Assembly (NCBI GenBank): GCA_013239625.1 | Contig: MU053933.1 | Span: 1,759,026 to 1,823,025 of the forward strand | DNA length: 64,000 nt | From: Lama guanicoe | Taxonomy: Eukaryota | Reading direction: 5' to 3' | Part shown: piece by piece, positions 1 to 64,000 of the stretch | Position numbering within the stretch: the stretch's first letter is position 1 | Layout of the letters: the number at the start of each line of letters is the position of its first letter | Program-made: the position numbers and the translations under genes | The notes under the pieces: model-generated | Database searches by the model: none | Told to the model about the DNA's origin: nothing | The model's input: the letters and a program-made list of their open reading frames with translations, nothing else

Positions 1-869
1 AGACGGCCGCGAGGGCCCCGTGGCTCTGCCGTGTCGGACCGGCCCCGCCCGGCCCAGCTGCCCTACCCGCTGGAAGGTGGCCTCTGCCCCCTGCCCGCAT
101 GGCGTCTCTGGCTGGTGCAGTTCCTAAGTTTGCAGGGGGCGAGGGGGGAGGCCCTGCATGAACAGTGGCCTGGGCCAGAGTCCCTTTTCACCAGGGAGTG
201 TCTGCTTTCTGGAACATTCCACGCTGTTCCTCTTGTGATGTGCACTCACGTCTGCAGGCATTTTATTGCCTGGTCACCAGTGCTCGTTAGTGAGGCTGCA
301 TCCTTCAAGCACCTAAAGTCCGAGCATGGCCGGGCTTCCGCTGACTCCGCTTGTCCGCGAGGCCGTGATACCGGGGCCCTGTCTCTTGTCCCATGGACGC
401 TGATGGCCTGGCAACGCCTCATCTCTTGTGAATAGACCTGAAAACTGGAGAACCCTCTCGAGTCCCCAGGTCGGAGCACCAGGCATCCTGCCACCTGCCT
501 GGCTCCACACCAGCAGCTCCGACTGGGGCAGGAGTGGGGCTGCACCTGGGGGACGCGTCTCCTGGGGCCAGGGTTCCCTCAGCCGCTGCCCCCACTTGGC
601 GTTGCCTGAAGTGGTCTCCCGTGGAAACGTCGGGACAGAGGCAGGCAGGGGTGGTGCTCAGACAGCCCTGGATGCTGAAGGAAGACCTGTCGCCTCACAC
701 ACCTGGGGCCCCTTCTTGGTTTTAGTGCCACTTCGTGTCTTTCTGGTCCCTCCAGCGATGTGAGCATCTCCCAAGGAAGCTCCTGGCAGACCCGGCCGGG
801 AGGCACTGCCAGCCTGAGTGCTGCTGCCAGCCCACCGGCACCCTGTCCTCACCAGGGACTCGCCTGAAG

Positions 870-1719
870 AACTTACTGGATCTTCTGTGCAGACAGTCAT
901 GTCATCGACGAATGACAAGAGCTTGTTTTCTTCTTTTAAGTCCTATTTCTCTTATTTCTTTATGTGTCTTATCACAGTGGCTGCGGTAAGATCTCTGAGC
1001 AGCAGGAGCCGTGGTGGCAGAGGCCCGTAAGCAGCTATGAGTGGGGTTGAACTCACCCTCTGCTTTTCCTGAATCTAATGACACGATCATGTCGGTTTTT
1101 TCCTTTTATCTCTTGCTGACAGTAACTAGATTTCTTGATTTTCTGTCGTAGACCATTCCTGTGTCCTGGTATAAACCAAATTTGGTCAAGTGTGCTTTGG
1201 TGACTACATGGCTGCAATCAGTTTGCTAATGTACATTATTGCCAGTGGCCCATCTGTGTTCACGCACGTGACCGGCTTGTTAAGTAACGGGCATTTTGCC
1301 TGCTTCCTGCTGTTTGCTGGAGTGGCCCTAGTGTTTGTCCTTTAAGTAAACGCTGACTCTGGGTCTTAGGTACTGTCACCTCGCAGGGAACTATACAGTG
1401 AGTGTGCCATCTCGGGGGGAAGTGTGTAGTGAGCATATGTAATACTTCCAGTTGCTCTTACTTTTTTGAGTGTTTTAATCAGGAAGTGAAGTTAGATTTT
1501 GTTAAATTACCTGTCTAGCATTCTTTTTAAAGAAATAGGGCGGATTTTATTGATAGATTGTCCACTATCAAACTATCCTTGCATTCATGGAACAGACCCC
1601 ACTTGGTCACCATGTATAGTTTTTTAATGTGCTGTTAGATTCTGTTTGCTAAATTTTAATTTAATTTTAATTTGCTAAGTTTTAAAGGAATTTTTGTGTT
1701 TGTATTCATAAGTAAAGAG
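870..1719 (-). mobile_element. Ancient L1 (L1M-type) ORF2 remnant
   Basis: T-rich antisense L1-like phrases, e.g. 'cagtcatgtcatc', 'atccttgcattcatggaacagaccccacttggtcacc', 'gattctgtttgctaa'. Confidence 0.65.
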
Positions 1720-2428
1720 CAATGAGTCTCAAATGTTTGGTCTCTTTACCGATAATCTTAAAGAATTACTGAGGACCCTAAAGAACTTCTGCTTTTGTGA
1801 GTTGTGTCTACTGTGGTTCCCAGCAGGGGGTGGGCCTGCTCCCACCCAAGGGGACATGCGGTGCCATCAGGAGATGTTTTTGGTGGTCACAGTGTGTGTG
1901 GCGGGCTGCGGCTGCCAGCATCTAGTGGGGGATTCAGGGACGCTGCCAGGTATCCCACGAAGCCCAGGGCATCCCCACAGCAAAGGAGCACCTTGTCCAA
2001 GATGGCATTCATGCCACAGTTGAGAAGCTCTGCTGCTGATGTGTAACAGTTTAGAAATTAACCAGCATTTCAAAAATATTTATTAAATAATTCCTTTAAA
2101 AGAGCAGCAATAAACTCATTACATGTTCACATAAATAACATTTTTATAAAGAAAAACTATGCTTTCCTAAACTGAAAAAAGTACAGTGAGGAGAGGGGCA
2201 TTGTCTTATATTTTGACAATGTAATTAATCTCTCAAATGTCTGACCTGTTAGGGGACCCCCGAAATAGCTGCTTCTGCATTCAGACTGTTTTACTGGGTT
2301 GTTTGATGGAGGTTGATACGGAAAATTCTGCCTCACCAAGTGTGTGCTTGGAAAACTAAGGACTCTCAGATCTCACAACGGGGTCTTGGGAACCCCTGGG
2401 GTCCTCGCATCACACTTGAGAACCGTTG
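1720..2428. mobile_element. hAT-Charlie non-autonomous element (Charlie1/MER119-like), interrupted by MER20
   Basis: Degenerate terminal inverted repeats CAATGAGTCTCAAA ... TTGAGAACCGTTG; internal 'gaggaccctaaagaacttctg' and 'cattacatgttcacataaataacatt'. Confidence 0.65.
1811..2032 (+). mobile_element. MER20 (hAT-Charlie)
   Basis: Resembles the MER20 consensus as recalled: 'aggggacat...ggagatgtttttggtggtcaca...gcatctagtggg...gttgagaagctctg'. Confidence 0.75.
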
Positions 2429-2459
2429 ATTTAGACACGTTTCCTCCCCACCACCTGCC

Positions 2460-3900
2460 TTCTTCATTCTTCCTGGATTCAGCCTCACACTTGCTTCATA
2501 AAAAGGCATCTGGAAATTTTCCTTCCTTCTCTATGTTCTTGAGGTTAAATCATTGTAAGACAATCTGTTCTTACAGGATTGGTGGAATTCTCTTGTGAAA
2601 TCACCTGGGTTTGGTAGCTTTCATTAGTGGTAACGCTGACAGATACCTCTTTTAATTCTATAAAAGCAGGTCTGTTCAGACTTTCTATCTTTTCTGGGGT
2701 CACTGTTTTTGTAAATTTTTTCTATTAGAAAATTACCTGCTTCATCTAGGTTTCCAAATTTATCTGCATAGAGATGTACAATTATTTCCATGATTTAAAA
2801 ATAATTGTCTTCTTTTGAAGGTTATTCTCTCCTTTCTTATTTTATGTATTTTGTTCCCCCTTTTCTTAGTTTATTTTTATTGCTATGAGGGACTCATCTG
2901 TTTTATTGATGTTTTCCAAAACCCACTTTTAAAGTTTAGCTGTTAATCGAAATGCTTTTTTTCCTCTTTTCTCTTTTTTTTAATTTTGCTTTTGCCTTTA
3001 TTAATTCCATCAGTTACTCTTTCATTTTCTTCTGGCTTTCTGAATCGGAGCCTCCACTCTTTTATTTTCATGCTTTCGTTTCTAAAGACTTTAAGTATTT
3101 AATGTGATAAACTTTCCTCTAAACACTGCTTTAGTTTTCATTATGTTTCTAGAAATTCTGCAGCTTGGGTTTCTACTTCCCCGGGGAGGAGCATCTTAGA
3201 GGAAAACGTTTACATTCTGTCGGGAGCCCTTTCTGTTTCCTGATTTTATGAATAATTTCTAGGGAATATTGTTTGTGTTTAGTTACTGTTTGGCATTTGT
3301 TGAAAATTTCTTGGTTGCGTATTTTAGGGGCTCTGTTCACCAGTGTTTCCATGAGCAGCTGGAAGAGGGGGCAGCCTCACTTACCAAGCACAGGATTGGC
3401 TGCACGTGCTCAGAGTCCACTCCGTCAGTCTTGCTGTTACAGCTCCTCCGGTCCTTCTGACCACTGTTCTTTTCTGGGTTGAAAGAGATGTATTAGTGTC
3501 TCCTATTATTAGCGTCTTTGATTTGTTCCTGTGGCGTCCCCAGTAATTTCTGCTTTATGAAGAGTGTTGCTGGATTACTTGGCCCACGGGTGTTAACTTG
3601 CTGCATCTTCCTTAAGAACGTTAGTCCGGAGCACATAGGCGTTCCTGGTTTGTCTCATTGCATTTCGCTCACCTGGTTGTTCTCTGACACCGAGGTCTTG
3701 CCCCTGTTGTGGGGCGTTTCCCGAGTGCACCCTCATTCCTCACTGGCAGCCGCGCTGAGCAGTTCTCTTACACCTCGCAGGGCTGGGTTCTGTTTCATAA
3801 GCCGCTGTGAAAATATTTCCGTTAGAAGCTGATCTTAGCCCCGCGTACTGACCGATAGGATGCATGTGTTGGGATTAGCGCTGTCGGTGTTCCGTGCATT
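2460..3900 (-). mobile_element. Ancient L1 (L1M-type) remnant, continuation
   Basis: 'ggtggaattctcttgtgaaatcacctggg', 'ttcatctaggtttccaaatttatctgcataga', 'actttcctctaaacactgctttag'. Confidence 0.65.
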
Positions 3901-6039
3901 TGGGGGGTAAGCACAGAGGCTGCTGCCCGCACAGCACACGCACGGCGCAGACACGGCGCTCCGTGCACGCAGTGCTCTCTCCCGTCGCCCTTCTGGTGTT
4001 TCGCCTTGTACTGCTTGGTGGTGCTGCCCTGACGGCTGGGGCAGTGTGTGCTCTGCTTAGTGGCTACCTCATATGAATGCCTTTACATCAGATCCTGAGT
4101 TCCCCCTTTTGGATACTATCTGTCCTTGCTCTACTAAGAGGGACAGTAAAATGCCCTGTGACCTCCCCGTCCCCAAGGCGTTCCCTCCCCCGGCACCTGC
4201 TTCCGCCGCCCCTGCACACCTGTGCTGTTCCTGCCGGTCGCTCAGCTGCCCCGACGTCGTTTTACCTGCCGTGGTCGGTGGAGTGATGGGGGCACCCTGC
4301 TTGGTTATCGGAGCACATAGCACGTCCCGTTGGGTCAGCCCTCTCCGCCTGGCCTTCTCTCTCCACCTGAACGTCCTGGTGGCTCAGCCACGTCCGGATC
4401 AGTCGTGGGCACGGGTTTGGACTGTGTGTGTGAACAGAGCCACTCTTCCCCGGGTCCCAGCCCCCGTCATCCCTCCAGGACCTCTTGCCTGCAAGCTGTT
4501 TCTGCATCTTACTCTGGTACCCAGTGCTCGCTCCGTGGTCGTTTGTCTGCATGTCTTTCCTTTGCCTTTGGTTTCAGTCTTTCTGTGACTCATGTTTTAG
4601 CATCATTTGTCTCTTGTAAATCTAGCGGGCTGCTGGGTTCTTAAACTGCTGGCGAGACTCACTGTGGTCACTGATGGACTTGGACTTTCTACTTCATCAC
4701 CTTCATCATTCATCTTCCTTCTCCTTTGTTCTCCTGCCTTCTCTTGACTTTAATCTGTTAAAAGTGCTCATCAGCTCCTGTCCTCGGAGCGGCACCTTTC
4801 CGGCAGCAGGAGGCCTGGTGCACGGAGATACAGAGCATTGGTGTCTGCTTTCTTCCCAAATAGCACAGAGACCTGAGAACTGGGCTCACAGTGTTTTCAA
4901 GCCCTGATTCTGGAGCACAAGCCACCCTGTGCCAGGTGTTTGCCCCTCTGTGCTCTCATGGAGCCTCTGCCGTGGCTCCTGGGCTCTGGGCGTCTTCTGC
5001 AGGTGAGGAACGGGGTGCTCGGAGAAGTGACTCTGGGACTCCGCGCCCGCCCACCACTTCCGTCCCTGCCCTCCCAGGGCTGTGCCTTTTGTCCTGTTCC
5101 TTCTCCACTCCAGATGCCCGTACTTTCTGAGCCTTCACCCCGCTGGCACCCCCGAGCCTGGGGACCCTTCCCGCGGCAGCTTTCTGGACTGGCTGGCAGG
5201 CGTCCTGTGCGGTGACACACCTGTTCCTCGCGTGTGTGCACGTGTGCGTGTCTTCCTGTGTGAAGGTGGGGTTCGGGGCTGCTGTCCTGTCCCAGCTCCG
5301 GTGACACCAGCAACTTGGCAAGATGTTGGCTTTATCAGGGCAGTGAATGGCTTTGGAGCAGTTCCACTGTTTGGTGCTTTGACAGCTTGTTTTCAGTTGA
5401 TAATAAAATTTGCGATTGGTGGCTTTCCTCCTGTTAATCAGTAAGCAGCTCCACGCTGCCGGCTCTCTCAGCCGGGTCTCCGGGGACCATGCTTACCGCC
5501 TTCTTGACCCCGGAGTCCCGGGATGGGCCAGGCGGGCGTCGGGAGCTGGGCGTGTGCTGCAGCCACCGCGGGGGACAGCTGTGCTGGAGGACATTCCGTG
5601 GGGGTCCCGCGGTAGGTGCAAGTGTCAGGGTGTCTTTGTACTGGTTTCTCCACAGCTTGATCCTGTTTTTGTGAGGATTTGGCAAACATCTGATAGATTG
5701 CTGTGAGAACACGGGCTTCTTTGTTTGGAGTAAATTCTGTTTAGTGAAAAAGATTTCCCTTTTTGTGAATTAAAATCCTTAATCCCAGGATCTGGGCTTG
5801 AGGAGAGGAAGCTGGAGGAAGGAGGGGGTTTTGGTGGCTGGTGCCAGTGAGACGTGCCGGGAGGTAAGAAATTGTGAGTCGGGGGGCGCGGTTCGCTTTC
5901 CGGGCCACTTGCAGTGGGCGTGTGCCCCTCAGTGAGGACACCTTCCAATCCCAGATAGGCAGGGGCAGGAGGGTCCCTGAGAGAAGTGTCTCAGGACAGC
6001 AGAAGAGCCAGGCCCATCGGGCACCCCTCCACCCTGCTC

Positions 6040-6135
6040 CCCCAGGTGAGGAAATGGAGACTCAGAGAGGTCCATCCGTCTCTCAAGGTCACACAGCTCC
6101 TGGGTGGAGAGGCCAGGACTTGAACCCAGGCAGTG
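6040..6135 (-). mobile_element. MIR SINE fragment
   Basis: 'caggtgaggaaatggagactcagagagg...aaggtcacacagct...ggacttgaacccagg' matches the MIR core. Confidence 0.75.
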
Positions 6136-6207
6136 CCCTTCGTGTTCTCTACTGCTTTCAGGGGAGATGAGAGGTTTGTGCTGACCCAGAAGACCTTCCT
6201 GTTACGG

Positions 6208-6544
6208 TGTCTTAGTCCGTCCAGGCTGCCGTAACAGAAGATCGCAGACAGGGCTGGCACACAACAGACGTTTATTTCTCACAGTTCTAGAGGCTGGAAG
6301 TTCAAGGTCAGGGTGCCGGCAGACTCGGTGTCTGGTGAGGACCCGCTGCCTAGTTCATAGGCAGCCGTCTTCTCGCTGGGTCCTCATGTGGTGGAAAGGG
6401 CGGGGGGCTCCCCGGGGTCTTTTACAAGGGGCTCCACCCTCATGACCTAATCACCCTGAAGGCCCCACCGCACGTGCCATCCCACTGGGGACGACTAGGA
6501 GTTCAGCCCTGAATCCAGGGGAGGCTCGGCCCACCCACAGCACA
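6208..6544 (-). mobile_element. MaLR solo LTR (MLT1A-like)
   Basis: 'tgtcttagtcc...tttatttctcacagttctagaggctggaagttcaaggtcagggtgccggcagactcggtgtctggtgagg...ccaccctcatgacctaatcacc'. Confidence 0.8.
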
Positions 6545-9500
6545 GGGCGCTGAGCGAGGAGGCCAAGTTGCGGAGGCCGCAACATCATGGTGTGTGGTAA
6601 TTTGAAACTGCCGCGCTCGGAAGCTACATGGGTCCGAAGAAGAGACACCAGGGTGGCAGTAGTCGGCCCCGGGGTGGGACGGGGCTGAGGGCGACTCTTC
6701 CCTTCTTACTATGTACTTCTGCATGGTTTCAAAATTTTATAGCAAAAAAAAGTATTCCACTTACCAGTTTGCAGAATCTTCAAAAAACAGAGTTGGGGGT
6801 ATTTTGTAATCGAGACATTTCACCGGAGCTGGAGGGCTGGGGGGGCTGCGAGGCACAGCGTCTCCACGTCCCCGCTGAGTGCATGTCCTCGGGGCCCCCG
6901 GCCCCTCAGCCTGGCTCTGAAGTTAGTGAAGCAAAGCTAGTTCTGGAATCTTCCTGTGGTGGACACTCACCTTGTGGCTGTGCTTTGATTTCTGCAGGCC
7001 CCGCAGGGGGGCCCCAGTGCTCGCAGCCTCCAGGGTTGGTTTTCTCGCGTTGGGGTGACTCTCATCAGGAGGTGCTGCCGACCAGGGTGACAGCTCTCTG
7101 GACGGCTGTGCGCAGTCCTGCCCGGAGCCGAGAGCCCCGGCCTGCGGCGTCCGTGTGCCAGTCACCTAGCCTGAAGGTTAGATAGAAATTTTAATAGTGG
7201 TTTTTAGTTGAAACGGTCAGGAAGAAAGCAAGCTGATTCTTATGAATGTTAAGGATCACAGTAACTGCTCAAACAGATTTCACGTCTGAAAACTGTATTT
7301 TGCTTAAAGTTTGCTTCCATGTAGGAAGTTTCCTGGGACAGTTTCAGCTGGTGGCTCTAGTCACTGCAAACGGTGAGGTTTCCTAAGAAGGCTGTACACG
7401 TGTGTCCGCTACATGCACGATACTGGGTGTCTAATGTCACTCACACTGAACTGAACCCGGCCCCGCGCCAGGACGCGCGCCCACGGCGCCAGGACCACGA
7501 GGTGGTTCCTGCGGGTGCTTCTGTGCTCTGTGTACGTCTCCTCACTGCCGTCCGCACTGGGCTGTCACCGCCCTCTGAGGGCCTCCTGCCGGCCGGTCCT
7601 GGCCTGCAGAATCTTAGGAAGGTCAGTGTGTTTTGTCTGAATGCCTGGGTGGCCGCAGGCCGGAGCGCTGTCCCACGTCCTTGGAAGGCTTGCAGGTTGG
7701 CCCCGTGTGTTAGATCAGAGCTGGTGGTCTCCCAGCGCTCCCTCCACGGCAGGTGAGCCCCCCATGTGGCAGCCTTATCCCCGGCCCCATGCCGTTGCCC
7801 CCTGTGCGTGGCCCTCGTGGGTAGATACTGCAGGATAATTGCAGCCGCACAAACAGGGCTGCACAGTCTTCCCAAATGTGCTTCAGAGCACTGGAGACTT
7901 GGCCGCGGGCTTTCCTGGGCTCACACCTCAGGCTGTTTACCTGTGTTTGGTTTGCCTAGTAACCCGCGTCCTCCGAGGTCCCAGGGTGGATTGGAAGGAC
8001 ATCGAATCAGCTGGTCCCTGAGAGCGCCAGCCTCCTCCTGGGCCCTCCGCCATCACCGGCTCCTTTACCCCAGAGCCGGGCAAAGCGAAGAGCTTTCCAC
8101 ATGTCGGTTTATTTCGGCTATCTACTTATTTGCTCATGTATGTAAGCTGTGGAAGGGCAGGCTGGGTTGAAGCGTGGAGTGTGAAAGCTCCAGGCGTGGG
8201 GCCGGAAGCCGCCTCCCCCGCGCGTTCAGGGCTGGCTCCCGCACGGGGTCGAGTGGCTTCTCCGGGAAGTGCTTGGGCTGCGGACACGGCCTCTCCCTGC
8301 TTCCTCTGGGGCCCGAGGAGAAACCTCAGGAAACTCATAACCTTTCTAGGTGAGCGCTGCCGGCGAACACCAGGAGCTCCGTGGCCGGCGGTCAGTGGAA
8401 GGATGTGCTGGGCGTGAGAAGGAGGTGTGGGCCTGACGTTCTCCGCAGAAGGGGCCCCACGAGGCCTTAGAGTTTTGGGCGCCTTGACCCTAAGTGGGTC
8501 GTGTGGCTGCTGTCTAAGGGGTGTCCCCAGCTCGAGTGCTGGGCCGACGGACAGACAGGCTGCAGGACCAGTGCCGTCCCAGCAGGCTGGCGGCATCTCG
8601 GTAACCCAGTGAACGCAGCAGGACCTGGTGAGGGGGACGCCGCCCGGGGTGGGTGTTCTGCCCCCGCTGAGAGCCAAGAGCCGGGGCCCAGAGCAGAGGA
8701 GGGCTGAGAAGCGTGTTTTGTTCTGAAACCTGAGCCTTGAGCCTCGTTGCTGTTCCTCTGAGTGTAGGCGGGGCCCGTCCTCCTGAGGTCTGCAGGAAGA
8801 CCGCAGGGCAGGTGACTGTGCCTTAACAGGTGGAGAAGCTGGGACCGACTGCAGGCGCCCTGGCCCCGGGAACTGCTGGGGACGGGAGGTGCCAGGCTCG
8901 TCCCTGGGGCGTCTGGGGTGGAACTAGCCCTGGGGCAGCCAAGTGCTCAGGGGCCTCGTTGGCCAAACTGGTTTCAGGCCCTGGGTCTGCCGGTGATTTG
9001 GTGACCTTGGGCAGAATCCTGTGGAGTTGGCAGAGTTACTGTGATCGTGAAATAAATAATTCTCACGCAGTTCCTGTCGCTTGGCGTGACCTTGGTGTGG
9101 CCCCCTGGCCTCCTGTTGGGCTGTCTCGCGTCTACTCTCCACGTGAGTGTTGGCCCTGCGTTTCCAGGGCGGGAGCTTATGGGACCCCAGACCCTGGGGG
9201 CGGGGTCTGAGTCCCGTTAGGGCTCTGCCTCGTGGGCCCTGACGGCCGCCTGTGTCCTTGGGGTCGGACAGCAGGGGGTCCTCTGCGGGACGAGGGGTGT
9301 CAGCGGGGGCTAACGTCTTTTTGAAACTGCACAGTGATAGCGACTTGCCTGTTCATCCTTCTGCACTTCTGGTGGGCGTGATGACCACTGCTAGCCCAGG
9401 GCGACAACCAGCCACCCCTGAGCGTCCGTCACGCAGCTGCGGACGGAAGGGAACGTGGGAGTGTCGTAAGAGTCATCTGGCCTAAGGAGGGCTCACCAAG

Positions 9501-12418
9501 CTTTGAAAACATACCTTTCATGTTGCTGCTCTGAGGAAACCACCAGAAAATTCTGCCAACGTGCTCCCTGGTCTTTTAGTATTTTGGTATAAATCATTGA
9601 TTTTCAGGTCCAGGGAAATAACCTAGAGATCCTATATTCTGGTGACATTTTCTCGTGTGATACTTGTTCTCAGGCAGTGAAATCTGAGCAGTAGTGGAGG
9701 AGACGTTGGCTCCTGGGGTGGCTCTCAGCCGAGGGCGGTGAGGGTCCTTCCCTCGGGGGGCCCCGAGCCCCAGCAGGCAGGCCCCCGACGGGGAGTCTCC
9801 ATCCAGCAGAAACACTGCGCAGGGGGATTTGGGCAAAATTCCTGTGCCAGCCTTTATTTCAGAGTAAATGAAACCGAGAGACTGAATGTTCAGGTATGCT
9901 GCGTTTCACACAAGTCACACGGGGCGTCGCAAACAGCGGCAGCTGCCCCCGCATCCCGCGCAGTCTGAGGCTGTCCTTCCCGCTGGTTCACGGCTGGAGA
10001 GAAATCTCGGGTGTTCCTTTTAACCTCCTTCGGAAGCGATATGGGGGCGGTGGTGCTGTCATCGTGAGAGATGCCCGCTTGGCGCTCAGCAGGTCAGGCA
10101 CCCTCCCAGCCGCTTCCCGTGGGGACCGTCTAAGGCCTCCCCCAGTCGTTGACATGGGTGCAGCTGTCACCCCCACTTTACAGCAGGGAAGACTGAGGCC
10201 CAGCTTGCAGGGGGGGCACCTGGCCAGATGGCCACGTCTGCTGTGCACCTCTCACAGGGAATCTTTCTAGGACCCGCTGAGACCCTGAAGGTCCACAGTC
10301 CCAGGGAGCCCAGGGGTCAGGGCCGCATCGGCCAGACAGCCTGTTCCCCAAGCTGCTGCGCCCTCAGCGTCAAACACTGGGCTTCGCAGGTGTGGGAGCG
10401 ACGCAGGCTTAGCCCGACCGTTCTGTCCTCCGTCCCCACACGTCCTCAGAGAGCACTGGGCCCAAGGGACTGGCCCATCACTGCCCACCCAGGGCCCAGC
10501 GTCCAGTGCAGAACAGAGGAGGACAGACCCAGCTCAGCCCCTGGAGGAGCCCCCAGGGGTGTGGTCTGAGGACAGAGGCTCTGAGGGGCCCGAAGCCACG
10601 TGGGCCACCAACCCTCCACCCCCGAGCTTGCCTGGTGCCCTGCGGACATGGCAGGAGGCTGAGAACAGGACGTGGGGAGTGTCTTAAGGGCCTGGTCAGA
10701 AGGCGGCCGTTGAGGGTGCTGCCAGCAGCAGCCAGTTGGGCCGTGGCCCGTCTCCTGTGGTAGAGGGGCCTACCTTGGTGGTGGAGGAGGCCCGGAGGCA
10801 CCAGCAGACACAGAGGGGGCAGAGCCAGCCGGGCGGCAGAACGTCCTCACAACAGCTTTTTAAATGAGAACTGGTTTCAGGGCAGAGGGCAAATCCAGAT
10901 GCCACCAGTCGTGGGTCGGTCAAGGGCATCTGCCGCCCTTCCTGGAGCTCTGAGCCAGACAGCCTCCCAGGCAGCGTCCCCGACCCGAGAACAGACGCCA
11001 CGAGGACCCTGGGTCTGCCGGACGTCAGCTGGCCCGTCATGGTCATGCAGACGGAGATCAGGGAGCCGCTCTGAGAGAGGAGGGCTCTGTCACTTTTCAT
11101 CAGAAGATGGAGGCGGTGTCCTTCCTCGGGAACCGCCCCCCCCCCCCCCCGCCAGGTCAGCACTTCCTCCGGCTGCTCTGGGGATTAAGGACGCGGGAAG
11201 CCTCACCCAGTAGGACAGTCCTCAGGGCAGCCCTCCCAGCCCCTCCCGTGGACCAAGTGGGGAGCAGTGGCCGCCTCCTCTCCTGAGAGCATCTCGGGCC
11301 CGGAGCCGGAGGCCGGGGTGCAGAACCGAGTATCAGAAGAAGCCTTACGGCAGCCTGTCTGAGGCCCCAGGACAGCGGCCTCGGGTCACACGGGGCGCCA
11401 GAGCACTGCAGACTCACCGTGGAGCACAGGGCAGGTCCTCTGCTGTGCAGAGCCCAGGGCTGCGAGTGGACGGGGGGTGCGGGGGCGCTGGGAGCCGCTG
11501 GGGCAGCTGCTGTTGGAAGAGGGTCTCTTGTACTGAGCACCATGAAAGATGCACAGAGGAATGAGTGTCACTTCACCCCAATCCAGCATGAAGACTCCTC
11601 CAGGAGCCCCTCTGTGCTGGGCCCTGTGCCTTGGGGACAGGTTCCTCAGGGGACGCCTCTGTCCTGGGTCCCTTCCTCTGCTCTCGGCCCCTCCTTGCAG
11701 GCCCAGCCGTCTCAGGCTGGGGGGGCGTGGGAGGACAGACCCCACATTTGCTTGTTCACGTGTCCGGTTCCTTCCACACCCTTGCCCCAGGTCCTCACAG
11801 GGAGAGGCGCCCCTGGCAGTGCTGCAGCGGCCATGCACACGGCGCCTGGAGTTGGAACTTCCCGGCGTCCGGGGTGGTGGGGAGGCTGGGGAGCCCGTGG
11901 GCCTGGGACCTGGCCCCACTGAGAGGGGATCTGCCCAGCCCCTTCCAGCCCAGGGCCGAGCACTGGCCTGTCTAGCCCACCGCACACCCGCCCCAGGCCA
12001 CGTCGGGGTCCCGTGTGTGCCCTCCGGCCACAGTCCCGGGTCAGGGTGGGTGGAGCCCACTGACCTGTCTCCTGGCCGAGCCCCGTGACACCACCTGCTT
12101 GCAACGGCTCCAGGCTGAAAGCCGCTTATTGGATTAGCGGGCGCCTAGTGGAACCCCCTCTACGGCAGAGGGAAGGCCTGTGTTTTACGTGCTGCCCCAG
12201 GACGTCCCTGTTTTCCTCCGAGTTGGCCTCTGAGACCCGCAGGCCGCTGCAGGGAAGGCGGCACCCCGGAAGCAGTGTCCTCCTCTGCTGAGCGGATGGT
12301 CTGGGCGGCCATAGCCCATCAGACCCAAGCAGTGTAGACAGGGCCATAATCGCCTTCCTTATCCTTTGGGGAGGCTGACCCGTCCACGCCGCCGTCTCCT
12401 CTCACCGACTCTCACAAG

Positions 12419-12510
12419 GGTCCGAAGATGCTGGCCAGCTACTCAACCTGCCTGTTCTGGGGCGTCTGCACCGGCCTGCTGGCTGTGGCCTTGGCCTATT
12501 ACTTCTACTG
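12419..12510 (+). other. Candidate alternative AGPAT3 5' exon carrying the start of a hydrophobic uORF (ATG 12428)
   Basis: Branch-like CTGAC at 12375, pyrimidine tract, cacaag| acceptor and TG|gtgagc donor. Encodes MLASYSTCLFWGVCTGLLAVALAYYFY(W). Confidence 0.55.
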
Positions 12511-15500
12511 GTGAGCGTGGCCGGCTGGGCCGACCTGGGGGGTCCCATGCCCATGTCTGCTTCTGCTGTGGCCCTTCCGCTCCATTCTCCCTCCCCTGGG
12601 ATGGCGACCTCGCGGCGGGGGAGGGAGGCGGCGGCAGGAGCCAGTCCTGCCCAGGGCACTTGCTCCAGGGACTGACCGGCCCCTCGCCGCTAGCTCTGGT
12701 TCGGAGCCTTCCTGAAGAAGGTTCGGGTTTCCGCCCATCGCTTTGGTACCAGCAGGTGCTCAGGAGGTCTCCGAGGGGAAGTGCCTGACGCTCAGGCCCG
12801 TCTTCTTCCCATACTCTCTGGCCTCTGACCTCACGTCTCCCCAGGGTGGGTGCTGCGGGGGCCGCTGACTTTTGTGTCGGTCTGTAAGCTAAGCAGAAAA
12901 CGGGTCGTTTCCGTCAATGGGACGTCATCTGTTGTAGCCATGAGTGACGACCTGGCTTCCAGAGCGTCACCGATGACCCTCGGCGCAGCTGTGATGGGGG
13001 TGCCCGCCGTTCCTGCTGCATGTGCAGAGTGGGCGGGTTGGGGACCACGCCCGCCTGGGGCTCTGGGTTCTCTGGTCCAGCTGGCCCCTCACGAGGCTGG
13101 GGTCAGAAACGGGGCCTTTGAGCTCTGGGCCCCCAGATTCTACCTGGAGAGCAGATAAGGACGTCAGCCCGGTGTCTGCACGACCTTGCACACAGGCCGC
13201 AACCATGGCTCCACAGGAGGAGAGCCACCCGCCCGGGGTGGGGCGGGGGCCACGAGGAAGCCCAGGCCCCAGTCCGGGAGCACTTTGTTCTAGAGCTGGG
13301 GAGCGGGCTGGCTTCCCGTGGAGAGCGGCCCGTCTTCTGAGGGCTCTGCCCCAGGCGTCGCGTCTCCTCAGAGCACACTCGGTTGGGCTGGGAATTCTGT
13401 TCTGACTGGGAAGCTTGCTCTCCGGTAGATCCGATTAATGCCTGTGTTTGGGGGGGGCGGGGCTGTCCCAGGGGTGCAGCCCCACTTGCTCTCCAGCGGG
13501 GCCTCCCCTCCGAACTCTGCAGAATGAATTCGCGCCCAGAGCTTTTTGCGTTTCAGATCTTATGTAAATGTGGTTGAACAACTGACAAATGAGGATTGCA
13601 CAGAACCAAGAGGTAGCACATTAGTGTGGGATTAGCCCTAATTCCTAATCAGACACTGGTCCCTTATTAGATGGGTTCTGGCCTCTTTGAGGGTGAGCGG
13701 GGCAGTGGTTACGGAGTGGCCCCAGGCCCCAGCAAGGCCCCATGAGAGCGACTGCTTCCTTGATCCTGGACTTCAGGACACTTCTGAGGGTGCAGGACCA
13801 CGGCACAGGTGTGCGACACCTCTGCCCACAAGTGGCCTCCGTGTGGGGCCGTCCTCGGGCACCCGGGGTGGGTGTCTGCCCGATGCGTCACCCTGTCAGG
13901 ATGGCCAGCCGAGACAGGGAGAGGGAGCAGTTTGTGCGGGTTCTGAGGCTGGCAGGGCTGCTGGGCCCAGGTCAGAGACGGCTTGGCCTGAGAAGGGCCA
14001 CGGACTGCATCACACCTGCATCGGGGGGAGGGGCTCGCTGGCTTTCTAGTCCAGTCTGTCATCCATGTGTCCTTCTCTGACACTTGTCCCGGTGACCAAA
14101 GGGTCACTGATCCACAGTTGGGCAGAGACCCCATGCAAAGGACGTTCCCGGTGCAGCTGAGATCTGCCCGTCACGTCCCCGGCGCTCAGAACTGGGAGGA
14201 AACAGCGAGGGTTTCTCTCTCTGGGTGTGCAGAGCTGTCTCCTCCTGGTCAGTGCGGGACCTGAGCATGGCCTTTTCCGCTGCCGTTCTCCCTGGGGACC
14301 CCGAGTCCCGCTCCGGACTTGCTGAGAGCGGCCTGGCCAAGGCCTTCCTGCGGGGCAGTGGGAGCCCACAGCTCCCTGGACCGAGCACCGCTCAGCTCCA
14401 CATCGGAAGGTGCTGCACCTTCCTAAACGTGGAGGTGCGTCTAGGGAAGGGCGCACGGCCTCTCTTGGACATTTTCAGCTATGGATCGTGTAACCTCAGC
14501 TCCCGCTGACGGGAACAATACAGAAAGTCCAGCAGGTGGGGCCTTCCCCTGGCGGACACCTGGGAGGCCGCAGCGGTCCCAGCTGCCCCGCCAGACATCA
14601 CAGCAGCCGGGGGAGAGGCCATCGCCTCGTCTGTCCGGTCCGTGGGCAAGGACTCTGGCCGAGGTGGGCTCCGTCTCGTGCCGGGTGTCAGGTCATCACT
14701 AGCAAAGGGGCTGGACGCAGCCGGCGTGCCGTGGGGAGAAGGCACCCCACCTGTGAGGGAGCACCTCTTTACGCAGGGAAGTCTGGTCCAGCCAAGCGGG
14801 AGGGCCACAGAAGGTGCCACAGAACCTCTGACCGGGGTCGGGGGGGGCGAGAGCTCAGCCCCTTACACGTCTGTCTGCAGGGTCACCACGTCTGGACACT
14901 GTGGCTGGGGCGCAAGCTTGCTTTTCTCAGGATTCAGGTTCAGATTCAGGTGTAAGAGCCCCAGGACCCAGCACAGTGCGTGAGAAGATGCTGGGTCAGC
15001 CCGATGGACTCCACTCTGGCTGCGTCCACTGCCCAGGACCCCGCGGGTGCAGGGAGGCGTGGGGCTGAGGCGTGGCTAAGGTCACTCCCTTTGGGGGAAA
15101 CAGGCAGAGCTGTGTTGCCCTTTCCTCGTGTTTTAAATACTTCGCACGTTCCTTGCCCTCATTGCTGAAGCTGTTTGCGGCATTGGCTTACGATTTTCCT
15201 CTTCTTTAAAGAAAGAAAATTCCTGCCACTAAGAAATACCCAGTAGGAAAAGACATTGCAGTGGCTCGTGTACCGTGTGCGTAGGTGCGCAGTGGCGGCC
15301 CTGGCGGAAGTCTTACTTCTCACCCTCTATCCCGCGCTCTCCGGCGGCGGCCCCCCGCCATGGACGTGTGTGGTTGGCACCGCCAGTGCCACCTGTCCGC
15401 AGCCTCCCAAACCTGGCGTGTTGATAAATTTCCCTCCCTGTCATCTTGGTTGAAGTGTAGTTACTGCTCTGGGGTTTTTGCTTTTTTTCCCTCCCTAGCA

Positions 15501-16587
15501 CCAAAAACCTTGTTCAAAATTACAACGGTAGCTGTTTTTAATGTTACCGATTTATAACCATATGCAGCAATCAGGTTTCAACCCCCTCTTTGAAATGCAG
15601 CCCGTGTGTGTAAATGTTGTTTAAAACCTCACCAGAGCAGAGTCCGGGGGCAGTGAGTCTGAGTTAGTGCCGCTGCAGACAGGAGACGCTGAAAGCGTCC
15701 CTGGGCTCATAGTTCAGGGAAGTAACCGGCCAGACCCCTTCCTTCCTGCCCAGCCTCTCAGAGTGCGCGTCTGTTCTGTTCAGCATGGGGAGAGGGGCAA
15801 CAGAACCTCCCCAACTGATGCGACAGTGCGACCCTCTGGCAGCAAGGCATTTCTTGGGATTAGCAGCTGAACTGTGCCGTGTTACACACGCGCAGAAGGA
15901 GTCCAGTGTCTGTTATTTGTAGGGAAAACAGCACCTTTGTTTTGCTGACCTGCCGAGTACCCTGTAAAAGCTGCTCACGAGGGTCCCTCAGCCCTCAGCG
16001 GTTAATAAGGGGGCCCTGTGGCGTTCATGCTCTTATTAACCCTCAGAGCCACCCCAGGCCACGGGAGGTGGTAAGGTTGTCTTAGTCACGTCTTCAAAGC
16101 AGAAACTGGATTTCGAAGTGATCGTGTCACGTGCTGAGGCCACAGCCATGGGACAAGAATCCAGGTCCCGAGCCTCGGGCCCAACACGGTCCCCTCCTAG
16201 GTGGAGAAGACTGCGGTGGGTGCGGGGCCCCAGGGGCGGGGGGTGGATGCGCTCAACCGAACTGAAATGTGTGGATCGTTCTTGCTCGACAGAGTTACAC
16301 AAGGGTCCGTTTTTCAACTTTGAAGATGTTATTTCATAATCAGCGTGGATCCATGCACGTAAATGCTTTGACGTTTTTATAACTATAAACATAGTAATGT
16401 GCACTGGTTAAAAAAAAATCCTGCAGCACAGAGTGGACGGCAGGGAAGCGGGTTTCCCGGCTGCCTCCCCGTTGTAGTGCTGTCCTCAGAGGGGGCCGTG
16501 TCCAGTCAGCCCTGGGTCTGGTTCTGCATAGTTTGCACGTGCTTCTGTTTCTCTCTATTTTTGTGGGGGAGATAACAGAAGAATATC

Positions 16588-17703
16588 TCTTTTTTCTGAA
16601 GTGTAGTCAGTTTACAATGTTGCGTCAATTTCTGGTGCACGGCACAGTGCTTCAGTCACACATGTACACACATGTATTTGTTTTCATTACAGGTCACTAC
16701 AAGATATTGAATATCTTGCTGTGCAGCAGAAACTTGTTTATTTTATATGTGTCAGTCAGTATCTGCAAATCTCATACTCCCAATTTATCCCTCCCCACCC
16801 CCTTCCCCCCGGTAACCATAAGTGTGTTTTCTGTGAGTCTGTTGTTGTTTTGTAAATAAGTTCATTTGTCTTTTTTTAGATTCCATATATGAGTGATATC
16901 ATATGGTATTTTTCTTTCTCTTTCTGGCTTACTTCACTCAGTATGACCATTTCCAGGTCCATCCGTGTTGCTACAAATGGCATTATTTTATCATTATGTT
17001 GTTACCCCACAACTTCTTTATCCAGTCATCTGTCATTGGACATTTAGGTTGCTTCCATGTCTTGGCTGTTGTAAATAGTGCTGCTGTGAACACTGAGGTA
17101 CATGTATCTTTTCAACTTAAAGTTCCCTCTGGATATATACTCAGGAGTGGGATTGCTGGATCATATGAGAGCTGTTTTTAGTCTTTTGAGGACTCTCCAT
17201 ACTGCTTTCCACAGTGACTGCACCAATTTACATTCCCACCAGCAGTGTAGGAGGGCTCCCTTTTCTCCACACCCTCTCCAGCATTTATCATTTGTGGACT
17301 CTTTAATGATGGCCATTCTGGCTGATGAGAGGTGATACCTCACGGTTTTGATTTGCATTTCTCTGATAATTAGTGACATTGAGCGTTTTTTCATGTGCCT
17401 GTTGGCCATTCGTACGTCTCCATTGGAGAATTGCTTGTTTAGGTCTGCTGCCCAGTTTTGGATTGGGTTGTTTGTTTTTTCTTATTAAGTTGTATGAGCT
17501 GCTCATATGTTCTGGAAATTAAGCCCTTGTCAGTCTCATCTTTTGCAAATATTTTCTCCCATTCCGTAGGTTGTCTTTTTGCTTTGCTTATGGTTTCTTT
17601 TGCAGTACAAAAGCTTACACGTTTAGTTAGGTCCCATTTGTTTATTTTCGCTTGTATTTCCATTACCTGGGTGGACTGCCCTAGGAGAACATGGCTAAGA
17701 TCT
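16588..17703 (-). mobile_element. 5'-truncated L1 (ORF2 C-terminus and 3' UTR)
   Basis: Minus-strand ORF pieces [28 protein letters not shown] and KINKWDL..SFCTAKET match L1 ORF2; T-rich tail at the left end. Confidence 0.92.
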
Positions 17704-17749
17704 ACTGCTCCTGTTTCTTGATTTGCTAATTTTACTCAGCTCCCCAACA

Positions 17750-17835
17750 GATTTTCACTGAGCAGCTGCCGTGCCCCAGGCACTGTCCTAGACCTTTGGC
17801 TGTCAGTGTGTAAGACAGACCAGACCCTCAGCCTC
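17750..17835 (-). mobile_element. L2 3'-end fragment
   Basis: 'ctgagcagctgccgtgccccaggcactgtcctag...aagacagac'. Confidence 0.5.
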
Positions 17836-20629
17836 CTCGGCGGTACTGTCAGGGATTAGGGATTTAGTCAACTCACAGGCCTCCCGCCTTCTCTCCAGTG
17901 CTGCCACTAAGTTTTGTTAGTTGTATTGTTATTTTTTGTTGTTTTACTGCCCCCTCAAAACTTTAATGTACTTAAATTTCCACTTTTTGTTGGATCGACT
18001 TAGACAGAATATCTCTTGACCCCCCATTATGTAAAATAATTTAGGTTTATGATGTTCATGGTCTGTTGTTTAATTGTAATTAAAATATCCATGCTTCTTT
18101 CTAGGTTGATTTTAAATATTAGAAGGCCAGAAATAGCATTCACAATAAAAAATTTTTTTCACAATAAAGATTTAAAAATTAGTTGCTGTATATGCCACAA
18201 GAAGGAACTGGAAATCCAAGTTTTTGCTGCTTGAAGGAGGGCGTTTTAAGCACCTCATTAAACCAATTGTGGGACATCATGCCCCATGTTAATTTGATTT
18301 ATGTTTGGGTCACAGTTTCCTTGCATATCATTTTTTATTACTTGAAAATCTTAATTGCTTTGCTTTTTATTTTTGAGAAAAGAAACATATTCCTTCTTCA
18401 ACAGCAAAAACTGTCAGCTCCTTAATTATAATCTTTGTTGAACAAATTCTGCTTTCTCTTTAAAAGGTTTCCTGTTTTATTTGGACCAATTTCTTTCCAG
18501 GCCATCTAGGAAGTTGTTATCCTGGCATTTCTTCTAATTTCTTAATGGGGCTATTTCTTCTTTTTCTTAAATCTCATGTCATCCTCTTCATTAGATTCCT
18601 TCTTGTTTGGCTGGACAATATCCTCAAGTAATCGTTTCATAAAGGATGAGTGGAAATTAAAATTTCTGAACCCCTGCCTATCCTGAGTTTATCATAATTT
18701 CTGTCTTCATTCTTTGTATAAGTCAGCATCCTGATAGAAAACAAATGGGATTCAAGCTGCATAAAGGGAGGAGAATTTAGTAAAAGGGCTGTTTACAAAG
18801 ATATAGGCAGAGATCAAAGAAAGCAATAAGAAGGTAAAAAAAGAACTTGAGTTAACGAGTTCTTGCTGATAGTGTAGCTTATTTCAGCCACTGTTTTTTT
18901 GTGAGGAACGAAAGGGCCCAGAGAAAAGTAGAAGTATCAATGGAATTAAAATTTACTGTTCTTGGTCCCAGGGCCCAAATTCTGTGACATTTGTAAAGTG
19001 ACCACATATTGGATTGTGCTCTGGCATCTGATCCTAGAGAAAAGCCTGTTGTGCCCCACTCACTGCTGTTGACCTAAAGGTTTCAGCCCAAGAGCACGCC
19101 CTGAACGGTGAGATGGCCGTTCCAGCACATGCACTATGGAGATAACGTGTAGGATGAACGCAGCGTTGGTTCTTGGTGCGGTCAGCAGACCCGTCATTGG
19201 TGTGTGTGCTCCCGTCTGCATTGGAGCCAGGAGGCCGGGCGGGAAGGAGAGAGCAGCTGGGGGAGGGGTGGGGGAGACGGCTCCAGGGAGCTGGATGGAG
19301 GGCGGGGCCGGGCATCCCAGCTCTGCTGGGACTTCCCAGCAGCCCTGCCCAGCTTCCTACGCTGTTTTGTGCTGACTAGAAGGAATTAAAAGTTAATAAG
19401 CAATTTAAAAATGTAAATGTTGCACAATCATCACCACCATAATGGGAAATTAATCAGTAGGTGAAATTAATGCTTCTGAATCTTTGCTATTTTCTTGCCT
19501 CCCGCCCAGCGCATTACTCTGACTCTTGGTCCTCTGTCTAGTAAAGCCTGCCCCCTGACCTTAGGCGGTCTGGGACACTCCTCATCCCTGGGGGCTCGAA
19601 AGCAGTTTGGATGCCCACGGCAGGGCTTCATGAGTGTTTACTGAGAGAGGAGAGAAGTCCGGTGCTAGAAAGAGGCAGAAAGCTCCGTCTTCTTCCTCAG
19701 GCTTAAGTATTAACTATTTGTAACAGCTGGACGAGTCTGTAAAAGTCACCAGATTCCCCGGTAACTCTTTATCTGGCCATGTTAGCATTAAACTCAGAAA
19801 ATGTTTCTCTCTTATGCCTTTTAAATATTAGCAAATTTTGTTACAACTCGTATCCTTGGAAGTAAGTGTGTTGTCTATGTACTGGGGCTCCTGGTGGGAG
19901 ATGTGTGACTGGTCACTTCCCCTGTGGGATTCGTATTCAGCTCACGTGCAGTTTCTGCTGGGCGCTAGGGCTGGGGCCGGGTCGGGGCGGGACTGCAGCC
20001 AGCCCGGGGCTAGGGCTGCCCTGAAGGCAGCTGACCCCCTCAGCCACTGGCCTGTCCTACCTGAGCAGGGTGGTCTGAAAGGGGCCACAGAAAGAGGTTG
20101 GGTCCCCCCAGAAAAACACAAGCAAGGTCTGTTCCTCAGACACCGCTGTGCTGTGATTTCTGGAGTGCTGGACATTCCTCTGATCCCTCCTCGTCCAGGG
20201 TCTCGAGGTCAGTGAGGAGGAGGGCGGGGCTCACCTCCTGGGGGCACGAGCTCGTGGGGATGCAGGGCGGCTTGGGCTGGCGGCCTTGCGCCACCTCGGG
20301 GAAGCCTGTGGCAGCCTTCACTTTACTTTCTACATGACGTTTCACAGGTCTGATTAATGTTCTTGGAAACCATCCTTTACTTTGAAATGTTTGTATGTCT
20401 GAGATGGTCTGAGTTTGTATTCGGATAGGAAGCTCAAATAAGGCAGACTGCCAAGGGACAGGGGACCGCGTGCTCTGACTTGGGGCAGTCTGACCTTTTC
20501 CAGGCCACACCTGGGTCGGGGTGGCTCCGGGACCGCGAAGTGGGTGGGGACCCCTCCACCCTGGACAGACGCCAATGTGGGCATTTGAAACCCATTGAGT
20601 TTACTCCATTTTCAATCCCTACCTTTTTA

Positions 20630-21400
20630 AAAATCTATTTTAAAAAATATAGTTGATTTACAATGTTGTGTTAGTTTCTGGTGTACAGCAGGGTGGTTCA
20701 GTCATATATACATATTCGTTTTCAGGTTCTTTTCCACTATGGTTTATTACAAGATATTAAATATGGCTCCCTGTGCTGGACAGCAGGACCTTGTTTATCT
20801 AGTCTATATATAGTAGTTTTTAATCTGCTAATCCCAAACTCCTAATTTATCCCTCCCCGCCCCTTTCCCCTTTAGTAACCATAAACTTGTTTTCTACGTC
20901 TGTGAATCTGTTTCTGTTTCATAAATAAGTTCATTTGTGTCATAGTTTAGATTCCACATAAAAGTGACACCATATGGTATTTGTCTTTCTCTGTCTTACT
21001 TCACTTAGTATGACCCTCTCCAGGTCCTTGTTGCAACAGATGGCATTATTTTATTCTTTTTTATGGCTGAGTAGAATGCCATTGTGTACATACACCACAG
21101 CTTCTTTACCCAGTCATCTGTGGATGGACATTTAGGTTGTTTCCATGTCTTGGCTGTTGTATGCAGTGCTGCTGTGAGCACTGGGAAGTATGTGTCTATT
21201 TGAGTTTCCTCCAGATACATGTCCAGGAGTGGGATGGCTGGATCATAGGGTATGTCTGTTTTCAGTCTTTTAAGGAACCTCCATACTGTCCCCCACGTGG
21301 CTGCACCAGTTTGCATTCCCCCCAGCAGTGTGGGAGGGCCCCCTCTCTCCACCCTCTCCAGCATTTATTTGTAGACTTTTTTTTAAACTGGTGAGTGTGT
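20630..21400 (-). mobile_element. 5'-truncated L1 3' end, host of the nested younger L1
   Basis: Translation [36 protein letters not shown] matches L1 ORF2. It appears to resume at 23578 ('ttgtagttttgctttgcat'). Confidence 0.9.
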
Positions 21401-23577
21401 TTATTTGATTTATTTATTTTCTTTTTACATTTTTTATTGCATAATAGTCATTTTACAATGCTGTGTCAAATTCTAGTGTACAGCACAACTTTTCAGCTGT
21501 ATGTGAACATATATATACTCATTGTCACATTTTTTTTTTACTGTGAGCTACCATAAGATCTTGTATATATTTCCCTGTGCTATACAGTATAATCTTGTTT
21601 ATCTATTCTGCATTTTAAAATCCCAGTCTGTCCCTTCCCACCCCTGCCCCCTTGGCAACCACAAGTTTGTATTCTATGTCTATGAGTCTGTTTCTGTTTT
21701 GTATTTATGTTTTGTTTGTTTTGTTTATTGGTTTTTTTTTTTTTTTTTAAAATGACATTCTCCAGGAGCACCCATGTTGCTGCAAATGGCGTTATGTTGT
21801 CGGTTTTTGTGGCTGAATAGTATTCCATTGTATAAATATACCACATCTTCTTTATTCAGTCATCTGCTGATGGACATTAAGGCTGCTTCCATGTCTTGGC
21901 TATTGTAAATAGTGCTGCTATGAACATTGGGGTGCAGGTGTCGTTTTGAAGTAGGGTTCCTTCTGGATTTATGCCCAGGAGTGGGATTCCTGGGTCACAT
22001 GGTAAGTCTATTCCTAGTCTTTTGAGGAATCTCCATACTCTTTTCCACAGTGGTTTTCCTTGCTTCCCTCCCCCACTCTTAATGATTTAGATGTCTTCTT
22101 TTACAATTTTGTGTTTATTCTGTTTGGAATTCATGGTAGTTATCATCTTTCCAGTTATGAGTTTCTCATTTTTGTAGCATCCTGCTGCTTTTCTATTTAG
22201 AGTAGACCTGTCAATATTTCTTTTAGCATGGATTTAGTGTTGCTAAACTCTTTTAGTTTTTGCTTGTCTGTGAAGTTCTTTATCTCTCCTTCTATTCTAA
22301 AGGATAGCCTTGCTGGATAGAGTATCCTAGGCTGCATCTTTTTTTCATTCAGGATTTTGAATATATCTTGCCACTCCCTTCTGGCCTGTAGTGTTTGTGT
22401 CAAGAAATCAGCTGAGAGCCTTATGGGGGTTCCCTTGTAACTCACAATTTGTTTTTCTTTTGCTGCCTTTAGGATCATTTCTTTATCCTTGACTCTGGGC
22501 ATCTTGATTATAATATGTCTTGATGTGGGTCTGTTTGGGTTCTTCCTGTTTGGGACCCTCTGAGCCTCCTGCACTTGGATATCTGATTCCTTTAGGTTCA
22601 GGAAGTTTTCAGTCATGATTTCCTCAAATACCTTTTCAATTCCCTTTGCTCTTTCTTCCCCTTCTGGGACCCCTATTATGCATAGATTGGCACAGTTTAC
22701 ATTATCCCATAGGTCCCTTATATTGTTTTCATTATCTTTTATTTGTTTTTCTCTCAGCTGTTCTGATTGGATGCTTTCTGTTGTCCTGTCTTCTAGGTCA
22801 CTTATTCGTTCCTCTGCATTATCTAGCCTGTTTTGTATGGCCTTTAGGTCAGCTCTCATCTCAGCAAATGAGTTTATTAGTTCTACTTGGTTCTTCTTTA
22901 TAGCTTCTATTTCAGTTTTGACATATTTTGTATCTCTAAACACTATTTCTTTTCGTTCCTTCAGTACTATGATCACTCCTTTTTCGAAATCTTGATCTAG
23001 TAGGCCATCAGTGTCTATTTCCTTGATCGTGCTTTCAGGGGATTTCTCTTGATCTTTTATTTGGGAGTGGTTCCTCTGCTTGTTCATATTGCTCATATCT
23101 CTCTGGCACTGTGGCTTAAGGAGTATCAGTTATCTAGTTCTCCTGGAGACAGTGTGCTCTTAATCATTTTATTGAGAGATCTTTGTGTATTCGCAGTATT
23201 TCATGAACTGAGCTTGCTGTTTCCAGAGGCCCTTTGTTGGCGCCCTCATCTGTGCTGCTCCCAGTGGCTGTCGGCTAGCAGATTGCGCCCCCTCCCAACA
23301 CTGAGTCAGGTGCTGAGCTCTTACCCGGTGGGCAGGCAGGTCACTCCCCCTCCCGATGCCACAGTCAGATGCACTGTTTTGCTTTTTTTTTCTTTCTTTT
23401 TCCCTTTTCTCCTCCCGGATTTTTGGTGTCTTTGTCTTTCGAAGGAGGGTGATGTTCTGTTGGAGTTTGGCAGGTGCTCCGGTTGGCTGAGTGGGTCTGT
23501 AGATGTGAGTTTTGGTGTATTTGTGGGAGAGGGTGAGCTACAAGCGTCCTTCTACTCCACCATCTTGCTTCTCTCCC
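21401..23577 (-). mobile_element. Internally deleted L1 of about 2.2 kb: 5' UTR, ORF1, spacer, ORF2 C-terminal stub, 3' UTR and A-rich tail
   Basis: 5' end GGGAGAGAAGCAAGATGGTGG with a YY1-like motif; open ORF1; junction at 22053/22054 into PLWKRVWRFLKRL...; A-rich tail near 21401-21436. Confidence 0.9.
22197..23096 (-). CDS. L1 ORF1p (coiled coil, RRM, CTD), 299 aa open frame
   Basis: RLDNAEERISDLED, IIGVPEGEE, PIRLSADF, ARREW and YPARLSF are L1 ORF1p hallmarks. Confidence 0.85.
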   Translation of the reverse strand: MSNMNKQRNHSQIKDQEKSPESTIKEIDTDGLLDQDFEKGVIIVLKERKEIVFRDTKYVKTEIEAIKKNQVELINSFAEMRADLKAIQNRLDNAEERISDLEDRTTESIQSEQLREKQIKDNENNIRDLWDNVNCANLCIIGVPEGEERAKGIEKVFEEIMTENFLNLKESDIQVQEAQRVPNRKNPNRPTSRHIIIKMPRVKDKEMILKAAKEKQIVSYKGTPIRLSADFLTQTLQARREWQDIFKILNEKKMQPRILYPARLSFRIEGEIKNFTDKQKLKEFSNTKSMLKEILTGLL

Positions 23578-26500
23578 TTGTAGTTTTGCTTTGCATAAAA
23601 TCTTTTTTTTAAGTATGTGACTTCTGGTGCCTCTTTAATGGCAAATGTGACATTTTAAATCTTTATGAATGTCCTTGTTCATCCTTTGAGGTTTGTGTCT
23701 CATTAAAAAGCACTGTTAAACACCGACAGATTCTGGAGTTTGTGGTGGAGACGCCGTCCCCACGCTCCCCCAGGCGTCCCTGTCATGCTGGGTTGGGGTG
23801 GGGGTCATGGAGAGAAAGCCTGCAGGAGGGTGAGCCCCCCCCCAGCAGCTCTGGGACCTCACACTCTCCCCAGCTGTGCGGTTTCCCCCGGCTCTCAGCT
23901 CCTCCAACCAGCTCCTCCCTCGGTGTCTGCCCCAGGGAGCTGAGGGCTGCATCCCACACCGCTGCAGGCACCCGCCTCACCTGATTTTTTGTTAATTGTC
24001 CTGTGACATCAGATGCCCCATGGGGCCAAGAGAAGTGGTCAGCTTGCAGTTTGTCTGGCTTTATCCTGTTGCAGGGCTGGAGTGACAACCACTCCCAAGG
24101 GGAAACCAGGGCTCAATGTGACATTTTAAATTGTGAAATATATTGTCCATGTAGAAAAGTCCATTAACAGCCAGTTTATTGAATAATTAGAAAGCAAACA
24201 TCCACCTGTTTCTCTAAGTAAAATGTCACTATTATAGAGGGCAGGTCATTGTCACAAAACTACATCCGAGGCAACTTAGCCATGCCTGTCGTGTGGGGGC
24301 GTGTGCGCACGTGTGCCTGCCTGTGTGTGCCTGCGTGTGTGTGCCACCGGCTGCAGCCCCGGTGTGAGGGATGCCTGCTGAGTCCTCGGGCCCGGAGGCT
24401 TGTCACCGGTCCCTGGAAGCCCTTCCCATCCTTCCCACCCCCACCACAAGGGTCACTGCTGCTCAGGCCAGTAAAACCATCACCACCACCTCGGAAGGAC
24501 AAAAGATTCTGGAGCTCAGAGAACTGGTGCTTGTGGGCAGTGGGGCCCTCGTCTCTGAGGGTCCGCCTGCCCCGTCGGCTTGCCCACTGGCCCGCCCTCC
24601 CACCATTTCCACGATGGAAGCAGACCCTCCTCCCAGGGGAAACAGCAGCACTTCACCACCCCTGTCCTTGGCCTGTGGTTCCCAGGCCTTCTCGTAGCAA
24701 CTGGCAGTGGCGAGAGAGGGTTCTGGCCTCCTTCAGAGGTGGTCTGGGACCCAGGGACCCTTTGATACACATGACTCCTCCAGCAGCCTGCAGTCAGGGT
24801 GGGTGCCGGCCGTGTGTGACCCCTGCCTTTCAGCCTGGGCAGCCAGTTCCTTGCCTGACCTTTGCTGGCCGGGGCAAGGCCCCGGATGCCCCTGGTGGGG
24901 GCTGCAAGGACGGGCAGCTTCCTCTGCTGAGTCCTTTCTCCCTCCAGCCTGTGCAGCCCCCACCCCAACCCCACTGGCCTGTGGGGAGCTTGGCAGGGTC
25001 TGGAGATTCTCCATGAGATCGTCCGGCCAAGGGCTGCATGGGCTGTCCTGTCACGTTGCTCTTTCAGGAAGCTTTGCACGGAGATCGCCACACTGATGTG
25101 GGAGTGGCACGAGATTAGGAAGTCATGCCACCGTTATCACAAATGTACGTAGTAAATCTGAGCATCCGTGTAGCGAACTTGGATGGAGCAGCCGTGTGTT
25201 GGGCACCAGGCCCACGGGAGTGAGAGGAACAGAACTGATGGGCCCAGGGGACAGAAATGGTGAGCTCTGGTCCCCCCGGCCTCTTGAGGGGCAGTTGCTG
25301 GCACGGTTTCAGCCACACACCGATGCCCACAAGGACCCGGGGTCTTCCCCCTCCGCTCGCAGTGTGGGTCCCTCCATGCTCTTAAGGGGGCTGCCGCAGA
25401 CGCCCCTTCCTCACTCAAGGAGGCAGAAGAGTGAGGGGCTGTGCCAGGGGGATTTGTCCTGGGTGTTAGGGAAGCAGACGCCTCCTGGGAGCCCTGGGTG
25501 GCCCAGTGCCTGGGACTGGGCCATGTGCCTACCCTGCGTCGGTGGCTCAAACTGGGCGTGGAGTTACTACCTCTCTGCCTTAGGTCTGGGGCTGGGGGTC
25601 CCCTCCCCTCCCAGAGGTCGAGCAGAACTCTCCTATGAGGGGGTTTTGTGAGGGAGGCCTGGAGGGGCCGTTCTGATGGGCATTTCATGGCGGTTGAGAG
25701 AGGTTAACGCCAGAAGAGCTTCCTGAGCCCAGCAGTGGTTTTAGGTCGACTTCGTGTTCTGTTTATTGTCACATGTCTGACTCAGCTGAAGTGCAGGCTG
25801 GCCTTAAGACAAACGCACAGGACAGTCAGTCGTCCCCAGGTGGCCCCAGGGGCCAGCTGCCGGGCTGCTGGGGGCCCCCACATCCTCACTGCCCGGCTTC
25901 CTGAACTCCTCCACTGTCCCAAGTGACCATCTGGGGCCAGTGACCTGGATCCATTAAGTCAGAAAGAAAGAAATCTTTCTATTGTCTTAGCCCCTCCGAA
26001 TTACTTCAGGTGGAACCACTCATTGAACATTATTAGAATATTGACTCCTGTAAATTGTACCAGTTTTACTCCTTTCAACAGTACTGGACTCTCTTACTGT
26101 TTGTAGCAGCATTTCAGTTGCAGTGGATTCCCCTGGGTTTATGTAACACAAACCCGCCCGCGGCGAATGGTGATGCTCTTACCCCCTCTTGTCGCTTCTC
26201 AGACGTCTTGGCAACTTCAGACGCTGTTGAGGGCAGACCAGCAATGGATCATTATTAGCACAAAAATACATCATATTTTTCAACCTTACTGAAAGCTGAG
26301 ATGGTCCCTGTAAGTGAATTTACCCAAGAAATGACGCTAGACTCTTTAAACCTCCAGATAGGACTGTGTCTGTCTACTCTAAAATTTTTCTTTGACTCAT
26401 GGGAATACCTCCCCGGCTCCCCGCCGTCTCTGGCACCAGTGAGCACGGCGCACTGTCGGCGCCGGGTGAGGTCGGCGGGACAACAGTCACTGCATTATGT

Positions 26501-27134
26501 TCTCACCCGTGATGTCACCGCGGGCACTGGGTCTGCAGAGCTGCCCCATGCTCGACGCCCCGTGGTGGCGCAGCCTCAGGTCCTGGGCTTGCCTCCGTCC
26601 TCAGGCTGCGTCAGCAGGATGTCTGCCTCCAGCACCCCCCACCCCGACTTTTCTCATCTGGCGCTTCAGATTGGCTATGGGCCAGGAGACCACCCAGTCC
26701 CGCTTGTCCGAGCTGTGTTGAAAGCAGGAGTGAGGAAGAACCTGTCTAGGAGCTGAGAACCCTACCTTGTGAGGTGTGCTTGCCCCCTGACCCCAGCTGG
26801 CTGCTCAGGGAGCGCTGAGGGCTTGTTCCCGTTCTTGGCTGTGTTCTGAACAGGAACCATTGCCACCTGAATTATCTTAAGATGCTTTTAAAATGCTTGA
26901 GATAAGATTATGTCTCTACTGCCCCATGTTTCCAATAGTCAGTCCTGCTCACAGACTTTCTCATCCAGTATCTCCTGGCTCAGCAACAGCAAAACTATCC
27001 ACAGCAGAACAAAAACCTAGGGCTTGTCCCAGTATGTTCCCCCGGTGCAGCCAGCCGGCACGGCCTTGCCGCTCTGCTGCCTCCTAGCAGACCAGGTCAG
27101 CTCTGCTTGCTGTACACATAGACACTCAAATATG

Positions 27135-27370
27135 GGACAGATGGATGGATGGGTGGATGGATGGATGAGTGTGAGTGGATGGCTGGGCAGGTGGGTGGAT
27201 GGAAAGAGGGGTGAGTGGGTGGGTGGAAAGAGGATGAGTGGGTGGTTGGATGGGCAAGGTGGGTGGGTGGGTAGATGGAAGGAAGGATGAATGGATGGGT
27301 GGGTGGGTGGATGGACAGGTAGGTCAGTGAATGAGGCAGAGGAGGGGAAGAAAGGAAGGAGGGAAGGTGA
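27135..27370 (+). repeat. (GGAT/GGGT)n degenerate purine-rich microsatellite, probably an expanded L2 tail
   Basis: Visible tandem GGAT/GGGT/GGAA units, preceded by an L2-end-like 'cacatagacactcaaatat'. Confidence 0.85.
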
Positions 27371-28311
27371 CATCCATTCCTTGGTTTTCCTGCATTATGG
27401 ACTTGGAGTTTGGGTCACATGTAACTGAACACTTCTTTCTAATCCTAAACCAGACTTCCTAGCTGGAACATCCAAAGCGAGGCACTTTCGGCATATTTAG
27501 TGTCTTCTCCCTTCACCAGGCACTGTGTGCACAAGGGCAGTTGCTCAGGAGACACGCTCCGACAGGGCAGGGTGAGCTGCCGGCTGTGACCACAGCTCCG
27601 AGGGGTGACTGGTCCTGGAATTGTTGTCAGTGACGATGCCTTGGCCTTGGATCTCAGGAACCAGGGCAGCAGGTCCACTGAAGCAGTGTCCCCAGGGCCG
27701 GCCAGTTCCTGCTCCAGCGCAGGTTCAGACGCCCGGCTGTGGGGCAGGGCCTACTTGTTGCAGGCTGAGGGGGCAGCCCAGATCGGGCGCTGCTCCCCGA
27801 GGTGTATGATTAGACCCTGCTGGCGGAGGCTGGGGGGACTGACACGGGCCCTGTGTATCAGTGAGGCAGCAGTCTTCCACGTGCAGAGGGCTGTGGCCTT
27901 CTCTACCTGGAATGAAGGAACAGAGGGACCTGGCCGCCACTCTGGGTGTGGGGAGGATGGCAGGCCCTCAACCTCAACTTCTGTTTCTATGGAAAGACTC
28001 TTGGAAGGGTGGGGTTTTGGCAAAGATGAGGGGTGCCTGGGAAGGAGATCTGAAGGTCAGAGCATCTGACTGGAGGCTAGTTTTTGAGGAAGAGGGACAA
28101 AGGGACCAATGCCGGGAAGAGCGAGTCCTGCGGGCGTCTGGCGGTGGGCCCTGAGGCCGGGCAGGGGGCCGAGGAGCCTGCCCTTGAGCAGGGCAAGGCT
28201 GGGCCAGGGTCGTGGCAGGCCCCGGGTCTCGGGCGGCGGGACGTGGCGGGGGGGCTTGTGCACGTCCAGGGTTGCGGGACCCGGGAGCAAGGCCTATATC
28301 TTGGTGAGAGG

Positions 28312-28659
28312 TGTGCTCATCCTCCCGGGGCCGTGCTTCGGCCCCACAGGCCGGGGGCTTACACAGACATTGCTTCTCTCAGCCCTGGGGGCCAGACGCC
28401 TGAGACCAGGGTGTCAGCAGGGCTGGTCCTTCTGAGGGGGGAGCACGTGTCCACTTGCAGGTGCCACCTCCTCTGTGTCCTTATGGGGCCCTCCCTCCCT
28501 GCAGGTCTGCATCCTTACCTCTTCTCACAAGGAGGCTGGGCAGGTTGGAGCAGAGCCGCCCTGACGGCCTCGCTGAACTTGACCCCATTGTGGAGGCCTC
28601 ACTCCGAGGTACTGGACCCCAACATACCCTTTTGAGGGAGCACAGTTCACCCCTAACAA
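28312..28659 (-). mobile_element. MaLR solo LTR (MLT1B/C-like), diverged
   Basis: 'ctgagaccagggtgtcagcagggctggtccttctgagg...gaggtactgg...caacatac..tttgaggg..cacagttcacccctaaca'. Confidence 0.65.
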
Positions 28660-28910
28660 GAAGCGCCCGAGTTAAGGCTGGGAGCGGCCAGGGCAGAGCC
28701 TCGCCTGGCATGGGGTGATGCTCAGTGATCCCACGGGGCTCGGGTCCCAGCTCTTCCCTCACCCCCGGCCCTGAGCCCCCGGCAACGTGGTGACAGGATC
28801 CATGGGCTCAGAGTTCGCAGCAGAAGCCCCTGGAGGGGCAGTGTCAGAACCAGAGCTGGGAGGAGGGTCCAGCTGGGGCTCCCAGGCCTCCCATCCTCTC
28901 CGGGACTCAT

Positions 28911-28995
28911 GTTAAATGCAATTCAACTTAACAGTATCTTCAACTTGTAATGAGTTTATCCAGATGTCGTCCCATTGTAAGTCAAGGAAGATCTG
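28911..28995. mobile_element. Tigger-family (MER47-like) terminal fragment
   Basis: 'ttaaatgcaattcaactt...ttcaacttgtaatgagtttatc...cccattgtaagtcaaggaagatctg' followed by a TA target dinucleotide. Confidence 0.6.
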
Positions 28996-30544
28996 TATAT
29001 TTAAAAAGTAAAACTTCCTGAAATGCCAGAATTTATACCCCTTGTATATTTAAACTTGGGTTTAAAAATATAGAAATCAACTTAAAATTGTCTGGTGATA
29101 CATAATTTAAACATAATTTTTTGAAGGGGTGCTCTTGAGGGCTCTGAGCCAGTGCTTTCCCACCTGCGGGTCTGCAGGCCTTGAGGGAGCCAGGGAGAGT
29201 GGGGGGAGCGGGGCGTCTTCCTACCACCGCCCTCTGCAGGGGGGCTGGTTGGCCTGCCATTGGTGAAGGGCCTCCCAGTTAGCGCATGTGACTGACGTGT
29301 TATCACGGTAGGCAGACCCCACTGCACCAGAGGTAGGGGGCCAAGTGACAGCCATGTCCAAGCAGATGATGGACTCTGGGTGCTCTGTAGGGGAGGGCAG
29401 GTGGGAGGGGCCCTGGACTGCAGCCGCTGGCGTTCCTTGGGATGGAGTCTGCCCCAGGGAGCACTGAAGTCAGACCCACCTCTGGGCATGGAGGGTGGAC
29501 TGACAACCCCGGCAGGTGGTCCACAGCAGGGAGGGCGGCCGCAGCCAGGAGCCCCCGTCAGGCTCACGCCCGGAGCAGGGGTCGGTTGGGGGGAGGTCGG
29601 CAGTCGGTTGAGGGGGGGTCGGCAGACAGCGGCAGGGCCTGCCCAGATGGTTCATCTTCCATCTCCACCTGCCTGTCACCCCCTGGAGCAGACAGCAGGC
29701 CATTATGGCCCCAGGTAACGTGGGAGCATTTGCTCCAGCAGAGATACGCCGCCGAGGGCCGAGGCCACCCGTGAAGGAGTCCTGTCAGGCTTGGCTCCCG
29801 CTTGCTCCTGGACCAGGAGGTAGTGAACCTGACTGGGTCATGAAGAAGACTGGCGGTCAGAACTGAGCTTCTGGGCCCCGGCCAGCCCACACCAGGCCAG
29901 GAGCCCTTGCCAGGGCTCACATAGCCCCGCTGGACCCCACGCCCGTGTCACGGGAGAGCGCGCTGTGTGGCTGGGCCTTGGCTCCGTGCTGGGCCCCTGG
30001 GACAGACCCCATGTGCCCCTGCTTCTGTGCCCCTCTAGGAAAGGAAGACGGATCCGCCGTCAGAAAGCCGAGAGGTGCTGCGGGGGGCGGGGGGCAGGGG
30101 CGCGGACTGGGCAGGGGCGGTGGAGCTGCTTTGTCTAGCTGGGGCAGCGGTCGTCCCTCTGTGCGCGTGTGGATCTGGCCTCGATGAAGCTGGCTCTCTG
30201 TCAGTCTTGTGCCTGGTGCCCTAATGATGGAATCTGCTTCTAACAGCGTCACAGCTGATGGGCCAATCCTTGAGCTGGCTTTCTGGGGACCCTGGTAATT
30301 GTGGCCTACGTGGTGAAGCCCTGTGCCTGACGTGGAATGGTGGGAGGGGGTGCAGAGAGCCTGCCAGGTGCAGGTCGGGGGCCAGAGGCCGGGCGGCATC
30401 GTCAGGTCTGGTCAAAGCCATTGTCTCTAGTCCCAGAAGGAAGCGGGCCTCGGCCGGACCTGGCTGATGTGTGTGACGCTCTGTTTACAGAGGGTCCCCG
30501 CCCACGGAGGGCCCGCAAGGGAGCGTGGACTCGGGTCTCCTCGC

Positions 30545-30645
30545 CGGAATTGGAGTCCAGCCCTCCCACTCTGTGCTGTGTGGCCCTGAACAAGCCACTT
30601 AGCCTCTGGGCTTCCCTTGCTCGCCCGTCGAAGAGGGGTGGTGAC
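30545..30645 (+). mobile_element. MIR SINE fragment
   Basis: 'gctgtgtggccctgaacaagccacttagcctctgggcttc'. Confidence 0.6.
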
Positions 30646-31614
30646 AGGGTGCCGGGGCCTGGGGGGCTCGGGAGCGGCCCCTGCAGTGCTGTCTCCCCTC
30701 TGCATCCCGGGTGGGCACCCAGTCAGCTGACTCGCCAGAGCAATGGTTCGCTTTCTGCGTTTACGCTCTTGCGACCCACCGTGTAGTGGCAGAGACACCT
30801 CACGTGCATCCCGTCCGAAGGGCCGCCTCCCGGAGGCTCCCAGGCCCAGGCCGGGTCTCAGCCCCTCCCACGTCCTCCAGGACATCCTCCTTCCACGGCC
30901 GCTGGGGCCTGGGGCAGGCAGGGGGCGTCCTGCCTACGACTCAGCCCCGGGAGTCACTGGCCTTGTTGCTGGCACAGTTGGGCATCTCCGGGCACGGGCA
31001 CCTCGGGTGGGGGGCAGCCAGGTCCCTCGTGCCACCGTGTGCTCGGTGTGGCGCACCTGGAAGCCTCCAGAGCCCGCTCCCCCTGCAGCACCAAGGAAAG
31101 CGTGTGGTCACCTCTCCCAAGGACCCAGGGCGGGGCTGGTGGCGGGCGGCCACTGGGATGTCACCAGGCCGGCTCGATGTTGCCAGGGCATGACCCCCAC
31201 TGCCCGTCTGCTTCTGTCCACACAAGGAGTTCAGGGCAGCGCATAGGGCAGGAACCGCCAGGCAAGGCCAGCTTCTGGCTTTGCCTTTGAAGCCAGGAAA
31301 CCGGTGTTGAGGAGAAAGGAGAGGCTGGCTAAGTCCTGGGGTCCCCGCTTCTGCGTCAGAGGCCAAAATGAAAGTTTTTCAGCTAAGAAAGTGCACAACG
31401 GCTCGGGAGTTAAAAGACATTCGTTGAAGTGTTTTTTTGTTGTTGTTGTTGAAGTGTTTTTATAGAGATTTGGTGTGCTGGTTTGATCTTTTAAATAAGA
31501 TGCTAAAAAAGAAAAGAAAAATTACCCATAATGCCTTTACCTGGAGACAATCACTATTAATATTTGTGTACATTTCTGCTAGTCTTTCCTTTCTTCCTTT
31601 CTTGTATGCATGGG

Positions 31615-31686
31615 AGTGTGTGTGTGTGTGTCTGGTGTGTGTGTGTGTGTGTGTGTGTGTGTGGTGTGGCATGGTGTGTGCGTGTG
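31615..31686 (+). repeat. (TG)n imperfect microsatellite about 210 bp upstream of AGPAT3 coding exon 1
   Basis: Directly visible TG runs. Confidence 0.95.
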
Positions 31687-31946
31687 CACATGACACCCGT
31701 GTGAACAGTGTGTGTCCGCTCACCCGTCTACCGTGTGTCACTATAGACGGGACAGATGCAGAGGACACTGCGGGTGAGCTGCTGGCTCACAGGCCCCACA
31801 GGTCTGGCTCTGGCGTGAGGACCGTGGGTTTCTCCTCCGCCTGCAGACCCTCCTCCGGGGGTCCCAGGCACCCCCTGACCACTGCTCCTCCTTCCAGGAC
31901 GGCCGTTCTCAGTGAGGGACCTTGCACGCGCTACTGAGCTGTGGCC

Positions 31947-32124
31947 ATGGGCCTGCTCGCCTTCCTGAAGACCCAGTTCGTCGTGCACCTCCTCATCGGC
32001 TTCGTCTTTGTGGTCAGCGGGCTGGTCATCAACTTCGTCCAGCTCTGCACACTCATCCTCTGGCCCCTGAACAAGCAGCTGTACCGCCGGCTCAACTGCC
32101 GCCTCGCCTACTCGCTCTGGAGCC
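31947..32124 (+). CDS. AGPAT3: AGPAT3 coding exon 1 (exon starts at 31898 including 49 nt of 5' UTR)
   Basis: Acceptor cttccag|G at 31897/31898; Kozak GCCATGG at 31947; [16 protein letters not shown]...AYSLWS; donor C|gtgagt. Confidence 0.97.
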
Positions 32125-35100
32125 GTGAGTGCGGCGGGGACACGTGGCGGGGGGGCGGGGGGCTGGGGGGGCCCTTTCTGCTGGAGGACCCCTGACCCCT
32201 GCGCAGACCAGCCTGATGCTCCCGTGTGCAGGGCCCCCGGGGCTGGATATCCGCTCCTGCTGCGGTGACGGGGGGCAGTGGGCCACCTCTCACTCCCTGA
32301 CCAGGAACTCGGGACGCCGAGGTTGACTCCTGGCCGTAGACGTGCAGGGAGACGCTTGGCCTGAGCTCTTGGTTAGTTGGAGTCATGTGACGTCCCATCC
32401 CTTGACCGTCTGGACCCGCAGAGGCGGCAGTCTCACGTGGTTTCACTGAGAACTTGGGATGTGTGAAAACAAACAACAGTAAGCTGAGCTCATGGCTACC
32501 AAGCCCTAACCACTGCCAGGGCGTGGCCAGTCTCGTGTCCCCTCTGCCCCAGCCTCCCCGGCTCCGGAGCGCTGTGAGGCCACCCTCGTGTGGCCTGTCA
32601 CTTCACGTGTCAGTGTTTCAGCATCCTTCTCTGAAAGAAGACTCTCACCCGTCTCTTAAATACACGTGTGCAGACGTGTGCAGGTGTCACCTGTATGCAC
32701 TTGTGATGTGTGTGCGTTTGTACATATACAATCAGTCTTCGCCCGTCAGATGGACGGAGACTTAAAAGCCTGGTAGCAACACCCACTGCTGACGACGGTG
32801 GACGCTCACACTGTGGGTCTGGGTGACAAGGCACATCTTTGGTCGGCAGCTTTGGTCAGGAGTGATCAGCAAGTTAAAACGGTTCATTTTTTGACCCAAT
32901 TTTTCCACAAAATAAGAATGTAACCTAGAAAGATACCTGCAGAAGTACACATGTGCACAGGTAGTCTCGCTTTATCATTTTGATATTAGCACAGAACTTG
33001 GCAGCAGCCTAAATGCCCATGAATGGAGACCAGCTCCGCTCTGTCCGTGGGATGGAATCCTGCACAACCGTCCAGAGCGACAAGGGTGATTTCTCTTTAC
33101 TGGGAGAGGACCACCCTCAAGACACATGTTTAAGTGAAAAAGGAATCTGTAGCACCAACTGCATAGTTGCTACTGTTTCCTTGCTTTTTGAAGATGTGTG
33201 TGTGCTGTGGCTGCACCTGCACAGGAAAACACTGCAGGACGAGCAGAAAACGTGCCTCCGGGGAGCCGAGGAAGGTGGGACACTGCTTATTCAGGGTGTG
33301 CTGTTTAGCAGAAGATCTTAGCAGAAGAGCACGTTTCTTTTACAATAAAGAGAAAGTAACACACGTTTGATGTCGCACGGGCAGCAGTGACTCTGTGCAT
33401 CTGACGCCATCGCCCCGTCACCCCGTCACCCCGCCTAGTGTGGGAGCAGGTAGATGGCAGCTGTGGCGGCTGTGGGGGTGACTGAGCCCAAGTGCATGCA
33501 GCCCCCCTGGGAAGGGACAGCAGTCCCTCCCAGGCTTCTCACCTTAGAAGGGCAGTCGTTTCAATTCCCAGGTGATTTTGTACTAAATAATGGGCTACCT
33601 TTTTCCTGCGTGTGTAAGAGGGAGAGTTAGAAATCCTACCATATAAAGTATACAGATGAGTTATTCATGGGTGTCACTGGGGAGAGGAATGCATAGCAGA
33701 AGGGCAAATACTAGTTAATGAAAGCTGTAGACTCCACTTCCAGCAGTCTTACGAAGGTAAAACACTGCAAGACAGCCAAATTCCTGGGCAGCTGCAAGAA
33801 AGGGGCTGAGTCTAAACCAGAATCCTGAGCACATGAAAAGATGCTCAATGTCACTGTCAGAGAAATACAAATCAGAACTACAATGAGGTATCACCTCAGG
33901 CCAGTCAGAATGGCTGTCATCAAAAAGTCCACAAATGATCAATGCTGGAGGGGATGTGGAGAACAGGGAGCCCTCCCGCACTGCTGGTGAGACTGTAAAT
34001 TGGTGCAGCCATTATGGAAAACAGCATGGAAATTCCTTGAAAAACTAAAAATAGTTACATATGATCCAGCAATCCCACTCCTAGGCATATGTCCGGGAAA
34101 AACTATAATTGAAAAAGACACATACAGCCAGGACACGGAAGCAGCGCAAATGTCTGTTGACAGATGAGTGGATAAAGAAGATGTGGTGTATTTATACAAT
34201 GGAATAATACTTAGCCATAAAAAAGAATGAAATCATGCCATTTGCAGCAACATGGATGGACCTAGAGATCATCACATGAAGTGAGGTAAGTCACAAAGAG
34301 AAAGAAAAACACCATATGACATCACTTACATGTGGAATCTTAAAAATGACACAAACAAACTTATTTACAAAACAGAAACCAACTCACAGACATAGAAAAC
34401 AAACTTATGGTTATCAGAGGGGAAAAGGAGGATAAATTAGGAGTTTAGGATTCACAGATACAAGCTACTATATGGAAAATAAACAGCAGGGTCCTACTGT
34501 ACAGCATAGGGAACTATATTCAATATCTTGTAATAAATTATAATGGAAAGGAATCTGGAAAAGAAATGTATGTATGTATGACTGAATTACTGTGCTATAC
34601 ACCTGAAACTAACAGATCACTGTAAATCAACTGTACTTCAATTAAAAACAAAAACAAAACAGAAGCCTGAGAGATGGCTGACGTGAGAAGCTAGCAGTGC
34701 CCGTGGGTCAGCAGAGGCCAACAGAAGTATGCCCTGGGGGGAAGTGTCTGTAATTCAGGCCTGAGGAAGCACACAGATGAAGGCAAATCATATGTGAGCT
34801 CAGAGAACAACAAACATACAGCAACAGACAGACAAAAGACAGCCCAGGTGACCAGATTTGAAAAACAGCCAAGTAGAACTTCTGTGAATAAAAACTGTGA
34901 TTATAATGTTTTTTGAAGTAAAAAACCTAGTGATTGGATTTTACAACAGATTAGATGCAGCTAACGAGAGAGTAGGTAAACCAGACACAAATGTGAAGAA
35001 GTCATCAGACTGCCGCAGAGTGAGTGACCAGATGAAAAGTACAAAATCTGAGTTAAAGGTGTAAGGCGAGGATGCAGGTCTGTGAAGCCGTCTTGGACCC

Positions 35101-38100
35101 CTGGCCCAGCAGGGAGAGTAAGGAGAAGTTCTTCTCACTGGAGGAGATGGTGGCTGAGAACTTCCCTGGGTGGATGAAGCACATGATCCTGTTGCTCTGG
35201 GAGACGCATGGGCACCAGGCAGGCTGGATAAACAGAAATCCACCCTGCTGCCCATCATAGAGAAATCACAGACCATCAGAGGCAAGAAGATCTTACAAAC
35301 CCCCAGAAGGGAAAGCTGGAACACCTCTGAAGGCGGACGGAGCCCCTGCGGACGTGGCCAGAGCCCGGGGCCCTGGGCCGCGGCAGCCCAGCCCAGAACT
35401 CTACGTCCAGTAGAGGGAGCTTCCCGAGGAGACAGAGGAACAGTCCGAAGGAAACAGAAAGGGAGCTGGTCACTGCCGCCCGCCTTCACCTGAAGTTTCC
35501 GTAAAGCGTGTTCTTCAGCGAGAACAGAAGCCATCCTCAAAGTCGGGTCTGAGTTACAGGGTCCGGCACCAGAGACACTGGTTAGCAGGTGAGTCTAAAC
35601 AGTCTTACCAGCAGAAATGATGCCCAGTTTGCGAGGCTGCAAGTGCACGGGGCTGACACCCGCAGCCTGTGTACCCGGAACGGCACGGTCACAGTTGGAC
35701 TGTCGCTCTCGTGTCTGTTGGGAACAGAGCGGGGATCTCACCACCAGACTTTGTTAACTGGACAGAGAAGTCCAACAGAACTTCCAAACGATTAGAAAAG
35801 GTGGATTTTTAAAGCTACACACCAGAAATTGACACATTATAAACCGACCATACTTTAAAAAGAGTATATTAAAAAAAAGCAAAGACAAGTTCATTTTTTT
35901 AAGACAAGAAAGTAGGGGGGAAAAGCATAAAATAAGAAAACTTGAGGTAGAAATTAAGATTTATGTAAAATCCCCTGTCTGTCTGGGAGGAACACCCCTG
36001 CGCTGTGGGAGTCGCCCCCGGGAGGTAGCGGATTTGGGGAGGTTCTCACGTGCTTATTTCTCAAACATGTGAGCCCGAGTTGAGCTGGTGGAAGCCCTTC
36101 CCCAACTGCGTGGCTCATGGTGAGCGCGGGAGTCACAGCTCTGTCTAGGTGGCCCTGGGCCACTGCTTTATGCTCAAGTCTGCGGCCACACCTTCCTCAT
36201 TCTGTGATGCCTGGCACTTTCCGCTGCCCACCTGAGCCCATTTCTGGTGTGACCCTGTCATCCTCGGGCTGAGGAGCCTCCGTGCCGTGTTAAGGGCACA
36301 GATGTGGAGCCAGACCTCCCGTTTGGGCCCTGGCTCCCTGCTGACCCAGCCAAGGTTCTGCCCTTCTCACCTGGGAAGCAGATGTCGCCTCTCAGCTGTA
36401 CTGTCAAGACCGCGTCAGTGTGTAGAATCTGTGGGCAGCGCTGCCCAGAAGTTTACTACCAACAGGCAGATTTTGAGTTTTTTCCAAAAATCATTGGTTG
36501 AAGTGTGCAGAGAATGGCTTGCTCACACGTGTGCAAGGGCAAGCCTGTGTCTGAATGAAAGAAGTCACAAAAAAATTAGTGCTGGACCCAGGAGCCAACC
36601 GGCAAAACTCCTAATTTGAAATAGTCCCCAGACTGGCTGTGAGCAGACCAGCTTCGTCCGCGGCAGCACATCCATCCACAGGGAGGCCAGTGCGTCTAGA
36701 AAGGCTGAGCCGCTGCCCCGCGGGCGCTGGCAGCTGGCGGCAGAGCACTGCCTGGAAAGGCCGCCTTCCGCAGGTGGGCCTCTGCTGGCGCCCCCTCCAG
36801 GATGCTGAGAACAGCCGCCTGCGTCTCTCTGTCTGTCTGCACTTCATTCCTCCTCACCAGCCCCCTTAGGGCCCCTCCTCCGATTGGCCATTGGTCCCAG
36901 GAGTGTAGGGGTGTCCGAGAGACGGCCTTCGCCCAGCCACGCCTTGTGGTGAAGAGGAAGCTGGGACCCCAGCCTGTGGGGCAGAGCTGTGTGTCCCCAC
37001 ACTTCCACTTGGGCTGGTGGGGACGCTCTTGGGGAGGGGAACCAGCCCTGGCCCCCTGGTTCTCAGGTGTTAACTTCATGTTCTGGTCCCCACTCCGCGC
37101 TCCCGGCAGCCCTGTGAGGAAGCAACTGTTGGCCCCTTCCTGTAACTGGGGAGACGGGCCCAGGCGGTCAGGCTTGGAGCCTCTCTAAACACCGGGCTGC
37201 CTGCCTGTCAGCGTTCCCCGGCCTCTGTCTTCCAGGGCTGGTCCCCTCCGAAAGCGGAGGGGTTGGTGTCCAGCTCACAAAGGACAGGCCATCTGGCCAC
37301 CTTCCTGAGCCTGGGAGCCGTCCTTCCTGATCTAAGACCACCCTTCCAGGGTGCCCGGCCGTGGTGGGCGTGGTGCTGGCCACGGCCGCGGGCTGGCTGT
37401 GTGCCCACAGCCGCCTCTCCCCTATTCCGTGGATGCAGCGTGTGGTTTCCCATCAGTCCACGGCGCACGGGAGAATCGGAGCCCGACAGGAAGATGAAGA
37501 AATCCACCTAAACTTTCTGTAAAGAGTAATGTGGATGAGAATGACTGTGCTTGACATATGTAAGTTTAAGGTCCCTTTATGGCTGGACCAGGCCCTAGTT
37601 TGCTTAGTTACTTCTGCGTTTTGAAGCTTCCTCTGAAACCTTCCACAGAGCCTCGGAGTCGGCATGTTGGGCTTAAGTCGGAGCTCTGGCACTCACGGAC
37701 AAGTTACCTTTCCTCCGGGTTTTGGGAACAACAGTAGCACCACCCCGAGATGCTTGAGAGTTAGATGAGGTGCCAGGTGCGACGTACAGAGCAGAGCTCC
37801 TGGTGTCCCGTCGGTACTCAGAAGTGGTTGTCGATAGTAATAATAATAATATGATGATAATGGTATGTTCTATTAAGTGAATGCTTTGCTCACTGCACTA
37901 TTTTATGGAATATCTGATTTTTAAGAAAAAATATTTTAAATCATGTCCTTTAGATACATTGATTAAAGAAAAGTCCACGTAAAATGTGTTTCCTCCTCCA
38001 TCTCTCCTCCTTTTCATTTGACTTCTCCCCTGACTTCTGCTTAGAGAGGGTAATTATAATTTTAGAAACCTTAATTTATTAAATATAAGCCATCAAAACT

Positions 38101-41100
38101 CCTTTCTAGCAGAAAATCCCAGTCTGGATGAAGGCTGTAGGAGCCCCGCCCACATCAGGAGCGGGAAGGGAGGGCCCGGAGGGTGGCCACCCACACCTCG
38201 CTGACATCCCTCCCTGTGTGTCCACAGAGCTGGTCATGCTACTGGAGTGGTGGTCGTGCACCGCATGCACCCTGTTCACCGACCAGGCCACGGTGGCCCG
38301 CTTTGGGAAGGAGCACGCGGTCATTATCCTCAATCACAACTTCGAAATCGACTTCCTCTGCGGGTGGACCATGTGCGAGCGATTCGGTGTGCTGGGGGTG
38401 AGCAGCGCGGGGGCCCGGGGCCCTGGGAGGTGCGGGCGTGGCTCTGGGTTTCCCTTGCCTCTGGGTCTCGCCCCAGTCCCTCCAAGCTAGGAGTCCGAGT
38501 GAATGGCTGCCCGCAGGTGCCTGGGGCTGCAGGCTGCCCCCAGCTCCCCGGGGGGCTGGCTCGAGCGATCAGGTGTCGCTGCGCTTCCTCTCATAGCTCC
38601 TTCCTCCCTGGTCAGCTCAGCTGCCTCAGATAAGACAGGCCGAGGGGGCCTCTGCTTGGAAGCTCGTGGGATATGACCCCTGGCATCATCCCCAGGGACC
38701 CTTGGGCCTGGTGGTCAGAGCAGCCCCAGGAGTCCAGTGTGCAGTCTGTGCCCTGGGCTTCCCGCCCGCCCGCCTGCCAGCATCGGCCTGTGCCGGCCAG
38801 GTCTTTCCATGGTTTCCTCGTCTGGGCCGTGCTGGTCCCCACACTCAGAGTCAGGGGCTCCCGATGACAGCCAGTCTTGGGGGTGGCCTGAGGCAGTGCT
38901 GCCCTCTGGGACCCGGTGGCCCTGATGCACCAGCTGCCTCCCCCCCAGAGTTCCAAAGTCCTGGCTAAAAGGGAGCTGCTTTACGTGCCCCTCATCGGCT
39001 GGACCTGGTACTTCCTGGAGATCGTATTCTGCAAACGGAAGTGGGAGGAAGACCGGGACACCGTCATCGAAGGACTGAAGCGCCTGGCTGACTACCCCGA
39101 ATACATGTGGGTGAGTGAGGCAGCGTGAGGGGAGCCCCGCGGTGCCAGGAAGGCAGCCCGAGTTGTTAGCTGTGAACCGAGGAGGCCCTCTGAGCACCAG
39201 GGGGGCTGTGCGCCGCCCCTCGGGGCCTCGCGGACCGCCTGCTTCCCGCCGGCCCCGTGGGACCCGCTGTGCTCAGGGCACCCCCGCTGCACAGCCGGCC
39301 GCCCGGAGCAGAGCCTGCGGGGCTGAGCGCCCGGGCTGGGAGCCTCTCTGCAGGCAGGCTCTCGTGTGCAGTCAGGTGAGGGAGCTGCCCCCCGGGGTCC
39401 CCGTGTGCTTGGGTTCCTCGGAGGCTGGCCCTGCACTTGAGAGCTGCCCCTCGGGGCGGGGCGGGGCCGGCCCGGGCCGAGCGGATGGAGGCTGATGGAC
39501 GGCCGTCCCGAAGTTCGCGTCCGTCGGTTTGGGCATGAGTTCTCGCCGAACCCCTCTTACTGGCCCCCGACGGCAGTTCCTTGAGAACCGGCTCTTACGT
39601 TCCCGGCGTCTGTGACTCGCGTTGGGCTGGTGGGTAGAAGACGGTTTCCGGGAGCCCTCCGAACGCTGCTGTCGGGGGACACGCTGCGCCTTCTCTGGGA
39701 GAGGCGTCTTTTCACTCCTTGGGAAACGCGGGAAAAGCTCTCCGCGCGGGAGCGTGGCCGCGGCCGAAACAGCGCAGCCTCTCTGCCTGCGCCGCGCGGC
39801 TCACGCGCGGGACGCGGGCGGGTGTCCCCACCACTAGGCTGCCGCGCGCCGGGGTCGCAGCCCGGCCTCGGCGCCCGCGCTGACCCGCGTCCCGGGTCCG
39901 GCCCAGTTTCTCCTGTACTGCGAGGGCACGCGCTTCACGGAGAAGAAGCACCGCGTCAGCATGGAGGTGGCCGCCTCCAAAGGGCTGCCCGCCCTCAAGT
40001 ACCACCTGCTGCCTCGGACCAAGGGCTTCACCACCGCGGTCCAGTGCCTCCGCGGGACAGGTGAGCGCCCCGCCGGGGCCGCGCCGCCCCTGCGCTCCGA
40101 GCAGAGCGAGACGCGAAGCCAGTGATTTGCCAGAACGCAAATAAGTGAATTACGCGTAAAGTGCGGGAGGCCGCTAGCCCTACAGGGAGAATCGAGTAAG
40201 CGGACCTACGTGCTGTAGGATTCTTGAGTCATTTTTGAGCTGATAAAATACTAGTTAACGGAAAATAACTGAAGTGATAATTAAATTAAAAAGTGTGTAA
40301 CTAAAACCTTAAAGGGGGGGGGATATATATATAGCAAATTAAGCCAAAAGGAGGCAAGAGAAAAGAAGGGGACAAAGAGCAGGACGGGTAGGAAGCAGCC
40401 AGACAGTAACCTGAAGCTCAAACGTGCCGGTAAGTCCGGTGATGTGAGTCCGCTGGATGCGCCAGGAAGGGATGGGAACCCGCAGAAGCCAGCGATCCAG
40501 GCGCAAACCGCGGTGGGCCGGGCTGCAGGATGTCCGCTGGCAGCGCTCACCCTCTGCGCCCCTCCCTGCAGTCGCAGCTGTCTACGACGTCACGCTGAAT
40601 TTCCGAGGAAACAAGAACCCGTCTTTGCTGGGGATCCTGTACGGGAAGAAGTACGAGGCGGACATGTGTGTGAGGTGAGCTCAGCCTGCTCCCGCGGGGG
40701 CGGGGCCTGGCGGGGCGGGGCTCGCGGCGCACCGCCCCTCTCACCTCCCCGCTGCTCCCACGTCGGGGTGGTGCGGAGTTCCACCATCCAGCCAGGACCC
40801 GCACCAGGGAGGACAGTAGGAAGGCAAGGAGTGGGGTGCGAGGTGCATGCAGAATGCTTCAGAAGCTCTGAGGGAAGAGTGACCCCTTCCCTTGAAGGGA
40901 GCAGGGGCTTTTCGGAAGAAGCGTCTGAGCTAAGATTTGCGCGGTGAGTAGGACTTCCACAGGCAGGAGAAGGACAAGCTGTCCCAGCCCAAGTGGAACA
41001 CCCACGTGGCCCCCCTTCATGGTGTACGGCCGCCCTGACCTCGGCCACGCACCTGGCCTCCAGCTCCTGGCGACCTTGGGCTGAGCCTTGGGGTTCCACC

Positions 41101-44100
41101 CCAGCCAGCCTCAGCCGCACTGCTCAGTCAGCCCTGCCTCAGGGACATCCGGTTGGTTAATGCAGGGCTGCTGGGGCTGGCTGGCCGCAGGGACACCGGA
41201 GAAATCTCCAGAAGCAAACCTCAGTCGGAAGCGGGGCCCCACGTAGCCCTTAAAATGTCCCCAGGTTATCAGAAACTGTTCTGGTTAACCTGTGCAGTGA
41301 GCATTTATTGAGTGTCTACTGTATGCAGAGCAGGAGGGTAGAGATAGGTGAAGGCAGGCAGCGGGATCAGAGAGAACGGAGTTTCTGCAAGGCTTCGCTG
41401 CTGCAGCTGCAGAACCGTGGGGCTTGGGGGAAGGTGGCTGCGGCTCACGGGCCTGTCCCAAGGCCTGCCCTGGAACCTGAACACCGTGGGGCGTGGAGGG
41501 GGTACCTTCCCTGGATCCCCCCCCCAGGCCTCAGGCAGGCAGGCTGTGCTCCAGGCACACTCTGGGAGCAGAGGGAGGGAAACGACCACATGGTTGCCCT
41601 TCTCCCTAGTTTGTAGTTGGATGGGAAGGGAGGGGCCCTTGCACCCCTTCCTCCCACCTCCTTGGAGGCCCCAGGGGGCTCCCTAAGGTGGACACAGGGT
41701 GCTGGCCTTTCAGCCCATGTAGAAACCCAGATATCTCCCCGAGGGGGCAGTGCAGGCTCTCCCTCCTACGGAAACTTCCAGAAGCTGCACTGCTTCCGGA
41801 GTGACTTTTTGCTGGCACTGGTGACTTCGGCCCAGAGGGGCAGGGATCTCAGGGTCAGAGGGGAGCTGTCCTGGGCCACTGGTTGGGCTCATTCTGAAAT
41901 GCATTTGAGGCTTCACTTGGAGAGTAGATCCCTGTCTAAAACACAAGCTCAGGGTCAGGGATCAGAGTCATTCCCGGAGATGGGCCATGTCACTGCCATG
42001 CTCTGACTTTCCAAGCTTCTCTGCCTCATGAAGTATTTAATAAATATTGTATTTATTATCATCATTTAAAGTTATTTTATATACTTTATCCTGCATGTAA
42101 TAGATGTACAGCAGAGCCTATATGGCATATATGTCACACATATGAAATCAGGGGAGCACAGTCATGTGAGTTTGACACTTTGGTGGTCGTCTCTCTCTGT
42201 AGACAAACCCCTTCTGACTGGTCCTGGGCATCCCTTGTGTGGTGCTCCCACTGTCCCATGAGCACAAAGCACCTCCCGGCCCCCTTGGCAGAGCCCTGGG
42301 GGATGCCTTCCCTTCCTGAAGTGGTATCTGTGGTCTGGGGACTCCTGGAGCCCCCCAGCACCTTTCCACTGCCAGAAAGGCAGGGCGTTCCCTGTGTGTG
42401 TACAAATCGTGCAGCCCCGCCTCTGTGTCAGCTCCATACCTGCTACTGATGGTCCACAAAGTTAACCCATTTTGTTTACTAGGAGGTTATATGTCTTCCT
42501 CACTCCTTTGCGCATACAGTAGTTTCCCAGAGGCTGCGTGATGTGTGGCACCAGCATTGCTCGGATGTCTGATCACATGCATGCTTGTAAAATTTCTCAA
42601 GTTTTCATTTAGAATATGGTAAAGACCAACAGGTAAAACACACAAAACCTGACGTTCTCAGTTCTCAGAGAGAAAAAGATGACGACACCTTGAAACAAGG
42701 AGATTTACCTCTGACCGTGGAAATTTCTCCTGTCTCTTCTCTCACTGTGGTCCTTCCCCGATGGGCAGCCAGGCCCTGGGTTAAGTATTCTAGCTCACGT
42801 GTGCACTCGGCAGCCCCTCCCAGCAATGTTGAGGTACTACAGTGGCCGTGGCACGTGGCCCCTGCCCTGCCGTGTCTCACCAGGTAGACACTGCTCCTTG
42901 TGGGGCTGGCAGGCCAGCTGGTGGTGAGGTTAAATGTAAATCCGTTTCCTAATTGAAGTCAGTCATTTATTAATTGAGATTAAAGTTTCTAAATCTATCT
43001 TGCTCTTCATATTTGAAGCTGTAGATTTCATTTGTGAAACTCGTAATCATGAGACTCACCCAGTCAAGGTTACTTCCAAGGAATGAACTATTAAGAGAGA
43101 CCAGAACTCTTGCCAAAAAACGATGAGCCTTCGCAGTGGAGCGGGGGGCGGGGCCCGCTCAGCTACCCGCTCCCGGGTGTCCCTTGTGCGGTACTCCCGC
43201 GGTCCCGTGAACACAGAGCGCCTCCCAGCCCCCTCGGAGCACCAGCGGATGCCCAGGGAGAGGCTGCTTTGACATTTGTGTGCTTTCAGAAATTGAGAGT
43301 CAGATTTGAATAGAAAAGGCACGATAGACAACCAGCCCTGATGCACAGTGATTTGTTTCTCCCCTTTCCAGTCTGATGTCATCTGGTGATTCACTTTGCT
43401 TTCACTTTTCTTAATAAAACAGGAGATTTCCTCTGGAAGAGATTCCACTGGATGAAAAGGAAGCGGCTCAGTGGCTTCATAAATTGTACCAGGAGAAGGT
43501 AAAGGCCTTAGCCCCCCTCCCGGCACCCCAGGGTCTCATGAAGAGATGTCGAAGGGGCGGCCCACAGGGCAGGCGGGCGTCACACAGCCTGGCTCTGGGG
43601 CAGGAGCGCCGCGCCGTCCTCAGATCCTTCTTTCTGATCCTTCTCTTTCTTCCTTCGTTTTTCTTAGCTTCTGAGAAATTGGCAACCAGAGAAAAGTCTT
43701 AAGGGTATCCTAACTCTTGTATGCCCGTGGCCGGTAACACTTCATCACATTCGTTTCCTTTTTCTCATGTAAAGGAAATCACAGCTCTGTAACACACTGT
43801 ACGTGTGTATACATATGGCTGATTACAATCTAGATGACATGACAGGCTTCCTGTGATGACCTCACCCTTCCCCACTCCCCCAAGGACGCTTCACCTCTGA
43901 CTCTTACTTCCAGTTTATGTCATGGACACAAACATACAGACACTAGGTATTCATTTTCAGCATTAAGGGAGGCTTAGGTAGTCAGAAAATCCCGCCAGTA
44001 TGTAACACACAGCGTTTCAAATGCATCAGCAAGCTCCAAGATTGTAGGGGAGCTCTCTAGGGATCAAAGAGGGGGGCTGAAGGCCGGGAGGGAAGGCGGT

Positions 44101-47100
44101 GGGTGGAAGCTCGTGGAGTTCGCTGGTCCCCACAGCCTGAAGTCGAGTTTCAGTGCCCACATGGAAACAGAAGACGAAGGTCTGCCTGCACTCAAGGCCA
44201 GAAGCTAGAACTGAAGACCCCAGTGAAGCTGGGATCCTCAGGGAGCTTCGCCCTCAGAGAAGTGAAACTGGAAAATGTACCTGCCAGCACAGGAAGTGAC
44301 TCAGAAGCTGGCCTTTCCCCTCTTGGTCTTGAAAAGTCTCCCTGGTAACTCATAACCATGGTGCTATCCGCAGACAGGTGCAGGGTTTGAATTTATACTA
44401 ACAGCACGGGTTAGGAAGAACAAAGCCAAAACAGCAGCATAAAAGTGGTTCCACGTGATCGCCCTAGTATCCCCGAGAGAAGCACGTGTGAAGCTGGACG
44501 AGCACGACCCCAAGCCTAAGCTGCTCCGACTCCCTCAGGCGAGCGTCTGCCAGAGACATGCTCACAGCAAGACCCGCCACAGGCAGGTGCGACAGACACA
44601 CAGACAGAAAACTAAGCTTGCGCTGTGGGGCTCCCAGGCAGCAACCAGAATCACTGTGTTTGAAATGATTAAGCAAAAGAGAAGGAATTGAGAACAAAGG
44701 AACAAGACCTTTCTAAGAAAGAGACAGATCTGAGAAAAACCCAGTAGAATGCACAGGCATAGGAAGCCTAGTGGCTGTGAAGCCACGGCCAGAGGGGGAG
44801 GCGGCGAACCGGGAGGCGCTGAGGGCGCTGCCCAGCAGCAGCGCAGAGGAAGTGGGAACACGAAAGGGAGGTGAGGACACGGACGGGAAACAGTGTGTCC
44901 AGGGGGAGGTCCAGAGGAGAAGCTCAGGAGAGTGGTCGGCGGTAACATGCAGCTTCCGGAACTCTGAACGTGGTTTCATCAGGTTCAGGAAGCACAAGTG
45001 TGGAACAGGATGGACAGAAAGAACGGGCGTGTGCACACGTATGTACACACACACCCACACACGCATTGTACACACACACCCCAAATAGAGTAAACCCAGG
45101 GAAAGAACAAAGAAAATAAAGAGCATAAATTATTTAAGCAGGAAGCAACGCCACAAAAGAGTGAATCTGTGGCACCAAAGCTTTTCTATAAAAATATTAA
45201 TAAAATAGAAAGCCTTGGGCAAGACTGACCAATTTAAAAAGAGTGACAGTATCAATGGGGATAGAAAAGATGGCACCACCGAAGAGCAGGGAGTGAAAAG
45301 AACAGAGGAGCAAAACGAGTAACTTCATGCGCATACATTTGGAAACTTGGATAAAATGTGTGATTTCCAAGAACATTCAAAGCCTCTCCAGAAGATAAAG
45401 AAACCTAAACAGAAAAGAAACGCAGTGTGTGCGCATCAGGTAGATGGATGGGCAGAGGGACCGCGCACGCAGGAGGCTGCAGCGGAGAGCGCGTCTCTGG
45501 ATCTGGGTCAAGTTTTAAGTTTGAAACTCTTCCACGGAGTGACGTGCACGCAACAGCGTTTAGCAGGAAATGAGAAATAAGCTAAAGGTGTGTGATTAGG
45601 ACCGAGGCCATTGTGTATTCGTGTTCATCTGCGGTGATTCAGTTACAGTGAATGAACTGTGTATTATCAGTCTAACTGAATCTTGAGAATGTTAAGTGTA
45701 AAAACAGCAGATTTGCAGTGGGTGGATGGTAGGACACTACTCTCAGAAGATCACAGGAGGCCGGAGCAGTACCGTATATTGTAGTAGAGGTGCCCGGCAC
45801 GGGAGCAGTACCGTATATTACTGTAGAAGTGCCCATGCACAGGTAGTGCAGGTGTAAACCCTTCCTGGGGATGGAGATCTCCCCCCCACCACAAGCATGA
45901 CGATTCTAGAGGGGAAACCACAGGCCTCATCTCCAGTCTGTAAGGGGGGCTTTCTAAAACAATCTGATACAAGTTTTGATGTAACTGATTTATACGGGTA
46001 TTTTTCTATGTTCTCCTTTAATATTGAAACATATAATACTGCTTTTTGTAAAACTTATATTTTAATGTGCATTAAGGACACCATACTGCGTGTCATGTTC
46101 TCCCATCTTTTTCTGTTTCTAGTGACTGTTGTTTTTTCTGTCTGTCAACATGGACATAGACAGATTTAATCCATTCCTTTCAGATGCCGAGCTCCACCAT
46201 GTGATGACACCCCGTTTTAGTTAAGTGTCTTCCCATCTGTGAACATTTATGAACTAGCTATGCAAGTGTGGGAGTGTTTCTGTGAGACACTAGCCCTGTG
46301 ACTGGCGGCGGAAGCCCGTCTGCCCTTGCAGAACTTTTCTAAGCTGTGCTTCATCCCCCAGCTGAGCGCGAGTTGCTTTTTCTCCCTGTCTTGAGGAGAG
46401 ACGGCAGGGTCTGGAACACTTTTGGTCCCACTGCCCCCTGCCAGGGAGATACAGACCCTGAAGTGACAAACTCAGCTCTTTGGTCCTGCTGTAATGCACA
46501 CACTTCTGAGAGGCGTGGCACTTTATGCCTTTGGTCACAGCAGCAGCACATGTGTGGCAGGCCTGTCCTCCGGAGAGCCAGTGATGGTCACCTTGCTTAG
46601 CTGCACCTCTGCCTGCCAGCAGAGCACAGGCGAGGGGACTCCAGCCGAGGAGTTGAGTAGCCGGCTGGAGATGATGGGCAGATCCTGGCTAGCCCTGGAC
46701 CCTGCCGTGTGCCTCCCAGAATGACAAAGCTGGGGTTGGGGGGGTGCTCAGGGCTCCTGGAGGAACCACGAAGCAGAGCAGGCCTGCAGGAAGGGGGACC
46801 ACCATCTGGGGGCCGTCTGCTGGTGGGATGGGTGTGAGGAGAGGAGCCCTTTCAGTTGTGCATGGAATTGCTGACAAGTCAGGACAGACGGAGGTCACAC
46901 CACTGTCTGAGGGCTCACCCCACAGGGCACCCTGCCAGGGAGGACGGGCCCTGGGTGGACCATGTGTGTGCGCGTGGGTGGTGCACAGATGGTCCAGAGA
47001 CACCCTGTCACAAACCTGGTCTAAATCTGCGGCCACGATGTGCTCTCCTGCAGGGCAAGGGCCTGCCTTCTGGTTTGTCAGTGTCCCCATGGGCCCACCT

Positions 47101-49132
47101 CACCTGAACAGCCATGGACTGTGAGCCCACCGGGAGGCCCTGTGCCCCCTGTACCGGGGGCCACGGTTTCCCGCCCAACAGGAGCTCTGGGCGGAGAGGG
47201 AGGCCTGGCCCGCGGGCGTAGCGTCAGGCGCTCAGAGCGGAGACGCCAACTGGGCTTGAAGATGTTCTTGCCCCGCGCGGGGGGGGGGTCTTCCAGGTGG
47301 GGCAGGGAGCACTGTGGTCACCCCCAGGAGTCTGCTCCAGTGTAAAGGCCACAGAAAGTTGCCCACCCTGTGCCCCCTGGGTCGAAAGGAGCAGCTGCCT
47401 CTCTGCAGGCTGGAAGAAGCTGCGAGGCCAGGTGTTTGCCCCGGGTGTTTGCCCCATTTTTAGGTAAAAAAAACCCCCACAACTGTAGAAAATTAAACGC
47501 AGAAAATAAAGAAGAAGACAGGTGACATCCCACTGCCCGGAGCAGCTCAGGTCAAGCGGGTGCACACCTTTCCAGCCTTGATCCTGTACCAGTACATAGT
47601 CACACGTACTTGTTATTTACACGGGATTACGTGGGACTTAACTCCTTTCAGAAAACTTAAAACATCACGAGTGTATCTCCATTCTCGCTAACATGCTTCT
47701 TGGCACGGCTGCAGAGAAACCTGTTATGCTGGGTGTTCTGGTTTTTCAGCCGGCTGCTGCCCAGTGTGGAGCACACGTCGCCGTGTCTCTGTTGATGCTC
47801 TGCTGTCCTCACCTGCTCCTCCCTCCTTCCATCGTTAGCCACCAGGACACAGAGGAAGGGGAGGTTAAGTAGCTTTCCGTGGGTGACGCAGCTGGCAGGG
47901 GTGATGCCAGACCGCTGAAGTCCCAGCAAGGGGTGGCCGCCGCCCTTGCCTTAAAATGTAGTGGAGAGAGAAGGGGCCGGCTGACAGCGCAGTCCTGGGG
48001 GTCAGAGGTGTGTGTTGTGTGCCTGGCACTGGGTGATCGTTTTTGTAGGAAACTTGCCAGGTCGAAAGGAATTTTTCAAGCTTTTGGTACAAGCCGCCGT
48101 GGTTCCCCACAATGGTCACTCCAACTTCATCTCCCACCTGCAGCAGGCGTGGTCCGTCTAGTCTGTTTATGGGGAGAGTCATTTTTCACTGTCGTGTTAT
48201 GACAGCAGTATGTGAAGCCACTTTCCCGGTTGCCTCTTCCAGGATGCGCTGCAGGAGATGTACAACCAGAAGGGTGTGTTCCCTGGGGAGCAGTTCAAAC
48301 CTGCTCGGCGGCCATGGACGCTCCTGAACTTCCTCTCCTGGGCCACGGTTCTCCTGTCTCCTCTCTTCAGTTTTGTCTTGGGGGTCTTCGCCAGTGGATC
48401 TCCGCTCCTGATCCTGACGTTCCTGGGGTTTGTCGGGGCAGGTAATGGACGGGAACGCAGGCATGGCTTGAGGTTGGGAGTCGTCCTGTACCGCCGCAGT
48501 GGCCTGGCAGCTGGGCTCCCACCTGGGCCTTGCTGGCCTCCGAATGTGGCTCCGGCTGCTCAGACCACAGCCAGATTCTAGGGCCATCTCTCCAGAAGGC
48601 TGGCCGGCCATCCGCCCACCAGGCATCCATGCAGCAGCGAGGCTAGTGCTCTGAGAGCCGGGTGGGGAGGGCCCTGGGCCACTCAGGTTGCACTTGGGCA
48701 CTTAGGGCCGGGGGCGGGGGCTGGCGTGACGGTCTGAAGTCTCCCAGGACGTTTTTATTCCCGCAAGGCGGATGGGCACATGGCCTCTCTGGGCACCTGG
48801 CTGAGAACTGCACCCCTCCAGGAGCCCACACCCTACCTCCTGCTGGCTGGAGGAGCAGGGGCCTCTTATGCCCCCGGACAGGGTGCACAGCCGGCCCGTC
48901 AGGGAAGACGGAAGAGGGGGAGGGGCCCACAGCCCCGGGGGGAGGGGGAGAGTCTGAGGCCAAAGGTGCAGGCCACCCCGCTTGATTTTCCCAGCTTGAC
49001 AGCAAAGCAATCCGTCTAACCTCGCCTTTTTCCTATTTTAAAGCTTCCTTTGGAGTCCGCCGACTAATAGGAGTGACTGAAATAGAGAAGGGCTCCAGCT
49101 ATGGAAACCAAGAGTTTAAGAAAAAGGAATAA
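31947..49132 (+). CDS. AGPAT3: AGPAT3 (1-acyl-sn-glycerol-3-phosphate acyltransferase gamma, LPAAT3), spliced CDS span, 8 coding exons, 376 aa
   Basis: Exons of 178+170+162+154+103+76+199+89 = 1131 nt join in frame: [11 protein letters not shown]...NHNFEID...CEGTRF...LLPRTKGF...NQEFKKKE*. Acyltransferase NHxxxxD and EGTR motifs and a C-terminal dilysine motif are present. Confidence 0.98.
32900..33300 (+). mobile_element. Ancient L1ME-like 3' fragment
   Basis: 'aacttggcagcagcctaaatgcccatgaatggag', 'caagacacatgtttaagtgaaaaagg'. Confidence 0.5.
33830..34655 (+). mobile_element. 5'-truncated L1 3' end with target-site duplication
   Basis: ORF2-end sequence 'cacatgaaaagatgctca...ccagcaatcccactcctagg', A-rich tail, and TSD AAACCAGAATCCTGAG (33814-33829) / AAAACAGAAGCCTGAG (34656-34671). 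Confidence 0.92.
34800..35600 (+). mobile_element. Ancient L1/HAL1 ORF1-region remnant
   Basis: 'aacagattagatgcagctaacgagagagt', 'gagatggtggctgagaacttccc', 'gaagatcttacaaacccccaga' resemble decayed ORF1. Confidence 0.5.
37660..37862 (+). mobile_element. MIR SINE fragment
   Basis: 'gacaagttacc...aacagtagcacc...gagagttagatgag...tactcagaagtggtt', ending in a (TAA)n tail. Confidence 0.5.
38228..38397 (+). CDS. AGPAT3: AGPAT3 coding exon 2 (catalytic NHNFEID motif)
   Basis: cacag|AG acceptor; (Q)LVMLLEWWS...[22 protein letters not shown]; donor gtgagc. Confidence 0.97.
38949..39110 (+). CDS. AGPAT3: AGPAT3 coding exon 3
   Basis: ccccag|AGT acceptor; [18 protein letters not shown]...DYPEYMW; donor gtgagt. 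Confidence 0.97.
39400..40200. promoter_or_regulatory. Intragenic CpG-island-like region over coding exon 4
   Basis: Very dense CpG and GC boxes (GGGCGGGGCGGGG at about 39453). CpG observed/expected ratio not computed. Confidence 0.65.
39907..40060 (+). CDS. AGPAT3: AGPAT3 coding exon 4 (EGTR motif)
   Basis: cccag|TTT acceptor; [21 protein letters not shown]...[18 protein letters not shown]; donor G|gtgagc. Confidence 0.96.
40572..40674 (+). CDS. AGPAT3: AGPAT3 coding exon 5
   Basis: ctgcag|TC acceptor; [34 protein letters not shown]; donor AG|gtgagc. Confidence 0.96.
43423..43498 (+). CDS. AGPAT3: AGPAT3 coding exon 6
   Basis: aaacag|G acceptor; [26 protein letters not shown]; donor gtaaag. 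Confidence 0.96.
44100..45720 (+). mobile_element. Ancient L1M remnant (ORF1/ORF2 pieces)
   Basis: A-rich; 'aaatattaataaaatagaaagccttgggcaagactgac', 'acatttggaaacttggataaaatg'. Confidence 0.5.
45763..45841 (+). repeat. Two-copy tandem duplication of about 39 bp
   Basis: GGAGCAGTACCGTATATT...GTAGA.GTGCCC occurs twice. Confidence 0.85.
48243..48441 (+). CDS. AGPAT3: AGPAT3 coding exon 7
   Basis: ttccag|GAT acceptor; [33 protein letters not shown]...FLGFVGA; donor G|gtaatg. Confidence 0.96.
49044..49132 (+). CDS. AGPAT3: AGPAT3 coding exon 8 (terminal exon, stop TAA 49130-49132)
   Basis: ttttaaag|CT acceptor; [29 protein letters not shown]. Confidence 0.97.
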
Positions 49133-49268
49133 TTAATGGCTGTGATTGAACACACATAACCTGACGGTGGTATCCAATTAACTCAATTAAAAACAGAACA
49201 ACACACACAGAGCGGGAAAAAGACACTTAGAAACTATTTTTCTTATTAACTGGTGACTAATACTGACC

Positions 49269-49274
49269 AATAAA
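49269..49274 (+). terminator. Proximal polyadenylation signal AATAAA
   Basis: AATAAA about 140 nt after the stop codon, plus ATTAAA at 49186-49191. The downstream element is weak. Confidence 0.3.
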
Positions 49275-49299
49275 ACTTGAGCCAAGAGTAAAGCAGTCG

Positions 49300-50400
49300 G
49301 AAGGCCTGCGGATGGAGACGCCAGCCTCGCCCCTGCGCTTCCCCCGGGGAAGCCGGGCTGCGGGGCGTCGCTCTGCGGGGAGGTGGCGCCCGGAGAGCCG
49401 TCCGACTCGTCACCTCTGAGAGCGCTGCCTGCCGAGGGAGCCTTCGGACGCTTTCTCTTCCCACACTTAGATCCCAGTTTGGGTTTTTACCAGTTATCTT
49501 GGGAGTTTCCCCGCCTCTCCCCCTGCACCCCCAGCACACTATCTTCAAGGCTCCTCCCGGGCCGCCGGGCCTCAGAGCACCTGCTCGTCCCGATCTGCTG
49601 GCACCGTGGCCTCCAGGCGGTGGGCGCGGGGCCCTGGGAGAGTTCTCTGGGCGAGCGGCACACCGAGCGAGCCGGCGGCGGACACGCGCCTCGCCCCTTT
49701 GAGCTTCCAGAGCTTCCTTGCCGCTTCCTACCTGAGCCCGCCTGGAAACACGTTCAGTCCGTTTCAAGGCGGATGGAGCCCGAGAACTCGGCGAGGTGCG
49801 GCGTCCTCCCGGTGCCCCGGGCGCAGCTCGTCTGTCCCCGGCGACCGTCAGACTCGGGTCCCCCGCCGAGCGCAGGGCGGCCACCCGCGCGGAGGCGCTG
49901 TGTCCGGGGGTCGGGGGCGGGGGAGCCTCGGCCCGCAGGCTGCAGGACTGTTGACGCTTTGGAGAAGGCAGTGTCACCATCGCCCTGTCTTCTGAAGGCG
50001 GTTGGAAACGGCACGGAGCTCGTCTGCTTTGAGAGGTTATCCTCTGACAGTGGACCTGCGGACGGCTGTCAGCGTCCCGACGAAAACGGGAGGTGGTGAG
50101 CCCTCCCACCTGCGCCACCCTCCCCCCCGAGCAGCTGCATGTGTCCCGGGGGAGGGCCGGCCTCTGCCCAGGCAGGTGCCCGGCGGCGGCTCCTGCCGCA
50201 GGGCTGTCCCCCGAGTGTGCTGACCGCCTGTGCTTGGCGGCCTTCCGCCCAGCACCCCGCAGCCTGCCGCCGGGGTGCTAGCCGCTCCTCCCGGGGGAGG
50301 CGCCTCCAGCGCACGCCCGGCGGGGCGGAAGCCCCCGGGGCCGGCGGGCAGGGCTGGGGCCGGCAGCCCCGCCCACCTTGCTTTTTAAAAGTCACACTCC
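49300..50400. promoter_or_regulatory. CpG-island-like region in the proximal 3' UTR
   Basis: About 1.1 kb of very GC- and CpG-rich sequence. Confidence 0.6.
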
Positions 50401-51244
50401 CCTCATCTTTTTTAGCAAGAGAACGAAAAATAACGGGTGTTATCTCTGATGCACTGTAACCAGCATTCTGAATAGAGGCAGGGTGAACTTTCTAGGGGAA
50501 AAAATGGAGGGAAGAGGCGTGGAAAAAATTATAAAGCAAATTGGAAAAATAATTATGCATTGGTCCTAAGTACGTATTTTGGGGAGGTCTAGGGAAACAG
50601 CCCACATCCTTTGTAACGACACTACTGAATTCTGCGTTAGTGACCTTGGTGAAGGGACCGAGGTCGCAGGGACGCGAACCACGATTCTGTACTTGCTCAC
50701 CAGGGACAGTGGGTGCACACAAGTCCTGGTGAGGTTGAAGTGTAAAACAGACCGGCTTTGAAGTGCTTTTCTTAGACGCGTGCTTCCCTCTGCCACAAAG
50801 CACGCCCCTCCAACCCCCCCAGCCCCGCACAGCAGAGCCCCTGCGGAAGAGCTGCTCCTGCTGCGGTCAGCGCTACCTTAGGTCTCATTTCTCTGCCCAC
50901 GGTATGCTGCTCATCCGTCTCTCTGAGTGTTTATGTTATTTGCTAATTCACTAACCCTGCAAATCTTAAAGGAAACAGTTGAAGAGTACTACTGTGCAGG
51001 TACATTACCTGGAAAATGCAAAATTAGATCTTTTTACCGTTTAATTAATAGTTCTTGCCTCTGGGATAAATTCCCTCCCCTTGAAATTAATACCTAATGT
51101 GTAAATTCTGTGTGGAGGCAGTGATGAGCTGTGAAGACTCGAGGTAAATGGAGATTGACCACTTCTAGTTTTCAAGTCTCAGCGACTTCCTTCCCACTGA
51201 ACGCAGATTAGCTTGTGCACTTGAATACCAAGCCCTTTGACAGC

Positions 51245-51250
51245 AATAAA
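51245..51250 (+). terminator. Middle polyadenylation signal AATAAA
   Basis: AATAAA followed about 15-35 nt later by TGTTTGGGG and a long T run (GU/U-rich downstream element). Confidence 0.55.
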
Positions 51251-53361
51251 AACTACACCATGAATGTTTGGGGTTTTTTTTTTTTTTGGAGGGGTAGACT
51301 CTGCTTTTCATCCATTTCAGAAGGAAAGGGGGAGAGGAGCTCTCTTCATTTTCTTCCCTCAATCACTAAACCACAGAACAGTGCTTTCCTTATTTCTTCT
51401 CCTTTACCCCCTCTGCTGCTGGTGATGTCCAGATCAGGCTGAATGCTGGGACAGTTGTGCTGGTCACAGTGGGGAGAGTGTGCTGTAGGTTGAAGTCGCT
51501 GGTGCCCTCTACACTAGGTCCTGGGTCAGGAAAGGGGGTCTCTGTGCTGTTTGCTGAGCCTCATTGTGGGAGGGTGGTGAGCATGGATGTTTGCTGAGCC
51601 TCTCTGTTGGAGGAGGGGTCTGCTCAGCCTCTCTGTGGGGTCAGCTCCCCTCCCACTAGAGGTACACAGAGGTGGCCCCAGGCCTTGGGCCCCTCCCAGG
51701 AGTGACCAGCAGGCTGAGTTCTGAGCCCAGGGGGCCGCCAACTAGTATTTCTCAGCTCAGGCCCAGGTGCTGTGTTTGGGTTGTGGGCCCTCCCTATGTG
51801 TCCAGCAGTCCCCTCTGGGGAGTTCCAGGGACTTCTAAGGTGACTGTGGCCTTTCCTGGTGACTTTGTGGCAGCCCGCAGCTCCTGTAGACTTCCTGGCC
51901 TCCCTCCTCAGGGTCTCTGACAGCATGGTGAGTGGAGACTGCCTCCACTCACGCTGATGAGCAGACGCTGGGGAAAGGCTTGCAAACGCCTCTTTACGCG
52001 TCTTCTCCCCAGAACTGAGGCTTTGAGAAGGGTTTGAACCAGTTGCCCAATGACGGAATTTTAACCCAAAAGCAAGCAGTGACACAAGTCAGCCAGCCCT
52101 TGGTGGCAGTGTACTGGGTGCATGGCCCAGGGGAGGTGCTCCCCAGTCCCCGTCGTCCCTCGAGAAATACAGGGTCAGGTGGAAGAGATGAACTCTGAGT
52201 GCACAACCCGCCAAGTAATAGCGTGAATCAATGCCATGTGGGCACGTCCGGCAAAGGCAGTGCGGTGTGGCCGGGGATCCGGCCGGCATCTCCAGCTCGT
52301 TTGCCTCCTCACTCCCCGCGCCATGTACACCGGGGCAGGAGCACTCTCTTACACCGCTTTAGCCACTGCGTCTTGGAGTCACCAGGCTGTGAACATCCAG
52401 GTGACCGCCCGCTGTGTCAGATCTGGGGTGGAGAGTGACTCTTCATGCTGCTTTGTCCCTGCCCGAGACGCCTAGAGGACACACGGAACAGAACCTTTCA
52501 GCCCGGCTGGTCTGCAGCTGAATTGTTCCACCCTCTGCTGCTGCAACTCGTGCAGCCCCGGCAGGCAACACGGGTCTGTAGGGTCAAGTGGCTGCCACCC
52601 CTCTGCAGGGTAACCAGGCTTAGGGTTAAAACAGTGGGCCTGACAAGCCCACCTGCCTCCCCTCCGGAGCCGGCATGTCCCCGCACCCGCACCCGCCCTG
52701 CTCTAGTGCTCCAGTGAGTTACTTCCCCTAGCAAAGGCAGGCCTCGCCCCTGCGCCTGGGCCTGGCCAGTGGGGCCAGTCACACTGTCCCGCCTCCTGAG
52801 CAGGGCTGCCAGGGCGCAGGTGTGCAGGTCCCACATTCCTGCATTTCAGGGCCAGGGTACAAAAACACAGGGACATTTTAGGTAGGAGATGTCACATTGC
52901 TCTGCTTGGTTGGAGGGATGGACACGTGCATTAAGTTTTACCACAAGCACTGGCCGCTGGTTAAGTCAGGGTAATCGGTGGCCTTCTCACAGAACGCTCG
53001 GGAAGTCCAGGGACCGGAGCACTTTAGGAAGCCCGGGACATTCCAGAGGCGTGGATGCCAGTGAGCCCGTCAGTGGCCCCACACTCTTCTCAAAAACAAT
53101 TGACTTTGAATCGCTTTGTGATGACAAGGCCCCTTGGGGTTTTCTTCTTCCGTTAACTTTTCAGTTTCTTAACTTTTTGTTGCAAGAGTATTTGGACAGA
53201 GGTTGAGCAGTGAGTGAGATACTGAAGTACACTGAATTGTATCAAATCCCACCGGGGTGACTTGACGCGATGAAGAAATGCATCCAATCTCCTTGTACTT
53301 ATTGTCTCAGAATTGTACGTTGTGACAATCAAATGTTACTTGGCCAACTGCCAGGAAATTC

Positions 53362-53459
53362 GGCTGGCTTCTTAACCACAATGACGTCAGCACGTACTGT
53401 AACTGTAACGGGCTGGCTTCTTAACCACAATGATGTCAGCACGTACTGTAACTGTAACG
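53362..53459 (+). repeat. Near-perfect 2 x 49-bp tandem duplication in the 3' UTR
   Basis: GGCTGGCTTCTTAACCACAATGAYGTCAGCACGTACTGTAACTGTAACG occurs twice with one mismatch. Confidence 0.95.
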
Positions 53460-54377
53460 GAAAAGTCTCTCTCTTTGGAAAACCACACGAACCACCGACT
53501 CAGACGTGTGGGACAGACGCTGGGTTCTTTTTCTACTGATGCTCTGCCGACCTGATGCTGGCCAGGTTCAAAGGGGGAGACGTTGTATACAGGGTGCGAA
53601 TGTATTATATGCGTGTTTCCTTTTGTACGCTTCAGTTTTACAATTTTGCTACAGCTTTATGCAGTTGAGGATAGCGGTATTTTTGGTCTCTGGCTTTGGG
53701 CTTGGGGGGCGTGGGGGTGCTAACCGAGACCCTAAAAGCCTGTCTCCTGAAACGCCGGCCGCGCTCGCCGTGCTCCGCGCTGGTCTCTGCACACAGCGTG
53801 CCTGAGCCTGCCTGCGCGACGGTGTTTTCTAGATAAAACACTGTGGGCATCATACTTGCTTTTTTAATTGCTGCTGTGAAAGTGAGGGATAAAAATCACA
53901 CTGCAGGAGGGAGCAGCCGCCTCCTTTTGTCCCTTTGCTTCTAGTCTGCAGAGGGTTTCCCAGGGGAAGGAAGGGCCCTCCGGGCACACACGTCCGGGCT
54001 GGGGCCTTGCCCGCGCAGACACTCCGAGGCCACGCGTGTTTCTCCAAGGCTGTCCTGCTGAGGACACTTTCCCAGCCTCTCCCTTGCCCATAAGTTGCTT
54101 CTGGAAGGGAAATTGAGACGGAGAGTGATCATCTGGCAAAAGCAAGGGAGAAAACCAGTTGGTGCACAAGGCTGAGGCCCTCTACCTAAAACGGGTCTTG
54201 AAAGCCATCGAGGACGAGGTTTTCCAAAGTAGGCATGTATATATCAAAAACTATTTTTTTGTAAAACCAAATTCATTCCGTAGAGAAAACCCAGGAACCC
54301 TTTTTCTTCTTTATAAAGGAAAGATCTCTTGTGAGAACCAAGAGATATTCCAGGGTCTGCTCTGTCTGTCTTGTGAA

Positions 54378-54383
54378 AATAAA
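54378..54383 (+). terminator. Distal polyadenylation signal AATAAA
   Basis: AATAAA with upstream U-rich/TGTA elements (54236-54262) and downstream GTGGTGTCCCGTGTG. Confidence 0.65.
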
Positions 54384-57300
54384 CTGAGCTAAAAGAAGCG
54401 TGGTGTCCCGTGTGCTCTGGGAGCCGCCCCGCAGACGCATCCGGCTGCTGCCCGGCCACTCAGCGCAGCCCTCCTGAGGCCCGGGAAGGCCGGCCTCCGG
54501 ATGGTCGCACGTCTCTGCGCGGTTTATCTTCAAGTGTACATCCTGAATTCAGAGTGTGGACGGGCCAGCACGTGCCTACAGGCACACACATGGGCCCTGC
54601 CCACGGACACACAGGTGCACACACCCCAGAGTGAGGGGGAAGCTCAGGGAGGCCACACAGCCCCATTAGGAGATGGGATGAAACCACAGGCCTGCACCAG
54701 GATCCCCCCTCCCCACACCTCCTCCCAGGGCATAAAGCCTGAGGGCCCACGTGGTCCAGGCCCCCTGAACAGCCCTGGACTTGAAGAAAGTGCTCCCCAA
54801 AGGCCCAAAACTCGGTGAAGAGAGCAAATGGTTGCGTGACAGCTCAGGGAAGTGGGCAATGTCCCTTGCTCCGGGCTCCAGCTCCGTCAGTGAGTGGGGG
54901 GACGTGACATGCACAGGAACACTATGCCAAGGGGCATGTTTTGTGGAAAGCGGGCAGAATATATGGATGGAGTGGGTGACAGGTGGGATGGGGCTGGCAC
55001 TGGGCTCTGCCTGCGGTTGAAGCGATCCCCAATGGTTGGCGTGGAGCTGGACCCCTAAGATCACACTCCTGAAGTCCAGGAGTCCAGCACAGCCCTCAGA
55101 CTGCCTTCCAGAAAGATGAGTCTCACAGCACAGTGTGTGGGCTCCGTCAGGAGGGGCAAGATCCAGTGCAATCGCAGCCCTGCTCCCTCCTCCGCACCCA
55201 GGGCAGGAGCGGACAGGGTTCCAGGCCCTGAACCAGGAGGCTGTGCAGGGCATGGGGTGTCGGGGTACAAGGAGACACTCAGTGGCCCTAAACAGGGGTT
55301 GGGGGTCGGGGTCGGGGGGGCTGCCGCCTGTTGCCAGGCAGGTCCATCCTGTTTGCAAAATCTCAGGCCCTTCCAGGGACACATCTGGAGGATGAGGTTC
55401 TCCTGCCATCAGCCACCTGGCCCAGACTTGATGCCAGAGATCAGAGACTTACAAGGACTCCAAGTGCTGTCCGTCCCTGGAGTCTGCCCTCGCCCAGGCC
55501 GTACACCTGCCCCAAGGGCTCCTCAGCTCCTCCCGGCTCAGGACTACACAGGGCCAGGAAGCCTCTAGAACACGCCCCCCCCACAGACTGTTTAAACCGT
55601 GCTCACTTACTGGTAAAGAGTTCCAGTGCTGTCTCTGATCACAAGGTCAGTCCCACCTGCCCAGGACGCTGTAAGAAACCTGCCCACTGGGCCAGCCCAG
55701 GCCGTGGATGTACCCTCCACCCTGTGGAAAGCGGGGAGGTAGCTGCCACCTCCAGAGACCCCGCCATCAGGACGCAAGCCTGGGGCTGTGCTCCTGGTCT
55801 CAGGATGCCGTCTTCAAGCCCCAAGACAGCCGTCCCTCCGGCTCAGCCGCCTTTTCTGCTGCTTCCAACCAGAAAATCAGGGGTGGGGGCCAGCCTGCCG
55901 TTCTTCTTCGCTAGTGAAAGATCTGGTGCCGGAGGAGATGGGTGCTGAGGGCCCCAGTGAGGCTCAGGGTTCAGGGGAGTGTGTCCTGCCACAGGGCCAC
56001 CCCTGGGGTCACACAGGAGGGACTCCGGGTTTGGAAGGGCCCCCTACCCTCAGGGAGGTACCTGGGCCAGAACAATCTCCTGGGCCCTCGCTGCCTGTTT
56101 CTCTGGGACAGCCCGTGCATCTCCGGGGTCCTCGGGGCCGCGATGGCGCTGAGTCAGGACAGCTGTAAGGAACGCAGGTCCTCCTGCTGGGTCAGTCTCC
56201 TAGACGCACGCTAGGATCTGATGACTGCCTAGCTGGGGAGGGGACTGACGGAGCGGGAAACAAGCCCCCACCCACCCAGACCACCCAGCAGAGGGCCCCA
56301 GGGGGGAAATCCGCTTTACTACCCTGAACAACACTGTTCCCTCTTTTAGACTCTTTGAAATGCCTTTTCCTGTGCTGAGCCCAAGGGGATTCTGACTTCT
56401 GTCACAATCACTCGTTAGGAGATCAGCGGTGGTCTCCAGGAGGCTCCTCTTGCTGGTAGGATGCAGGCAACCCGTGAGGACTCGGGGCGATCTTCTTGCT
56501 GGTCCCAGAACAGGCACACAGAAACGGTCGCTCCCCCACCCCAGGCGGGCACTGAAAAACGGTCTGAAGGTTGAAGGCCACCCTCGTTCAGGGCCTGGTA
56601 GCCAGCAGAGTGGACCCCTCGAAGAGGGGGCCGTCTGGGTCTCCAGGGTTGGGGGAGGTAGGAGGGGGGCTGGGAAAGGGACCTTGGGTTTCAATCAACA
56701 GCTGGTTCCCAGGTCCCAGGGGCCTGCAGAGCACAGCTGGTTACCCCACGCCACCTGGAGAGGCAGGAGCGCTGGCTGCATGCTCGCTCATCTGCTCTGG
56801 CCGGGCCTGAGTTACCAGCTCCCTCCCAGCCAGAAAGCGACAAAGATAGGTTCTGCCCTTTAGGAGCAGGTAGTGGAGGGGCTGCTCCTGGAGTGGGCAG
56901 CGGCTGCCCAAGGCCCCAAATGGAGGATGCAAGGAGCAGCCGGCCCTGACCCCCGCCAAAGACAAACAAAGCCGGACCCCAGTCAGAGGCGGCAAAGGCA
57001 GGTTTCTTCCGTGACAGCTGCTGCAGGAAGCTGAGCCCAGCATCCCCAGACCCAGGCAGGAGGCTCTCGGAAGGCAGGCGCCCTGGAGGGGAGGCACAAG
57101 GGCGGGGTGGGGGCCACGTGACCAGGCCACCCGGGTGGGCTAACTGGACGTGCCCAGAGGTACCCTGAGGGCAGGAGGCAGTGGTGCACTGAGCAAGGCG
57201 CCAGAGGTTGGGCTCTGACCTCCCCAGGGACGGGACGGGGAGAGAGTGAGTGTCTGCTCCCTGATCCCGGGGAGACGGCCCTGGGCGGGGAGAGGTACGT

Positions 57301-59150
57301 GTGAAGGGCAGAGGAGGACTCATCACCAGGAGCGGCCAAGGTAACTGCTCTGAGAGGGGCCCCTGCCTGTCACCAGGTCTGGGCTGAGACAAGCAGGAAC
57401 TTCACCTGGCAGCACTGAGCATGTTGAGGGGCCCGGGGTGGCCCCAGGGCAGCGCCTTGAACAGGCAGGTGCTACAGCTGGTCAGTCTCAGGGTCTCTAG
57501 GATCTGATGACTGCCCTTAAGGGTTTGGAAGGAGCCCTTTGTTCCAGAGTCTTTGCAGATGTCACCCCCCTGCAGGAGGAGCTAGGAGGACACATGCCAG
57601 CTTCCCTGCCCCTCACCCCCCGGACATCTTGGCTGCTCCTGGTGTGGCCCCAAGGGGCCCAGAGGCCTGCAGCTGGGGTCAAGAGAACTGGAGAGCAAAG
57701 GAGAGCCATCCTGCACAGAAGCTGTCAGAACTTGGGAGGGTCCTGGAGGGTGGCAGGCCAGTGACTTTCAAAGGGCAATCTCACAATGACACTGGAAGTC
57801 CCCAGCAGCGCATGACCCGTGTATCACTCTACGGGAACTGTTCCAAAGGCCTGGGGTGGGCGCGTGAGGGATGAGTGGGGTGGTTTTGAAAGGAAGCCCC
57901 AAGATGAACTTTCAGAAGGAAAAACAGCTTAAGGAAAAACAGAGCACCACCAACAAAGTGACCGTTTAACCAAGTGTCTGAAACATACGAAAGACGTCAA
58001 GAACAGTGAAACAGACGCCCAGGTGCCCGTCCCCAAACACTGCAGCCTCACGCGTCTCACCCATCCTGCCCAGTGGCCTTGTGCGTTTATCCCTAAACAG
58101 TAACAGCTGAGACTTCCATGGTGCTCTCGTGGGCCTGGCCCTATTCTGGGCAATTCACAGGGGTACTTGCTTAAGGTCACATCAGCCCAGGAGGAAACAC
58201 TAACACGCAGAGTGAGAGCGGAGTGAGTGTGGCCAGCCAGCGCTCAGCCTGGGCCCGCAGCCTCTGCCCTCCCCCCACGGCTCTGCAGGGTGTTATCCAG
58301 GTGGGCGGGATGGGGAGCCCGTGGAGCGGTCACTCTGCTTCTTGTTTGTCTCTTTCAGTGTTCTGGGGGGAGGGGGTGATCATGCAGGCGGTGCAGTCCA
58401 TCCTTGCCACCCCATCACGCTTCCTTGGGTGACCATCTCGAGTCCGTCCATTGCCCAGTTGGACCTACAGGTGTCCCGTGTTTGGCTGCAGTGCTCCGTG
58501 CCGCTGTGACTCTCCCGTCCACGTTCCCCTTGCTCTGGTCCTGCTCTGCTCGGGCGCACGTTTGCAGCGGGAATGGCTGCATCTGGGGAGGAGGAGGCCC
58601 TGCTTTCCCGGGTCCTACCTTTGTCTCCCCAGGCGAGTGCGCTGTCTCGCGCACCCCGCTGCGGGCAGGGGTCTGAGTGGTTCAGCCCGCACCGGGCTGC
58701 GGGCGCTTCCTCCGCAGGACTGTGGGGACGTCCCTCGGTCTGCCGTGGTGTTGCCGGCCTTTTCTTTCTGATTCCTAAGCATTCTCTCTATATGTCATAC
58801 GCACGGATTTGGGGTTGATTTTATGCATTATCAAAGCCTTCCCGTTTCTGGTTTGTTTCTTCCCTTTACGTTTGTGTCTCTGATGTGCAGAATTTTCCCG
58901 CTTAATGGCTCTGAACGTACGCCCTGTCTCCTCTGTGCTTTGCGCATTCTGAGTCTCACTAAGAAACCCTTTCCCTTCCTGAAGTCGAAGCTGGTTCGCT
59001 TACACTTCGTTCTGAAAACCGTAACGTTTACTTTTCACTTGGGACTTTCGTCCACCTGGAGCTAAGTTGGAGGTGCGGGAAACAGAATTAAATATCCCGT
59101 TTTATTTTATTTACACTTTCTGCCTGGGGAACAGGTTGTCTTAGGACCTC

Positions 59151-59269
59151 TTTGCGGGGGGTGATTAGATTTATTTATTTGTTTATTTTTAATGGAGGTG
59201 CTGGGGATTGAACCTAGGACTGTGCATGCTAAGCACGCGCGCGCTCTACCCGAGCTGTACCCTCCTCCC
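59151..59269 (-). mobile_element. tRNA-derived SINE (camelid Vic-1-like)
   Basis: Reverse complement GGGAGGAGGGTACAGCTC..GTAGAGCGC..GCTTAGCATGCAC..GGTTCAATCCCCAGCACCTCC plus an AT-rich tail; A and B boxes present. Confidence 0.8.
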
Positions 59270-59669
59270 AATCTAATGTCAACATAGATACGTATTACTT
59301 TTTTTTGCTTAGTGTATAATTTTTCCTTTCTTTTAACCTCTCTGTGTCCTTATATTTGGGAGTTTGTCTCTTATATCTCTTGCAAACAACATGTACTGGT
59401 CAATTTTGGTTTTAATCCAGTACGAAAATAAATGCCTTTCAACCAGTGAGCTTCATGGGGCTTAGGACTGACTTTATTTTTACCACTTTTCAGCATTTTC
59501 TGTCTCTTTCTGCCTTCCGGTTAAGCTTCCTTCCCCAACTCTCCCTCCTCTACTATTTTTATTCTTTGAGTGGCTACTCTTAACACACATTCTTAACGTG
59601 ATTCGTCCTGAGGTTCACGGGCACGTTTGCCTTTCCTTCCAACCAATGCAGGAGCCTAAGGCAGTGTTC

Positions 59670-59793
59670 GGGGTGGGGCGGGGGCTACAGCTCAGTGGTA
59701 GAGCGCGTGCTTAGCGTGCACAGGATCCTGAGCTCAAAAATAAACCCAATCACCCCCCCAAAACAAAAAAACAAAAAATAGTTTTTTAAAAAA
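59670..59793 (+). mobile_element. tRNA-derived SINE (Vic-1-like), B-box region deleted
   Basis: TACAGCTCAGTGGTAGAGCGCGTGCTTAGCGTGCAC, A-rich tail, TSD AGTGTTC (59663-59669 / 59794-59800). Confidence 0.8.
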
Positions 59794-60239
59794 AGTGTTC
59801 ACACCTGCTCACCCCTGAATACTTCCCAGCATTTGAGGCCTTTCCCGTTTTTACACCCAAAGTCACTGTTGCTATTTTCACAGATTTTGCTTCCACTTTT
59901 GCTTCTGGTACTGGACTAGCGAGCCGAGCCGCCTAGACAGCACCCCACAGCACCACAGCAAGCCACGTCTCCCTCCATCCGGAGGTCTGGCCCGGGCAGC
60001 TAACCTCTGCCCACTGCCTTCGGCCTGCGGTGCGGCGGCGCGTTTCCACTGTGCAGTCACACTGGGCTGAGCCACTCAAGAATCAGACCTACGATGATCC
60101 CTCTAGCAGCCCCTCGGGACTTAGGGAGCACCCCCAAGGGGCCAAGGGGGGCTGGGGGGTCAGGTGACAGAGGCAAGATGAGGGTCTGGACCACGGTCTG
60201 TGTAACTTCTCGTGCTCGAGCTTGGTCCCAAATGTCCCA

Positions 60240-60446
60240 TTTCTATCATCCAACAGACCGTGCTGTGCCCACCCACCCTTGTCTTTGTTGCAGAAACTCT
60301 TAAACATCCTGGCTCCTCCCTGCCTCTTTGGAGCCGTCCCTTGGATCCGTCTGAGAGGCCGCCTACCCGGGCTCGAGTCCTCAGGAAATCCACAGAAGAA
60401 AACGTCGCTCTCAACTCTCAGGCTGTGCAATTTGTTCTAGTTGGCA
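60240..60446 (+). mobile_element. ERV-type LTR 3' fragment
   Basis: 'gtcctcagg...ctctcaactctcaggctgtgcaatttgttctagttggca' resembles the U5 end of ERV1-class LTRs. Confidence 0.45.
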
Positions 60447-61016
60447 CTGTGATGACAGTGCCCCACGTTAGCACATCCCCACTGCCTCGGTGAAGAGTGT
60501 GGGAGCCTCTGACCTCCCTGGGTCCACTAGTCAGATGGCAGGTTCTCTGATCATGCAGAGAACCTGATCCAGCTTTTCCCCTCCTGAGCCGTCTGGCCCC
60601 TGCCCTTACCACTCCACTGAGGCAGTTCTGTGCTCCATCGGCTACGTGGTGTCTCCACGGCAATGACTCAGGCACCACCTCCACAGCAGGGCAGGGCCGC
60701 TCCGTGCGCCCTTCCCAGCTCGTCAGCAAGCCTGGCCTGGGATCGCCTGCGGGACATCTGACTCAGGTGGGGTTGCACAGGTCTCCGGGTGCAGGGTCGG
60801 GGTGGGGGAGACACTCTCCCTCGCAAGGGAGAGGGAGGCTGCTTCGGCTGGCCCGGAGGTCGGGGGATTTGGAGCTGGCGGTTTGCGGGCTTGTCTTGTA
60901 AGATCGTCCCCCCTGAGTCTCTCCTGAGTCCCATTCCGACCACATGCCTCGTCCTCTGCAGAGGAGACCCGTCAAGGTCACAGGACTGCCTTGCGGCTCT
61001 GCCTTCCTCATGATTC

Positions 61017-61132
61017 AGGTGACCATGATCCCAGTTTTCCTGAGACAGTCCTGGGTTTAACCCTGGAAGTCCCACATTCTGGAAACAAAACCCTTCAGTC
61101 TCAGGCAGTTGTCACGGGACAGTGAGTCACCC
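61017..61132. mobile_element. hAT-Blackjack MITE (MER81/MER94-like)
   Basis: Terminal inverted repeats AGGTGACC ... GAGTCACCC; internal 'tcccagttttcctgagacagtcctggg...gaagtccc'. Confidence 0.55.
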
Positions 61133-62939
61133 GCTTACAGTCAGATCCTGGGCCTGATTTTCAGCGCAGGCCGATGACAAGTGGGCTGACTATCAGGGAC
61201 AGAACCCAGAGCCACCTGAAACCAAACCCCAGCTGGGACCATCGTCATTTAAATCAAGGAAGCGTCTCTTAAATAACACTGTCTTCAAATAAGGGGAGCT
61301 TGAGGACCCAAGAGCGAGCAATAGGTGGTTTCATTTACTTCAAAAATGCAGAATTAGGAATTAACTAATGCACAGGGAGTGAGGTTGGGTCACTGAGGAC
61401 CTGCGGGTAAACTCATCTGGGGGACTCTCCTGTGCCCCGGGCCCTGCGCTCCTCTCACTGATAGGCTGAGTTTCCAGCAGGATTCAGAAGTCATCTGGGG
61501 ACACAGACAGAGCAAGTAGAAACACAGGGGCCTGTTCTCGGGGGTCACACCGTGGTCCTGCCCGGAGGCCTTCATGGGTGGAGGTGTGCCCACATCCTGC
61601 AGCCCCCCACCCCTGGCCTTCCTGCCATCCAGCTGGAGCCTCCGTTGTCACACAACCCACCTAGAGGGTGGCCCAGACGACTGGCCACTCAACAATGCAT
61701 GACCTGGCTCCGGCCAGGTGCGGGTGGCCCGGGGAGGATGGAACTCCGCAGCCTGTCCAGCAGGGCCGGGGGCCCTGGAACAGCATCTGCTTTACGTCTC
61801 CCGGGGCGAATGCTCCGCCCGGAGCTTTGTCACAGGCTTCTCCTGTCCTGGGGTGGTCTGTAGCCTAGCAGGCGTCAGGGTCTGCACATGCACAGAGCGT
61901 CAGGACAGAGCCCAGGCTGCAAGGGTAAGGCTGCTGTGTGGCCCGTCTCCTGCTCAAAGGCACCAAAGCGCGTCAGCAACCCACACGGGTGGTTTCCACC
62001 TTCCGCGCTCGGAGCGTCCCGGCCCCAGCGCAGGCTGGGGGTCTGACACTCCAACCCTGCAGGCCGTGGTTCGGGGGACCCCAGTGGATTTGGATCGCAG
62101 CTCCCAGGCCGACAGGGAGGGGCTGTCGCTCTGCCTCTCAGGTTCCAGAGTGGCCCCTGGTTTGAGTCCAGCCTCCCCGTGCAGGACTGCTGTGACCATC
62201 ACTGGCCAGAGCACCTGCTGTCCCCTCAGGGCCCCAGCGAGCCGTGCTCTGCACCCAAGCCCACGGGTGGCACTGTGTCTGAGTCCTTAGTCATCACAGA
62301 GCAGAGCCCACACTCTGGGGTCTGTGACTCACGGCACTGGCTGCAAGTGACAGGGACATGCTAAAGGTGACCTAAACCGGGAGTAGTTTGCCCACAGTGA
62401 GAACAGAGCCAGGTCCGTGCTGACCTGCTCTGCAGCCGGCCAAGGCCAAGGCCAGAGACTGCACCTCCCTGGCCAGCGTGTCATCTGCCTCGGCCACCCG
62501 GGCTGGAAGGGGGCTGGCGATGTGCACGCTTGGCTTTCTAGCGTCCATGGTGGAGGCGGGGACAGGGCAGCTAGGGTGTCAGCCAGCTACCCCCCCCCCA
62601 GCCTGCAGAAAGCCCTGCACTTGCATTGGCTGCCCGGGGAGGCAGCTTTAGGAGCCCAGAGCGCCGGGGCTGAGCCTCCAGCCGTGCAAGTGGGTCCCAA
62701 GCGCACTGGCTGGTGAGGTATTTGGGAAGTGAGGGGCCTGTGGGCCCAGGACGCTCTGGTAAGTGACTGCAGTGACAGCTGCCCGAGAAAGACGGGCCTG
62801 CAGCAGGTGCCCTGGTCAACACACGTCATCCTCCAGGGACACAGGGGCCCAGCCTCTGAGAAAAGGGCCTGCCTGCTCTTAGAGAAAGTCTCTAAGGCAT
62901 TTCTATTTTCTTTTTCTTTTTTCAATTATTGTTACCTAC

Positions 62940-63262
62940 TTAAAAAAATTTTTTTATCGCAGTGTAGTCAGTTTACTATGTTGTGTCAATTTCTGGTGTA
63001 CAGCACAGTGTTTCAGTCATACATGTACACACATATATTTGTTTTCAGATTCTTTTTCACTACAGGTTACTACAACATACTGAATACAGTTCCCTGTGCC
63101 GTACAGAAGAAACGTGTTGTTTTTCTATTTTATATATAGTAGTTAGTACCTGCAAATCCCAAACTCCTAATTTATCCCTTCCCTCCCCCTTTCCCTGCCT
63201 GGTAACCATAGTTTATTTTCTATGTCTGTGAGTCTGCTTCTGTTTAGTAAATAAGTTCGTTT
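62940..63262 (-). mobile_element. Short L1 3'-UTR fragment, same subfamily as the copy at 16588
   Basis: 'agtgtagtcagtttac..tgttgtgtcaatttctggtgtacagcacagtg' is nearly identical to 16600-16650. Confidence 0.85.
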
Positions 63263-63710
63263 GAAGACATCTCCTAATTATAAAGAACCTCGAACTCATC
63301 TGGTTTTATTGGTAGGATGTCTGACTGTGTATAAAGTTCAGGTGAGAAAAATCATTCCCAGGGGGGTTCTTAAGTGATAGGAAAGATTAATTTCCATCTA
63401 TTTAGTTTCTCTGAGTAGTTAATGCACCCACCGTATAACCCAGTGCACGTGGAGAGGTCCCAGTCTCCTGGGACCTGCCCACGGGTCTCCCTCCCCGACT
63501 CCCTGTGTGCGGGAAGGCCCGGCGGCCACGTGTCTCCTCTGCACAGTGCTGTAAAGACGCTGTCATTTCGAGGGACACTGCCAGTTCGTCCCCGGCCCCA
63601 GATGCTGCTGCCTCTAAGCCTTCCGCCAGCAGCGAGCATGAGACCCACTTCCTGCTGTGTCCCCCATTCAGTGTGTTGTCAGATCTGGATTTCTGCCGAT
63701 TTGATGGGTG

Positions 63711-64000
63711 TGTGATCACAGAAGATTTTCACTGGCCTCTGGGTTCCTTGTACAGAGCTCCTGCGACCCTTGTAAATTCCTCAGTGACAAGAGAACTAGG
63801 AGCATCTTTTGTCCTAAAGAGGTGACTTGGGGGATGAGGGGGTGGGGAGGGATGGGCGAGGGGCTCCTGGATGGGGGCCGGTCTCAGCAGAAAGAGCAAG
63901 GCTGGATTAGAAGCTTGGAACTTTCAGCCCCGCCTCCCATTCTCTTGAAAAGAGGGGCTGGAAGTGGAGTTAATAACCCACCATGCCTCTGTGAGGAAGC
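63711..64000 (+). mobile_element. MER21-like LTR, running off the window end
   Basis: 'ggttccttgtacagagctcct..gacccttgtaaattcctcagtga...ttagaagcttggaactttcagcccc'. Confidence 0.65.

Follow-up and report, generated by a model that had tools for sequence, protein, structure and literature searches.

Several conserved microproteins are encoded by upstream open reading frames (uORFs) on bicistronic human mRNAs, among them MIEF1-MP, ASDURF (from ASNSD1) and the SLC35A4 uORF protein. The single-pass membrane micropeptides phospholamban, sarcolipin, myoregulin and DWORF regulate SERCA. AGPAT3/LPAAT3, also called LPAAT-gamma, is an acyltransferase that places docosahexaenoic acid (DHA) into the phospholipids of retina, testis and brain.

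The AGPAT3 locus of the guanaco (Lama guanicoe) was analysed in a window of 64,000 nucleotides (contig MU053933.1, positions 1,759,026 to 1,823,025 of the forward strand). The first-pass annotation of this window proposed a spliced, constrained uORF encoding a 40-aa putative transmembrane (TM) micropeptide, and this proposal is supported by 40-residue database proteins, by 18 distinct mammalian core sequences and by a homologous fish exon. The 92-nt exon in which the uORF begins is probably genuine: an alternative 5' exon of AGPAT3 of ancient origin, whose spliced product appears to have been detached from the enzyme by a stop codon in mammals.

Organization of the uORF and of AGPAT3 in the window

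The features of the locus, in window coordinates, are as follows.

12375..12418, + strand: putative 3' splice-site region of the small exon, with CTGAC at 12375, a pyrimidine-rich tract and AG at 12417-12418
12419..12510, + strand: candidate alternative 5' exon of AGPAT3, 92 nt, 3' end set by the donor G/GTGAGC at 12511
12428..12510, + strand: uORF part 1, the predicted TM-helix core; ATG, 26 codons and TG, giving MLASYSTCLFWGVCTGLLAVALAYYFY(W)
31898..31937, + strand: uORF part 2, within the first AGPAT3 coding exon; G completing TGG (W), then TAVLSEGPCTRY and TGA
31938..31946, + strand: spacer of 9 nt that separates the uORF stop from the AGPAT3 ATG
31947..32126, + strand: AGPAT3 coding exon 1 (ending SLWS), donor at 32127
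38224..49132, + strand: other AGPAT3 coding exons (approximate tblastn limits, plus the stop codon), namely 38224-38418, 38949-39110, 39880-40059, 40568-40675, 43421-43498, 48240-48461 and 49043-49129 (all approximate)

The identity of the main gene is clear. Residues 1–376 of chimpanzee AGPAT3 align to eight exons on the + strand, from 31947 to 49129, with 82–100% identity; coding exon 1 is 90% identical to chimpanzee residues 1–60, and residues 59–376 (P0047) match the downstream exons at 82–100% by tblastn. Among the 104 matches listed for the AGPAT3 ORF, the named ones are all AGPAT3 or 1-acyl-sn-glycerol-3-phosphate acyltransferase gamma, and they carry both the Acyltransferase (PF01553) and the Acyltransf_C (PF16076) domains.

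The exon, ATG, donor, acceptor, stop and spacer described in the first-pass annotation were all located in the window sequence. The acceptor of the small exon (AAG/G) is weak, with A at -3; it is preceded by a branch-site-like CTGAC and by a tract in which 28 of 38 positions are pyrimidines. The 5' end of the exon could differ if this is a first exon. The donor, CTG/GTGAGC, is in phase 2. The uORF starts at 12428 (AAGATGC, with A at -3) and, as first described, closes at TGG TGA just after 12510 if unspliced. When 12510 is joined in silico to 31898, a frame of 40 codons results (YFYW followed by TAVLSEGPCTRY), which opens upstream of the main ATG at 31947 and ends before it, at the TGA at 31935–31937. 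In the window this stop shares its frame with the AGPAT3 ATG, 12 nt separating the T of TGA from the A of ATG, a relation that the first-pass annotation does not mention.

The composition of the uORF resembles that of the gene. Of its 27 third codon positions, 24 are G or C (binomial P = 0.004 with the local GC content of 64% as background), in agreement with the earlier description, and GC content by codon position is 0.44/0.48/0.89 compared with 0.58/0.32/0.95 in AGPAT3 coding exon 1. The core lacks any charged residue, as had been claimed. There are 29 comparable units of 75–150 nt in the window (both strands) in which an ATG-initiated frame stays open to G/GTRAG; by criteria chosen post hoc, the uORF unit is the most hydrophobic of these (Kyte-Doolittle 19-residue maximum 1.82), and every one of the others contains at least one charged residue. 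Within the window, the case for the uORF is suggestive but below significance; it exceeds chance because of conservation.

Conservation of the peptide in mammals

At E <= 0.001, an exhaustive HMMER search retrieved 15 proteins, of which P0122 is unrelated. Another twelve are short genomic ORFs; each of these ends in YY[FL]YW at the donor and, since the stop follows right after YW, marks the same exon 3' end. P0128 is the spliced 40-mer and P0129 contains the core with a different continuation. The 40-aa product is present in UniRef as 'Uncharacterized protein' in human/Catarrhini (A0A9L9P0W8_HUMAN, 40 aa, three Catarrhini members, found on five Logan contigs of up to 2609 nt), marmoset (A0A8I3WJY5_CALJA, 40 aa) and dog (A0A8P0TKZ8_CANLF, 40 aa). 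Because this 40-aa ORF arises only by splicing, these entries represent the spliced form, although they may derive from automatic or nonsense-mediated decay (NMD)-type transcript annotation and are not proof that the peptide is produced.

The three database 40-mers represent the orthologous ORF: like the window ORF they are built from two exons, and they consist of a helix core of 28 aa and the tail TAVLSEGPCTRS, which is common to all three. The named entries include no guanaco copy. This tail had been given for human in the first-pass annotation, and P0130 bears it out. The human 40-mer maps to 12428–12511 and 31899–31931 of the window and to no other place at E < 0.01. Its residues 29–39 are identical to the window at 11 of 11 positions (TAVLSEGPCTR); the window product departs from it at 7 of the 28 core positions and has Y in place of S as its final residue.

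Altogether, 29 sequences yielded 18 distinct mammalian cores, from primates, a carnivore, a pangolin and ruminant-like species. The ATG and the frame, whose conservation had been put forward as a check, are intact in all 18, a count to be read with ascertainment bias in mind, as orthologous ORFs are recovered only when open and broken frames would be invisible. Thirteen of the 28 core columns are invariant. Substitutions in helix residues 8–28 are mostly conservative (V/I/L, A/T/G/V, F/L), residues 3–7 are freer to vary, and there is one single-codon deletion. In these comparisons, which are based on protein sequences, mammalian cores match the window at 20–26 of 28 positions and the read-through flank at 2–9 of 20. 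When seven ruminant-like variants are compared, 11 of the 52 flank columns are variable and 0 of the 28 core columns (Fisher P = 0.007). Residue conservation of the core thus exceeds that of the surrounding non-coding sequence, as is typical of a conserved peptide.

The predicted structure is consistent with the proposed TM segment. The AlphaFold2 (AF2) model of the orthologous human 40-mer has a helix at residues 4–33 with a mean pLDDT of 78.8, and pLDDT values of 95 and 89 across residues 11–30. With one predicted hydrophobic helix of about 20 residues in fewer than 100 aa, the 40-mer fits the class of single-pass transmembrane micropeptides. Neither P0130 nor P0131 matches a Pfam family at E <= 0.01.

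The fish homologues and the probable origin of the peptide

In four fish AGPAT3 gene models, a homologous helix exon leads in frame into the AGPAT3 start, and no stop intervenes; these are automatic gene models, which include an exon only when it is in frame. The N-terminally extended models are from Etheostoma spectabile (FQN60_001507), Danionella cerebrum (DNTS_034745), Aldrovandia affinis (AAFF_G00230790) and Gymnothorax javanicus (GJAV_G00207550), and they share the motif ML.Q....[IV]FTG[IV]CGA...AYY.Y[WC]. Linkers of 5, 7, 18 and about 23 residues (the last in Gymnothorax) connect the helix to the AGPAT3 start. Three of the four models were confirmed to carry one or both acyltransferase Pfam domains (both in two of them); those of Gymnothorax come from precomputed annotation only. 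Most fish AGPAT3 entries among the 104 matches listed begin at the canonical M, and AF2 gives the fish N-terminal extension a pLDDT below 50.

Nine residues are invariant between mammals and fish (M1, L2, F10, G12, C14, L17, Y24, Y25 and Y27). A fish genomic contig (L001) contains the exon with the donor TG/GTAAGT, in phase 2 as in the window, and has CAG/G 8 nt before the ATG. Nucleotide identity between window and fish is 0.53 in the exon and 0.20–0.25 in the flanks. Twelve of 28 core residues are identical, six of them with silent nucleotide changes; differences by codon position are 15/9/15, a divergence too great for a rate test. The long fish models are probably real isoforms. The frame runs without interruption from the exon ATG into the AGPAT3 coding sequence in the four fish models, but not in the window, where TGA intervenes at 31935–31937. 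In fish models the enzyme includes the helix; in the window, as in three other mammals, a stop lies between the two.

The helix probably represents 'TM0', an extra N-terminal helix of ancestral AGPAT3 still retained as an in-frame extension in fish models, and the mammalian stop codon would sever TM0 to release a separate micropeptide. In guanaco, the junction 12510->31898, as suggested by the orthologues, would splice the small exon onto the first coding exon at its acceptor and create a 40-codon uORF that stops 9 nt short of the AGPAT3 ATG. Residues 1–28 of its product would form a short N-terminus and a TM helix with an aromatic YYFYW cap, and residues 29–40 would come from the exon that also bears the AGPAT3 start. 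Transcripts including the small exon would be bicistronic-like, yielding a 40-aa membrane microprotein and, less efficiently, AGPAT3. The upstream ATG, with A at -3, would catch most scanning ribosomes, and reinitiation after a 40-codon uORF with a 9-nt spacer is expected to be poor; AGPAT3 would then be made from this isoform mainly via leaky scanning. As the uORF stop lies upstream of seven exon junctions, the isoform may also be prone to NMD. The peptide is probably too short for co-translational targeting and so would be inserted into the ER membrane post-translationally.

That the peptide still packs against the AGPAT3 membrane helices once joined to it is a tentative idea, and rather doubtful. 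A fuller scheme, more speculative still, is gene fission by a single stop codon, in which the first TM helix of an ancestral long isoform, still fused in fish, became in mammals a 40-aa subunit or regulator that is translated separately, shares its transcript with the enzyme as a spliced uORF and still docks on the AGPAT3 membrane domain; alternative use of the 92-nt exon would then set both the amount of enzyme and the presence of its 'TM0' partner, tuning DHA-phospholipid synthesis.

Four other explanations have to be set against a conserved peptide detached from the enzyme. The exon could be a regulatory 5' 'poison' exon that lowers AGPAT3 by start competition and uORF-triggered NMD, the peptide being an irrelevant by-product. 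The position of the stop, with the AGPAT3 ATG 9 nt further on and seven exon junctions downstream, the A at -3 of the upstream ATG and the absence of any sign of peptide production in the literature search are what this would predict. However, conservation extends to the residues, beyond the mere presence of a uORF (conservative helix changes, a single-codon indel, 18 intact cores); six of the 12 residues shared by window and fish have silent changes, and in fish models the exon belongs to the ORF of the enzyme itself. A purely regulatory exon is therefore unlikely. Some of the same evidence bears on the reading that the frame is open by chance, inside a non-coding element or UTR exon that is itself conserved, or that it is what decay has left of the fish-type extension. 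With 29 comparable ATG-to-donor units in the window a single find is unremarkable, and GC-rich DNA easily yields Leu/Ala-rich hydrophobic frames; yet the codon-position GC periodicity (24 of 27 at third positions), the silent changes at residues conserved with fish, the in-frame single-codon indel and the retention of ATG and frame in 18 distinct cores already disfavour this reading, which is very improbable.

It is improbable, too, that the exon belongs in guanaco to another transcript, either as the first exon of a small gene or lncRNA upstream of AGPAT3 or joined to other downstream exons. Reindeer and pangolin models do continue the core with unrelated sequence, and window positions 26617–26718 show a 76% match to the terminal part of the reindeer model, but these models look like ab initio artefacts (one a low-complexity protein of 542 aa, the other misnamed TNFSF11). 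The AGPAT3-joined 40-mer in three mammals, the 11 identical tail residues in the window and the junction to AGPAT3 in fish models also argue against it. Finally, read-through of the in-frame TGA could generate an N-terminally extended AGPAT3 isoform in mammals. In the window the TGA at 31935 lies in the reading frame of the AGPAT3 ATG, the ORF is continuous in fish models, and W occupies the position of the mammalian stop in eight bird-like genomic ORFs. The known context for stop read-through is UGA-CUAG, from which the TGA-G of the window differs. The New World monkey spacer, moreover, appears to be 8 nt, which would put the uORF out of frame with the coding sequence there: the marmoset 40-mer tail and the extension of Aotus isoform X3 can be read as two frames that overlap in a single stretch, a fit reached by 0 of 2000 shuffles. 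The frame relation between uORF and coding sequence would thus not be conserved in mammals, and read-through is highly unlikely.

Significance and comparison with known systems

The predicted AGPAT3 peptide would be a new, uncharacterised conserved uORF microprotein, although the ORF itself is already in protein databases. A literature search found no paper on a 40-aa AGPAT3 uORF product, no ribosome-profiling or mass-spectrometry evidence of the peptide, and no name, function or paper for the three database 40-mers. In the accessible parts of two published datasets, AGPAT3 is absent from the supplementary data of PMC10032668, whereas Table S5 of PMC11929002 includes an AGPAT3 sORF, PL01529 (matched by gene name alone); the latter paper also mentions ASNSD1_u_96.

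If the proposed reading is true, a 5' exon that codes for a peptide and is shared by fish and mammals through conservation would constitute an unstudied layer of control on AGPAT3, and the enzyme may have an unrecognised small membrane partner. It would also offer a clean natural case of uORF microprotein origin in which a stop codon cuts off an existing N-terminal helix, rather than origin de novo. For annotation, the 92-nt exon should be marked as coding in the guanaco genome.

Like MIEF1-MP, ASDURF and the SLC35A4 uORF protein, the AGPAT3 peptide is a conserved 5'-leader peptide upstream of a main ORF that encodes a known protein. It differs from them in being much shorter (40 aa), in spanning a splice junction and requiring an alternative exon, and in its apparent derivation from the ancestral N-terminus of the main protein. 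In size class, in its one predicted TM helix and in its short tails it resembles phospholamban, sarcolipin, myoregulin and DWORF, but it has no sequence relationship to them (no Pfam match); those regulators have genes of their own, whereas the AGPAT3 40-mer is a uORF of its putative target.

The upstream exon and the AGPAT3 gene

In a protein search with the first coding exon of AGPAT3 (LPAAT-gamma), in which the query carried the in-frame stop as X, 104 of 212 candidates matched, and the named matches are 1-acyl-sn-glycerol-3-phosphate acyltransferase gamma/AGPAT3 proteins with PF01553 and PF16076. A Pangasianodon gigas AGPAT3 model (P0012) has an outlying score in this search because its first coding exon (MGVLAWLK...SLWS) occurs twice in tandem, which is likely to be an assembly or annotation duplication. 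Chimpanzee AGPAT3 (P0047, 376 aa) aligns at full length to eight exons on the + strand, from 31947 to 49129; the window therefore contains the entire AGPAT3 coding region. A small exon, carrying the start of an upstream ORF (uORF), precedes coding exon 1 by 19.4 kb. Inspection of the window sequence located each of the features listed by the first-pass annotation where it had placed them.

Features of the small exon and the uORF
12375 to 12417-18, + strand: 3' splice-site region, with CTGAC at 12375 and AG at 12417-18; 28/38 pyrimidines in the tract ahead of the AG
12419-12510, + strand: small exon unit of 92 nt, with the donor CTG/GTGAGC at 12511
12428, + strand: uORF start ATG, in the context AAGATGC
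Frame from ATG 12428, + strand: first part of the uORF, MLASYSTCLFWGVCTGLLAVALAYYFY and then TG
From 31898 to TGA 31935-37, + strand: second part of the uORF, W-TAVLSEGPCTRY, with the exons joined by coordinates
31947, + strand: AGPAT3 start ATG, read from the sequence

Unspliced, the uORF frame ends at TGG TGA. Third codon positions of the uORF are G or C in 24 of 27 cases (P = 0.004 against a local GC content of 64%), and GC by codon position in the uORF exon (0.44/0.48/0.89) has the same kind of periodicity as in AGPAT3 coding exon 1 (0.58/0.32/0.95), which bears out the G/C-rich third positions, like those of the AGPAT3 exons, that had been proposed. The uORF stop and the AGPAT3 ATG share a reading frame in the window, with a spacer of 9 nt; this agreement was absent from the first-pass annotation. 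Selenocysteine at the TGA was set aside, no reason having been found to suspect it.

A scan of both strands of the window for an ATG open to G/GTRAG gave 29 units of 75-150 nt. The uORF exon ranks top among them in hydrophobicity (Kyte-Doolittle 19-residue maximum 1.82) and is the sole unit without a charged residue, both rankings being by post hoc criteria. The window by itself does not make a compelling case for the unit.

The part of the window that precedes 12419 has no strong CpG island. The two strongest islands of the window, neither of them upstream of the gene, are at 39201-40900 (observed/expected 0.88), covering AGPAT3 coding exons 4-5, and at 49201-50600 (0.81), directly after the AGPAT3 stop codon; the latter may be the promoter of an adjoining gene. 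A (GT)n microsatellite of ~37 copies at 31616-31686 precedes the acceptor of the first coding exon by roughly 210 nt, and GT repeats close to acceptors can affect splicing. Within the long intron, 26617-26718 is a conserved block, and its 34 translated residues share 76% identity with the C-terminus of an ab initio gene model from reindeer (P0001).

Conservation of the peptide in mammals

The exon frame, used as query in word-indexed searches, led to two finds only. In P0001, the core (the first 28 residues, comprising the transmembrane-helix part) sits inside low-complexity sequence. The other, P0002, is an 80-aa genomic read-through ORF, ruminant-like, from a cluster of 10 members; in seven 80-aa members of this cluster, 11 of 52 upstream columns are variable, compared with 0 of 28 core columns (Fisher P = 0.007). 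An exhaustive HMMER search over 1.84 billion representatives recovered the 40-mers that the word-indexed search had missed, and gave 15 matches at E <= 0.001. Twelve of these are short ORFs, 30-121 aa long; their N-terminal read-through parts are unrelated, and all finish in ...YY[FL]YW, which is the stop created by the donor. P0122 is unrelated. P0129 has the core and then another continuation; it is a 78-aa pangolin nr entry named 'Tumor Necrosis Factor Ligand Superfamily Member 11', in which the AGPAT3 helix-exon core is joined to unrelated sequence, and is probably a mis-modelled, misnamed gene. P0128, of 40 aa, has exactly the structure of the spliced uORF.

The survey, which can recover open frames only, comprises 18 distinct cores among 29 sequences, with 13 of 28 columns invariant and one single-codon deletion. 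Substitutions are mostly conservative in the helix (residues 8-28) and freer in residues 3-7. The other cores match the window at 20-26 of 28 residues, compared with 2-9 of 20 for the upstream read-through residues.

The 40-aa protein P0128 (UniRef A0A8I3WJY5_CALJA) has as cluster mates P0130 (A0A9L9P0W8_HUMAN), which has three Catarrhini members and also occurs on 5 Logan contigs, the longest of 2609 nt, and P0131 (A0A8P0TKZ8_CANLF). All three are named 'Uncharacterized protein' and have a common C-terminal end, TAVLSEGPCTRS, with which the human tail given in the first-pass annotation agrees. A 40-mer of such structure can originate only from the spliced form. The human 40-mer aligns to the window at 12428-12511 (21/28) and 31899-31931 (11/11), with no other window match below E = 0.01, and has no family match in Pfam. 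Its AF2 model is a single helix spanning residues 4-33 (mean pLDDT 78.8).

Comparison with fish and bird sequences

Four fish AGPAT3 gene models among the 104 coding-exon matches contain a homologous helix followed by the AGPAT3 start in frame, without a stop.

Fish gene models with the N-terminal helix
Danionella: MLNQGAVMIFTGVCGALVVMAVAYYAYW-TVLLI-MGVLAWLK
Etheostoma: helix, 7-residue linker, AGPAT3 start
Aldrovandia: helix, 18-residue linker, AGPAT3 start
Gymnothorax: exon start joined differently

Acyltransferase domains were confirmed in three of the four models: Etheostoma and Danionella have both, and Aldrovandia has PF01553 only. In the AF2 model for the long isoform of fish, pLDDT stays below 50 over residues 1-32, and the model is silent on the packing of the extra helix, here called 'TM0'.

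A first metagenome scan for orthologous DNA gave no match. A second scan of metagenome contigs, with the core alignment as query, gave a fish genomic contig with the exon (L001), together with L002, a contig bacterial in appearance and unrelated to AGPAT3, in which a hydrophobic stretch at 4761-4838 resembles the helix pattern by chance and was rejected. The L001 peptide is that of the Etheostoma N-terminus at 27/27 residues. Its acceptor, CAG/G, is 8 nt ahead of the ATG, compared with 9 nt in the window, and its donor, TG/GTAAGT, has the same phase as the window donor; the contig ends short of the AGPAT3 coding exon. The window and fish peptides are identical at 12 of 28 residues, 6 of those with silent nucleotide differences, and nucleotide identity is 0.53 in the exon and 0.20-0.25 in the flanks. 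Residues M1, L2, F10, G12, C14, L17, Y24, Y25 and Y27 are invariant in mammals and fish.

Eight genomic ORFs (P0013-P0020), the coding part of which matches quail AGPAT3 (P0052), read ...FR/T[VI]ILSD[GS]PC[TK]RFWVVI-MGFIAFLK; their 5' UTR portion stays open in the AGPAT3 frame, and W occupies the position of the mammalian uORF stop. Alone, this frame is a weak indication: an open in-frame run of 16 codons is not rare, and the sequence searches found no helix exon in birds.

Translation and origin of the peptide

One DNA stretch can encode, in two overlapping frames, both the tail and stop of the marmoset 40-mer and the N-terminal extension of the Aotus isoform X3 model (P0025), a fit achieved by 0/2000 shuffles; in this 5' UTR stretch, one frame closes the marmoset 40-aa ORF and the other gives the Aotus extension. 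This implies a spacer of 8 nt from stop to ATG in New World monkeys, where the uORF would therefore be out of frame with AGPAT3, unlike in the window (9 nt). Such an out-of-frame spacer argues against conserved stop-codon read-through, and is consistent with two cistrons that were independent of each other after the stop arose.

The sequencing-run search found no RNA run containing the 92-nt exon; 5/5 sampled words of the exon are present in four runs of unspecified kind from one study, which is no evidence of exon use. Literature queries by gene, accession and peptide string found no paper on the AGPAT3 uORF or its peptide. AGPAT3 is absent from the main text and nine of the eleven supplement files of PMC6886504, and from six supplement files of PMC10032668. 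Table S5 of the sORF library in PMC11929002 has a single AGPAT3 entry, PL01529; neither the 40-mer string nor the PL01529 sequence was found in the searched files of that paper, and PL01529 may or may not be identical to the AGPAT3 uORF. A BUD23 preprint, itself unrelated to the AGPAT3 uORF, mentions lowered Agpat3 translation efficiency.

By the established rules of eukaryotic translation, a uAUG with A at -3 would capture the majority of scanning ribosomes. With a uORF of 40 codons and a spacer of 9 nt, reinitiation would be poor; AGPAT3 would therefore be made from exon-including mRNAs mostly by ribosomes that leak past the uAUG to the strong GCCATGG start. The uORF terminates upstream of seven exon junctions, which would favour NMD. 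A 40-aa protein would be released from the ribosome ahead of co-translational helix recognition, and membrane insertion would thus be post-translational.

The first-pass proposal of a spliced uORF, encoding a putative membrane peptide just before the AGPAT3 start, is supported in its main claim by the conserved cores and by the spliced 40-mers in three mammals. The anatomy, the peptide conservation, the donor phase of one fish contig and the spliced ORFs in three other mammals are direct observations. The AGPAT3 feature is a conserved, spliced, uORF-encoded putative single-helix microprotein, catalogued yet uncharacterised. A complex prediction for chimpanzee AGPAT3 with the Catarrhini 40-mer scored 0.02 against a mark of 0.34, without controls, and speaks neither for nor against binding. 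The most economical guess at its function, drawn from the arrangement in fish, is that the peptide would act as a detached 'TM0', which may still associate with the membrane helices of the enzyme. The microprotein is likely to have originated as a cut-off N-terminal helix of AGPAT3, and this origin is the new, testable point.
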